Shown here piece after piece: positions 1-64,000 of a stretch of DNA of 64,000 bases. Made by a program: the position numbers and the translations under genes. The notes beneath the pieces are model-generated. The model was not told the DNA's origin. It did no database searches and was given only the letters and a program-made list of their open reading frames with translations. The first letter of the stretch is position 1, and every line of letters begins with the position of its first letter. This stretch comes from Sphyrna mokarran (taxonomy: Eukaryota). The stretch covers positions 58,404,001 to 58,468,000 of the forward strand of contig JAGIQG010000005.1 of assembly GCA_024679065.1 (NCBI GenBank). Reading direction: 5' to 3'.

Positions 1-669
1 GGAGTTTATCATTCTCAAAAGCACACAGGCTTTCCACTTTCTTAATGTGACATAATGCATATATGAAATCACATATTTAGGGGCATTTATAACTTATCAT
101 CAATTATCCAAAGATGTGTCAAACACATGCTTACAGCCAAGGTTGAAACAGGGGCAAAAGTGAGCGCCTCATCAATTTGAATTCTGCAGGATAGGTATCT
201 ACACTGGTGGAAGTTGATGATATGACTTATAATGGCCAAACTGACTGCACACAATGGGTCAGCCATTGGTTATCATTGAAATGCAACTACAGCAAGTCTC
301 ATAGAAAGCACAAGTATTCTACCTGGTGGAATGAGCAGACAATCAGTATCAGGGTCATCAACATCTGCAGAACTTAACATCATGACCATATACAAGAATA
401 CCAATGCACTAATTATGGTAGAAGCCAAAAATAATTACATTGAGTCAGTTTGTGACCTACAACAGGAATACTCAGACAGATCGAATACTACAGGACACTT
501 CAGAGGTGATGCTGTACTAAACTTTAGAGAAGATGCAATCCTGCAGATTGACCCTCCTAGACAGTACAGTGTGCACATACAGGGGGAAAGTTAAGAGTGG
601 GTTGGATAACATGGAACATAATGGCATTATCAGTCATGTGCATCAGCAGAAGGACTGATGTAGCTCTAT

Positions 670-796
670 TCAGTATAGAGGAATATGGGCCAAATGTGGA
701 CAACTGGGATTAGCTTAGTGGTTTAAAAAAAAAGGGTGGCATGGAGAAATAGGGCTGAAGGGCTTGTTTCCATATTGTAAACCTCTATGACTCTAT
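670..796 (+). mobile_element. 5'-truncated CR1/HER1-type LINE 3' end inserted in Gypsy RT
   Basis: GGGCTGAAGGGC..TTTCC motif and CTCTATGA-type tail; CTCTAT on both sides (664-669, 791-796). Confidence 0.75.
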
Positions 797-1401
797 CACA
801 TGCATACTGAAAATAGATGGTACATTCCAGGTGTGCTTTGATGTCTAAATCTTACTTTAAAGAAATGCCCACATAATGTACAAAAGTTAGGAATTAAATC
901 CCTAATTCATAGGAACAGTTTTCCTCCAAATTGGATGCCAAACATGGGTAGATTATTTTGGTAGAGGGATCTCAAGATATCATTACTTTTAAAATAAAAT
1001 GCTGAAGGTATTGCTTCTAGTGATTGCTTCTTGGTTTGTTCATCATTGAGGAGCTATTTCAGCAGCAAAATGGACAACATTACTGAAAATGGGTGGATAT
1101 GCATTGCTAATGATATTGGTCATGCCACGTAAAACCAAAGCATGACTGAAATTTACCAATAGTTGCTTATTGTGAATGCCTGACCTTCAAAAGCAGCAAA
1201 TATCTGGTCTATGTTGTCAGGTTGATTTTCTTGGTTCTGTTTATTTGAGTTTTGGGATCTGTCCTGACCCATGACAAATGTGAAAATGTATGGCAATGCC
1301 TAACCTCTAGGACAGAGAGGACTTGCAGAGATGGCTTGGATTATCCAGCTACTTATTACCATATTTTCACAACAGGAGTGACTATTTGACTCTTCCTTCT
1401 G

Positions 1402-1545
1402 GTGGGATCTTCTGGTCCTGTTAATGACAAAACTCCACTGCTGGTTTCCCGATAGGGTGGGGAGGAGGCGGCTTTGGAATAAATGGGAAATCCTATGACA
1501 GCTGTGTGGCAACGGTGGACTGCATCCTGCTGCCCCACCCCCACC
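1402..1545. mobile_element. Short non-autonomous MITE-like element (probably Harbinger-related) within the Gypsy
   Basis: GC-richer insert starting GGTGGGATCTT with internal AATGGGAAATCC; similar short elements at ~22217, ~31792, ~39370 and ~42485. Confidence 0.5.
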
Positions 1546-1562
1546 TTCCCCCATGGCCCCCA

Positions 1563-1563
<1 letters not shown>

Positions 1564-1613
<50 letters not shown>
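1564..1613. repeat. (CA)25 microsatellite
   Basis: Perfect CA dinucleotide run, seen directly. Confidence 0.98.
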
Positions 1614-1615
<2 letters not shown>

Positions 1616-2029
1616 AGAGCATCGCCACTTACAGAGTTTTTAAGGCAGGATGTTTATTTTGTTTTGCAAGAGGACCATCAACACATGTTGAAGTCACTTA
1701 AACAGGCATTGTCAAAGGAAGCGTACATTGCACAATACCAAAATGATCTTAGACATTGATGGATCACAGAAAGATTTCGAAGCATGCATTATACAAGATG
1801 AAAAACTAATTGTACTTTGTTCTAAAAGTCTATCCCAAATGCAATCCAATTATTCAAACAATTCGAGATGTTTGTCTGATATTCAATATCATTAGATTCC
1901 ACACATAACTGCTTGCTAAATGGTTCATTGCGTAAAATAGACCACAAGGCATCAGAAATGATTTGACACAAACCACTGAAGAGTGTACCACTCACCCAGA
2001 CTGCAGCAATCATGATGAGGAGTTGCAGG

Positions 2030-2755
2030 AATTTCCTCACCAGTCTTCTCTCTCTCTTTTCTGTTGTGGGCTTTCTTCTCCAGTGGGGACAAGAGGCGAT
2101 AATTAGAAGCCTGTTGGCTGAGAGCAGATGTCATATGTCGGCATCATGCCTCGACGGGAAGTAGGAAGGGGCTGGGAAAAGGAGCGTCAAAGGGATACAA
2201 GGAAGATGCTGGAGTGCAATGTGCTGTAAGGCCATAGAGTGTCAGGGAGTGGATTGATGTAGACATTCCAGGTGTGACGGATGGGACTGATGCCAAGATG
2301 TGTTAGGCACTCATCCTTGCAGCTCCAATGAGGTCATTCATTTTCTTCCAGTCCTTAGTATCAAGTTGTTGGCACTGACCACTGCAGCCACTGCATTCCA
2401 GGCTGCATTTGCTTCCTTTCTTTGGGTTATCCACCTACTCAGGGGCTACCTCTCCTCCACTGCATCCAGAAGTCTTGCGAGGGCTGCCTCCATGAAGCAT
2501 GGTGCTGTTCTCCACACTGCTATCCTTTCGGCTTGATTGGCTATGAGTGCAGAGGGAGCGTTTAAATGCAGCTCCCCCTTGTTAACACTCCACAGCTGCG
2601 AGCCAGTTCAAGTGAGTCACATGTCCGGGGATTCCACACTGGCGTGTTTCATGTGGAGTTTTTCAGTGCACTCAGTGTAAGATTCATGCCTGACGTATCA
2701 GTGCTGTTCGCATAGGTTTTCTTGCCACCTGTCAGATTTTGGGAAAATTTTGCTC
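2030..2755 (-). mobile_element. PIF/Harbinger-like transposon remnant with a degenerate Myb/SANT-like DNA-binding gene (two exons)
   Basis: Minus strand 2523-2315 reads RTAPCFMEAALARLLDAVEER*...AAWNAVAAVVSANNLILRTG/KKMNDLIGAAR. A second exon at ~2080-2025 reads EKKAHNRKEREKTG. The end GAGCAAAATTTTCCC resembles the terminus GGGCACAATTCTCCC at 35662. Confidence 0.65.
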
Positions 2756-3350
2756 TCAGGAAGGTTATATAATAACGAGATTCAGAAGGATGCATAACTT
2801 ACCCACATATTTTGTAAATTGAAGTGTTGTCATTGAACTAATTCAACAGTTATAGCTTTGCAACTGTCAAGTGTAGTTTTGAGCATTGACATCTTTAAAA
2901 TAAATTATTGGAACCCTTTCTCAGCAAGCTGGAAAAGTAACAATCCCAAACTTAATGACCTCCACAAGATGGGGAAGCAAAAGAATGATAAGAAGCATCG
3001 AATTTGGCCTTCAGTGAGTTAAATTACAACTACAGCCTGTATAATGTTGCTTATTAGGATTTATGATATAAAGGTGATAACCAAAAGATATAAATATGTT
3101 GCGCAGCCTTGGTCCCAGGCAGGCAATCTGTAGGAGCAGTGCTACATCTCCCAAGCATTATTTCTGAATATAGTTTCAGTTATAGCAATTTATATACTTG
3201 AGTGGTTTCAATCTTTTGCCACATTTAAATAGTTAAACTCTTCTATAATGAAGGGACTATTGTTTGTGTGAGCATTTTTTTGCAATCAACCTGCTATGCA
3301 TTTATATTTCCTTTTGTTATCTGTGTTGTCATTTCTACAAAGTATGGGAA

Positions 3351-4124
3351 TGTTAAGATATTGCTCCAAGAGGGTATAGAACCAATGTACATGTCATTGT
3401 GGAATCAGGAGGTGAACAAAGAACAAAGAACAAAGAACAAAGAACAAAACAGCACGGGAAACAGGCCCTTTGGCCCAATGACCCTGCGCCACCACCCTGA
3501 TGTTGCCACCTCTACCTGTGATCCCTGCCTATGTTTATAGACCTATGGATTAAAAACCAAATTTGAGACAATTTAGGGAGCATTTGTTTTGCCAATAAGC
3601 CTAAGAGCACATCTTTGGGATGTGGGAGGAAACCGGAGCACCCGGAGATAACCCACGCAAGCACGGGGACAATGCGCAAACGCCCACAGACACAGGCCCA
3701 AATCCATGTATCTGCACAGCACAGCGATAGTCACTGAGCTGTCGTGTTGCCCATCAAATGGTCCAGGTCAAGCGTACACTAACGACGTGAAGCACTAGGA
3801 TACTCTCGAAAAAAATCTGAGAGCAGCCCTCTTACGACCCATCGCGTGTATGCCCCTTGTTAGACAACAAGGTGGATCAAAGCACCTGTAGGATAAAAAC
3901 AAGTACATCAGTATTATGATCTGAGAAGCAGCATGTGACCAGCAAGCTAAGTTGCTATTGCTGTTACTGATGGTAGTTGTAATGTTGAATCCCCAGAGTT
4001 GGCCTTTGTACTAAACTCTCCTGTAGCGGATATATTAATTCTAGTCTTCAAATAAATGTAACTTAGTTTACCAATCCTTTATGTATGATTGTTGAACTTG
4101 CATAAAGAAGCCAGAAACACAACA
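3351..4124 (+). mobile_element. Probable 3' LTR of the upstream Gypsy element (interrupted by a SINE)
   Basis: Begins TGTT after a purine-rich tract (AAAGTATGGGAA), ends AACA, AATAAA near 4050. No second LTR in the window to confirm. Confidence 0.5.
3415..3752 (-). mobile_element. HE1-like tRNA-derived SINE with (TTTGTTC)n CR1-type tail
   Basis: Core GGGAGGAAACCGGAGCACCCGGAG..ACCCACGCA; (GAACAAA)n tail followed by ACAGCACGGGAAACAGGCCC, as in the CR1 tail at ~26525. Confidence 0.85.
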
Positions 4125-5734
4125 GGTAGATGATGGCCACATGGTGTGGACCAGCTTGCAAGGTGCCCTGAGACTGAATTCATCGCAGAATAATAATAGT
4201 CTTATGGCAGAGGACAGTTTTAAAGGCTGATTAGGCACATTTTACATCTCAACAGAGCATAGTTCACATTGCCAATTGTAAGGAAATCCTTCAGGACTGC
4301 TATTGCCAAAATAAAGATGAGTCACCAACAACATGTAAAAGCAATGATCTATCAGCTGGTGAGCAGATTGGGAAGAATGTTTGACTGGAACACTGAGTCT
4401 CTTAGCTTTGGAAACATATGTTATCTTGCACCTCTGTGTCTCTGAATTAATGAAGCGGGTTATTCTTGGATCTCTTCCCCAGGTGCAATCATCAACAAGG
4501 AAGAAGACATCTTTGATTAGAGACATGAAAACATTCTGATGCATCCAACGCATCATTCATTCAGGTTGGCACATAAAAGGGATCACAATATCAGCCGTGT
4601 TTAGATGAAAACACAGAACTTCAATGCAACTAGGAAACTGAGCAGGAGAATAAACAATTCAAAATGGATCTGCCCACATGAGCAGAAAGGACTCCCCCTT
4701 CCTTTGGTGAGCTTTCTGCACAAAGCCCAATCCACACTAAGTGTTGACCATGAAGAAAGGCCAAAATTAGGAGGTTCAGAAGAATTGGCCATTTCTAATT
4801 CATGAAAGCGCTCCTGGAACTGGTTATCCAACCAAAGCATTGAGATTGATTTGTCACTGCTCCATTGTCACACGGTGCCAGGACACAAGTATGCAGTGAG
4901 CCTCAGGAACCTAATGCATGAAGTTGGTAATTTGAGGTCAGGCATTAACTCATGTGATAGCAGATTTATGTGGATCACTGACTAAACCTAGTTGACATTC
5001 TTGTAAAAGTAATGAAGAAGCATTTTGCTTGGGGATCAGTGAGGAAACTGGTGCAAATTCTGCAGATGAAATAAGAAAATAGTAAAAAGGAGTGATTGAC
5101 AAAGAGGTGTTTGTTATCTGTTGGGCAAATGCAATCACAGTAACTATTAATGCAATTATGCATTGACATTGTTATACAAATTATTTAGATTTATCTAATG
5201 ACTAGAGTTATAGCTGTGTCTAGCTGAAGCTCTTCCAGAAACTATAACCTAAAGTTGCATTGCAAGTGATGAACCAGGGAAGTTACTATAGACTGAAACT
5301 GTCAGAATATTTTTTGTCTCTTCCAATTGAATGGAGTTACTATGGACCTTAGTTGTCAAACTGCAGGATCTCAGTTGGCTTTCACTGCCTTGTATAAAGA
5401 TTCATTGGAATGGAAAAATTACAGTGTGGTATTCTAGAATGGAATAGTTAGATTGAAGAAACGTCAGTGTGCAGATTACTCTGTGGAAGAGATGAATGAT
5501 AATTTTCAAATTATAATTTGAACTCTTAATAACATTATTTAATCTGATAATCTATAAAACTGGTAATTAATTTAACCCTTTGCATTATAGTTGGCAATTA
5601 TAAATTCTGCATTCTACAGAGCAGATAGTCAAAGAGGACTTCACTGAGGTATAAAAATAGCAAACTGCATAGTTACATTTAGAATATCACTTCAAAATGA
5701 AATGAGAGGAAATACATTTAAATTGGTGAGAACA

Positions 5735-6530
5735 GCAGCATTATGATTATGTTCCTGGACTAATAATCCAGAAGCCTGTACCAATGATCAGAGAAATTAG
5801 TTCAAATGCCATCACTGCAAAAGTTAATTTCTTTCAACTTAATGAACATGGAATATAATTGTAGAATCCCTATTAGAATCAATGCAGAAAAGGCTATTTG
5901 ATCCATCAAGTTTGCACTGAGTCTCTGGCAGAGTATCTTATCCAGGCCCTTTCCCTCGCCCTACCCCCATAATCCAACATACTTACCATGGCTAATCCAT
6001 CTAACCTACAAATCTTACGGGGAAATTTTACCATGGCCAAGCCATCTGAGCTGTCCATCTTTGGACTGTTGGCAGAAACTGTTGGCACCCAGAAGGAATA
6101 CATGCAGAAATGGGGAGAATGTGCAAATTCCACACAGACAGTCACCCAAGGCATCACAATAATGATGACCACAAAACTGCCAGATTTCTATAAAAGCCCA
6201 ACTGGTTCTGTAATATCCTTTAGGTAAAAACATTTGCCAGTCTTACACAAACTGATCTATCTGTAATTCCAGAGCTATATTCGAGTGGTTGACTTTAACT
6301 GGCTACCTGTTGCACCAAATGGCTATGACAAAACTAAAACCAAATGGACCAACCAGCACCTAACGATCTATCAGTTGAGAGACAACAAATGCAGGCATAA
6401 CTCAGTCGACATTGCAAAATCCTCCTTGCTAATGCCTGGCAACTGGTGCCAGAACTGGGGGATCTGTCTTACAGAATAATTAAACAACAGGCTGGCAATG
6501 TCCCAGGCTGTCACGATGAACAGCATCTCT
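5735..6530 (+). mobile_element. tRNA-like head + SINE body running into the N-terminus of an APE endonuclease ('family B' LINE 5' end), interrupted by an HE1 SINE
   Basis: Head TGGACTAATAATCCAGA..AGTTCAAATGCC (5756-5810); body resumes ~6155; then CKILLANAWQLVPELGDLSYRIIKQQ (~6413-6490). Confidence 0.65.
5862..6150 (-). mobile_element. HE1-like SINE, CR1-type tail
   Basis: TAGAATCCCTA tail; core GGGGAGAATGTGCAAATTCCACACAGACAGTCACCCAAGG. Confidence 0.85.
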
Positions 6531-6621
6531 ATTGTGGAAGAAATCCTGGAAATGGCCAAAATTCCTAAAGACCTACTCCTGAATCTTGCATTTCCCATCT
6601 TTGTGGAGTTGAGACTGGAGT

Positions 6622-6912
6622 TTTTAAAGTTTATTTATTTATTAGTGTCACAAGTATGTTTCCATTAGCCCTGCAATGAACTTACTGAGAAAATCCCCTA
6701 GTTGCCACACTCCGGCACCTGTTCAGGTACACCGAGGAAGAATTTAGTATGGCCAATGCACCTAAGCAGCACATGTTTCAGACTGTGAGAGGAAACTGGA
6801 GCAACCAGAGAAAGCCCGCACAGACAAAGGGAGAATGTGCAGACCCCACAAACACAGTGATCCAAGCCGGGAATTGAACCCAGGTCCCTGATCACCATTC
6901 TACTGTGCTGCC
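6622..6912 (-). mobile_element. HE1-like SINE, alternative (Rex1-like) tail
   Basis: B-box CCGGGAATTGAACCCAGG, HE1 core, tail AAAGTTTATTTATT..AGTGTCACAAGTA. Confidence 0.9.
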
Positions 6913-7410
6913 CAGAATTGGGTCGATGCTTGTGATCTATGATTAACAGAGGCAGCTGCCTCCATTAAAGTGAGATGTTTGGAAGAATAAAATTGTGGAA
7001 TGTGGAAGGTGCAGATTTGAACTCATTTCTTAGTTCATTAAGACAGGCTTTATTAATCCAGGAACACAACCATGAATGGTTATAGATAGCTAGGATACGC
7101 CTTTGAAAAATTAAGTTACCTCTTTGGATATAGTTTTAGAACACCTTTGTAGCTGTACAGTACATTTTCAGAAAGGTCAGTCACGCTTTGCGAGGTACCC
7201 TCTAAGATTGTTAAATGTGAACATGAAACATGATTATGCACTTTTTACAGAGACTCATTGGAACTGTCAAGCTGGAAAAGACATCCAGGCACTATGCAGC
7301 TGTCAAGGAAGTGTCTACTAGTCAAGGAAATGTTACAGTGCTGTCTAGCCATCACCAGGCTTGGGCACACATGTCCAGTTGAAGATAACAGCTTTCCAGA
7401 GGAGTATCTG

Positions 7411-7862
7411 CTGCAAGACTGATGGGGTCCATTTTGGTTTTGAGGCAAAAATTGAGCCTTCGGTTGAGAACTTCAACTTCATCTATAGTCCGACAAATTG
7501 ACAATATACTTCCCTGCGGTATACTGTTATCTACTGTGGTGCCAGGAGAGGCTTGGTTGTTGCTGGTGGTGATTCCGAATTTCTCAAGTTTTCTGTTCTT
7601 GGTATGTATGTAGATGATGTAGTTTCTTTGTGTCATCTGCTTGGCAGAGTTTCGCAACTGATCTGCGTCCTGAGCGCAAGTTAAGAATATGGATTCTATC
7701 TTGGTTTTCAGGATGCGGTGTTTGCTGTGGAGCTGATGTATGAAGTAGTTGAGGAGTGTGAGAGAGGTGCGACGGCAAAGTATCTCAGCGTAGTTTGTGT
7801 TATAGGTTGACCTGAGTGGTTTCGTGATCTGTAGTCCTTTCGGTATCTTATCTTCTTTCTTG
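7411..7862 (-). mobile_element. Penelope-like element, inverted N-terminal ORF segment
   Basis: Minus strand reads ...KNRKLEKFGITT...EVEVLNRRLNFCLKTKMDPISLAADT, resembling the PLE pre-RT LxxGLxF region; directly abuts the plus-strand RT. Confidence 0.6.
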
Positions 7863-9520
7863 CATTTGAACCAAAGGTACTCCTTGTCACAATGGATGTC
7901 TCAGCGCTGTACGCCAGCATCCCTCACAATGATGGCATTGCTGCAACTGCCTCAGTACTCAACACCAACAACGGCCAGTTTTCAGATGCAATTTTACAAC
8001 TCATCTGCTTCATCCGGGACCACAATGTCTTCACCTTCAACAACCAGTCCTTCATCCAGACATATGGAACAGCCATGTGAATGAAATTCGCAATCAAAAT
8101 GCCAACATCTTCACGCACAGGCTTGAACAAGACTTCTTCAACACACAGGATCTTCAACCGATGCTATACACTAGATACATAGATGACATTTTCTTCTTTT
8201 GGACTCATGGTGAACAATCACTGAAACAACTATATGACGACATCAACAAGTTCCATCCCACTACCAAACTCATCATGGATTATTCTCCAGAATCGGTTGC
8301 ATTCTTGGATACATGCATCTCTATCAATGACGGTCACCTCAGCACCTCACTGTACTGCATGCCCACAGATAATTTCACGATGCTCCACTTCTCCAGCTTC
8401 CAACCTAAACACGCTAAAGAAGCCATCCCCTACAGACAAACCCTTCGTATACATAGGATCTGCTCAGATGAGGAGGATTGCAACAGACACCTCCAAACGT
8501 TGAAAGATGTGCTCATAAGAACAAGATATGATGCTCAACTCATTGATTGAAAAACCGCACAATCTCCTCAGAAGACAAACATAGGACACAGTGGACAGAG
8601 TACCCTTCGTCACCCAGTACTTCCCTGGAGTGGAGAAGCTACGACATCTTCTTCGGAGCCTTTGACATGTCATTGATGAGGACGAATATCTTGCCAAGGC
8701 CATCCCTATACCCCTACTTCTTGCCTTCAAAGAACCATATAACCTCAAACAGACCACTGTCCGCAGCAAACTATCCAGCCTTCAGGAGAACGGTGACCAC
8801 AACACCACACAACCCTGCCACAGCAACCTCTGCAAGACATGCTGGATCATCGAAAAAGTTGCCATCATCTCACGTGAGAACACCATCCACCAGACACACG
8901 GCACATACTGTTGCAACTCAGCCAACATTGTCCACTGGATATGTTGCAAGAAAGGACGTCCCAAGGCATGGTACACTGGGGAGACCACACAGATCCTACG
9001 ACAACGGATGAATGAGTACTGCTCGACAATCACCAGACAAGACCTGTTGGCGAGCAATTCAGTGGTCATGGGTATTTGGCCTCTGATCTTGAGGTAAATG
9101 TTCTCCAAGGCGGCCTTCACAACATATAACAGTGCAGAGTTGCTGAGTAGAAATTGATAATCAAGTTCCGCACACATGAGGATAGCCTCAACCGGGATCT
9201 TGGGTTCACATCACATTATCTGTAACCCCCATGATATGCCTGGGCTTGCAACATCTCACTTACTGTCCTGTCTGGAGACAATACACAACTCTTTAACTTA
9301 TGCTTATTGCGATCCCCACTCACGTTGTCTACCCCTTTAAGAATTGATTAGCTATAAAGACTCGTATTCTAATCAGTATTCTGTAAACTGAGTGCCTTCA
9401 TATGCCCTGTTAATGACCAGAACTCTCTAGTCACCTGACAAAGGGGCAGAACCTGAGAGGTAGTGGGTTTACTATCAAATAAACCTGTTAGATTTTAACC
9501 TAGTGTTGTGAGACTTCTTA
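7863..9520 (+). mobile_element. Penelope-like element: RT, GIY-YIG endonuclease and 3' pLTR (pseudogenised)
   Basis: TMDVSALYASIPH, GTAM, YTRYIDDIF, Cys/His linker and VHWICCKKGRPKAWYTGET (GIY-YIG). 3' end AAATAAACCTGTTAGATTTTAACCTAGTGTTGTGAGACTTCTTA is shared with the copies at 19108 and 48156. Confidence 0.92.
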
Positions 9521-10360
9521 TGGTCGCTCCACAAGACAGGGGCCCATCTTGACACCTGAAAAATGCCAGCAGAGGAAAAGGTTGCTGCTAGTGGGCCAAT
9601 TGATTGGAACAGTTGGTAGCGTAAAACTTTAGTTGGCAGATAGCCAGCCATAAAATTGTTGCTTCTGCCTTTGAAAATATCCAGTGGATATGTGAAAACA
9701 GTGGGCTTCCTTTCTGATGCTGTTTTATGAGTCCTTCCTCCTCCTAGCCTGTTTGCCAGAGGGCTGGTAAAATTCTGGATGGGAGAAGAGGAGAAAATTG
9801 ATCAGAAATCAAGTGTAAGAATGGATTAAAAACAGTTGTTGAAGTTAATTGCGGATTACTGAAAGGTTTTGAGAGTAACAAAGCTGGATACACCTACGTG
9901 ATATTGTCTGTGAATAAAAGCTCAAGTACCAAGGGACACACATAATGGAAACTCAGACTGCCAACATTCACACACTAGACAATGACAAAAATAAATGCAT
10001 TACATTTGATTAGAATATTGTGCTGAGTATTTAGTTGTCATTGCTGTTAATCCAAAAGCATTTTCATCATGTTTTTCATGGCTTTGTTATGCTGGTAAAC
10101 AACTTGTATTCTAAGGTTTTATCAGGATAAAGCAAAGCAGCAGGTAGCAGCTGACTATTATTCTGTAAACCTTGAACAGCATTGTATTGTAAGGCTGTCA
10201 TTGCTTGGCCCAGCACTGATCATGTGGGACAATAATTCAGCTTTGTAACATGATTGTTGTTGTCTCTTTTCTCTGGGTTTGCTGCATGGCCAAGGGAAAA
10301 ATGGTTACACAGCCTCCGAGTCAGCTGCAGAACGGGTGGCTGCATCCAAATTCAGGTTTC

Positions 10361-10377
10361 AGGTCACACTCAGGTCA
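10361..10377 (+). promoter_or_regulatory. Perfect DR5 nuclear-receptor element (candidate RARE): AGGTCA-cactc-AGGTCA
   Basis: Exact consensus half-sites with a 5-nt spacer in apparently non-repetitive sequence; extra AGGTTT half-site 1 nt upstream. Function untested. Confidence 0.45.
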
Positions 10378-11181
10378 AGGGAGACAAACGCGCTTCTTAT
10401 TTTCAACAGTCACTTCACAGGCTGCTGGAGTTCCAAAAAAATTGAATGGAGCGTGTTTGACTCCTGGCAATGGACTAGTGACCTGTTGTAGGAATAAATA
10501 GCTATGAAAATAGGTGACAGCCTGTCTTACTGTGCCACTAGGAGTGGCAAGAGAATTGGAATTGCAATGTTTGGCTCAGATTTTTCCTAATTTGACATCA
10601 GAGTCCCAAAACATAGTGTAGATAAAGTGCTGTCTACCTGTTTTAAGCTGGTATCTGGGTATTTGGCAATTATCAGCTGCCAATTTGTGGTAATTGAACA
10701 AGAATAATACTGTCTAAAATTGTTCCCCTAATCTTGATTTTTTTCCAGAAATCAGGTGCCATGTATACCAAATTCAACCCCACTGCTGTCTGTCTTGGTT
10801 TTGCGCACATGCCAAAAACATTGCACTGCCAGAACCACTTGGTACAACATGTATTGACCAACAAAGTGAAATACAAAGATAAGAAAAGAAAAAGTGATTT
10901 GGGCAATGGTGTCTCAAATGGTGTCTAAAAATCTTTTCCTTTCCATAAATAACTTGCTGCTATAACATATGGGCAGGTAGGTGAGAATGTAAATGCTGGA
11001 AGTTTGCTTAGATGTAAAAATTACAATTTCCAGAGGTAATTTTAATAACATTTTGGAGGATGCAGTAGCTGTCAGTATAAGATTCAACTAGAAAATTGGA
11101 TGAGACCTGAAATGGATAGAAACTTTTTTCTAGTTCTTGACTTTTCTAACAGTTCCATGCTCATTAATCAGATACCAATGA

Positions 11182-13370
11182 AGGAGGCAGTGTCATAGTG
11201 GTAGTATCACTGGTAATAACTAAATTAATGCTCTGGGGACATGAGTTGAATCTCACCATGGCAGCTGGTGGATTTTAAATTGAGTTGAATTCGAGCCAAT
11301 GGATTAGATCAAAGTTCTGCAGTCCTACCACATCCAGTCAAGAATGATGGTAGACAATTAAACAACTAACTGGAGGAAGGAAAGGCTCCACAAATAACCC
11401 GATCCTCAGTGATGGGGAAGCCCAACACATCAGTGCTAAAGACAAGGCTGAATAATTTGTAACAATATTTAGCCAAAAGTGCTGAGTGGATGATCCATCT
11501 CAGCCTCCTCTTGAGGATCCCACCGTCACAGATGCCACTTCTGAGCCAACTCAATTCACTCCTCATGATATCACAAAACAGCTGAAGGCACTGGATACTG
11601 CAAAAATAATGGGCTCTGACAATATTCCAGCAATGGCACCAAACACTTGTGCTCCAGAACTAGTTGCTGCCTTAACCAAGTTGTTCCAGTCTAGCAACAG
11701 TTCTGGCAGCTACCCAGAAATGTGGAAAACTGCCAAATGTCTAGTCCACAAAAAGCAGAATAAGTCCAACCCAGCTAATTACCATCCCATTAATCTACTC
11801 TCGGGTATCAGCAAAGAGATGGAAGATGCTGTTGATAGGGCTATCAAGCTGCACTCACTCAGAAATGGACTTCAATTTGAGTTCTGTCAGGGCCATTCAG
11901 CTCTTGCCTTTATCACAGTGCAAACATTAGCAAATTAGCTGAATGCAAGAGATAAGTTTGATTGCCCATTTGATGAGTATGGATTAAGGATTGCTAACAA
12001 AAGATGAATCAATGGGAAATGGGGGTAAACTCTTCTGTTTGGATTCATACCTAGCAAAAAGAAACTTGGTTGTGGTGATGGAATTTAATCACCTCAGTTT
12101 ATGGGCATCATTGGAGAATCCCTCAGGGTAGTACCTTAGCCCAACTATCTTCAGTTGCTTCATCAATGGCCTTCCTTCCATCATAATGTCAGAAGTGAGG
12201 ATGTAATAACACAAAGTTGAGCACTGTTCATGACCCCTCAGATACTGAAGCAGTCATGGTCCATATGGACAATATTCAAGCTTGATCTGACATGTGGAAA
12301 GTAATGTAGAAACCACACAAGTGCCAATCAATGGCTGTCTCCAATAAAAGAGAATCCAATTATCTTCCCATGATACTTAATGGCATTGTAATTGCTGAAT
12401 CTCCCACTATCAACATCCTGGGGTTACTCCTAACCAGTAAATCCACTAGACCAGTCATATAAATACCATGATTACAAGTGCAAATCAGAGCCTGTGTATT
12501 CATTGATGGCTAATTCAACTCCTGACTCCACAAAGACTATTCACTACCTACAAGGCACAGGTCAGGAGTGTGTTGGAAACTCTCCATGTGCCTAGATAAG
12601 TGCAGCTCCAACAACTTAAGAAGATTGATAGGTGAGTGATGGTGAAGTGGTAATATCTGTGGATGGGTAATCCAGATGTTCAGACTAATGCCCTGGAAAC
12701 ATGTGTTCAAATACTACCATAGCAGCAGGTGGAATTTAAAAAAAAAAATAAAATTTGGAAGTGAAAACCAGTAACATTAATCATGAAACCAATTGTCACT
12801 CATGTCTTTCAGGCAAGGAAATCTGCTGGCTTAGGGCTCATATAATGGTTGATTTTTTTTTTTAACTGTTCTCTGAAGTAGTTGAGTCAAGCAACTCGGT
12901 TCAATTATAGATGGGCAAAAAGTGCTAACTTTGCTAGTGTTGCAGATATTCCATGAAAGAATTTTACAAAACATTATCCAGGACAATGCAGCTTATCTAA
13001 TCCACCACCTTCAACATTCACTCCATCTATCACCAATGTGCAATAGCATCAGTGTGTGCCCTTTGCAAGATGCGCCGCAGCAATAGAACCATCCAAACCT
13101 GTGACCTCTATCACCAATAAGGACAGAGGAAGTGGATGCATGGGAACACCCCCCTTTTTCTAAGTTCCCCTCCAAGCCACACACCATCATGGCTTTGAAC
13201 TATATCGTTGTGGGATCGAAATCCTAGAACTCACTCTGAGGGTGTACCTGCACAATGTAGACTTCAGCGGTTCATGAAGGAAGTTTATTATCACATTCTC
13301 AAGGTAATTAGAGATGGGCAATAAAAATGCTGGACTAACCAGTGATGCCCAAGTTCTGTGGAAGAAATTT
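11182..13370 (+). mobile_element. CR1-group LINE 'family B': tRNA-like head joined to the RT region and 3' tail (internally deleted)
   Basis: Head GGAGGCAGTGTCATAGTGGTAG..GAGTTGAATCTC; ORF 11486-11938 (KSNPANYHPINLLS); PQGS.LSP..FSCFIN; tail AATTAGAGATGGGCAATAAAAATGCTGG. Confidence 0.85.
12631..12970 (+). mobile_element. tRNA-derived SINE family B (SacSINE1/Deu-like), nested in its partner LINE
   Basis: A-box TGGTGAAGTGG, B-box GTGTTCAAATAC, body AAGGAAATCTGC, tail TAGATGGGCAAAAAGTGCT matching the LINE B tail. Confidence 0.75.
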
Positions 13371-14429
13371 TAAAAATTGGAAAATCAATCCTTTCCTGTT
13401 TTCCAACAGAATAATATCACTTGTTCCCTGGCAGGCATCTTGTGGCTTCTGCATGACAAGTCCTTCAATATGCGACAGACTTACTTCATCATTTCCCACT
13501 GGGTCCCAGGAAGGGTCATCAGGACAACATGCTATACTTTCCTTGAAGGCATAATTTCCAGATCTTTGTCCACATGATGGATGTCTACAGCCTAGTTTAT
13601 ATTCTCAAGGCCAAACTGGAGAGCATGTAATTATGTTGAGTATTTGATGCTGTTATAGATGTTATCTGATCAGTTGACATTCCACTCTTAGAAAAGGAAG
13701 TTTGAGAAAACAGCCGGCACAGAATGTCATTTTGGAAATATGATGTTTTAAGAGGCATAAAAATGTTTAAAAGGCATAGAAAAGTTTAAAAAGGCAAAAT
13801 TTAATGATTTTAGACAGAAGTTGTTTGATAAGATCATATTTCCTGGCACATTTGCATTCTAATCACAACTGATACAAAACAGTATGAGTTTCTAATAAGT
13901 TGCAATGCTTTCTCTCTGTGAAAATCATCCACAAAGCTTGTGGATCTTTGAAGATGGTCTTGGAATTCAACTTTTTTAGCTGCATATGAAAAAGCACCTT
14001 ATGCAATTGGAACATGGTAGGGGAGAGAAGGCAGCTCAACAGGCTGGAGATGAGGTCTGAGCTGTAACATGGCGGAGGCAAAGTTGTGGGAGGAGGTGGA
14101 TGTGCTATGATCCAGGCAGGCCTCCAGGCCTTTCCTGCCTGCTTTCGTCTGGGAGCAACCAAAGACTGCCAGGGGGGTGTTGAAGCACCCTCTCAATCAT
14201 TTCTATTCAATGCAGCCAGCTGCTTTCCTGAAGCTGGAAGTCTTCAATTGACCCTCCAGCTTTAAGAGCCAGGCTACCACCAATATGCCAATTACCAGAA
14301 GGGAAAGTAATATAATTTGGAAATGATTGCTACTTGGCTGAACTTGTCTTGTATACCTTAAAATGGAAATCCATTTTGGGCACTGCTGTCATTGTTTTAA
14401 CTTTTTTGGAGCTGGCACCTCTATTAAAA

Positions 14430-14730
14430 TTATTTGTAAATTTGAGGCCATCCAAAACTCTGCTGTCTATTTCTTAACTCTCACCAAGTCCAGTTTACCT
14501 ATCACTCATGTACTCATTGAGTTTTGTTGGTTCTTGATCAAACAAGGTCTTGATTTTCAATTCTCATTCTTGTATTTAAATCGCTCCTTATCCCTTCTTC
14601 CAGCTCTACAACTCTGTATGTTATCTGGTCTCTTGGGCATCCCCGAGTATAATCTTTCCACAACTGGTGGTGATGCCTACAACCGCCTCAGCCCTAAGCT
14701 TTGGAGTTCCCTCTCTACCTCACTCTCCAA
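14430..14730 (+). mobile_element. L2-type LINE ORF2 C-terminal remnant
   Basis: IQNSA..LT.TK...PITHVL....W and GG.A....PKLWSSL in ORF 14363-14734. Confidence 0.75.
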
Positions 14731-15103
14731 GTGAGACTCTGAGTGCCTTATGATCATGAGCAACTGCTAGAAAGGCAAATGCTAACCATACATTAGAAGA
14801 ATGGAAATACGCAAAAATTAGTTGAGGTTTCTGTGCAATGTGTATGGGGGAGCTATTCATCATTGCTATCTCTCTTTCTTTGGGTGCAAAGTAAACATTG
14901 GGTGAACCAATTTTGGGTTGCAGCCCCTCAGATGTGATTTAATTATAGTGGGGTCCTCTTCAGCCATTGCTCCAGAGCTAAACATGCCATGGGTAGCACA
15001 GTAAATCTCGACCATTGTCAGTCCATCACAATAGTAATAGAAATGATCATCACAACATGCATGGGTGTTTGATAGAAGATTGAGGATTCATCTCCGTTCA
15101 TGC

Positions 15104-15928
15104 TGTCACAATCCCAGCTGTTGTTAATACTGGACAAGTCATATTCCAAGATGAAACCTGGCTTGATAGATGCCAACCTTTTCTTCTAGAGAAAAATTAT
15201 TGAACAAATTCAAGGGAGTTTAGTGATGAACTTCTAACAACAAAAAATAAAATATTTATTAAAGAAAAATGAACAACGTTACACCAGATAAAAAAAAAGT
15301 TGGAAAGATTCCAATACAAACACAGGAAGATTTATCCCAGGGATATACTTGCAGCCACACAAGCCAGTGATTAATTTGACATACAAAGACTTCACTGGAA
15401 TTGGCACAGTTTTCTTGTAGTCAATTATTGAACATTCACTCAATGCTTTTCACCCATTCCATATCTCCCACTGAAACACTCTATAACCCAATCTTTCAGC
15501 TGATCATTTCACTGAGTTCTATACCTGATAACTTAAGTAACTACTGTCCCTAATACCTCAGCAATTTTTTAAAAAATCTGAAGTGGAAATTCATGTCCTC
15601 TCTCTGATACACGTTGAACTCACTCTTGTCCCTTTTTGTGTATCTGGAATAGGCACCACAACGCAACTCTACAGTTTCTTTTTCCAAATTCACTAAAAAT
15701 TTAACCCATCTATTTACTTCCTGAGTTGTAAAATCTCATTGAAAATGCATAGATACAAAAAAAAAACCCAAAAGACCTGATCAGGCGTCTATCCAGACTT
15801 CCTGACACCAAGATTCACAAACAAAACCTAAATAAAATTGGAACCCTTCTTACTTGGCTTGTCACACAAATACATATATATATTATGTTCAACTTAAAAG
15901 TTATACATTGTTCCTAATAATATATCTC
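15104..15928. mobile_element. Possible solo LTR
   Basis: Starts TGTCACAATCCC, minus-strand AATAAA near 15257, possible CA end; no TSD found. Confidence 0.3.
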
Positions 15929-16029
15929 AGGACTGGATGTGTCAGGACTGCAGAGCTTAGATCTGATCCATTGGTTGTGGGATTGCTTTGCTCTATCTAT
16001 TGCTTGCTGCTTTTGCTAAAAAATTACAT

Positions 16030-18188
16030 TTGGCGTGCATGTAATCCTGTGATATAGCTTCAACAGGTTGACACTTCATTTTTCAGTATGCCTGGTGCTG
16101 CTTTTGACATGATGGTAATGATAGAGTACAAGATACGCTGGGTATGAAGTTAAAGATTGTGGTTGTGTACAATTCTGCAGCTGCAGAAGGCCCAGTTTTG
16201 AATTGCTGGATCTGTTCAAAATCTTACCTATTTACCTTTGCCTCTGTGCAGTGGTTACTCCTACTACTACTCTAATGGACAGATATATCTGTGAGAGGTA
16301 AATTGGTGATTCCCCCCTCGCTGGTTGCAGACCCAACAAAGCAGCTGTGACTTTTAGAATTCGGCCAGCTGAGTCAGGAGTGGTGCTACCAAATCATGCT
16401 TGGTGAAAGGACATTGAAGTTGCCTACCCAGAACACATATTCTGTGCCCTGTCCAATCTCATTGCTTCCTCCAAGTGCTGCTCAACATGGAGATGCACTG
16501 ATTCATCAGCTGACAGGGGCAGAGAGTAAGTGGTAATCAGTGTTTTTCCTTGCTTATGTTTGATCTGATGCGCTGACACTTCATGGGCTCCAGAGTCAAT
16601 GTTGAGAACTCCCTCCTGACTCTATACTATGTGCTGTGTGTCTTCGGCTGGGTCAATCCTGCCAGTAGAATGGGGCATATCCAGAGATGGTGATGGTGAT
16701 ACCTGAGACAGTGTCTGTCAGGTATAATTCTGTGAATAATACTTTTGTCCGGCTATTGCTTAACCGATCTACATGACAGCTCTTCCAATTTTGAGAGGAG
16801 TTTGCAGATCTAACTTGTTGGGTGCCACAGGGTTTGGTCCTCAGGTCCCAGATAATTACAATCAATATTAGTGACTTAGATGAGGGGATAGTAGGTATCA
16901 TTGTCAAATTTGCAGATGACATTAAAATAGGTGGGATAGTAAGTTGCAAATATGAAATAGGGCAAATTTTGCCCTAAGTGAATAGGTCAAAATTTGGCAG
17001 ATGGAGTCTAACATGGGTAAGTGTGATGTTATTCATTTTGGTAGGAAAAATTCAAAGGCAAATTATTATCTAAATGGAGGGAAACTTCAGAGTGCTTTGA
17101 TGCAGAGGGGTCTGGATCTCTTCGCAGAAAACTAGTGTGCATGTAAAGCAGGTAATAAGGAAGGCAAATGAATTTATTGCTAAAGGAATAGGATATAAAA
17201 GTAGGGAATTGTTGCTGCTGCTGTGAAAAGCATTAGTGAGACCACATGCAGAACTTTGTGTACAGTCCCCTAACTTGAGGAGGGATGTCGTTGCATTGGA
17301 AGCAATTCAGACGAGGTTCACCAGATTAATTCCAAAGATGAGGGGTTTGACTTACAAAGATAGATTGGCAGTTTAGACCTATACTCCCTGGAGTTTAGAG
17401 GAATGAGAGGAGATCTAATTGAAGTGTACAAAACGATGAAGGGAATCAACAGAAAAGGTGAAGAGGATGTTGCTTCTTGTAGGGCAATCTAGAACAAGAA
17501 GTCATAGTTTTTAGATAAAAGATATAAAACAGAGAGAGGAGAAATTGTTTTCTCAAAAGGCATGAGTCTGTGGAATTCACTACTGCAGACCGCAATGGTC
17601 CTTTGAGTAAATTTAAGGAAGAGGTGGACAGATTTTTAATAAATAAGGGTTTGAAAGGCTATGCTGAACAGGCAAGAAAATGGAGCTGTGGCCAAAATGA
17701 GATCAGTCATGATTGTATTAAGTGGTGGGGCAGGCCTCATGTGCTCAAGGTGCCAATTGCTGTTCCTATTTCTAGATGATTCTTATGCTAGTAATCCTTT
17801 GCAGGGTTAAGTGGACATTGTTACTTATGATGCCGAGGTTGGTGCTGGGTTTCCATTCCTTCTTGTAAGATTTATGGCAGTTTGATGCAACTGAATAGCT
17901 TGCAAGACCATTTTGGAGTGCATTTAAGATTCAACCACATTGCCGTGGGTATGAATCTGGAGTTGCCTGTGTATTAGGCCAGGTAAAGAAAGCAGATTTC
18001 TTCCTGTGAAGATCAATAGTTAACTAGTTGGGTTTTTAATGACAATCAACAATGGTTCCATGGTCACTATTACTAAGACTAGATTTTTAATTGCAGCTTT
18101 TTGACTCAATGTTGTGAGAGGTGAATATACATCCCTGGGCCTCTGTATTACTAATCTGGTGATATTACCATTGCACCACTGCCTCCCC
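16030..18188 (-). mobile_element. LINE family B 5' portion: tRNA-like head, SINE-like body and APE endonuclease (split by a CR1 insertion)
   Basis: Minus strand starts GGGGAGGCAGTGGTGCAATGGTAATATCACCAGATTAGTAATACAGAGG. After the CR1 insert: KLEELSCRSVKQ*PD.VLFTELYL, GNFNVLHQ (~16420) and SNH (~16255), which are APE motifs. Confidence 0.75.
16808..17787 (+). mobile_element. 5'-truncated CR1 LINE
   Basis: VPQG.VL.P, KFADDIKIGG, C-terminal EVDRFLINKG, 3' UTR ending TTCTTATG. Confidence 0.9.
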
Positions 18189-18775
18189 AATCTGAGAAGG
18201 ATAAAGGCAGATTTGACAGAGATGTTGAAGGGTTGTGGTGGTGCAACAAGAAACTGCTACAGTAACAAAAGAATCAGATACCAGAAGATCCAGCTTTTGG
18301 ATAGTTGCAATAAAACACAAAATATAGTCTTTTATCCAGCAAGTTTTTTTTATTTATTCATGAAATGTGTGCACCACGGACTATATCAGCATTTTTTGCC
18401 CATAATTAATTGACCTTCAGAAAATGGTGCTGAGCTGACTTCTTGAACTGCCTCAGTCCCTGTAAGTACACCCCAAATTTGGTTAAGGAAGGAGTTCCAG
18501 GATTTTGATCCAGCAACAGTGAAAGGATGGTAATATATTCCCATGCCAGAATGGAAAATGGCTTGGATGGGAATTTCCAGGTGGTGGTATTCCCATCTGT
18601 CTGCTGCCTGTTTCCTTCTTGATGGTAATTGTCATGGGTTTGGAAGGTGCTGGCTAAGGAGTCTTGTTGATTTCTGTAGTGCATCTTGTTGATGGCACAC
18701 AATGCTACCATTGTGCATCAGTGGTGAAGAGATTGAATGTTTGTGGGCTTATTGAGCATTTTTTGAGTTGCACTC

Positions 18776-19030
18776 AAAGTTTATTTATTAGTCACAAGTA
18801 AAGCTTACATTAACACTGCAATGAAGTTACTGTGAAATTCCCCCAGTCACCACAGTCCAGTACTTGTTCAGGTCAATGCACCTAACTAGCACATCATTCA
18901 GAATGTGGGGGGAAACCAGAGCACCAGGAGGAAACCACACAGACATGAGGAGAATGTGCAAACTCCATATGTAGTGACCCAGATCCCTGGCTGTGAAGCA
19001 GCAGTGCTAACAACTGTGCTACTGTGCCAT
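18776..19030 (-). mobile_element. HE1-like SINE, Rex1-like tail
   Basis: Tail AAAGTTTATTTATTAGTCACAAGTA, HE1 core, head GCAGCAGTGCTAACAACTGTGC. Confidence 0.9.
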
Positions 19031-19107
19031 CAGGCAAGCGGGGAGTATTCCACCACACTTCTGATTTGTCATGGGGATTCCTAGTCTCTGGCTAGCTCTT
19101 GTAGATA

Positions 19108-19814
19108 TGCAACCTCTGCAAGACATGCTGGATCATTGACACTGATGCCATCATCTCATATGAGAACACCATCCACCAGGTACATGGTGCATACCCTTGC
19201 AACTCGGCCAATGTTGTCTACCTGAAATGCTGCAGGGAAGGATGTCCTGAGGCAAGGTACATTGGGGAGAATGTGCACACACTATGATAACGGATGAATG
19301 AACACTGCTCGACAATCACCAGGCAAGATTGTTCTCTTCCTGTTGGCAAACATTTCAGTGGCCACGGGCATTTGACCTCTGACCTTTGGGTAAGCATTCT
19401 CCAAGGCGGCCTTCACAACACACAACAACGCAGAATTGCTGAGCAGTGACTGATAGCCAAATTCTGCACACATGAGGATGGCCTCAACCAGGATCTTGTG
19501 TTCATGTCACACTATCTGCAACCCTAAAGACTTGCCTGGGCTTGCAAGATCTCACTAACTATCCTGAATGGAGACAATACACATCTCTTTAATCTATGCT
19601 TAATGCTAAGTCCACTCACATTGTCTGCATCTTTAAGACTTGATTAGCTGTAAAAACTTGCATTCTAATCAGTATACTGTAAACTGAGTGTGTGTCTTTA
19701 CATCTGTATTTGTGATAAGTACTCTCCACTCACCTGATGAAGGACCCGAAAACTAGTGGCTCTTATTAACAAACAAACCTGTTGGACTTTAACCAGATAT
19801 TGTGAGACTTGTTA
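19108..19814 (+). mobile_element. 5'-truncated Penelope-like element (GIY-YIG + pLTR) with 16-bp TSD
   Basis: NVVYLKCCREGCPEARYIGE; TSD CTAGCTCTTGTAGATA at 19092-19107 and 19815-19830; CTGATGA..GAAA hammerhead remnant at 19734-19751. Confidence 0.92.
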
Positions 19815-22216
19815 CTAGCTCTTGTAGATACAGTATTTATATGGCTAATCCAGTTTAGTTTCTGGTCAATGGTAAACCCAGGAATGAACTCCCATGGTGT
19901 CAAAATCAATAGTAATTTTTAAAATGACATTTGATAAGTTGTAGAAATAGTAATGTTTGCAAAGCTATGAGGGAAGGATTAGGAGCAGGACTAATTAGAC
20001 AAATTTTGCAAAGAGTCTACACAGAGATACTAGCTAAATGGCTTTTTTTGTGCTGTTTTATTCTCTTGTTCTATGACTCTATTAATTCAGGGGCCTTTCA
20101 TCACTCTTCTGCCCTACTTACAACAAAGACTAGAATCTTGCAGAAATTTGGATCCAATATATCTTGCAAAGTATTTACATGGTGTCTATTAGGAAAAAAT
20201 TTTTTCTGCTTTACTGCTCATGAACAAAATGTCATATCAAGAAACTAGAAAAGGATATTATATTTACTTTATATAATACAATATTTATTTATTTATATTA
20301 GTGATATCTGTTTCCCATCTTATGAATTGCAAGGGCCTTATTCTCAAAGTTTAGCTGTTTTGCATTTGAAGTGGTAGAAGCCTTCAAAAAGATGTTATCT
20401 TCCCTTTCTTCTACAAGACATCCTACTAGTGCTTTTGAATGTTAAAACTTCAACCTTTTTATCATGTTAAAATAATTTTTAAAATTTCTTAACACTTTCT
20501 AATCATAATTTAGCAACTGCGACTTGGGAAATAGTGAGGATATATTGCTGGTCTTGTCATGCTCTAGGAAAACCTTGACTTGCTGAACCCACTAAATCTC
20601 TTATATCTTTACATCCGCCTGCAGTTTTCTTTGAGAAACACATATATTTATCAAACCAGCTCACAGTCACCGTTATGTATTCAGTGAACACAGGGCCATG
20701 ACACACAGAGAGTAAACTGCAAGAAATGAGATAAGAAACAGAAAGTGGATTACAGTAGCTGGGTTAGGGTGAAATGTTCAAGATCTTCACAAGGGATAAA
20801 CATTTTTTTGCTTTTTGCTATAAAGGTCCCTGTGGTTATTATGCTGTAAATGTTTGAGTTTGGCCTTTTCAATTATATTTTTTCCAAACCGTCATTCCCA
20901 GGTGGAATATTACACATTGACTATGTTGTGGATATATAACAACACTACCCATTTTACACAATCAGTTTCTGATTTAGATTTTCCTTTCCTTTTCTGTCAA
21001 TGTCTTGCAGGACATTGCCCGTTGCTCTGACCTCGCCATTACTAAATTCAGTTTTGGGAGTTGAGGAATCTAATGTATTGATGGCAAGTTACTGGTGAGA
21101 TTCCTAACAGCAAGTGGGACCTTGGGAAGGTGCAGGGACTTCTGCCAACCAAACACCATTGCAACACCGAGAAAGGTGGGAAGAAATTTTAAAGTGTCTC
21201 CAAATACTCTCCAGAAGAGCATTCCACAAGGGCTTCAGCAGGGACAGGATCTATACCTGTAGATAATACATGGGGGGGCAAAGTGAAAGGGCTGCAGATT
21301 TTTACTATGTCTGCATCCTCCACCTTCAGCATTCATCTACTAAAATAACCAAAAATGATGACCAACCATACAGGAAAAGGCCTTTAACTGGCCATTTGTG
21401 ACTCAATTGGACAGGCCACCTGCCATCTTTCTCACCATTAACAAAATGACATTGTGGCATAATAACAATAAGTACACCCACCTACTGTCTCCTTATGTCA
21501 ATTTGTCAGACTTCTGCCTACCAGCCCATCCTCAAGGAAATGGTAAAATTGAGTTCTTTATGTATTTGCATTCTGACATTTGTAGCCACCAGTTTATATG
21601 TTAAAACTGTGCGTATTTTAAGGGACAGCTTAGGGATGAAACCTGCACAGGGCATCAGTGGATTGCAGGTAGGCCATGGGGAAAGAGTAGCATTAGCTCC
21701 AGCTCCCCTCAGGGTGAGGTTGGACATAAGATCTATTCTAGAGGGGCCAGATGAACAGTTCAAAGGGGCAGTTTTCAGAAAACGGCAGGCCTGCCAGCAA
21801 CCCTTGGTCAATGCCAAGGAACATGGAGGAATCTGGCAACAACTGGCACACAGCTTTGTGCAAAGGGTGGAGTTCAATTTCATTAGCACACTCATGGATT
21901 CACTTATGATGCAACATCTGATGGCCAATTTGTTTGGCTCATGTTGCAGCACAAGCAGAAGTCTCCAAAATCTCAGTGCTGCAGGGGTAAATATAGCTTT
22001 CTACTACGTAGACTCAGGCTGCTGTCATCATGACGGTGAATATCAGAACTAAAAGGGGTTTTTAGGATGCCACAACATTCCAGCAATCATGCAAGCATTA
22101 AAGTGCCACTCCTGCCACAATGGCTGTATGGTAGGATGCTACCATCCTCTCTTTTCCCACTGTTGTCACTTTTTCATTCGTTCATTTTGGTACTTTGTGT
22201 CCGAAATCTTTTACTG

Positions 22217-22320
22217 GCGGGATTTTCCCATCTTGCTGCAGTGAATGGAGATTTAACTGGGTGCCAAATTCTTTGACCTCGCTGCAGCGGGAGTTTAATG
22301 TGAACAGATCACGCTCCTGG
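22217..22320. mobile_element. Short MITE-like element
   Basis: GGCGGGATTTTCC terminus like the other short GC-richer inserts. Confidence 0.45.
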
Positions 22321-24599
22321 TCTTTAACCATCCCAATGAAGTGTTGTTCAGTCTTGCCTACATGACACTAATGGGTTTTATGAAGCCCACAGGAGTTGTT
22401 AATTTTAAATTGCTACCATGTTATCATGGAGGGAACCTCATTTATAGATTGGAATGACAGACTTCTCTCTCCAGAATGGATTACACAGAATAATCAACAC
22501 CCAGCTCAATTGAAAACTGGCACAGACATGGGTTTTTAGTTTGATTTAATTACACCCCACCCCAACCTGTTTCCAGCCAGCATGAGGTGAGAAATGGCTT
22601 TAATATTGACCCACATGAGTCCAAGAAAGATACCTTTGCCCTTACTCAGGAGAAAGCAGTTTGATCCAGTAATGGAACAGATTTGCAAGTGGTTCAGCAA
22701 AGCTGAAAACTCCATGGGTAATGGGAGACCAGAAGAACAAGTGGGAGAAGTGTGCTAGATGTGAAAGCAGCATCCAGGTGAAGGGCAGGTTGGAAGGCTG
22801 GAAAATGTGGTTGAGAGCTGGCAGTTTTAAGTCATAACACAGAGTCACAGCTCGGAGCAGCCCACATGGTCACGTGGGAACAGAATGCAAATAAAAAGGA
22901 AACAGGGTGGAGGATGGAAAATGTCTAGTATCCCAACAGACTATAAGTTTCCTATCAAATACAATAATGGGAAGGGACATATTCCACTTGGCTGTCTCCA
23001 AACATTAGCATTAAATTGACAAGCAACTAAAATTGTGCACATGAAGAAAACGTATAATTATTCTTGAGAGTTCAATAAATATTTCCAGCAAAATATTGCA
23101 TGGCGGGAGCACTGTAATTAAAAATAAATGTCCCGTTGTATGTCTGAAAATCTGCACCATGTTTCAAAATTTACCAGAAGCTGCTTGCCAAGCTTTGGGA
23201 GACAACAGCATCTAATTTATACCCCAGAAGTTCACATTCTGAACAAAATCAGGATCAGTCATAGAGAATCTGGATATTGCACCCAGAACTTCCATCGATT
23301 GGCTTTCAGAGCTCTGAATGATGCCAGCTGTGAGGAGGAGAGTTGCTGAATTTTGACAAGTGTGATGAGCAAATTAAAGTCAAAGCCAACTTTGCGCTGG
23401 CGCATGTACACAGCCAAATTGTAGTTTGTGATCCAATATTGTAGTGCTATTTTGCATCTGGATGATATTAGGTAGCGGTTTCATGGGTATGTTAAATGCT
23501 GTAATATGTTTGGAACATGCCTCCACTGTGACTGATGAATTCCTGCTTCGGCATTTCTTGATTGTCTAATTTGCATGGTCTTTTTCAGAGATACTCCCCA
23601 AGCAGATGCTGCAGCAAGGATGAAATCACGTAGGTCAACAGTACAGCATATGAACTGAACTCAAGGCTGTTTACTTTCAGTCAACCTGATATGCTGTTCT
23701 TTGCCAGATATTTTGTTGCCATGTTCTTGGAGAGTGAGGTCTTAGATTAAGGTTGTGAATATGAAATCGTCATCTTTTCAAAAAATGAAAAATGTTTTTC
23801 TGAATTGGCTTTGGTCGGTCCTGGAACATCAATTTCTTTGCAGCATCACAAAAATTATTTTAAATATTATCAGCAAGATTATTGTAAATGATTAAAGTAG
23901 CTCCAAGGATACTGAATGATGTATTTTAAAATTGGAAATATCATTTGCCATATTTGCAGATTAAGAATGGCAAAGTTATATCTGTTGCTTAGAATGGGAT
24001 CTTTGGCAGTATTGATTTCTGCCCTTGTTACCTTTTTTTGAGAATCGATCTTTTAAAAAAAAATCAATGCCCTATTGCTATTATGCGCATTTTATACCTA
24101 ATAATATTTTTCTACCTGTTGATTTTTTTGTAACATCAGATTTCAGAAGCGTAGTTGATTTTCTGTGCCCTTCAGTTTTTATTGTTATAAATAATTGCTC
24201 TTCCACCCATATTGTATTAAAGTTTCATATTTTACTTGAAGTCTGTAACTTTTTTCCTTATCTAGATCTGCCTGGATATTTCAGCTACTGGAATGACCTT
24301 GGGTGTGGTTTAGCAACGACAAGAGTCTGTGCCCAGTATTGGAGATGAAAATCCAGAGTACAATAGACGATTGCCATCCTGAAGGTTTTAGGGTCCCATT
24401 GTAAATAGAGCTATCTCCCATTTTAGACCATCTTCCTATATACTATACATTGTTGTATTATCTCTAAAGATCTAGGAATTAATTGTTATGTGCAAGAATT
24501 CTAAAGGATCACATTTCATGGCTGCACCAGAGATTTGTGATGTACAATAGAACTAGTTCAAACCAGTCCTGTTTTATGTACAAGGCAGCATGGCAAATA

Positions 24600-26295
24600 T
24601 TTTGATTTTGATTTATTATTGTCACATATATTAACATACAGTGAAAAGTATTGTTTCTTGCATGCTATGCAGTCAAAGCATAATGTTCATGGAGAAGGAA
24701 ATAAGAGAGTGCAGAGTGTAGTGTCACAGTCATAGCTAGTCTGACAGCAGCAGCAGAGAAGATGCTTTTGAGACAGTTGGTATGTAACCTCAAATTTTTG
24801 TCCCTTTTTCCCGATGGAAGAAGGGGGAAAAGAGATGTCCGAGATATGCCGGATCCTTTATTATGCTGGCTGCTTTGCTAAGGCAGCTGCAAATGTAGAC
24901 AGAGTCACTGGATAGGAGGCTGGTTTGTGAGATGGATTGGGCTATATTCACAAACTTTTGTAGTTCCTTGAGTCTTGGGCAGACAGCAGCCATACCAAGC
25001 TGTGATACAACCAGAAAGAATGCCTTCTATGGTGCATCTGAAAAAAGCTGGTTAGAGTTGCTTCTGATATGCCAGTTTTCCTTTGTCTTCTGAGAAAGTA
25101 CAGGGGTAAGTAGGCTTTCTTATTATAGTGTCAACATAGGGTGGGGGGAGGGTGGTGTGTGGAGGGGAATCTGTTGTTGGTGATCTGGATACCTAAAAAT
25201 TTGAAGTTCTTGACCCTTTCTACTTTGTTCCCATTGATATAGTTAGGGGTACGTTCTCCTTTACACTTCCTGGAGTCAATGCCAATCTCCTTCATTTTGT
25301 TGACATTGAGGGACAGGTTATTGTAATCACATCAGTTAACCAGATTCCTTATCTCATTTCTGTACTCTGTCTCATTATTGTTTGAGATCTGATCCACTAT
25401 GGGTAGTGTCATCAGCAAACTTGAAAAGCGAATTGGAGGGGAATTTGGCCACACAGTCTTATGTATCCAAGAATATAATAGGAGGCTGAGAACACAGCCT
25501 TGTGGTTATTGGTGTTGAGGATGATTGTGGGGGAGGTATTGTTGCCTGTCCTTATTGATTGTGGTCTGTGAGTTAGGAAGTTCAGAATCCAGTCACAGAG
25601 GGAGGTGCTGAGATGCAGACCGTGGAGTTTAGAGATGAGTTTTGTGGGAGTAATGCTGTTGAAGGCTGAGCTATAGTAAATAAGTAGGAGTCTGACATAG
25701 GTGTCCTTGTTATCTGGGAGTTCCAGGGTTGAGTGCAGGGCCTGGGAGATAGCGTCTGCTGTAGACCTGTTGTGGCGATAGGCAAACTGAAGTGGATCCA
25801 GGTAGTCCAGAAGGCTAGAATTAATTTGTGCCATGACTAGCCTTTTGAAGCATTTCATACTGATGGATTTCACAGCCACCTGCCGATAGTCATTAAGACA
25901 TGCTGTTTGGTTTTTCGTAGGCACTAGATGATGGTCGCCTTCTTGAAGCAGATAGGGACCTCAGATTGATGTGAAGAGAGGTCGAAGATCTCTGTGATTA
26001 CCCAGACAGCTGATACATGGAGGAGCTGAGTGCTTGTCCAGGCCAGTTGTTTTCTGTGGATTGACCTTTGAGAAAGCTGCTCTGACATCTGCAATAATAA
26101 CCCCAGATACAAGGTTTATCCAGGGGCTTCCAAGGTGGAAGCACACTCTCACTGACCTCTTGCTCAAAATGAACACAGAATGCATTGAGCTCATCAGGGC
26201 GTGGTGTGTTGGAGCCAGCAACCTTACATACCTTCATCTTGTAACCTATTAGATTTTGCCAGAGTTGGTGGGGGTCTGTGTGGTTAGCCTAGAGA
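24600..26295 (-). mobile_element. Rex1/Babar-type LINE, 5'-truncated
   Basis: ORF 25412-25924: CLNDYRQVA, LDPLQFAYRHNRSTADAI, YVRLLLIYYSSAFN; 3' tail TGTGACAATAATAAATCAAAATCA. Confidence 0.9.
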
Positions 26296-26524
26296 GCTCT
26301 CATCTTTCCAAGCTTAAAGTGTGATTATTATGAAATCAGGGATCCTAAAGACAACAAAAATATCCAAAATAGTGGCAGCCAGTGTCTATGATTGAATCAA
26401 ACACATATTAAGTTAATTGGGTGCTAGTTTGGAAAATCAACCCACATTAATGCTATAAGAAAAATCTAAGTGAATCATGTGAAAATGAAATATGAATTGT
26501 TTGATTTGATTTATCATTGTCACA

Positions 26525-28367
26525 TAGAACAAAGGACTAAGAACAAAGAAAATTACAGCACAGGAACAGGCCCTTCGGCCCTCCAAGCCTCCACCGACCA
26601 TGCTGCCCAACTTAAAACTCTCAACCCTTCTGGTGACCATATCACTCTATTCTCATCCTATTCATGTACTTGTCAAGACACCCCTTAAAAGTCACTACTA
26701 TATCCACTTCCACTATCTCCCCCGTCAACGAGTTCCAAGCACCCACTACTGTCTGTGTAAAAAAATCTGCCTCGTACATCTCCTTTAAACTTTGCCCCTC
26801 CTTTAAACCAAACAACATGCCTTAATGACCTTAAATCTGTGCCTCCTAGTAATTGATTTCCATCCTGAGAAAAATCTTCTGACTATCCACTCTGTCCATG
26901 ACTCTCATAATCTTGTAGACTTCTATCAGTTTGCCCCTCAACCTTCATCATTCTCGTGAGAACAAACCAATTTCTCCAACCTCTCCTTATTGCTGTTACC
27001 CTCCATACCAGGCAACATCCTGGTAAGTCTTTTCTGTACTGTCTCCAAAGTCTCCATATCCTTCTGGTAGTGTGACAACCAGAATTGAACACTATATTCC
27101 AATTGCGGCCTAACTAAGGTTCTATAAAACATACCTTGCCAATTTTTAAACTCAAAACCCCGGCCAATGAAGGCAAGCATGCCTTATGCCTTCTTGATAC
27201 CTTCTCCCTCTGAATTGCCACTTTCAGTGACCTGTACACCTGGATCCCTTTGTTTGTCAATATTCTTAAGGGTTCTGCCATTTACTGTATATTTCTTATC
27301 TATATTGGACTTTCCAAAATGCATTACCTCACAATTGTCCAGATTAAACTCCACCTGCCATCTCTCTGCCCAAGTCTCCAATTGATCTATACTCTGCTGT
27401 ATCCTCTGATGCTTCTCATCACTATCTGCAAATCCACCAATCTTTGTGTTGTCTGCAAACTTACTAATCAATCCAGTTACATTTTCCTCCAAATCATTTG
27501 TATATATTACAAACTGCAAAGTCCCAACACTGATCCCAAAGGAACACCACAGCCCTCCATTCAGAAATGCATCCTTCCACTGCTACCCTCTGTCTTCTTT
27601 GACCGAGCCAGTTTTGTTTCCATAGAACATAGAACATAGAACATTACAGCACAGAACAGGCCCTTCGGCCTTCGATGTTGTGCCGACCAAAATAAAAAGC
27701 AATGCCCCTCCAAACTAAACCATTCCCTTCTCTTCCATATACTTATCAACTAACCTCTTAAACGCCACCAAACTTGGCGCATCTACAACAGCTGCAGGCA
27801 GGGCATTCCACTCCCTAACCACCCTTTGGGTAAAGAACCTACCTCTGATATCCGTCCTATAACTATACCCCTTAATTTAAAGCTGTGTCCCCTCGTGCTA
27901 GCTTTCTCCATCCTAGGAAAAAGGCTATCACTGTCCACCCTATCTAAACCTCTAATCATCTTATATGCTTCAATAAGATCCCCTCTTAGCCGCCTCCTTT
28001 CTAACGAAAACAACCTCAAATCCTTCAACCTCTCTTCATAGGACCTGCCCTCCATACCAGGCAACATCCTGGTAAACCTCCTCTGTACCCTCTCCAATGC
28101 CTCCACATCTTTCTTATAATGTGGGGACCAGAACTGCACACAATACTCCAAGTGCGGCCGCACTAGAGTTTTGTACAGTTGCAACATGATGCTGCGGCTC
28201 CTAAATTCAATCCCCCTACCAATAAAAGCTAAGACTCCATATGCCTTCTTAACAACTTTATCCACTTGACTGCCTACTTTCAGGGATCCATCTTGCTAGC
28301 TCTCCTCTGATTCCATGCGATTTCACCTCCTGCACCAGTCTGCCACGAGGGACCTTGTCAAAGTCCT
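26525..28367 (-). mobile_element. CR1 LINE (GAACAAA-tail subfamily), itself interrupted by a young CR1
   Basis: ORFs 27184-27519 (ISKFADNTKIGG) and 26938-27180 (LVRPQLEYSVQFW); resumes at ~28290-28367. Confidence 0.9.
27622..28289 (-). mobile_element. Young CR1/HER1-type LINE, 5'-truncated
   Basis: ORF 27783-28265 (LYKTLVRPHLEYCVQFWSP); (TGTTCTA)n tail; TCCAT at both junctions; near-identical to 29746-30390. Confidence 0.95.
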
Positions 28368-29579
28368 TATATGTATTAACATACAGTGAAAAGTATTGTT
28401 TCTTGTGCACTGTACAGGCAAAACATACCCTTCATAGAGAAGGAAATGACAGAGTGCAGAATGAGGTGTTATAGTCATGGTTAGGGTGCAGAGAAAAATC
28501 AACTTAATGTAAACTAAGTCCATTCAAAAGCCTGAGAGCAGCAGGGAAGAAATTGTTCTTGAATTGGTTGGTACGTAACATCAAACTTTGTATCTTTTTC
28601 CCAAAGGAAGAAGATGGAAGAGAGGATGTCCGGTGTTCACTGGTTCTTTCATTATGCTAGCTGCTTTGCCAAGACAGCGGAAAGTTTAGACAGAGTCAAA
28701 GGGTGGGAGGCTGCTTTGCGCAATGGATTGGACTATATTCACTACCTTTTGTAGTTCGTCTTGGGCGAGCAGAAGCCATACCAAGTTGTGATACAGTGAG
28801 AAAGAATACTTTCTATAATGCATCTGTAAAAGTTGGTGGGAGTTGTAGCTGACATGCTGAATTTCCTTTGTTTTTTGAGAAAGTAGAAGCATTGATGGGC
28901 TTTCTTAACTATAGTGCTGGCATGGGGGTCCAGGACAGCTTGTTGTGATCTGGACACCTAAAAATTTGAATTTCCCAACCCTTTCTACTTCATTCCTGTT
29001 GATGTATTCAGGGCATGTGTCCTTTACGCTTCGTGAAGTTGATGACAATCTTTTTCATTTTGTTGACATTGAAGGAGAGATTATTGTTGCCGCACCAGTT
29101 TACCAGATTCTCTATTTCATTCCTGTACTCTGTCTCATCATTGTTTGAAATCTGACCTACTAAGGTGGTGTAGTCAGCAAACTTGAATGTTGAACGGAGG
29201 GCAATTTGGCCATACAGTCATAGGTGTATAAGGAATTTGGTAGGGAGCTGAGAACACAGCCTTATTGTGATGGACGATGTTGCAGATGATCGTGAAAGTT
29301 GCGTTGTTGCCTATTTTTACTGATTGTGATCTGTGAGTTCAGGATCCAGTTGCCAAGGTTTGTTTATTGGCTTAGCAGTGAATAAACAGCCACAGCTCAT
29401 AATGACTTGGAAAATTCATGGTGTTGTCAAGGGATCAGCAAAATTTAAACAGCAGTGCAGACTGACATTCAATAGTTCCTTTGAACAATGAAGCAGATGT
29501 CAGCTGTATCCTGCTGTGGGCAGGATTGAATTTATTTAACAGCTGGAAGCTCACTGAAGAGGGCAGCAAAAATCCAAAC

Positions 29580-31015
29580 ATTTGTGTGGAGTTTGCACAT
29601 TCTTCTCGTGTCTGCATGGGTTTCCTCTGGGTGCTCCAGTTTCCTCCCACAGTCCAAAGATGTGCGGGTTAGGTTGATTGGCCATGCTAAAATTGCCCCT
29701 TAGTGTCCTAAAATGCTTAGATTAGAGGAGTTAGTGGGTAATAATATAGAACATAGAACATTACAGCACAGAACAGGCCCTTCGGCCTTCGATGTTGCGC
29801 CGACCAATATAAAAAGCAATGCCCCTCAAACTAAACCATTCCCTTCTCTTCCATATACTTATCAACTAACCTCTTAAACGCCACCAAACTTGGCGCATCT
29901 ACAACTGCTGCAGGCAGGGCATTCCACTCCCGAACCACCCTTTGGGTAAAGAACCTGCCTCTGATATCCGTCCTATAACTATCACCCCTTAATTTAAAGC
30001 TGTGTCCCCTCGTGCTAGCTTTCTCCATCCTAGGAAAAAGGCTATCACTGTCCACCCTATCTAAACCTCTAATCATCTTATATGTTTCGATAGGTCCCCT
30101 CTTAGCCGCCTCCTTTCTAACGAAAACAACCTCAAATCCCTCAGCCTCTCCTCATAAGACCTGCCCTCCATACCAGGCAACATCCTGGTAAACCTCCTCT
30201 GTACCCTCTCCAATGCCTCCACATCTTTCTTATAATGTGGGGACCAGAACTGCACACAATACTCCAAGTGCGGCCGCACTAGAGTTTTGTACAGTTGCAA
30301 CATGACGTTGCGGCTCCGAAATTCAATCCCTCTACCAATAAAAGCTAAGACTCCATATGCCTTCCTAACAACCTTCTCGACCTGACTGCCTACTTTCAGG
30401 GATCTATGCACATACACACCAAGATCCCTCTGTTCATCTAGACTACTAAGAATCCTACCATTTGCCCTATACTCTACACATTTATTATTTCTGCCATAGT
30501 GCATTACCTCACACTTTTCCACATTAAACTCCATTTGCCACCTCTCGGCCCAGCTCTGCAACTTGTCCAAGTCCCTCTGCAAACTATAACACCCCTCTTC
30601 ACTATCTACCACTCCACCGACTTTAGTGTCATCTGCAAATTTACTAATCCATCCTTCAATACCCTCATCCAGATCATTTATAAAAATTACAAACAGCAGG
30701 GGCCCCAAAACAGACCCCTGAGGTACACCACTTGTCACCGAACTCCACGATGAATATCTCCCATCAACACCACCCTCTGTCTTCTATCTGCTAGCCAATT
30801 CCTAATCCAATTAGCTAAATCACCCTCTATCCCATACATCTGCATTTTCTGTAGAAGTCTTCCATGGGCCACCTTATCAAACGCCTTACTAAAGTCCATA
30901 AATATGTCCATAATATGCAGGGATATGGGCGTAGGGCTTAGATGGGATTGTGGTCAGTGAAGATTCGATGGGCCAAAGCGCCTCTTTCTGCATTGTAGAG
31001 TTCCATGATTCTATA
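29580..31015 (+). mobile_element. HE1-like SINE (29580-29745 and ~30912-31015) split by a young CR1
   Basis: Core TGTGTGGAGTTTGCACATTCT...; 3' half resumes after 30911; AAACAT on both flanks. Confidence 0.88.
29746..30905 (-). mobile_element. Young CR1/HER1-type LINE, 5'-truncated, RT motifs intact
   Basis: ORF 30073-30738 with GVPQGSVLGP and FADD; 1-nt deletion near 30090 relative to the 27622 copy; (TGTTCTA)n tail. Confidence 0.96.
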
Positions 31016-31791
31016 AACATACAGTTTAAAGATTTTGCACCCGTCTCCAGTCAAAATTAAATCATTGCATCTACCGGCCTCTGCCAGGAACTAGGTGAGC
31101 CTAATGATAACTTTGCAATAGATACAGCTCAGGAATGTAAGTTTAAGGACAGAGCCAAAAGATCAACTAATTTGAGGTACTGCACACCTTGCAATATATA
31201 AAAGCGCTAATTAGGAAGGACAAACTCACAATATCGTTGGATGTAGACACCACCAGAGCATGCACAGCTACTAATAGCCAGTGGACACTCAGGTAAACCA
31301 AATGAAAAGCAGTAAGATTAATGCAGTGCAGCAGCAATGAAAGAATGTATTAAAGAGAAAGATGTGCTAAAGAGAGAGTGTGGACATTAATTCACAGCCA
31401 GCAGGAAATGGGTTCTGCATATGATTTAATCTTTCAAGCTTGTGAAGGACCAGTCATTGGCGCAAGGTGTGCAGAACCAAGATAGATGAGGCTCCAGAGC
31501 CACACCAACTGGACAAATGGACAATAAAATGCAATAAACCATCCATACACTGGAAGATGATGGTGAATTTCAGAACATGGCTGATATAGGACAATTTCAG
31601 GGAAGAGAGATTCACATGACCATTCAAATCAGGCAGTGGATAAGAGAAAAAACCAACGATAATAAATCTGAAGGCAGAAATTGATACCAGGGCACAAAGT
31701 AACATTGTACCCTCAGGTCTACCAGAAGATCTTTCCTGCAAATTTGGAAGAAAATGACTCTCCAATGAAAGGTATTCTGAAATTGAACAAT

Positions 31792-31904
31792 GGGTGGGAT
31801 TTTACTACCTTGCTCAGGTGAAGTCGGAAAATTCCACTTGAGGACAATGGAAGTTTTTTTCTGCAAGCCTCGCCTACCCTGGAATTGGCAGTAAAATTCC
31901 AACC
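31792..31904. mobile_element. 113-bp MITE with 18-bp imperfect TIRs and 3-bp TSD (AAT), PIF/Harbinger-like
   Basis: GGGTGGGATTTTACTACC ... GGCAGTAAAATTCCAACC, AAT on both sides; removal restores the Gypsy frame KLNNIMLTG. Confidence 0.75.
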
Positions 31905-32830
31905 AATATCATGCTAACAGGGGAAGTGAGATTCAGCAACAAGACAAACTCAAATCAGAGGGACACATGAAGGAAAAAATGTTAACAGTACATTCTATGT
32001 CATTGGAACCAATAGGGTTGTGCAGTCATAGAAGAGCTGTAGATTCTTTCAGGAAATATGAGATGAAGAAGGAGATAGTGAGGGTTGGAGAAGATACACT
32101 CATTGAAAAGTGCCCTCTGATCAAATGCAAAAACATGCCAGTGTTTTAATGGGACAGTTGGGTACTTTGAAGATTTTGAGTATCATATCATTATTGACTC
32201 ACTGATTCAACTAGTCATTTAAACCATCTTAAGTACCAAGAGAAAACTAAAAGGAAGTCTGAAAAAACCTCTAATAAATGGAAGGAAAGAAAAGTCACAG
32301 ACCCTGCAGATTGAATAAATTCCATCAGCGTGAGAGAGAAGCCAAATGGATGGCTAAGAATTTGCCTGGATCCTAAAGATCTTTATTAAGCCATTAATAG
32401 GCATCAATATCCCATCCAGTGCTGAAAGAGATTACACCAACCATAGCTGGAGCAGAAGGTTTCAGTGAACTCTATGCCAGGAATGGCTACTGGAACGTGA
32501 AACTAGATGCAAAATCTTTGCTTTTAATAAAGTTTTCATAGTGGAGGACATTTGAACCATCTCAACAGTAACAGGCAATGCAGAAGTTATTGAAAAGGTA
32601 ATCTAAAACAATTGCCATCAATAGGGAAAAAATACTGAGCAAGTTATTGGAATTAAAGGCAGAAAAGTCGCTTGGATTGGTGGCCTACATCCCACGATCC
32701 TAAAGGAAGTGGCAGCACAGATAGTGGAGACAATGGTGATATTCTTACAAAGTTCCCTGGGTTCTGGAAAGATTTCAATTGATTTGAAAAACACTAATGT
32801 AATTCCCCCATGCCAAAAGAGAGAAAGGAG

Positions 32831-33148
32831 GAATCATAGAATCCCTACAGTGCAGAAGGAGGCCATTTGGCCCATCAATTATGTATTGACCACAATTCCA
32901 CCCAAATCCTATCCCTTAACCCCATGTACTTACCTTGCTATTCCCTCAACAATATGGGCAATTTACCACAGCCAGTTCAGCTAACCTACCCATCTTTGGA
33001 CTTTGGGAGGAAACCGGAGCACCTAGAGAACACCCTCACAGACACAAGGAGAACACACAAATTCCACCCCTCACCTGAGGCCAAAATTGAACCCAGGTCT
33101 CTGGTACCGTGAGACAGCAGTGCTAACTACTGTACCACCCTGCCACTC
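32831..33148 (-). mobile_element. HE1-like SINE, CR1-type tail
   Basis: Tail CATAGAATCCCTACAGTGCAGAAGG, core, B-box AATTGAACCCAGG. Confidence 0.9.
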
Positions 33149-33149
33149 A

Positions 33150-33358
33150 AGGTGATTTTTCTCCCTAAATATCATTAGTGAATCAGATGAGTTTTATGAG
33201 AAATCAACCATTTGTTTCATGGTCATTGAACTTTTAATTCCAAATTTTTAAAATACTGGATTAAAATTTCACCATCTGCGGAGGTGGGATTCAAACCCAG
33301 GTCTCCAGGCTATTACTCTGGATTGCCAGTGAAAATACCACTAGCTACTGCCTCCCCG
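33150..33358 (-). mobile_element. SINE family B (head and body)
   Basis: Minus strand GGGGAGGCAGTAGCTAGTGG..CTGGGTTTGAATCCCACC. Confidence 0.75.
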
Positions 33359-35661
33359 CACTACAGATCAGTTGGTTTAACGTTTGTCATTGGGAAATCA
33401 TTGGAATCCATCATGAAGGAATTTGTAACGGGACATTTGGAAAGTCAAAATGCAATCCATTAGAGTTAGCAAGGTTTTTTGAAGGATAATTCGTGTTTGA
33501 CTAATTTGCTAGAGTTCTTCGAAGATGTGACAAGCAAAGTGGATAAGAAGAGTTCTGTAGGTATAGTATATCTGGATTTCCATAAGGCATTTGATAAGAT
33601 GCTGTAATAAAAGGTTAATATACAAGAGATTTCAGGGCGATGGGGATAACATATTAACTTAAACAGAAAATTGGCTAACAAACAAAAAACATAGAGTGGG
33701 TATGGTAAATATTTTGCTGGTTGGCAAGATGTAACTAATGGTATGGCACAGGGTTCAATCATCGAGTCCCAACTATTTACAATTTATATTAACAACTTGG
33801 ATTCAGACAACACTAAAATAGGTGAGAGAGCAAATTGCAATGAAGAAATAAAAAATTTAAAAATGGATATGGATAGTTAGGTGAATGGGCCAAAATTTGG
33901 CAGATGGAATTTAGCATGGATAAGTGTGAGGTCATCCATTCTGGTAGGAGAAATAAAAATTTATGACTTAAATGGAGAGAACTTTAAAATGTTTTAGTGC
34001 AGAGTGATCTGGTTACCCTTGTGCACGAATTGCAGAATGTTAATATGCTGGTACAGGTGGTAATAAGTAAAGCACATGGAATTTTGGTATGCATTGCTTT
34101 TGGAATAGAGTATAAAAGTAGGGAACTGTTGTTGCAAATGTTTAGGGAATTAGTGAGATTGGATCTGGAATACTGCAGACAATTTTGGTCCCCTTACTTG
34201 AGGAGAGATGTAAATGCAATTAGAGACAGTTCAAAGAAGGTTCACTAGCTTCATTCCAGAGATGAAGAACTGTCTTATGAAGAGAGATTGAGCAGTTGAA
34301 GTCTATACGCATTGGAATTTAGAAAAATAAGAGATTTTATTGAGGTGCATAAGATCCTCAAGGGGTTAAAGATTGAGGTAGAGCAGGGTCCTTGTTGGAC
34401 ATTCTAGAATGAGAGGCCATACTTTTAGACTTAATGGGTGACAGATTTAAAACAAAAATGAGGAGGAATTATTTCAAAGGGTTTTGAATCTGTGGACTTC
34501 TCTACCTCAGTAGACACTGAACACGAAATAAATTTAAGGAGCAGATAGATAAGTTTTTAATTATTAGAGGATGAAGGGTTATGAGGAGTGGGCAGGAATG
34601 TGGAAATGAGGCTAAAATGAGATCCACCATGATTGTATAAAATGGCAGTACAGGCTTGAAGGGCTGAATTGCCTACTTCTGCTCCCAGTTCTTATGTTCT
34701 TATGTAAGCCAAGATACCTTCAAACAGATAATAGGACATACTGGGGAAGCAAAGGAGCAGTCAGCTCCAGGTGTACGATGTGGATGATAAAGATTATCTA
34801 CTACCCTCCACATGAAGCCATAGAATCAGAAAGCTGGAATATGTTAAATACTTCTAAGTGCATTATGAAAATAGCAGAATACCAGTTCTTCAAAATAGTG
34901 TACACACCTGGTGGAATCAAGCTGAGCTCTGAAAGAATTATGGCAATTTCAGCCCCAAGAGATGACAGAGAGTTGAGTAATTTCCTTGGCTTGATCCAAT
35001 AAATGAGCTTCTCCGTAATCACGTATGTCAGAGCACACAGCAAACCTGATGAAAGAAGATACAGAGTACCAGTGAGGTAATACACCAGGAGACAAGAGTG
35101 TCATACTACAATAGAGAGAAGCCTAACATGCTGAAAGTTAACACTTCTAACTAAAAGTTGCCTCAGTCAAAGAGGGAAAACCAATAGCATTCATATCCAA
35201 AGCTCTAAGTTTGACTGGGTCCAGATATGCTAAAAGAAAGAGAGCTTTTGGTAGTCGCACAAGGATGTGAGAAATTCCATGCATATCTCTACGGGAGAAG
35301 CTTCACAGTGGAGACTGATCGTCATCTACTATAGCAAATCTGCAAGAAAAATCAGTATAAAGGACCAGCAAGATTGCAAAGGTTGTTCCAGAGGCTACAA
35401 ATTTCACTCTTAAATGCAAATCAAATTTAGAAATTATACTGGCAGATATTCTACCTCAATTCCACCACAGGAGAAATATGAGATAGTTGATCTAGACATA
35501 CAGATTCATCACCTACTGAATGTAACATCTCTGAAACTGAGTCAAATTAGAGATAAAACCAGTAAAGAAGAAGAGTTACAGATTTCTCTCAACTGGTGAT
35601 CCTGGGATAGCCTGATAGTACACAGCCAGCAATATAGCAGTATTGATCCAGTAAAGAAGAT

Positions 35662-37020
35662 GGGCACAATTCTCCCATTTTGAGGCTAAGTGCCCATACC
35701 TGTGGGAAATTGGGGATGTTTCCTGCTGGTTTTGGCAGCATTTTCAGGTATGATTCATCCAACTGAAAGATGCTAATAAGCTCATTTCAAGCCCCACTAT
35801 TCGAGACTGGGCTGCCATTTTTAAATGGCTTTCAATCTCTGGGCTTGGAGACAGCCTCCACCGTGCCCCCCCATCTCATGCAAAAAATGAAATAGTGCCC
35901 CCTATACTGACTGGAGAGAACCACAAACCTCTCACTAGGAGGACATCCTCCCCATCCTCTCCCCAAAAATAATGGGTTAAATCCCCTGTGCACCACAAAC
36001 ATGAGGGTGACCCAACCCATCTCTTTCCCCATTCAGACCCCTATGCCCTCAGAGCCCCCACACAGCCCTCTTCCCTCACAGACCCCCTCCCCACCCAGTC
36101 TCACTTCAGACCACGTGCCTTGACAGTGCCACCGGGGAACAGCCTCCAGCATCCTGGCACTGACACCTTAGCCTGTTTCTTGTAGCCCTGAGGGGGCTCA
36201 AGGAGGTAGGTCCAGTGGCCACCTGCCCCTTTGCTGCTTCCAAACTGCAGAGAGTGGCTCCCTTAAGGATCTTGGGGGTTGGATGGGATCAGGCTGCGGG
36301 AAAGGATTAATTTTTCCACTCTAAATGGGGATGGAGGTGTTGTGGCTGAACTGCCCCTTCTAGCTCTGGCAGATCTGAAGTTCATCTTAAACATGGTGAT
36401 TTCAGGTAGCCCTGTGATCAGTATCTGTATTGCTGCCTGTCAGTTGTGCAAATTCAGAATTGGCTAGGGAACTTTAAACTCTGTGCCCCCCTCACCCCAT
36501 CACCTGGTTAGCTTTTAAATCGTTGCAGTATCCATTCTATAGATTTCCCTTTCTTCTGCCAAAAGCGGCAGACGAAAGCAAGACTCCTTTGAAGTCCTTG
36601 ACAGCGAAGAGATATCAATTTCATTTGGAAGAGATGGCGGCGGCGGCAGCGGGGGGGTGGGGGGCAGGTGTTCAGTCTCCCCACCTGTGCACTCAACCCC
36701 AACATATGCACACAATTTTGATTAGAAGATGCTGTGGCTTCCCAACAAGCAGAAATTGTTGAAACCCTCTTCATTGCATTTGAAACCTTTGATCTATAAT
36801 GAATTCAAGTTCAACACCTTGTAAAAGATGCAGCTGTCAGATCAATGGATGTCTATCATTTTCTAACCATCTGTTTTTTTTTTGATTCAGGGTTGATCCT
36901 GACTGCAATATAAACAGAGTCCAATCCTGATTGGCAACCTGTGGTTTCACTTCCTCTTGCAAACCGCAGATTAACATTGGGATTCCCACCAGTCATCTGA
37001 AGGGGTTGACGAATTGCCCC
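35662..37020. mobile_element. Non-autonomous Harbinger-like DNA element inserted in the Gypsy integrase N-terminus
   Basis: Imperfect termini GGGCACAATTCTC / GACGAATTGCCCC; Gypsy coding resumes immediately (DMSAEDGVLL); internal segment homologous to 58585-58775. Confidence 0.6.
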
Positions 37021-38349
37021 TGACATGTCAGCAGAAGATGGTGTTCTGCTAGCCAGGTCAATGCTAATTGTATCCAAATCGATGCAGGAAAAACTTCTCC
37101 AAAAGATATATGAAGGCCTCATGGGAATAGAGAATGGTAAGTTCAAAAATGTGTACAGGATAGGTATAAGCAAAGACATTGAAAATGCTTAGATGCAACA
37201 TATGCCAGATGTACAGAAACACACAGTAGAAAGAAATAATAGCCAGAGAAGTACCATCCAGTCCAAGGCATATTGTGGGAATCAATTATTATTAACAACA
37301 AATGTTATCTCAAAGTCACAGACTACTATTTAAAATTTCCTTTTATCCAGAAGATAGAAGACTTAAGAGTCACATCAATCATCTCAGGAATATGGCTTGT
37401 GTTTGCTAAGCAAGAAGTTCCTGAAAGATTAATATGCGACAATGGTACTCAGTTCATATCCAAGGAAGTATGGGTTCAACTTTATCACTTCATCACCATA
37501 CTTCACTCAAGGACGCAGGTTTCTTGAAAGACAAATTCAGACAGTCAAAATAATCCTTGTGAAATGCTGAGAAAGAAAGGGAGATCCAAATATTGCCTTA
37601 TTGTCACTCCAATCCACACTTTTCAAAGCTGGCATGAAATTACCTGCAGTGTTGTTAAATGGAAGAAAACATTACAATACTCTGCCAAGCAAAATATATC
37701 CTCCAAATGATCTGGAAGAAGTGAGAAACAACTCATTGAAACACAGGAAAGAGGAGGGCAGCAGTTCAACAAATATCAAATATGCTGAATCCCTACTTGA
37801 GCCATTGAAAGGGCAAAGTGCACATGTAGAGGGTGTATCAATTGTGAAAGCCTGAAGCCCAGCAAAAGTTGTTTTTGAAGCTGAGACACAAAGGTGACAC
37901 ATAATGAATACCAAAACCAGTAAGCAAATGAAAAGAAACAGAATCCATATTTGGCCTAGATCACAGTTGGTAAAACAGAAAAGACCATCAGCAACACCAG
38001 AAACAGTAATATCCAGGGAGACAACATCAACAACATTAGCAACAAATAACAACATTGGCAACAGCGAGCACGCCCCCATAACACAAAGAACAACACACAT
38101 CATCTGTGCAGCATGCCAACTCACCAAGAGCAATGAATGCCAAATCTACAAGACGGAGCTACAATATTTCATCCCCTAAGCAGTACCTGAATAATATTTT
38201 TAGAAAAAATACAGATTATAGAAGGCACTCAGAAGTCTAGGAGGGGTTCAGTTTATTTCCAAAGTTTATCTGTAATCTTTTTTAGTTTAGAAAAAATCAT
38301 GATGAGAATAGTGACATTGATTGGGGCATTAAATTGTAAAGAGGGATGC

Positions 38350-39056
38350 TTCAAGTTTTTAGCTGTCCACATAACCAACAACTTGTCCTGGTTCCTCCTA
38401 TGTGGAAACTATAATTAAGAAAGCCCACCAATGCCTCTACTTTCTCAGAAGACTAAGGAAATTTGTCACGTCAGTTACAACTCTAACCAACTTTTATACA
38501 TACACCATAGAAAGCATTCTTTCTGGTTGTATCACAGCTTGGTATGTCTCCTGCTTTGCCCATCACTGCAAGGAACTACAAAAGATCATGAATGTAGCTC
38601 AACCCATCACTCAAGCCAGCATCCCATCCATTGATTCTGTCTACACTCCTCACTGCCTAGTATGCAGCCAGCATACTAAAGGCTCCATGAACTCTGGATG
38701 TTCCCTCTTTCACCTTCTTCCATTGGGAAAAAAAATACAAAAGTCTGAGGTTATGTATCTACCGACTTAAGAACAGCTTCTCCCCTGCTGCTGTCAGACT
38801 TTTGAATGGACTTATTTTGCATTAAGTTGATCTACACCCTAGCATTCTGCATTCTTTCATTTCGTCCTCTATGAATAGTATATTTTGATTATATACGAGC
38901 AAGAAACAAAACCTATCACTACATGCTAATACACGTGACAATAGGACAGAGGGTCATAAAATTGGTTACATTAGTCAGTGCAACATCGAGGGCCGAAGGG
39001 CATGTACTGCGCTTTAATGTTCTATGTTTTATAATAATAAATCAAGTCAAATCAAA
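38350..39056 (+). mobile_element. Rex1/Babar-type LINE 3' fragment
   Basis: ORF 38402-38770 (IKKAHQCLYFLRRL..TIESILSGCITAWY); tail AATAAATCAAGTCAAATCAAA. Confidence 0.9.
38944..39030 (+). mobile_element. CR1 3'-tail fragment inserted in the Rex1 3' UTR
   Basis: CAACATCGAGGGCCGAAGGGC.TGTACTGCGCT.TAATGTTCTATGTT is the reverse complement of the tail at ~41825-41875. Confidence 0.85.
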
Positions 39057-40939
39057 TGTTATATACTGTATTATCTGTAAATATCTATAAAGAGCTCGGA
39101 AGCAATTAACTGGGAACGAATCATTATGTATAAGTGTTTCAGAGCTACATTTCACAGCTGCACGAAAGACTCATTAACAGAAAACTCATAAACAGAAAAA
39201 GTTCAAACCAATCCTTTTTAGTATTAATATTTTTAAATATTAAACACAAAGAGCTTTTATGTTTCCAACTTAAAGTGTGATTATTACTAGCACCAGGGAT
39301 CCAAGAACATGTAGATTCTCTGGCCTCACTGCTGTGTATTTCTTGTGGCAGGAGGCAACGCAAATTGGTCAGGGATGAAATTTTTTGATCCTCGCACTAC
39401 CAATTGGATGGCAGCGATGCCAATCGGTTGGACCAGAATATCCCACTGGCATGAACAGCCGGTAGCTATTAAGCAAACCTGATAGCTACTCTTCTGATCA
39501 GGAGATGAATGAGAGTGTTAATGTTTTGTTTGGTTCCTTGGCATATAATTGTCAAGATTTCAAAGCAAAGCATTTTTCAATCTTGAACTAGGTGCTAACT
39601 CTTCACTTCTGGAACACCTGAGGCAATGCTAAAGGGGTGGAGACCTGGCATGCTGGGCCTCGGCCCAACTTTTTATCTTTCAAAGCTGGGAAGTCTTGCA
39701 CACTGGAAATTTGGGGTTTGAAATATTTGGTTAATTAATTCTTTTGGTAATATAAAGAAATCTAAACTTTGGACAAAATTTGGAAATATGATTCACCAGT
39801 TGTGCTGTGTTAATATGGTGAGCAGAGCTGTGGAAATAGAGGTGCAAGAATTATGTTTAATTTGGCTGTGATGCACTATGCACACTGTTTCATATCTAAA
39901 TAAGGTTGCTCACTAAGAGTACACTCTCAAATAATTTCTGAAGGAATCAAATTGTGTTAAAATATTTAAATTCACTGAAAGTGCAATATCACCCTTTCTT
40001 GCGAATTAACATTTGACTGCACCTAATCCATGCTGCATCTTTGATGGAGCTTTTAAAGGTTGACAGGATGTCATATGCAATTGAACAAAATATTAGCACC
40101 CTTATGATTAATTTTTTGGGTATTTTTATTAATGCTGTGTGGCTTTCATTTTCTTTTGTTGTGCAGCATTGTTGGAATCAGCTGTTCTACAACCAAAAAT
40201 GAGAAATCAAAAAAAGACCAGTTTTATGAATATAGGTCTGTTTTACCTTAGTTTACATTCTATAAATCTGTGCCTTTGTTTCTTCGTGAAAATACATAGA
40301 GCACTGGCTCTAACCTATGGGATTACATACCAATCAAAGAATGATATTGTAGAATCCTGTATTGTGAATCAATTTCAGAAGATGTGAGATAGCTTTGAAT
40401 CACAACATCGTGGAACTGTGAGTTGCTGGTTTTGTTTCATTGCTGTGGGCAGACTAGCTGGAAAACCAATCAGTTCTGCCAGCGATTCTAAATCAAATTT
40501 CATAATCATGCACAATGCTGTCAAGCCACAATATGTCAGAGCATTACCAATGTGATCACTGCCATGGACATTTCCGATGCTGATAAAATAATAAATGCCT
40601 TGCTTCAGTGGACTCTGGAATGTTAGTCAGGATGCTGAAAGCCGATTATCTTTCTTGAATGTTGCCATCTGATCTGATTTTCTAGCTTAATTGGTGTACC
40701 TGTGAACATGGCTTGCAGGAAATCTGGTAACAGATGCAATTCTTCCCAGTGCTCAGCTTTTGTTTAAAGGTTGTTTTCTGAAACTTGTGTCTGTTGTTGG
40801 ATACAGATCATTCCCCTCAGCCAAAAAAGCTGATCTTAATTTGAGGCAGTGGTGGAACCCTTGTTTTATAGGCCTGGCTTGCACACCTGATTGTCCTGTT
40901 TAATTTTGTGGAATTAAATTGTGGGGGGAGTGCGGCCAA

Positions 40940-41170
40940 CTACTATAGGCCAACATTTATTGCTCATCCCTACTTTCCTTTAAGAAGGTGTTGTTGAATT
41001 ATCTTAATGAATCAGACTCAATGGCTTTCCAGGTTATTTTAGAAGCCAGTTAAGATTTAAAACACATTGATGTGGTTTTGGACTTTTATGTATGCCAGAC
41101 TGGGCAAGGGCAGCAGATTTCCTTCTCTAAACAATTTAGTACACCTGATGGATTTTTACAACAATTCCCA
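40940..41170 (-). mobile_element. SINE family B (tail and body), truncated by a CR1 insertion
   Basis: Tail GGCCAACATTTATTGCTCATCCCTA; body GCAGATTTCCTTC. Confidence 0.7.
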
Positions 41171-42370
41171 GGGGTCAATGTGGAACCCTTTAGTTTTTCT
41201 GATATATATTAATGACTGGAACCTTGGTATGCAGGGCACAATTTCAAAATTGTACATGATACGAAACTTGGAGGCACTGTTAACTATGTAGAGGACAGCA
41301 AAGAACTTCAAAGGGATATAGACAAGTTGGTGGAATGGATGAACAATTGGCAAGTGAAGTTCAATGTGCATCCATGTAAGATGATGAACTTTGGTAGGAA
41401 TGACATGGAGAGACAATATTAAATAAAGAATACAATTCTGAAAAGGGACAGGAATAGGAGGATCTGGATATATTTGTGCATAAGTCATTGAAGGTGTTAG
41501 AACAAGCTGAGAGAGTAGTTAAAGCATCCAATATCTTAGGTTTTATTAACATGACCATAAAAGCAAGGTTGTAAAGTTTAAATTGTCTTTGATATTAGTT
41601 TACCCTTAGCTGGAATATTGCATCCAGATCTGGAAACCACACTTTAGGAAGCATATGAAGTCATGTAGCAAGTCATGCAGAAGAGGTTCATAAGAATGTT
41701 TCCAGGATAGAGGAACTTAATTTATGAAGATAGACTAGAGAACTTAGGACTGTTTTCATTGAAGAGAAAAAGGCTGAGAGGGGATCTCATAGAGGTAATC
41801 GAAATCATAGAACATGGAACAGAGAACATAGAACATTACAGCGCAGTACAGGCCCTTCGGCCCTCGATGTTGCGTCGACCAATGGAACCAATTTTATGAC
41901 CACTAACCAAAACTATTCCAATGCTATCCATGTGCCTATCCACTGACCATTTGAACGCCCTTAAACTTGACGAGTCCACAACTGTTGCTGACAGGGCATT
42001 CCATGCCCTTACTACCTACATGAGGGATCTGAACAGTTGGTAGGGGAAAACTGTTCTCACAAGTGAAAGGATTGCGAATGAGAGTGTACAAATTTAAAGT
42101 AATTGGCAAAAGGTACAAAAATGAAATGAGAAAGATATTTTTCATGCAGTGGGTGATTGGGCTTTTGAATCCACTGCCTGGTGCAGTCAAGTTCAATAGA
42201 GATATTCAAAAGGAACTAGATGGCAACTTAGAAAGGAAGAATGTACAGGGAGGAGGCTGGAAAACTGCAATAGAATAGCTCATTTGGAGAGCCAGTGTGG
42301 TGTGAAGCTTCACACAATGGGCCAAATGGTCTCCTTCTCCTCTGTAAAAACTCTGTAATTCTATGATTCT
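41170..42370 (+). mobile_element. Older CR1 LINE 3' part
   Basis: PQGS...PLVFLIYINDW, LEYCIQIWKPHFRK; tail CTCTGTAATTCTATGATTCT. Confidence 0.88.
41806..42017 (-). mobile_element. Short young-type CR1 3' fragment nested in CR1
   Basis: CATAGAACATTACAGCGCAGTACAGGCCCTTCGGCCCTCGATG; CAT at both junctions. Confidence 0.85.
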
Positions 42371-42484
42371 GCAATATAGTTCAACCAAAAATATGATATG
42401 ATAACTATAACTGGTCTCAGCATTCCTGGTTTGTGGGGGAGGGGATGGGAGTGAGATTGGGCTGAGTTGACATTCTTAATCACT

Positions 42485-42582
42485 GGCCAGAATTCTCTGG
42501 CCTTTCATGTCCCACCACCAATCCCACGAGAATGAATAATTTACAGAATTTAGGCTGCAGACGAGGTCGGAAAATACGACCC
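42485..42582. mobile_element. Short MITE-like element
   Basis: Imperfect inverted termini GGCCAGAATTCTCTGGCCT / AGGTCGGAAAATACGACC. Confidence 0.5.
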
Positions 42583-43381
42583 ATTATCCAGTGTCACGTG
42601 AGGAAAATGTATGTTTCTTGGAGTTAACTGAAGTCAAAGTTAGTTTTGCTTATGATTCCCCAGATGTCATCTAGGTTGTTGATGTTCACCAACCTCATTC
42701 ATGACTGCATTTATACATATTTATTAGCCAGACAAAAAAATAACACAAATGCTAGTTTTTTTTTATAAGCTTCACACTGCCAATTTGGCTTTCTCAGTGA
42801 AGAATCATTATCGTATTTTGAATCTCAATTAATGCTCAATCTTTCATGTAACAATGTGCTTGAAAATCTGATTCAATGTCAAATTTTAAATTGCCGTTTG
42901 AAGTGCAGTTCTGAAGTGACTAAACCTCAAAGAAAACAACAATGCAAATGCAGTAATCAGAGATTTCACAAAAAAAGTAATTATTTTTTTGTAATAATAG
43001 TCAGTCTCTGACAATAGATATACATACTGGCCATTTAATATTCAGAAAAAAATAAAGTTATTACAGTGAAAGCTGAACTTGCTTCATTTTTTCATTTTGG
43101 TTTAGCATTTGTTCTTGAAATCAGTCTTTTCACTATTTTTTAATATACGACTTCTTTCTAAACTTCTTAGCTACAGTTAATGCCACAAACTAGATATATG
43201 GATGTGACAGTTGCAGATAATCAGAATATTTTCAGAATGTTGTAAAACTAAACTATTGAAATTAATCAAATTTTATATTTAATCTTAGATTCAAGTATGT
43301 TATATTTCCATTGCAATAAATGACATTAGTAAAACAATAGATCCCAAAATTTGTATCTTAAAAAGATCTTAAAATTACACC

Positions 43382-43459
43382 AAATTCTTTCCTCCACTTT
43401 TTAACAGAGACCTTAACTTAGTTTAACACCTCTGTTAAAATAGCGAGGGGAAGCAATTT
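43382..43459. repeat. Imperfect palindrome / hairpin (~28-bp arms)
   Basis: Perfect core TTTTAACAGAG (43399-43409) / CTCTGTTAAAA (43430-43440), extending with mismatches to the AAATT/AATTT ends. Confidence 0.8.
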
Positions 43460-45010
43460 CATATAAAATATGTTAAATGACAATGAGCAAATGTGTAATC
43501 TTTGATGTATTCAATATTAGCAAAATGTTTATTTTAATAACTTTTGTATGAAATATTGTGAAATATCAGACAACTGCATGAAGTCTTGTTATATGTCGCA
43601 GCTCACATCAATATAAAACAGGTCACACTTTGTATCAAAGCAGTTGATTAGTAAAATTGAGGTGTGAGGTTACCCAAAAGCAATTTAGCTTATTGAGGTG
43701 AGACTGCTGCATAGATTTTCTTTTTGAAAATCGTGTTAACAGAGATGCACACTTTTAACATAGAGTTTTGCAACATTTGAATGTAGTTGAATAAAATTTT
43801 AGCACTTGCATGCAAACATGCTTGGACAGAGATCAGTTTTTCTTCAATAACAGCTGGCAATGCAATGCAGCTCTGCTGGACTTGCAACACAATGTGCTGA
43901 TGCTTAAATCAAACCTGTATCTGTACTTTAAAGCTACCCATAATAATAAAGCATATCTTCTGATATTTTGTTCTCCTAATGTACTAAATCAGTCAAATAT
44001 CCTGTTTCTTAAACACTTTGAAAATACCATGATTCTACATTTAATTCCTGAGGCAAATATTGAGTTATGATCAAGAAACAGAAAGATGTTGATTCAGTAT
44101 TTGTGGTCAGTGGTGAAGGAACACTGTGTGCCATTCGCTACACTTATTGCTACCCATGGACCTTTTGTGGGTTTTTGGCTTCAGGTGTTTGATTCAGTGT
44201 GCTGCCCTCTGCAGGGGATCTATAAAATGTGTGAGAAGATCAAACAACAGCATGGCTCTTTAATCCAATTGAAGAATCCTCACTCAACTCACCAGAATCT
44301 GAACCAGGAGCTATGAAACTGGAAATATAAATTGGAATACTTAATTCATTGCAAAATCACATACACACATCAAAATAATGAATAGAGGGAACAAAAGATA
44401 GGATTAAAAATATAAAAGATACAGAAGCATAGAAGTAAAAAAAACATTTTTGAAAATATTTTTTAGATCTCTGATAAGAACTGAATTTTGAAACAAAATA
44501 TATTTCACTTGCACTGAATGCACCAACTTTTTTTTGTTCTGGCACATTTATTTGGTAATTCATGGATAAGAACTACAATCTTATGCCTTCACATGGATTT
44601 AAAATGGCAAGTCTTCTGATAAGTTAGCGTGTGGCTTGTGGAGGAATATAGAGAATTAGCTGAAACCTCCCAATTTCCGTGTTTAATTTTGCAAATGCAG
44701 AGTCTGGAAATGGCTGCCCAATCTATTCCATAATAATGGTGGATACAAATAACTTAATTGTTATACTTAACTCAAATCCTGGCCATCATTTAGCAGATGG
44801 CTGTTATCGTAGTTTATGTTAAAGGTAGGGTGTCATTTTTGCTTTCAATGGAGGAATCATTTGAAACTTGTAAAAGGGCACATCAGAATTAATACCACAC
44901 TACCGATAGAAACAAGTAGTCAATTTCATTATTTTAATTATTTAAATTATTCACTCCAGATATAATTTAAGGCTGCTTTGTGGAGATTGCACAGTTGTAA
45001 ATGCAATGAC

Positions 45011-45230
45011 AGGGTTGGCTAGCTCAATTGGCTGGAGTATGTGGCAGGAAAATGCCAATGGCAAGGGTTCAATCCCTGTCCTATCTATGGTAGTTGAAAT
45101 CTTGCTCCCAGACTTGCAGAGTAGTACCCCACAATTATCTCTAACCAACTACCCTGTGGTGATGGTGACATGCCTCAGTTCTGTGTGGGCTATGGCTAAA
45201 TAATTTACCATACTTGCGAGGGCAAGGGAA
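45011..45230 (+). mobile_element. Old tRNA-derived SINE (third family)
   Basis: A-box TAGCTCAATTGG and B-box GGTTCAATCCC without an intact cloverleaf. Confidence 0.55.
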
Positions 45231-45910
45231 ACAAATAGTGTCGCATAAAAGTCAGCAGTTGGACATCTGTGTAAGAATGTAATGGCTTTTACTTGTAGGA
45301 ATACATTTGTAAAATGGTTCATTGATTATTAATTTACCTAATTTAAAGTTGACTGCAGGTCTAATTGAGTATTGATTGAGCTTTATGAAGAAATCATTTT
45401 GACTAATTTATATAATATCATGAATGACGAATCATTTAAAAACCGTTCAGCATTTGGCTAGTACTGTACCCATATTCGAAATACATAAAATATGCTTTGG
45501 TGAGTTTGTTGCTAAAGCTATCCACAGACACAAAAAATACCACATTGACATATCTGTGTGAAGAAATTATCACGGGCAGTCCTGCACTTGATAGGTGCTG
45601 TGTCATCAACTGGGAACTGATCTTCAGATGAACTCCACTGCAGTGAAGATGTTGCCAATGGTTATAAAAGATAGCGCATGGAGCTCTGATTTTCTTATAC
45701 TGATGTGTTTTTCCAACCTTGCCTAGGGGCACCAGCAATATCTTTGTTTCATGTACGTATTTTTTTGCTGTGTTGAATAATTTTGTCATGCCAACAATAA
45801 ATAACCAGCAGAATGAGGAGTCACTTTTTTTTCCATTTTGTATTTTGCATTTTATTTTTAATCCCTCAAAGTTAAGGTATAATTGAGATCCTGCGCTGAC
45901 TTGCCCACAA

Positions 45911-46229
45911 AGGGAGCAGCATAGTGGCACAGTGGTTAGTACTGCTGCCTCACAGCTCCAGGGACCCGGGTTCGATTCCCAGCTTGGATCACTGTCTGTG
46001 TGGAGTCTGCACCTTCTCCCTGTGTCTGCATGGGTTTCCTCCAGGTGTTCTGGTTTCCTCCCACAGTCCAAAAAATATGCTAATTAGGTGCACTGGCCAT
46101 GCTAAATTCTCCCTCAGTGTACCTGAACAGGCACCAGAGTTTGGCGGCTACGGGGTTTTCACAATAATTTCATTGCAGTGTGAATGTAAGCCTACTTGTG
46201 ACATTGATAAATAAGCTTAAAACTTTAAA
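45911..46229 (+). mobile_element. Full-length HE1-like SINE, Rex1-like tail
   Basis: A-box TGGCACAGTGG, B-box GGTTCGATTCC, tail TGTGACATTGATAAATAAG; CACAA on both flanks. Confidence 0.93.
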
Positions 46230-48155
46230 CACAATTTTCTGGCCATGTGAGTTTGTACTCACTCCAGCAAGGTGCAGCTCATTCCTAATGATAAAATTAG
46301 ATCCTACATGTGAACTGCTCCTTTCGGTTAGCAGGCATAGTGTTTTAAGTACATGACATGCTACAATTCCAGGATCATTCCAGTCATAAAGTTGAATGCC
46401 CTTGCTACCATTTAGTCATGAACAGCAGCAAAGCATAGACAAAGAGGCCCCCAGGTTAATTTTAACTCAAGCTCCCATGAGAAACTGGTTATGATGAAAG
46501 TAGCAGGATGTGGATTAGGAATCAAAGGAGGTCATTGAAGCTCAATTTTTTTTTCTTTTGTCTTTTGGCAGGAAGGTGCGAAAGTGCCTCTCCCAGACCC
46601 ATGAGGAAAGATTAGGCTTGTGTGGTATTTTGGCTCCTTTTCTCTCAGGAGACACTTCTAAAATTACCTGTTCGTGAATTAGAACATAAGACTTCACGTT
46701 GCCAGTCGTGTACCTTTCATATATTTACATTCTTGTGCTTCTTTTGCATGTCCTGCCCAATGGTTGCAATATGAGATGATTGGAACCTGGCTCTCATCAA
46801 ATTAGAGTTGTTCCTTCTACCATGCATGATTGTTTTTTTTAAAATCACAAAATTTAGAAGATTGCTATGATTTGGGATTGTCTGTTTTAACTTAAAGTAA
46901 AATGGAGAAATTGAAAAGTCAAGAGACCTGCTCTGAAGTCTTCCCAACAACAAGCGTGGGGGGGGGCTTGGTTGCTAATGGGGCAAATGGAACCCAAGAG
47001 ACAGGTTGATAGATATCAGATGTTTGCATTGGTAGACAATGGCAAGAGTATCTGTACTGACTTTGGGTAAACTAGTACAAAGAATAAAGGACAAAGAGAA
47101 TTACAGTATAGTTTCAGCCTCTTCAGTCCTCCAAGTCTGCATTGACCATGCTGCCCGACTGAACTAAAACCCCCTATCCTTCCGGAGACCATATCCCTCT
47201 TTCCCATCCTATTCATGTAGTTATCAGGACTCCCCTTAGAAGTCACTACTGTTTCCACTTCACTACCTCCTTCGGCAATGAGTTCCACATACCCACAACT
47301 CTCTGCGTAAAAAATCTGCCTCCATTAATCTCCTTTAAACCTTGCCCTTTCACCCTAAACCTGTGCCTCCTAGTAATTGATTCTTCAATCCTGGATAAAA
47401 GCTTCTGACTATCCAACGTGTCCATGCCTCTCATAATCTTGTAGACTTCTATCAGTTTGCCCCACAACCTCCGTCGCTCCAGTGAGAACAAACCATGTTT
47501 CTCCAACTTCTCCTCATAGCTAATGCCCTGCATACCAGGCAACATCCTGGTAAATCTTTTCTATTCCTTCTCTAAAACCTCCACATCTTTCTGGTAGTGT
47601 GGCAACCAGAATTGAACACTATATTCCAAATGAGGCCTAACTAAGTAAGGTTCTATAAAACTGCAACATGACTTGCCAATTTTTAAATTCAATGCCTTGG
47701 CTGATGAAGGCAAGCATGCCATATGTCTTCTTGACTACCTTCTATACCTGCATTGTCACTTTCAGTGGCTTGTATATCTGTACAGCCAGATCTCTTTGCG
47801 ATCAAGGCTCTGAGAATTCTGCCATTTACTGTATATTTTCGATCTGTATTAGACCTCCCAAAATGCATGACCTCAGATTTGTCTGGATTAAACTCCATCT
47901 GCCACCTCTCTGCCCAAGTCTCCAACTGATCTATACCCTGCTGTATCGTTTGATAGTCCTCATTACTGTCTGCAAATCCACCAATCTTTGTATCGTCTGC
48001 AAATTTACTAAGCAATCCAGTTGCATTTTCCTCCAAATCATTTATATATATTACAAACAGAAAGTCCCAGCATTGATCCCTGAGGAATGCCACTTGTCAC
48101 AGTCCTCCATTCAGAATGCACTCTTCCACTGCTACCTTCTGTCTTCTTTGACTGA

Positions 48156-48336
48156 GTAAGAAGTCTCACAATACCAAGTTAAAGTCCAACAGAAGTCTCC
48201 ACTTGCCTGACGAAGGGTCAAAGGCCCGAAAGCTAGTGGCTTTTGCTACCAAATAAACCTATTGGACTTTAACCTGGTGTTGTGAGACTCCTTACTGTGT
48301 TTCCCCCAGTCCAATGCCAGCATCTCCACATCATGA
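48156..48336 (+). mobile_element. 181-bp mini-Penelope (inverted tail + pLTR) with 13-bp TSD
   Basis: TSD CTTCTTTGACTGA at 48143-48155 and 48337-48349; 48156-48192 is the inverted copy of ~48259-48295. Confidence 0.9.
48199..48240 (+). ncRNA. Minimal type-I hammerhead ribozyme motif of the Penelope pLTR
   Basis: CTGACGA (48207-48213), A, stem II GGGTC/GGCCC, GAAA (48228-48231), palindromic AGCT, UA site. Stem I is weak in this copy. Confidence 0.65.
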
Positions 48337-48587
48337 CTTCTTTGACTGAAGCAGTTTTGTATTTACCTTGCCAGGTCACCTCTGATCCCATGTGACTTCA
48401 CCTTCTGCACCAGTCTACCATGAGGGACCTTGTCAAAGGCCTTACTGAAGTCCATGTACCCTCATCAATCATCTCCATGTCACACAGCGCGGTGCAATGA
48501 ATACCATATTTTATTAACAATTATACTTTAAAATGTTTATTTATTTTCAAGTTAGAATGGAAATGGGGATCCAAAGCGTAAAAAAAA

Positions 48588-49755
48588 AACATAGAAAATG
48601 AAAGTAGGATTAGGCCATTAGGCCTCTGAGCATGCTCCAACAATCATTATTACATTGCTTGATCCTGCTTCCCCCCCCACCCCCGCTCCATATCCCTTGA
48701 TCTCTTTAGCCCCAAGAACAATATCTAATTGCTTTTTGAAATCACACAATGTTCTCTTAACTACTTTTGGTTGTAGTGAATTCCACAGATTCACCACTCG
48801 CTGGGTGAAGAGATTTCTCCTCCTTCTACCCTAAAAGATTTATCCTTTATCCTCAAACTATGACCTCTAGTTCTGGACTCCCACATCATTGGGAACATTT
48901 TTTCTGAATCTACCCTGTCTAATCCTGACATAATTTCATAAGTTTCTATGAGATCCCCTCTCACTCTTCATAACCAACTTCATATGACAGTCCTGTCATC
49001 CCAGGAATCAGTCTCATAAACTTTCACTTCACATGGTTTGTTCTCACTGGAGCGACGGAGGTTGTGGGGCAAACTGATAGAAGTCTACAAGATTATGAGA
49101 GGCATGGACACGTTGGATAGTCAGAAGCTTGCTTCTGTATCAACATCCTTCCTCAGATTCCAAAACTGCACCCAATACTCCAGCTGTGGCCTCACCAATG
49201 CCATATATAATTGTAATAAAACGTCACTATTCCTATCCTTAAATCTCTCTCTAGAAAGGTGAACAAACTGTTTGCCTTCTTTACTGCTTGTTGTACTTGT
49301 ATATTGACTTTCACTGGCTGATGCACAAGGACAGAAGGCTCCACTGAGTATCCATCTCTCAATTTATACCCATTCAAATAATAATCTGCCTTTCCATTTT
49401 GCTATCAAAGTGGATAATCTCATATTTATCCATATCTACCATAGAGATGTCCACTCTCTCTGTCTGTCCAAATAGTCTGAGGCATTTTTGCATCTCCTCA
49501 CAGCTCACCTCCCACCCAACTTTGTATCATCTGTAAATTTGGAGAAATGCATTTTGTTCCCTCTTCCAAATCATTAATATATATTGTGAACAGATGTGCT
49601 TTTAGCAGAGATCACTATGGTAACCCACTAATCACTGCCTGCCAATTGGAAAAAGGTTCATTTATTCCAATTCTTTGCTTCCTTTCTGCTAACCAGCTTT
49701 CTACCCATCTCAAGACACTATCCGCAAACCCATGCTCTTTAAATTGACATAGTAA
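48588..49755 (-). mobile_element. Older CR1 LINE 3' part, containing a 100-bp inverted templated insertion
   Basis: SKFTDDTKLGG (~49540-49510), RPQLEYWVQFW (~49190-49160); tail at ~48590. Confidence 0.88.
49031..49130. repeat. Exact 100-bp inverted duplicate of 47399-47498
   Basis: Base-by-base reverse-complement identity; mismatches immediately outside both ends. Confidence 0.95.
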
Positions 49756-50814
49756 TCTGGATTACATAGTAAACATAGTTAACACAGTAAAATTTACATG
49801 GTAAATAATAGTATAGTTAATTAGCATCTGATTCACATTGTCATCACATTGTCTTTGGGAAGGAAAGAATTCATACCAAGCCATTGTAGTTTCTGGTTAC
49901 AGGGTTACTTAAGATATCACAAAACCTCACATTCCCAAAAGAGTCTGCAGGAATCTGAGCGAGAAAATGAAACAGGAGGTAGAGTCAGTCCTACATCCAA
50001 AGCAGAGATAATGTTGACTCTACTTTTGGCCATGCAGATATACTTTGCATGCAGATTGAGTTTGTGAAGATATGTGAGGGTGAAAGATTTGCGTAATTTT
50101 GACTAGGTGGTAGGCGTCTTTAGTGTGACCCTCACAGTGAAGTCTGCTTAGGAATTAGAAGTTAGCCAGCTGGGATAGGAAATGGAAGCAGACCATCAGA
50201 AACATCGAGGAACATCGTAAAGTATAACCATAGTAGGGGATTTTAGCTCACTTAAAAAGTTAAAGGAGGAAATGTCTCTATAGTTTACAGTATGATTTGT
50301 CTTTGAAATTAGCCTTTAACCAATATTGCTTTTAGCTTATTTCTTTGTGTAAAAATTTTCAAATGTGAAATCTTCTTATATGATCATTTCATCTGGTTAC
50401 TAGGCTCCAAATATCTTTTTAAATGTTATCAATCTTTACAGAGGTTTTAATGTCATACAATAGCTACCTAGTCATGCCAATTTTGTACCTCATCTATAAT
50501 CATTTCGGATTTCAGAATTCAGTTAATGTGCAACACTGCTTCCTGTTCAGTTGCCCGTGGAATGCTAGCACTGAGTGTAAAACAGAGTCACCCTCTTCTG
50601 CACTTCCAAGCAGCAGCACCTCTCTGAACTATGTTTCCACTTTCATGATTATTCAGAAATGTTTGTCTCTGAAAATAATTGTCCCACCACTGTAGGCTCT
50701 TAAATCCCAGAATCCTACCAGGAATGTGTTCAGCTATTTCTTCATCTAAATATTACAATTTTTTTTTGTGGGGCAAGAAAGATTTAGCCTGACGCTCACA
50801 ATTCCCATTAAAAT

Positions 50815-50866
50815 CTAAAATGAAAACAGAGAACATTGGAAAATCTCAGCAGGCCTGGCAGCATTT
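50815..50866 (-). mobile_element. Terminal fragment of a second Penelope-like family
   Basis: AAAACAGAGAACATTGGAAAATCTCAGCAGG, shared with 62240-62335. Confidence 0.45.
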
Positions 50867-52019
50867 ATATATATCTGTTCAAATTAAATAAATGTCTTCA
50901 CATTTATGACATCAACAGCTTTGGCTGATCAATAAACAGCATCATTTGGAGCTGTATTCAAATAGTTTGAACTACCTAGTGCTATCTCCGCTTTGAAAAG
51001 GAGATTGAAATGCTCAGAGATCTTTGTGGCTATATTTGTCCTTGGTTCCTGTTCACATGCACACGCAGTGACTTAAAGCGGAAAGAATCAAGTTCTGTCA
51101 CTGACACACTTATATGAAAAAATATTATTGAACAACTATATCCATTGTGTAAGCTACAAGATCTGATCGTTGTTTAGTCAAAAATTGAAGGGTGTTAGCT
51201 TGCTTCGGAAATACAGGCTCTGCATTTGTCAGCTATTCCCACAGAACAATGTTGCCTTATCTTTCTTGGAAAGAAGAAGATTTAAATGATATATAATGAA
51301 AAGAATAATAATTATTCTACGAAATGGCAACTGGGTTTTAAATTGCCCTTTCAAAGTGTTATTTCAGAGATCCAGTGAAGTAGCCACGTAGTCTCTCAGT
51401 ACCATCATAATCTGTCTGAAACATTCAGTGATATAGAATCTAAAGCACTTTGTATGATGAGGTGTTTGACATTTTCATTGCCCACAAACCAAAGGCAAGA
51501 TGAGAGTTAATACTTCCACAAAATGATACTGAGCTATCTGGACCAACATGTGATCATCTGGAATTCATTTGCACTAATATTTGTGTAATGAAAATAAACA
51601 GAGTATTGTGATCAATTTTAGCATTTTCCTTCATTTTCTGTCTTGAAATAGTTATGTAATGATGGTGACTGTTTATCTTATCATGAAACCAAATTGTCTG
51701 GAAGGAAGTCATTGTTTCTGAATGAGCTATGCTTCCTTAGCAATTCTTCTAAATGTAGGGATCATGCTAATTTTGATTCTAATTAGAATTAAAGCCATAG
51801 CTGCTGTTAATGAGATGAAAAGCATCATGTGATCCCATATCAAATTGGGCTTACTAATTGATAATTACAATATTGATGTTAATTATAAGTGTTTTCAATG
51901 AGTTGAACCAACTAATAGTTTATCCATTTTGAAATGACATCCTTTGTGACTATGACAAAGTAAATGTTTCCTCCTTGTCCATCTCGTTAAGGATGTATGC
52001 CATCCTTAACATATTTGAT

Positions 52020-53218
52020 AACACTACCTTCCTTCAATGCCTTGCCACTGTTGTCTGGCTGGGTGGAATTGTTCCATTCATGTCTATATAATCGTAGCCA
52101 GACAACAACTTCAATGGCTTCTCTTTATACCCCGGGACCATTAACTCTGGTGTCCCTCAAAGTGTCCTTATTCTTATCCCCCACCCTGCACAACCTCACA
52201 CTCACCCCCTGCTGCCACTTCCATTTCTCATCTACAATCTGCTCCTCAGCAATATATTCAAAAGCACGGTTTTAAGTTTTCGTATGTATACTAATGATGC
52301 CCAGCTCTGCCTCATTGCCAGCTCTCTCATCTCCTCCACTATTGCTAAGTTATCAGATTACTTATCCAACATCCAGTACTGGATAAGCAGAAGTTTATGC
52401 CAATGAAATATTTGGAAAATGGAAGCCACGATGTTTGGTTCGCACTCAAAACTCCATTCCCTAGCTACCTACTTTATCATTCACCCGGGCAACAGTCTAA
52501 GATAAAGCCAATCTGTTCACAACCTTGGTGTTACATCTGATCTTCAGATGAGCTTCCAACCTCGCAATCATGTCATCACAAAGATCATCTATTTCCATCT
52601 TCACTAAATTGCCTAACTTCACCCGTGCCCGTCTGTTGCTGAAATCCTCATTCATGTCTTTATTACTTCAAGACTCAACTATTTTGGTGCAACTCCTGAC
52701 TCCTATATTTCAATCATTGTAAATTAGAAATCATTCAAAACTTTGCTGCCAGTGCTGTAAGTTCCATTTCTCTATCGCCCCTACATTGTCTCTTGGTCAA
52801 CAACATTTGAATCTAAATTCTCATTTCTATTTATGAATTACTTATTAATTTTGCCCCTCTATATCTCTATAATCTCCTTCAGCCCACAACCCTCAGGGAT
52901 ATAGGCACTCCTCTAATTCTGGCCTTTTGCATGCATTCCCAATTAAACCTACTCCACCATGAAGGCCTTGCCTTCAGCTCCCTGGGCCTCAAGTTCTGGA
53001 ATTCCCACCCTACACTTTCCAGCTTCTTTACTTCACTTTCTTGTTTTAAGTTATTCCTTATAATTTATACACTTTTAGTCATTTGACCTCATGCTTCCTA
53101 TGTGGCTGTATTATATACTTAATTTAATAATACTCCTATGAGCTGCTATGAGATCTTTCATTCCACTAAAGGTGCTATATAAATGTAAGTTGTTATTGCT
53201 GTTGTAAGTTGTTATTGA
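52020..53218 (+). mobile_element. L2-type LINE 3' part
   Basis: SGVPQ (~52150), Y.NDAQL (decayed YADD, ~52290), NLGVT, IQNFAA; tail TAAAGGTGCTATATAAATGTAAGTTGTT. Confidence 0.82.
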
Positions 53219-53518
53219 GGTCGCACCGCAGCACAATGGTTAGCACTGCTACCTCACAGCGCTAGAGACCTGGATTCAATTCCTGGCTTGAGTCACTGTC
53301 TGAGTGGAGTCTGCACGTTCTCCCTGTGTCTGCATGGATTTTTTTCCAGGCATTCTAGTTTTCTCTCATACCTAATGATGTGCTGATTAGATGCATTGGC
53401 CATACTAAATTCTCCCTCAGTGTACCTGAACAGGCCCCAGAGTGTAGTGACTAGGTGATTTTCACAGTAACTTCATTGCAGTGTTAATGTAAGCCTACTT
53501 CTGACTAATAAATAAATT
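53219..53518 (+). mobile_element. HE1-like SINE, Rex1-like tail
   Basis: Head AATGGTTAGCACTGCT..GGATTCAATTCC; tail AACTTCATTGCAGTGTTAATGTAAGCCTAC..TAATAAATAAA. Confidence 0.9.
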
Positions 53519-54619
53519 GTATTATTGTAGGAGCAATCTTATGAATTGATTGACTTTTTCAAGACCAACATGGATGTTCCTGCTTTAATGGTTTGACTTA
53601 ATGGAATGATGTTAATAGTACGTTCAAAATGACCTGTCATTTCCAGCAACATCAATTTTCATGATAACTATTGTAAGTTAGACTGCAGTGAGCCCCAAAC
53701 TCTTAACAGTGGATTAACATCAAAACTTACAAAAAAGCTAACTGGACTATCCTGCAAATAGTGGAAAATCAAAAACAGCACAGCTAATGTTTCAGAGGAT
53801 GTATGTTCAAAATCTTTCAGAGTGACTTGCTCAAAGTTTGATCTTTGTTCATTCAATTCTTGTGTTGTTTATTTATTTTTACTCTCAATTACAGAATGCA
53901 AGCTTATTAAATTTGAGAAAATGCCCCTGGAAAATGAATTGGATTACATCAAATAAGATGATCGTTATAAGTCCAGGTCACATAAAGGCAGGTTATTGAA
54001 AATGTATAAAATTGAGATCATGGAAAATAAACTTGTTACTGGGGGTTAATGCAGAAATGATGAGAGAAAACAATTCGACTAAGTATCTGAAATTACAGAA
54101 ATATTTCTTGTGATTTTACAGTAATATTGACAGATCTCTACTGCTCAACTCTCTGAAAGTTAATTTTAGTACTTGGATTTACAGGTATAGTGATGCTCAT
54201 TGAAGCAAACCATTCGAGCTTGTGACATTTTGATTTCATTAAGCAGAAATAGCAGTAATGAATAATTTACATTTCAGATGAGGTGGCTGAAATGTTCCTC
54301 GCTGGTGACAACACAATGTCACCCTTGATCTCAGGAACTGAGAGCCGCCACAATGCTACAGTGGTGAAGGAGCTTGTGGACAGCATGAAGCTTCTTTTGA
54401 ATATTAACTGTCACATTCATTTTGCATTTTAAAACATGAGGGCATGTGGGTATGGTGCTGACACTGTTAAAGGGCAATACAAGATGTTATTGTTTATATG
54501 TGTACAGATGCATGCTCATTTATATTGGTTAACCCCATGAAGTTGTCAAATCTTTTCTAGCACTGTGTAGTCACACACAAAATGGTAGAAGTGATACTGT
54601 CAACTTTACCCACAATTGT

Positions 54620-54852
54620 TTTTATTCTTTTAATTTATTAATGGGACATGGGCATTTCATTTATTGCCCATCCCTACACGTCCTTAGATAGCAGTTGAGA
54701 GTCAACCATCTTGTTGTGGCTGGGAGTCACATGTAAGTCAGACAGGTAAGGAAGACAGATTTCCTTCCCTAAAGGACATTAGTGAACCAGATGGGTTTTT
54801 CTGGCAATCGACAATAGTTTCATGGTCATTAGCAGATTCTTACTTCCAGATG
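54620..54852 (-). mobile_element. SINE family B (tail and body)
   Basis: Tail CATTTATTGCCCATCCCTA; body CAGATTTCCTTCCCTAAAGGACATTAGTGAACCAGATGGG. Confidence 0.78.
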
Positions 54853-55581
54853 TGAACCCTCTTGCTATAATTCTGTAGTCTCCTGTCACAAGGAGATGTT
54901 ATCTTCTTGCCTCTATACTTCTGCCAAAAGGATGCCAGTGGAAGCAAGTGAGAATCACAAGGCTATTCTAAAAAATCGACTCCTGGATTCTGTGCTCCCA
55001 TATTTTTAAATGATCTGCCATGTCTAGCCACAACGGTATTTTATCCATTGCAGCTGCCCAGAGTCATCTCACCTTTCTGATGAAATTAGCCAGTCAAGAT
55101 TGAGAATACTGTTACAAGCGTAAAATTTTCTACTTGTCTCTGAAAAAATGAAACCATATTCTGGTAGTGTCACATGGTCACATGATCTGCCCCTGTGGCT
55201 TTGCCAGGAAGAAAAAAACCAGATCTTTTTTTAAGAGCATTTCCTACAAATTGTTCATTTACAAATCTATTTTGTTTGATGTTACCATTTATTTTTTCAA
55301 GTCTTGTTAGTTGAATTATTTTTCTTTGCATTGCTGGTATGGATACTTCTTGTCCTCTAATAGACAGTCCAGATGGTGAAGATTTTTTCAGTGTGTTTTG
55401 AGCTGTTTGTCTGCCCATTTGACTGGTACTTGGGAACGGTGGCAAAGATAACCAGTCGAACAGGTCAGAGAAAACAAAGGTGATGCACTTATCATGGTTA
55501 ATCTACCACTCAGGCCCCTGGAGGCTGCTGCAGAGTTTGTACCATACCAGATGGAGGTGATGACAAGGCTCTTAGGGTAAA

Positions 55582-55880
55582 TTGAATCCCTACAATCCCT
55601 CCTTGCAGAAGGAAGCCATTCAGCCTGTTGAACCTGCACAAACAACAATCCTATCCTGGCCCTAACCACATATTTTATCATGCTAAGAGGCAATTTAGCA
55701 CAGTCAATTAATTTAATCTGCACATTTCTGGAGTCTGCAAGGAAACCGGAACACCCAGAGGAAGCCCATGCAGACATAGGGAGAATGTACAAACTTGACA
55801 CTTGAAGCTATGTGAGGCCAGAATTGAACCCAGATCCCTGTTTCTGTGAGGCAGCAGTGCTAACCACTGTGCCACAGTGT
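55582..55880 (-). mobile_element. HE1-like SINE, CR1-type tail
   Basis: Tail GAATCCCTAC, core, head GGCAGCAGTGCTAACCACTGTGCCAC. Confidence 0.9.
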
Positions 55881-55906
55881 CACTTACAATATGTTGAAAT
55901 ATTTGT

Positions 55907-56188
55907 GGACAGCATGGCGACACCATGATTATCACCGCTGCCTCACAGCGCCAGGGACCTGGTTTCGATACCTGGCTGGAGTTGTTGTCTATGCGGAGTC
56001 TGCACTGTTCTTCTGGGTGCTCAGTTTTCATCCCACAGTCTGAAAGATGTGCTGGTTAGGTGCATTGGCCATGCTAAATTCTCCCTTAGCGTACCTTAAC
56101 AGCACCATAATATGATGACGAGGGGGGTTTCACATTAACTTCATTGCAGTGTTATTGTAAGCCTACTTACAATAATAAATAAATAAAA
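55907..56188 (+). mobile_element. HE1-like SINE, Rex1-like tail
   Basis: GCCTCACAGCGCCAGGGACCTGGTTTCGATACC; tail GTAAGCCTACTTACAATAATAAATAAAT. Confidence 0.88.
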
Positions 56189-56811
56189 TCCTGGAGTATT
56201 CTTTGTAATCCTGTGGAATTTGTGAGACTTGTCATGGGGTTATATTTTATGTGTGGGCAATCAGCCAGGAGTGGACAGGCCAATGTTAGTTAAAAGATTT
56301 CAAAGAGCAGGAAGAAAGTGGAGGAGGATGGGTACTATCTCCAGGGGGGGCCATTTGTCCTTTGGTGGGCAGATTCCCTATGGTTATACCCTCCTTTCCT
56401 TCCTACCTGCCTGCTCTCCAAACCCACATAACAAACTTTCTCACTCTCTTCCCTAAGCTGGCTAAAGTCTCTTACCCAGACCTACTTTACTCCATGATCC
56501 ATTGGTCCTTCTTTGTTAAGACCGGTTGTAGTCTTGGCCATGCCCACTACTGAGATCTTGACACTGTCAGGACAGCTGGAGCTACTAGCTGATTGGATAG
56601 GATGAAGTTTCTGAGGGCAGGACGTCCTTCTCAATAAGCAGTAGAAGTCATGCTGTCAGGCAACTTAGCCCAACCACAGCATGTTATGGCTGTGAAGTGG
56701 GCAGGCATGGAGAGAGTTTTTGCTCTGGGTATTGAGATATTATTGCCCCTCCCTCCCCCAAGCTCCATAATATATGGACCATGGAGTCAATTATAGTTTG
56801 TTTCAAACCAC

Positions 56812-56912
56812 AGGAAGAGATGGTGGCATAGTGGTATGCTCACTGGACTAGTAATCCAGAGACTCAAAGTAATGCTCTGGAAGCATGAGGTCAAATCCCC
56901 TCATGGCAGATG
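56812..56912 (+). mobile_element. SINE family B tRNA-like head
   Basis: GGTGGCATAGTGGTATGCTCACTGGACTAGTAATCCAGAG..GGTCAAATCCC. Confidence 0.75.
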
Positions 56913-56914
56913 TA

Positions 56915-58585
56915 TGTCTCTGGAAATAGGCTCAATAGTTTAGATAATGAACCTCACTTTCAATTCACCTTAAGCAAATTTTAATTGAACAACAGTTCTG
57001 TCATTTGCCCATTTGTAACAGGATGATAAGGAGCAGATCAGATATGTTAAATATCATTCTTCTTTAAATAGTTTGGGAACTATTGCAAAATGAACTATGG
57101 CCCATTGTCACTCACAAGTTATTCAGGATAATTAAATCTTCCAAAAATCTCATGCAGTCGTTCTATTGTTCTTTCCAAGGATATTGTCTTTATAATGGGT
57201 CTCTTGAGCGTGCATTGACAACAAAGAGAAACATAAACGTTTTGAATGGTTTGGCATGATCTACATGAACACTTTGCCATGATCCTTCTAGCTATTTCCA
57301 TGTCTTCTCCTTGATTTTGGAATCAAGCCCTGGTCACCAAACATGGCTTCTAGCTATGTCCTTCTTTCTTACTATACCACAGAGACCTTCCTATAGTAAA
57401 GTAAATAGTTACTTAATAAGAGCAGAATGGTGTCCTCGTTCCCCAGAGGACACAACTAGTTTGTACGGATAGTTTGAGGTTTTGGATGACATATGGCTTC
57501 AACTCCCATGGTCTTGCTACAAAGTACCATATTCATAAGTCCTGATAGTTGTGGATCATTTCTGGTATATTTCGTAACTTATTGTGTGGTTACAGAGTGT
57601 TACTTGCTCGAAGCAGAAAATGTTTCCATCTAACTGTTCATTGATGCCTTATTGGGTAAAGTTAATTGGGAGAGTCCATGAGTGTTTGAAGGAGATTTGA
57701 TGGTAAGATTTTATTGTGTGTGCTGACAACAGCAATGCCCATTGCTGCATCCAGCTCACTGCCAGAAATGGAATCTCAGTATGAGGTCCAAAGAGGTGGC
57801 ACGATGGCACAATGGTTAGCACTGCTGCCTCACGGCTTCAGGGACCTGGGTTCAATTCTTTCCTCAGGTGACTGTCAGTGTGAAGTTTGTAAATTCTCCC
57901 TGTATCTGTGTGGGTTTCCTCTGAAAGATTCGGTTTCTTCCCACAGTCCAAAGATGTGCAGGTTAGGTGAATTGGTCATGCTAAATTGCCCCTTAGTGTC
58001 AGGGGGACTAGTGGGGTAAATACTTGAGATTATAGGGATAGGACCTGGGTGGGATTGTTGTTGATGCAGGCCTAATAAGCCAAGTGGCCTCTGTCTGTAC
58101 TATAGGGATTCTATGATTACTGTTAATGGGTGATGATTTGTTAATAAAGTAACTGTCCTTCCAAAAAGGTATTGGTACAAATGTTTGATGCTGAAAATGA
58201 TCCTTAGAACTTTTCTCGATCTGTACATAGTTAATTTCTGCTTTGTTCAACGGTCTTGATGCAAAAGCTGTCAGCTTCTCTTAATCATTAAGCATTTTGT
58301 GAGAATCAACTGCTCCCATCCCATAAGGCAATGAGCCTCAAAGATAGATTCGGATCAAATTTTGTCAGGACTTCTGACTTCAGTAGCGCCTCTTTAACTT
58401 TCTTGCATTGATCCACTCAATTCCATTTCCTGTTTTGATACAGTAACTTGTGCAAAGGCTTAAGGATAATTGCTAGATTAGGAAAAAAACCTTCCATAAT
58501 AGCTTAATAAACCCAAAAAATAATGAAGCTGATTGATGCTTTCAAGTACAGTTGCCATAGTAATGGACGTTACTTATGAAGATCT
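56915..58585 (-). mobile_element. Decayed Ty3/Gypsy pol fragment (RT thumb-RNase H-integrase)
   Basis: FLGLLSYYGRF, AFASRPLNKAEINYVQIE, IFGRFNYPE.LVSDNGP, SAPYHPVTNG. Confidence 0.88.
57795..58118 (+). mobile_element. Full-length HE1-like SINE, CR1-type tail
   Basis: A-box TGGCACAATGG, B-box GGTTCAATTC, tail TAGGGATTCTATGATT. Confidence 0.92.
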
Positions 58586-58975
58586 TCAGAACTGCCAGGG
58601 CTAGAAGGGGCAATCCAGCTATGAAACACCCATCCTAAGGGACAGTACCGAGATCAATCCTTTACCCCCAAAAAGTGCCCAGCAAATTCCCAGGATCCTT
58701 GGGGGACCCTCCCTCAGCAGCCTCGCAGTATCAGGGGGGCATATGCCCACTGGACGTATTTCTTTGACCTCCCACTTCGCTGTCCAGCATAGCAGGTCCA
58801 CACTAGTCATTACCAACACCAAAATCCTCCCAGCGCATTTAACAGTATTACAATTAGCCAGTTTGCATAATTTTCACCAATTAGGCTGGAGGGGTAGATC
58901 AGGTGAATCCTGAATCATTGAGCCCTCCAATGGGAATCTGATCTTTGTCAGTGTGGCATCAGGATTCCCATGGGC
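58585..58975. mobile_element. Fragment of the Harbinger-like element at 35662-37020 (opposite orientation)
   Basis: CTTCAGA.CTGCCAG.GCTAGAAGGGGCA and CCACTGGAC blocks match the reverse complement of 36195-36385. Confidence 0.6.
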
Positions 58976-59349
58976 TGAGTGACAGAGCTGTCAAACACGA
59001 AGATACAAACAAACAAGATTTTAATTGGAAAGGTTTTTGCTCTACAGGTTGTTAGGATAGACTATCCGTTTGCCCACGCAAACAGCCAATGGTTTCATGT
59101 GATATCCCTTAAAGTGCTCTTGTTCTGACTGGGAGCAACATGAATACACAACGTCCTTGGATCTAATATATTGTAATTTCCCTTGTAAGCTGTGGTTTGG
59201 CCACCTTACTTCTAAGCCAGTCAGGAATAAATAATTGTTGCAATTCAGCCATGCTGTCTTTGAATGTTTGTCATTGCCTGTCTAACAAGAAACACTCCCT
59301 AATCCATCATCATCAATTCACACTTCGTATCATTGTAGTTTTCTTTATT

Positions 59350-59462
59350 TAGATCAGGACCCTAGCTTCAGAATCAACTATGTCACTCTCCACCTTGATG
59401 CAGGATTCTATCATATTATGGTTGCTTATTCCCAAGAGATCTTGCAAAACTAGATTGCAATT
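59350..59462 (-). mobile_element. CR1 endonuclease fragment
   Basis: LGNKQP/HNMIE region corresponding to the CR1 'LG.SDHNMIEF' motif. Confidence 0.5.
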
Positions 59463-59466
59463 TAAC

Positions 59467-61334
59467 ATGCAAGGTACAACATCAGGCATACCCAGAAATG
59501 AGGTGTCAATCTAGTGAAGCTGCAGCTCAGGATTATTTGCATGTCAAACAGCATATGCAGCAAGTGATGGGCACAGCTAAGCAATCCTACAACCAGCAGG
59601 TCAGTTCTAAGCTCTGTAGTCCAATCCTAAGCAGCTGTGGATGGTGACAGACCATTATACAACTCCCTATCCCCAGTGATGGAAGAGTCCAGCACATTTG
59701 CTACAATTATTAACTAGATGTGCCAACATATGATCAATCTCAACCTCCTCTGGAGATCCCCAGCATCACAGATGTTACTCTTTAGCCAATTGGAATCACT
59801 CCATGTGATATCATGAAATGGCACAAGGCACTAGGCAATTGGCTGTGACACTCTTCCAGCAAAAGTACTGAAGACTTGCTCTCTAGAGCTTGCTGCCTCC
59901 CTGCAACAAGCTAAGCTGTTCCAGTACAGTACAACACTAGCATCTACCCAGCAATATGGAAAATTCCCAGGTATGTACTGTGAATAAAATGCAGGGCAAA
60001 TCTCACCTGACCAATTATTGCCCCATTAGTCTATTCTCGACCATCAGTAAAGTGATGGATGGGGTCATCAAGAATGTGATCAAGCAGCACTTCCTCAGCA
60101 ATAATCAGCTCACTGTTGCACATTTTGAGGTCTTTCAGGATCATTCAGCCTTGGTTCAAACATGAACAAAAGAGTTGAACTCCAGAAGCGATATGAGAGT
60201 GACTGCCCTTGACATCAAGGCCCAATTTCACCAAGTATGGCATCAAACAACCCTATCAAAATTAAAGGTAATGGAAATCAAGGGGAAATCTCACTATTAG
60301 TTGGAGTTAGATGTAGTACAATTGTTGTGATTGATGGATATCAATCATCTTAGCAGCAGGACATCACTGTAGGAATTCCTCAAGGTAGAGTCAAGGCCTA
60401 ATCACATTCAGCTGCTTCATCAATGATCTTCCTTCCATCATTAGATCAGAAATGGGGATTGCCATTGATATACAATGTTCAGCACTTTTCACAATTCCTC
60501 CATCGCTGAAGCAGTCCATGTTTAACTGCAACAAGACTTGGGACAATATCCAGACTTGGGTTGACAAGTGGCAAGTAACATTCATGCCACACAAGTGCGA
60601 GCGATGACCATCTTGAAAAAGAGAGAATCTAACTTCGCCCATTGACATTCAATTGCTAAATTCCCCACTATCAACATCCTGGGTAGTACCATTGACCATT
60701 GCACTGGAATAGTCATATAAATAGCGTGGCTACACAAGCAAGTCAGAGACTAGGAATCCTGTAGTGGATGTCTCACCTCCTGACTCCCCGAAGGCTGTTC
60801 AAAATCTGCAAGGCACAAGTAACAAATGTGATGGAATATTTTCCCCTTACCTGGATGCGTGCAGTTCCAATAACACTCAAGAAATTTGATACCATCCAGA
60901 ATAAAGCAGCCTGCTTGATTGGCATATCTTCCACAAAAAGCCATTCACTCCATCACAATTGCACAGTGATAGCAGTCTGTATCATCCGCAAGATGATGTA
61001 CTGTAACAACTCCCTAAGGCTCCATGAACAGTACGTTTCAAGCCTGTAACCATACTACCTAGAAGGGCAAAGGCAGCAGATACATGGGAACACCACCATC
61101 TGCAACTTCCCCTCCAAGTTACATAACATATTGACTTGGAATTGTATTGGCATTCCAACATTGTCACTGGGTCGAAATTGCAGAACTCCCTCCCCACTGT
61201 GGGTTTTCCTACAGCACATGGATTGCAAAAGTTCTAGAAGGTTGCTCACCACCATGTTCTCTAAGGCAATTTAGGATGGACAATAAAAGCTGCCATAGCC
61301 AGTGACGTGCAACATGAACAAAAATTTTAAAAAT
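59467..61334 (+). mobile_element. CR1-group LINE family B, RT region to 3' tail
   Basis: TNYCPISLFSTISKVMDG, ALDIKAQFHQVWH, GIPQG, ICKAQVTNVMEY; tail GGCAATTTAGGATGGACAATAAAAGCTG. Confidence 0.88.
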
Positions 61335-61803
61335 CTTCATGGGCTAAGAATGAGATTGTCTTTCTCATTCTTTATCATTCAACGTACGAAGATTTAAAAA
61401 AAATGAAAGCTGATCATGACAGAGCTAATTCATAACCTGGTCATTTGATGCTAATAACGCCCAATTGCTAACTGAAAGTTTACTTGGTTTTTGGGATCCT
61501 TTGCAGAATGTACCAAGGGAGTCTGCCCTTTAGTGTGGGACATAGATCGCACTAAGTGCTGCTTTCCATTGTCCTATAGCCTCTAAAATGTTATTACAAA
61601 GTCAGAAGTGTTATTTGCACTTGCCTATGTAAACCACATGGTGATATTTTCAGATGGTGATCAGCAACAATTTTCTCCTAAGTTTCGGGAGCTCTTGAAT
61701 TTTATTCCTATGCTTTTATATTATTTTGTGATGCTGATATTGCTTTTGATTTCTTCCATGTGAAATTGCTGTTGCTAAGGAGTGTGACTGCTTGATGCAT
61801 TTT

Positions 61804-61985
61804 AGTCATTCACTTGGATATTTTCATGAATTCTAATAATATTATTCTTCTGTGCTCTTTCAGTTCAACCATGTGCACAAGGGATGTGTGTACGCTAACT
61901 TCTAATGTGGGGATCTGTCGAAACAATCTGGTGGAAAGAAAGGAAAAGGTTATTAGAATTCATGAAAATATCCAAATGAATGGCT
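61804..61985. repeat. 36-bp inverted repeat pair (2 mismatches, 110-bp spacer)
   Basis: 61804-61839 AGTCATTCACTTGGATATTTTCATGAATTCTAATAA versus the reverse complement of 61950-61985. Confidence 0.9.
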
Positions 61986-62239
61986 GTAATACGTGAGACA
62001 ATCATGGTGAATGTCGACAAAGGATCAAGATGCACTGAGTATGTAGAAAATATCATTGTCTGAGAGGTTACTCTGAACTCATCAAAGGATACCTGAACTT
62101 GAAATGTTATTGCAAAATGGTTCATTTTCAACCAGAGGAGGCAAAGGGACAGTAAAAGTATTTCTCAGTTTGTGACTAAATTGAGGAAACATTTGACTTT
62201 GTTTTTATTTTTGACAATGCAACAAGGCTTATCTATAAG

Positions 62240-62335
62240 AAAAACAGAGAATACTGGAAATACTCAGCAGGGATGGCAGCTTCTGTAGGCGTAAAAAACA
62301 AAATTAATGTTTCAAGTCAGTTTGACATCTACAGT
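62240..62335 (-). mobile_element. Terminal fragment of the second Penelope-like family
   Basis: AAAACAGAGAATACTGGAAATACTCAGCAGG..TTAATGTTTC; matches 50815-50866. Confidence 0.45.
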
Positions 62336-62567
62336 TTGAATGAACGGTTGTTAGAGAAAGATTAGCAGAAGACAGACTCACATGTGTTTCAGCTCTGGAA
62401 GGAGTGCTTGGATGGAGACAGCTGAGAGGTATATTAGGGAATTGTAGGTCACAATGTCCACTATGTTTGAGTGATCAGAGTTATTCAAAAATATTGGAAT
62501 TTTGATAAAAATAATCATAATGCTGTCAGAAGTTTTCATAAGAAGGCTAATTGCCATAATTGCACTG

Positions 62568-62882
62568 GGGAGGCACAGTAGCACAGTGGTTAACCTCACA
62601 GCACGAGGAGCCTGGTTCAGTTCTAGCCTCGGGTGACTATGTGAAGTATGTACGTTCTCCCTGTGTCTGAGTCAATTTCCTCCAGCTGCTCTGGTTTCCT
62701 CCCACAGTGCAAAGATGCGCGGGTTAGGTTGATTGGCCACGCTAAATTGACACTAATGTTCCTCAGTGTTACTAAGGGATTTGCAAGGTAAGTATGTGGG
62801 GTTACTGTAAAGGGCCTGGGTTGGACTGTTTGATGGGCCAAATGCCTTCCTTCTGCACTGCAGGGATTATGTTATTCTATGA
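62568..62882 (+). mobile_element. HE1-like SINE, CR1-type tail
   Basis: HE1 core; tail CTGCAGGGATTATGTTATTCTATGA. Confidence 0.88.
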
Positions 62883-63005
62883 ATTGGGCCATTTAACTAG
62901 GTACCGCCAGAAGCCAGTCAGTGCTGCAAAGAGGGGGAAGAAAAGGAAGCCTCAAGTCATATCATAATGCCAAGAGAAATCAAGAATAATAAGAGTGTGA
63001 ATTAT

Positions 63006-63315
63006 GGGTGGCATGGTGGCATAGTGGTTAACACTGCTACCTCACAGCGCCAGGGACCCAGGTTCAATTCTGGCCTTGGGTCACTGTCTGTGTGAAGTTT
63101 GCACATTCTCCCTGTGTCATCTTTGTCCTCTGGATGCTCCAGTTTCTTTCCAAAGATGTACAGGTTATGTTGATTGGCCATGCTAAATAGACCCTACTGT
63201 CAGGGGGATTAGCAGGATAAATATGTGGGGTTATGGGAATAGGGCCTGGGTGAGATTGAGGTCGGTGAATACTTGATGGGCTGAACGGCCTCTTTCTATG
63301 TAGGAATGCTATGGT
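63006..63315 (+). mobile_element. HE1-like SINE, CR1-type tail
   Basis: A-box TGGCATAGTGG, B-box GGTTCAATTC, core TGTGTGAAGTTTGCACATTCTCCC. Confidence 0.9.
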
Positions 63316-63329
63316 TTTCGATATACAGT

Positions 63330-63635
63330 GTAATAGCTCATCAACAGCACTTTCCAAACCTGCAATCCTAACCACTTTGAACGACAAGTGCAGCAGATGT
63401 GTTGGAACACAAACCTCTGTACATTCCCCTGAGATGCCATGCTGAGTTGGAACTATATTACTGTTCCTTCACTGTCACTGGATCAAAATCCTGGAATTTC
63501 ATTCCGAACAGTATGGGTGTAACTACACTACATGTACTGCAGAAGTGCAAGAAAGCACCTTCACTTTCTCAAGGACAATTAGGACAAATTCTTCCTTGCC
63601 GTTGTCACTGACATCCCATGAACAAATAACAAAAA
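63330..63635 (+). mobile_element. LINE family B 3' fragment
   Basis: Homologous to 13080-13370 and 61020-61330; TCTCAAGGACAATTAGG..CATCCCATGAAC. Confidence 0.75.
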
Positions 63636-64000
63636 TCTAATGTTCACTAAATTGATTCCTTTGTTGAGCGAGATGAAGAAATCATTTTAAAAGGTAAAAT
63701 CAGTGAAGAAGATTCCACAGCAGAAAAGAGCCAAAAGAATTGTGGTTCATGACTAGATCGAAAGTACTAAATATGAATTTGAAATGGATGTGGGAGCTGT
63801 AATAATGATAATGTCATTAAAAGTACATGAGGAAAGGTTCAGAAAATTATCTTACAAGAAATAGATGACACTTTAATAAAAGGTTTCTCTGGGCATCCCA
63901 GTCATCGAGAAATAAATGTCAAAAAAGCCCCAACAATCTCAGAAAATAATTATCTTTAATAGTAATTGAAAGAAATGTTTCCTGACTAAGGGGTGCTGAT

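Follow-up and report, generated by a model that had tools for sequence, protein, structure and literature searches.

We report that LINE B, a retrotransposon of Sphyrna mokarran, is best read as an elasmobranch Zenon with a fixed tRNA-Ser head and a sense strand free of T4 runs, probably transcribed whole by Pol III, whose SINEs are its own two ends joined, likely through repeated internal deletion. The case for Pol III combines two features of the sequence—A and B boxes in a tRNA-Ser head, and a sense strand without T4—which together make transcription of the whole LINE by this polymerase likely. A LINE consensus that includes the head has already been published (PMC13343379); the origin of the head, the loss of T-runs, and the link to a SINE are not described in the main text of that paper.

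LINE B and SINE B loci in the window

The window is a 64-kb stretch of the S. mokarran genome. Its LINE B and SINE B features are given below, with "nt" denoting positions in the LINE B reference.

5726..5852, plus strand: old-type tRNA-Ser-derived head, decayed, nt 1-130 (79/125 aligned nt)
6160..6503, plus strand: body and linker, then the opening ~25 codons of the endonuclease, nt 141-516 (E 3e-28, translation)
11183..11284, plus strand: head of an internally deleted LINE copy, nt 3-115
11294..12629, plus strand: RT region directly after that head, nt 1440-2846 (E 4e-217)
12631..12970, plus strand: SINE (nt 7-318 and LINE tail) inserted into the 3' part of the LINE copy
12971..13365, plus strand: rest of the SINE-interrupted LINE copy through the 3' tail, nt 2845-3283
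15927..16812, minus strand: endonuclease and following region, nt 444-1489, same copy as 17793..18188
16812..17793, plus strand: later CR1 insertion, orientation opposite to the LINE copy (blastx, CR1 ORFs of the genome, E 6e-30)
17793..18188, minus strand: old-type head, body, and linker, nt 1-436 (E 5e-33)
18348..18747, minus strand: 3'-terminal part of another old LINE copy, nt 2886-3289
33152..33357, minus strand: head and part of body, nt 1-219, without tail
40946..41217, minus strand: 5'-truncated SINE, junction class ~316/3190
54630..54853, minus strand: 5'-truncated SINE, junction class 290/3221
56818..56923, plus strand: head only, nt 5-109, without tail
59453..61311, plus strand: 5'-truncated LINE copy, nt 1302-3269
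63335..63629, plus strand: LINE 3' fragment, nt 2961-3287

The first two features belong to one LINE copy, which stops after its ~25 endonuclease codons; its decayed head scores 86.5, against a mean of 43 and a maximum of 70.5 in 500 shuffles. The original prediction had this copy and the one starting at 18188 on the minus strand run straight from head and body through a common linker into an endonuclease. The order and the linker motif stand at both loci, but the runs are not straight—in the first, other repeats place ~310 bp between head and body, and in the second the ~980-bp CR1 sits between linker and endonuclease, breaking the first endonuclease codons. A third head, placed at 11182 and said to join the RT region, does so: it abuts nt 1440, between endonuclease and RT. 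Five tailed SINE loci had also been proposed; those at 12631, 40940, and 54620 have the tail, while those at 33150 and 56812 have none and could be remnants of either SINE or LINE. LINE tails lie at 13365, 18348, 61311, and 63629.

Identity and architecture of LINE B

LINE B is a single-ORF elasmobranch Zenon of 3.29 kb. Its reference is a CpG-aware majority of copies, made alongside a plain majority and an old-subfamily majority. The ORF starts at nt 429 of this genome-wide reference and encodes an APE endonuclease and an RT in ~940 codons; the 428-nt 5' region holds no long ORF and there is no ORF1. An A-rich run terminates all 26 full-span copies, as a poly-A tail. The RT groups, with support of 0.997-0.999, in a clade (21-31 RTs) that also contains proteins of moths, lancelets, and sponges and is separate from the CR1 elements of the same genome; the tree contained no named Zenon RT, and the name is given because of a 5' match to published consensuses. 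These are the Zenon LINEs CarCar, HypSab, RhiTyp, ScyCan, and SquAca of Stuart et al. 2026 (PMC13343379), then absent from repeat repositories according to that paper. They are of the LINE B family—3.2-3.3 kb, without ORF1, with a poly-A tail—and the supplement consensuses open with the head, body, and linker of LINE B. A shared-word protein search found no long relatives.

All LINE B copies examined are dead: each of 127 protein-search matches is partial or contains stops, and the main family diverges by ~12% from its reference. In ray and shark species, PMC13343379 records a few ORFs that are intact. The old and young majorities differ at 68 codons synonymously and at 51 by replacement; purifying selection thus acted on the ORF during the time that the head was retained. 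The conserved AUG at nt 349 is in a different frame from the endonuclease, which could then be reached only by frameshift or from a non-AUG start; no in-frame AUG lies upstream of the endonuclease in LINE B, whereas six of seven non-shark relatives examined have a readable start with one. An apparent subfamily one base shorter between this AUG and the endonuclease (about half of copies) turned out to be scattered single deletions.

The head as a fixed 5' end

We selected 81 LINE B loci by coding sequence and then measured their 5' extent. Fifty-seven reach nt 290 or less, within the SINE-like 5' region, and 37 begin within nt 1-25; the rough chance rate of reaching SINE-homologous sequence is 0.003 per locus, and chance is excluded as the source of the linkage. 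Head-to-tail copies make up 26 of the 43 long loci. No alternative common 5' end adjoins truncated copies among 77 flanks compared. Many 5' ends also concentrate near nt 175-195; this was rejected as another start because the sequences upstream are unrelated from copy to copy. Target site duplications of at least 8 nt flank 5/26 LINE copies (swapped-flank controls 8%) and 2/18 SINE copies (controls 4%), with one case of 18 nt at copy L043.

Could the heads be independent SINE insertions beside LINE fragments? SINEs with the same head are abundant and other repeats interrupt both window loci; we nevertheless consider this reading refuted, with next to no probability left to it, by the ORF-selected 5' ends and by the published consensuses of five species, which have the same structure. 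Linker and spacing are constant across dozens of copies, each with unique flanks, and no copy carries a SINE tail between body and linker. Genome-wide we saw neither variable head-endonuclease junctions nor full-length copies with another 5' UTR or an ORF1, the outcomes named beforehand as contrary to the prediction. Contigs from public sequencing runs of five other organisms also bridge body, linker, and ORF start. One run, presumed to be RNA, contains matching contigs; we do not take them as evidence.

tRNA-Ser origin and promoter boxes

ARAGORN on the 64-kb window and Rfam on five loci found no tRNA because the copies are too decayed, and the head was therefore compared with the genome's own tRNA genes. 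The young head is identical to a tRNA-Ser gene at 50 of 73 nt and the old head at 45 of 69, within the SINEBase threshold of at least 60% tRNA identity over at least 60 nt; judged by this similarity, the head derives from tRNA-Ser. The A box (nt 11-21) and B box (nt 74-84) are intact and match the consensus, and the LINE 5' end lies 10 nt upstream of the A box, as at a Pol III start. Such boxes point to Pol III use without proving it. Among LINE copies, the variant most frequent in SINE heads forms a minority (6/49 classified), and no ORF letter tells the two young variants of the head apart at p < 0.003.

Loss of T-runs from the sense strand

The CpG-aware reference and the old-subfamily majority contain no T4 run, and the plain majority has one, at a CpG-decay site. 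Zero T4 is not significant by itself (p about 0.09 given LINE B's own codon use), so the case rests on T3 runs, Phe codons, and comparison across families. The ORF has 3 T3 runs against 12.1 expected under synonymous-codon shuffling, and none of 4000 shuffles has so few; TTC outnumbers TTT 16:2 among its Phe codons. Runs of A, C, and G are at normal levels. Avoidance of self-insertion was set aside as a cause because A-runs are normal. In comparisons that set the LINE B majority sequence against single copies or contigs, none of 96 related LINE ORFs is T4-free, and T3 observed/expected is 0.25 in LINE B against a minimum of 0.59 among the 96. From the same genome, four RTE ORFs of equal T content show about the expected number of T3 runs and 2 T4 runs apiece, and five CR1 ORFs carry 7-13 T4 each. 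Upstream of 10 Zenon-clade control ORFs, several with short or no 5' flank, there is no pair of A and B boxes.

These data bear on an alternative in which the head is fixed on the LINE but the LINE is transcribed by Pol II, from body, head, or flanks; the head would be Pol III-active in the SINE only, and T-runs would have been lost through, for example, RNA processing or codon preference. Pol II is the default for LINE transcription (PMC3531059, PMC10886601), capped RNA would be easier to translate, and some T4 scarcity occurs elsewhere: the RTE ORFs fall mildly below their expected 3.6-6.3, and three T-poor control ORFs (L360, L339, L340) reach as low as 1 T4. We think this alternative unlikely, though not negligible—the depletion is specific to T and to the sense strand, which has 14 A4 runs; it persists after control for codon use; it is equalled in 0/96 relatives and 0/9 in-genome controls; and the 5' end lies where Pol III would start.

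SINE B is built from both ends of LINE B

SINE B consists of LINE B nt 1-290 (or ~317) fused to the last 70-100 nt, and all its bases map onto these two ends; the 29 non-self SINE loci all comprise LINE 5' end plus tail. A first look gave 3588 candidates, LINE 5' ends among them; 66 SINE copies were verified, and 18 full copies measure 318-400 nt. SINE B is short and non-coding, with a tail in common with its partner LINE. The 66 copies fall into three junction classes, of 44, 10, and 12 members. Junctions recorded for SINE copies include ~317/3221, ~319/3193, and 290/3221. No class has SINE-only sequence. Head letters, and tail letters both old and young, are common to LINE and SINE of equal age. 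SINE B is LINE B with its ends joined, likely via repeated loss of the middle, in line with the earlier proposal that the SINE tail is the LINE 3' end and the SINE an internal-deletion derivative.

Junctions ~317/3221 and ~319/3193 occur with old and young heads alike, which requires that deletion struck the same sites more than once or that ends were exchanged afterwards. They also lend something to another account, in which an older, independent SINE lineage gave the LINE its 5' part and the ends were then swapped by template switching, the SINEs not being deletion products. Of the common classes the longest, nt 1-319 plus 3193-end, includes all the sequence of the other two, which could be its deletions, and the body (nt 95-290) may have come from such a lineage. 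Yet both ends track the LINE, demanding two exchanges per generation where one deletion would do; copy L170 retains the LINE linker to nt 337; the classes lack any sequence of their own; and the headless Zenon of moths repeatedly yields such deletion derivatives (PMC6740152). We regard the older-SINE account as improbable and keep to joined LINE ends.

Order of events and proposed mechanism

The original prediction offered two options, a tRNA-headed LINE with a SINE formed by deletion or a LINE that had captured a SINE, and the sequences favour both, in succession: they support capture of the head before the SINE-forming deletion. Capture is placed first because the head opens 7/7 elasmobranch Zenon consensuses in the PMC13343379 supplement and none of three from hagfish and coelacanth (first 400 nt), and nothing in 129 non-shark relatives matches it; deletion is placed second because SINE bases all map to LINE ends, in three junction classes, with ends that change in step. 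The loci of one invertebrate relative were absent from metagenome and viral contigs, and narrower alignments then succeeded; the one viral-contig match was weak and was left out.

Zenon would have gained the head in the shark-ray stem lineage, by template switch onto tRNA-Ser RNA or an older tRNA-SINE. The head would then serve as an internal Pol III promoter, with terminators purged by selection over 3.3 kb, and transcription would stop at the first T-run in flanking DNA. The uncapped RNA would be translated, by frameshift or non-AUG start, into the endonuclease-RT protein. The joined structure that we observe may have arisen by DNA deletion or by an RT jump that left the template near its 3' end and resumed at nt ~290-320; promoter plus RT-recognition tail would make a working SINE in a single step. 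As a whole—a coding 3.3-kb LINE with a captured tRNA-Ser promoter, transcribed in full from it by Pol III from a time preceding the shark/ray split, purged of terminators, translated from uncapped RNA, and acting as a one-step SINE factory—we judge this scheme somewhat probable from sequence.

Known systems and significance

A parallel exists in Lepidoptera, for which Wang et al. 2019 (PMC6740152) described the SIDE Persaeus and a Zenon LINE. That Zenon, like LINE B, has a single ORF, ~3.3 kb, and several derivatives made of 5' and 3' parts; microhomology or a template jump was proposed for Persaeus. SINE B shares the composition from both ends of a partner LINE but is not tRNA-free: Persaeus is described without tRNA homology or a Pol III promoter, whereas SINE B would have been tRNA-headed from birth. 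Bipartite RTE/Vingi SINEs such as Bov-tA (Kojima 2018, PMC5786205) likewise take their body from the LINE 5' region and their tail from its 3' end; there the tRNA head came only once the deletion had occurred, and Pol II is assumed for the LINE, while LINE B itself bears the head. The TRIMs Cassandra, Helenus, and Ajax (Kojima 2024, PMC10886601) also adopted a small-RNA-derived Pol III promoter, but are non-autonomous, non-coding, <1.3 kb, and of the LTR class; LINE B is autonomous and coding. The suggested link to SacSINE1/DeuSINE (Luchetti et al. 2017, PMC5499810) is not supported: this shark SINE has a tRNA head and conserved body, as does SINE B, but its tail is described as matching an L2 LINE (L2-2_CM), not the Zenon 3' end.

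The words "tRNA", "promoter", and "polymerase III" occur 0 times in the main text of PMC13343379, and we found no account of the head or of its Pol III use in the papers searched; the PMC5499810 supplements and one PMC4824008 file may contain the SINE. Limits on Pol III transcript length are assumed in print (PMC3531059, PMC10886601), and the working divide in the field gives LINEs to Pol II and SINEs to Pol III, with Pol III restricting element length. If our reading is true, this divide would be broken by a LINE that codes for protein, has a tRNA promoter, and is free of terminators along its 3.3-kb sense strand; such a LINE would be a natural example of Pol III RNA serving for protein synthesis. 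It would also offer a direct path to the birth of a SINE, and an origin for the SINE body, by deleting the middle of a LINE.

The 5' End of LINE B

LINE B is a member of the elasmobranch Zenon family of LINEs; its reverse transcriptase (RT) groups, with good support, with proteins of moth, lancelet, and sponge, separate from CR1 of the same genome. The 3290-nt reference, the majority sequence of its copies to which nucleotide numbers refer, has a single ORF (nt 429-3245) with endonuclease (PF14529) and RT (PF00078) domains and holds no ORF1. We gathered copies by coding sequence only, taking the best-scoring matches, which biases the set towards long copies; 88 loci minus 7 duplicates left 81 for analysis. 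As the original prediction had it, full-length LINE B begins at a tRNA-like head—the element starts at nt 1-25 in 37 of the 81 loci, the others starting at nt 26-100 (5), 101-290 (15), 291-428 (5), or later (19), with two chains in these counts spanning ~1-kb gaps that may join separate copies. Head-to-tail extension was seen in 26 of 43 long loci, no common sequence abuts the 5' ends among the upstream flanks of 77 loci, and contigs from other organisms' sequencing runs bridge body, linker, and ORF start. The tRNA-Ser head is the fixed 5' end of LINE B. The target-site duplication looked for around the unit is mostly absent, alike for LINE B and for SINE B, the short element with the same head and body and a tail matching the LINE B 3' end. 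Truncated 5' ends cluster at nt 175-195 (L009, L012, L058, L064, L066, L067, L126, L131), adjoining a predicted stem in the body, and possibly mark a reverse-transcription stop. Every LINE B copy seen in the 2.77-Gb S. mokarran genome is decayed. Among named proteins, the nearest hits are shark ones.

Aligned with tRNA-Ser genes of the same genome, the head is identical in 50 of 73 nt and has a variable arm 10 nt longer; both its A box (nt 11-21) and its B box (nt 74-84) agree with the consensus in LINE B and SINE B copies. At one locus (L248, G000:C982), tRNA genes for Ser, Trp, and Arg are clustered, and several further copies resembling tRNA-Ser(UGA) lie along that contig. The supplement of PMC13343379 contains seven shark and ray Zenon consensuses, and within the first 400 nt of each entry the head stands at the start of all seven, and not of three hagfish and coelacanth Zenons. 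The main text of that paper makes no mention of tRNA, promoters, or Pol III; hence the Zenon family of sharks and rays is already published, while the anatomy of its tRNA head was not found described in the literature searched. A comparison with 129 non-shark relative loci gave nothing below E 0.19 for head or body, and moth Zenon derivatives are without tRNA homology (PMC6740152); the head would therefore have been acquired within the elasmobranch lineage.

Copies in the Window

All the pieces named in the original prediction—heads, bodies, linkers, LINE and SINE parts—were found; the uninterrupted runs from head to endonuclease were not. At 5735, ~310 bp of other repeats split head from body, and at 18188 a ~980-bp antisense CR1 fragment lies between linker and endonuclease. 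The head at 11183 is indeed joined to LINE B, at nt 1440, in a copy with an internal deletion into which the SINE at 12631 was later inserted. Three of the five SINEs described as tailed have the tail, and two lack it. A short inverted piece (7015-7078, minus strand) resembles the 5735 head, itself decayed, at 76%, but is not significant against the head majority. Several LINE B and SINE B copies are interrupted by the first of these further repeats:

6016-6146, 6620-6890, 29583-29706, 32829-33146, 45912-46232, 53217-53517, 55683-56187, 57795-58121, 62568-63316: second, younger SINE family, which we take to be the V-type HE1 SINE
7880-9520 and 19109-19814: decayed element coding for RT, its end resembling GIY-YIG by eye, two copies 78% alike, probably Penelope-like

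SINE B as Two Joined LINE Ends

SINE B is composed of LINE B's two ends. All 29 non-self loci matching the junction of the SINE at 54620 join nt 1-290 to the last ~70 nt; a second search found junctions at ~317/3221 and ~319/3193, and one at 337/3227. Among 66 copies, 44 have the junction at 290, 10 at 319/3193, and 12 elsewhere. SINE B junctions appear as loose ends in other organisms' sequencing-run contigs. By the SINE criteria tested, SINE B is a SINE; its tail rules out SacSINE1. It is built from LINE ends just as Persaeus-type deletion derivatives are, but departs from that promoterless type in its promoter-type head. Known bipartite SINEs, as PMC5786205 describes them, gain a tRNA head after deletion, whereas LINE B itself is already headed; that paper also mentions a tRNA-like stretch in RTE-1_DAn.

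Head letters are common to LINE and SINE copies of like age, among the older as among the younger; one diagnostic tail site is T in 7/8 old LINEs and 4/7 old SINEs, and C in 26/35 young LINEs and 28/43 young SINEs. SINE B and LINE B may be long-lived partners exchanging ends—two junction classes are present at both ages, and the commonest SINE B head variant is in the minority among LINE B copies, both counting against recurrent deletion. Recurrent deletion from contemporary LINE B accounts for both ends with one event per instance, and we infer that SINE B arises in this way. Loci L245 and L246 are the same SINE copy with its flanks on a small and a chromosome-scale contig, a duplication or haplotig.

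Loss of T-Runs

Pol III terminates at runs of at least four T (T4). There are none in the CpG-aware LINE B reference or in the majority of 17 older copies, and one in the plain majority, at a decayed CpG. Runs of three T (T3) number 3 in the ORF against 12.1 expected when synonymous codons are shuffled (0/4000 shuffles as low), A, C, and G runs being at expected numbers; Phe is encoded by TTC 16 times and TTT twice. Taken alone, the absence of T4 from the ORF has p ~0.09 by this shuffle; for LINE B recoded by fourfold-site composition, p is 0.003. None of the nine same-genome control ORFs tested, out of 31 (four of RTE, five of CR1), has a comparable T3 loss, and 96 related LINE ORFs of other organisms, 10 of them of the Zenon clade, include no T4-free ORF and a lowest T3 observed/expected ratio of 0.59, versus 0.25 in LINE B. 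T-runs have been lost from LINE B, and because controls and relatives are without comparable loss, head gain and terminator loss fall in the same lineage. Old and young ORFs differ at 68 synonymous and 51 replacement codons, with third positions making up 72 of 125 changes; the ORF remained under purifying selection over the same period.

A young RTE family (L249, L256, L262, L269) has ORFs of at most 919 codons with T4 mildly below expectation. Loci L360-L408 are intact eukaryotic LINE ORFs within bacterial metagenome-assembled genomes, apparently host contamination.

Translation and Transcription

In 6 of 7 non-shark relatives examined, an in-frame AUG lies 10-55 codons upstream of the endonuclease motif. 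The conserved AUG that opens LINE B nt 349-429 (e.g. L145:875-960) occupies the position of this start codon, after an A-rich spacer of variable length, and is present in all copies and in the published shark and ray consensuses; located at nt 349, it belongs to a different frame from the endonuclease, whether the copy is old or young. The endonuclease frame across nt 349-429 is open and basic, and inter-lineage changes there, judged by eye, include three silent in this frame versus one in the AUG frame. R2 elements have uncapped RNA and are not known to have a conserved AUG, and by analogy could be a model for LINE B translation from uncapped RNA.

The retroelements known to use Pol III are short and code for no protein (PMC10886601), whereas LINE B is protein-coding and 3290 nt long. 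We incline, on sequence grounds, to the view that the whole of LINE B would be transcribed by Pol III; the order of events would have been head capture, terminator loss, and SINE birth.
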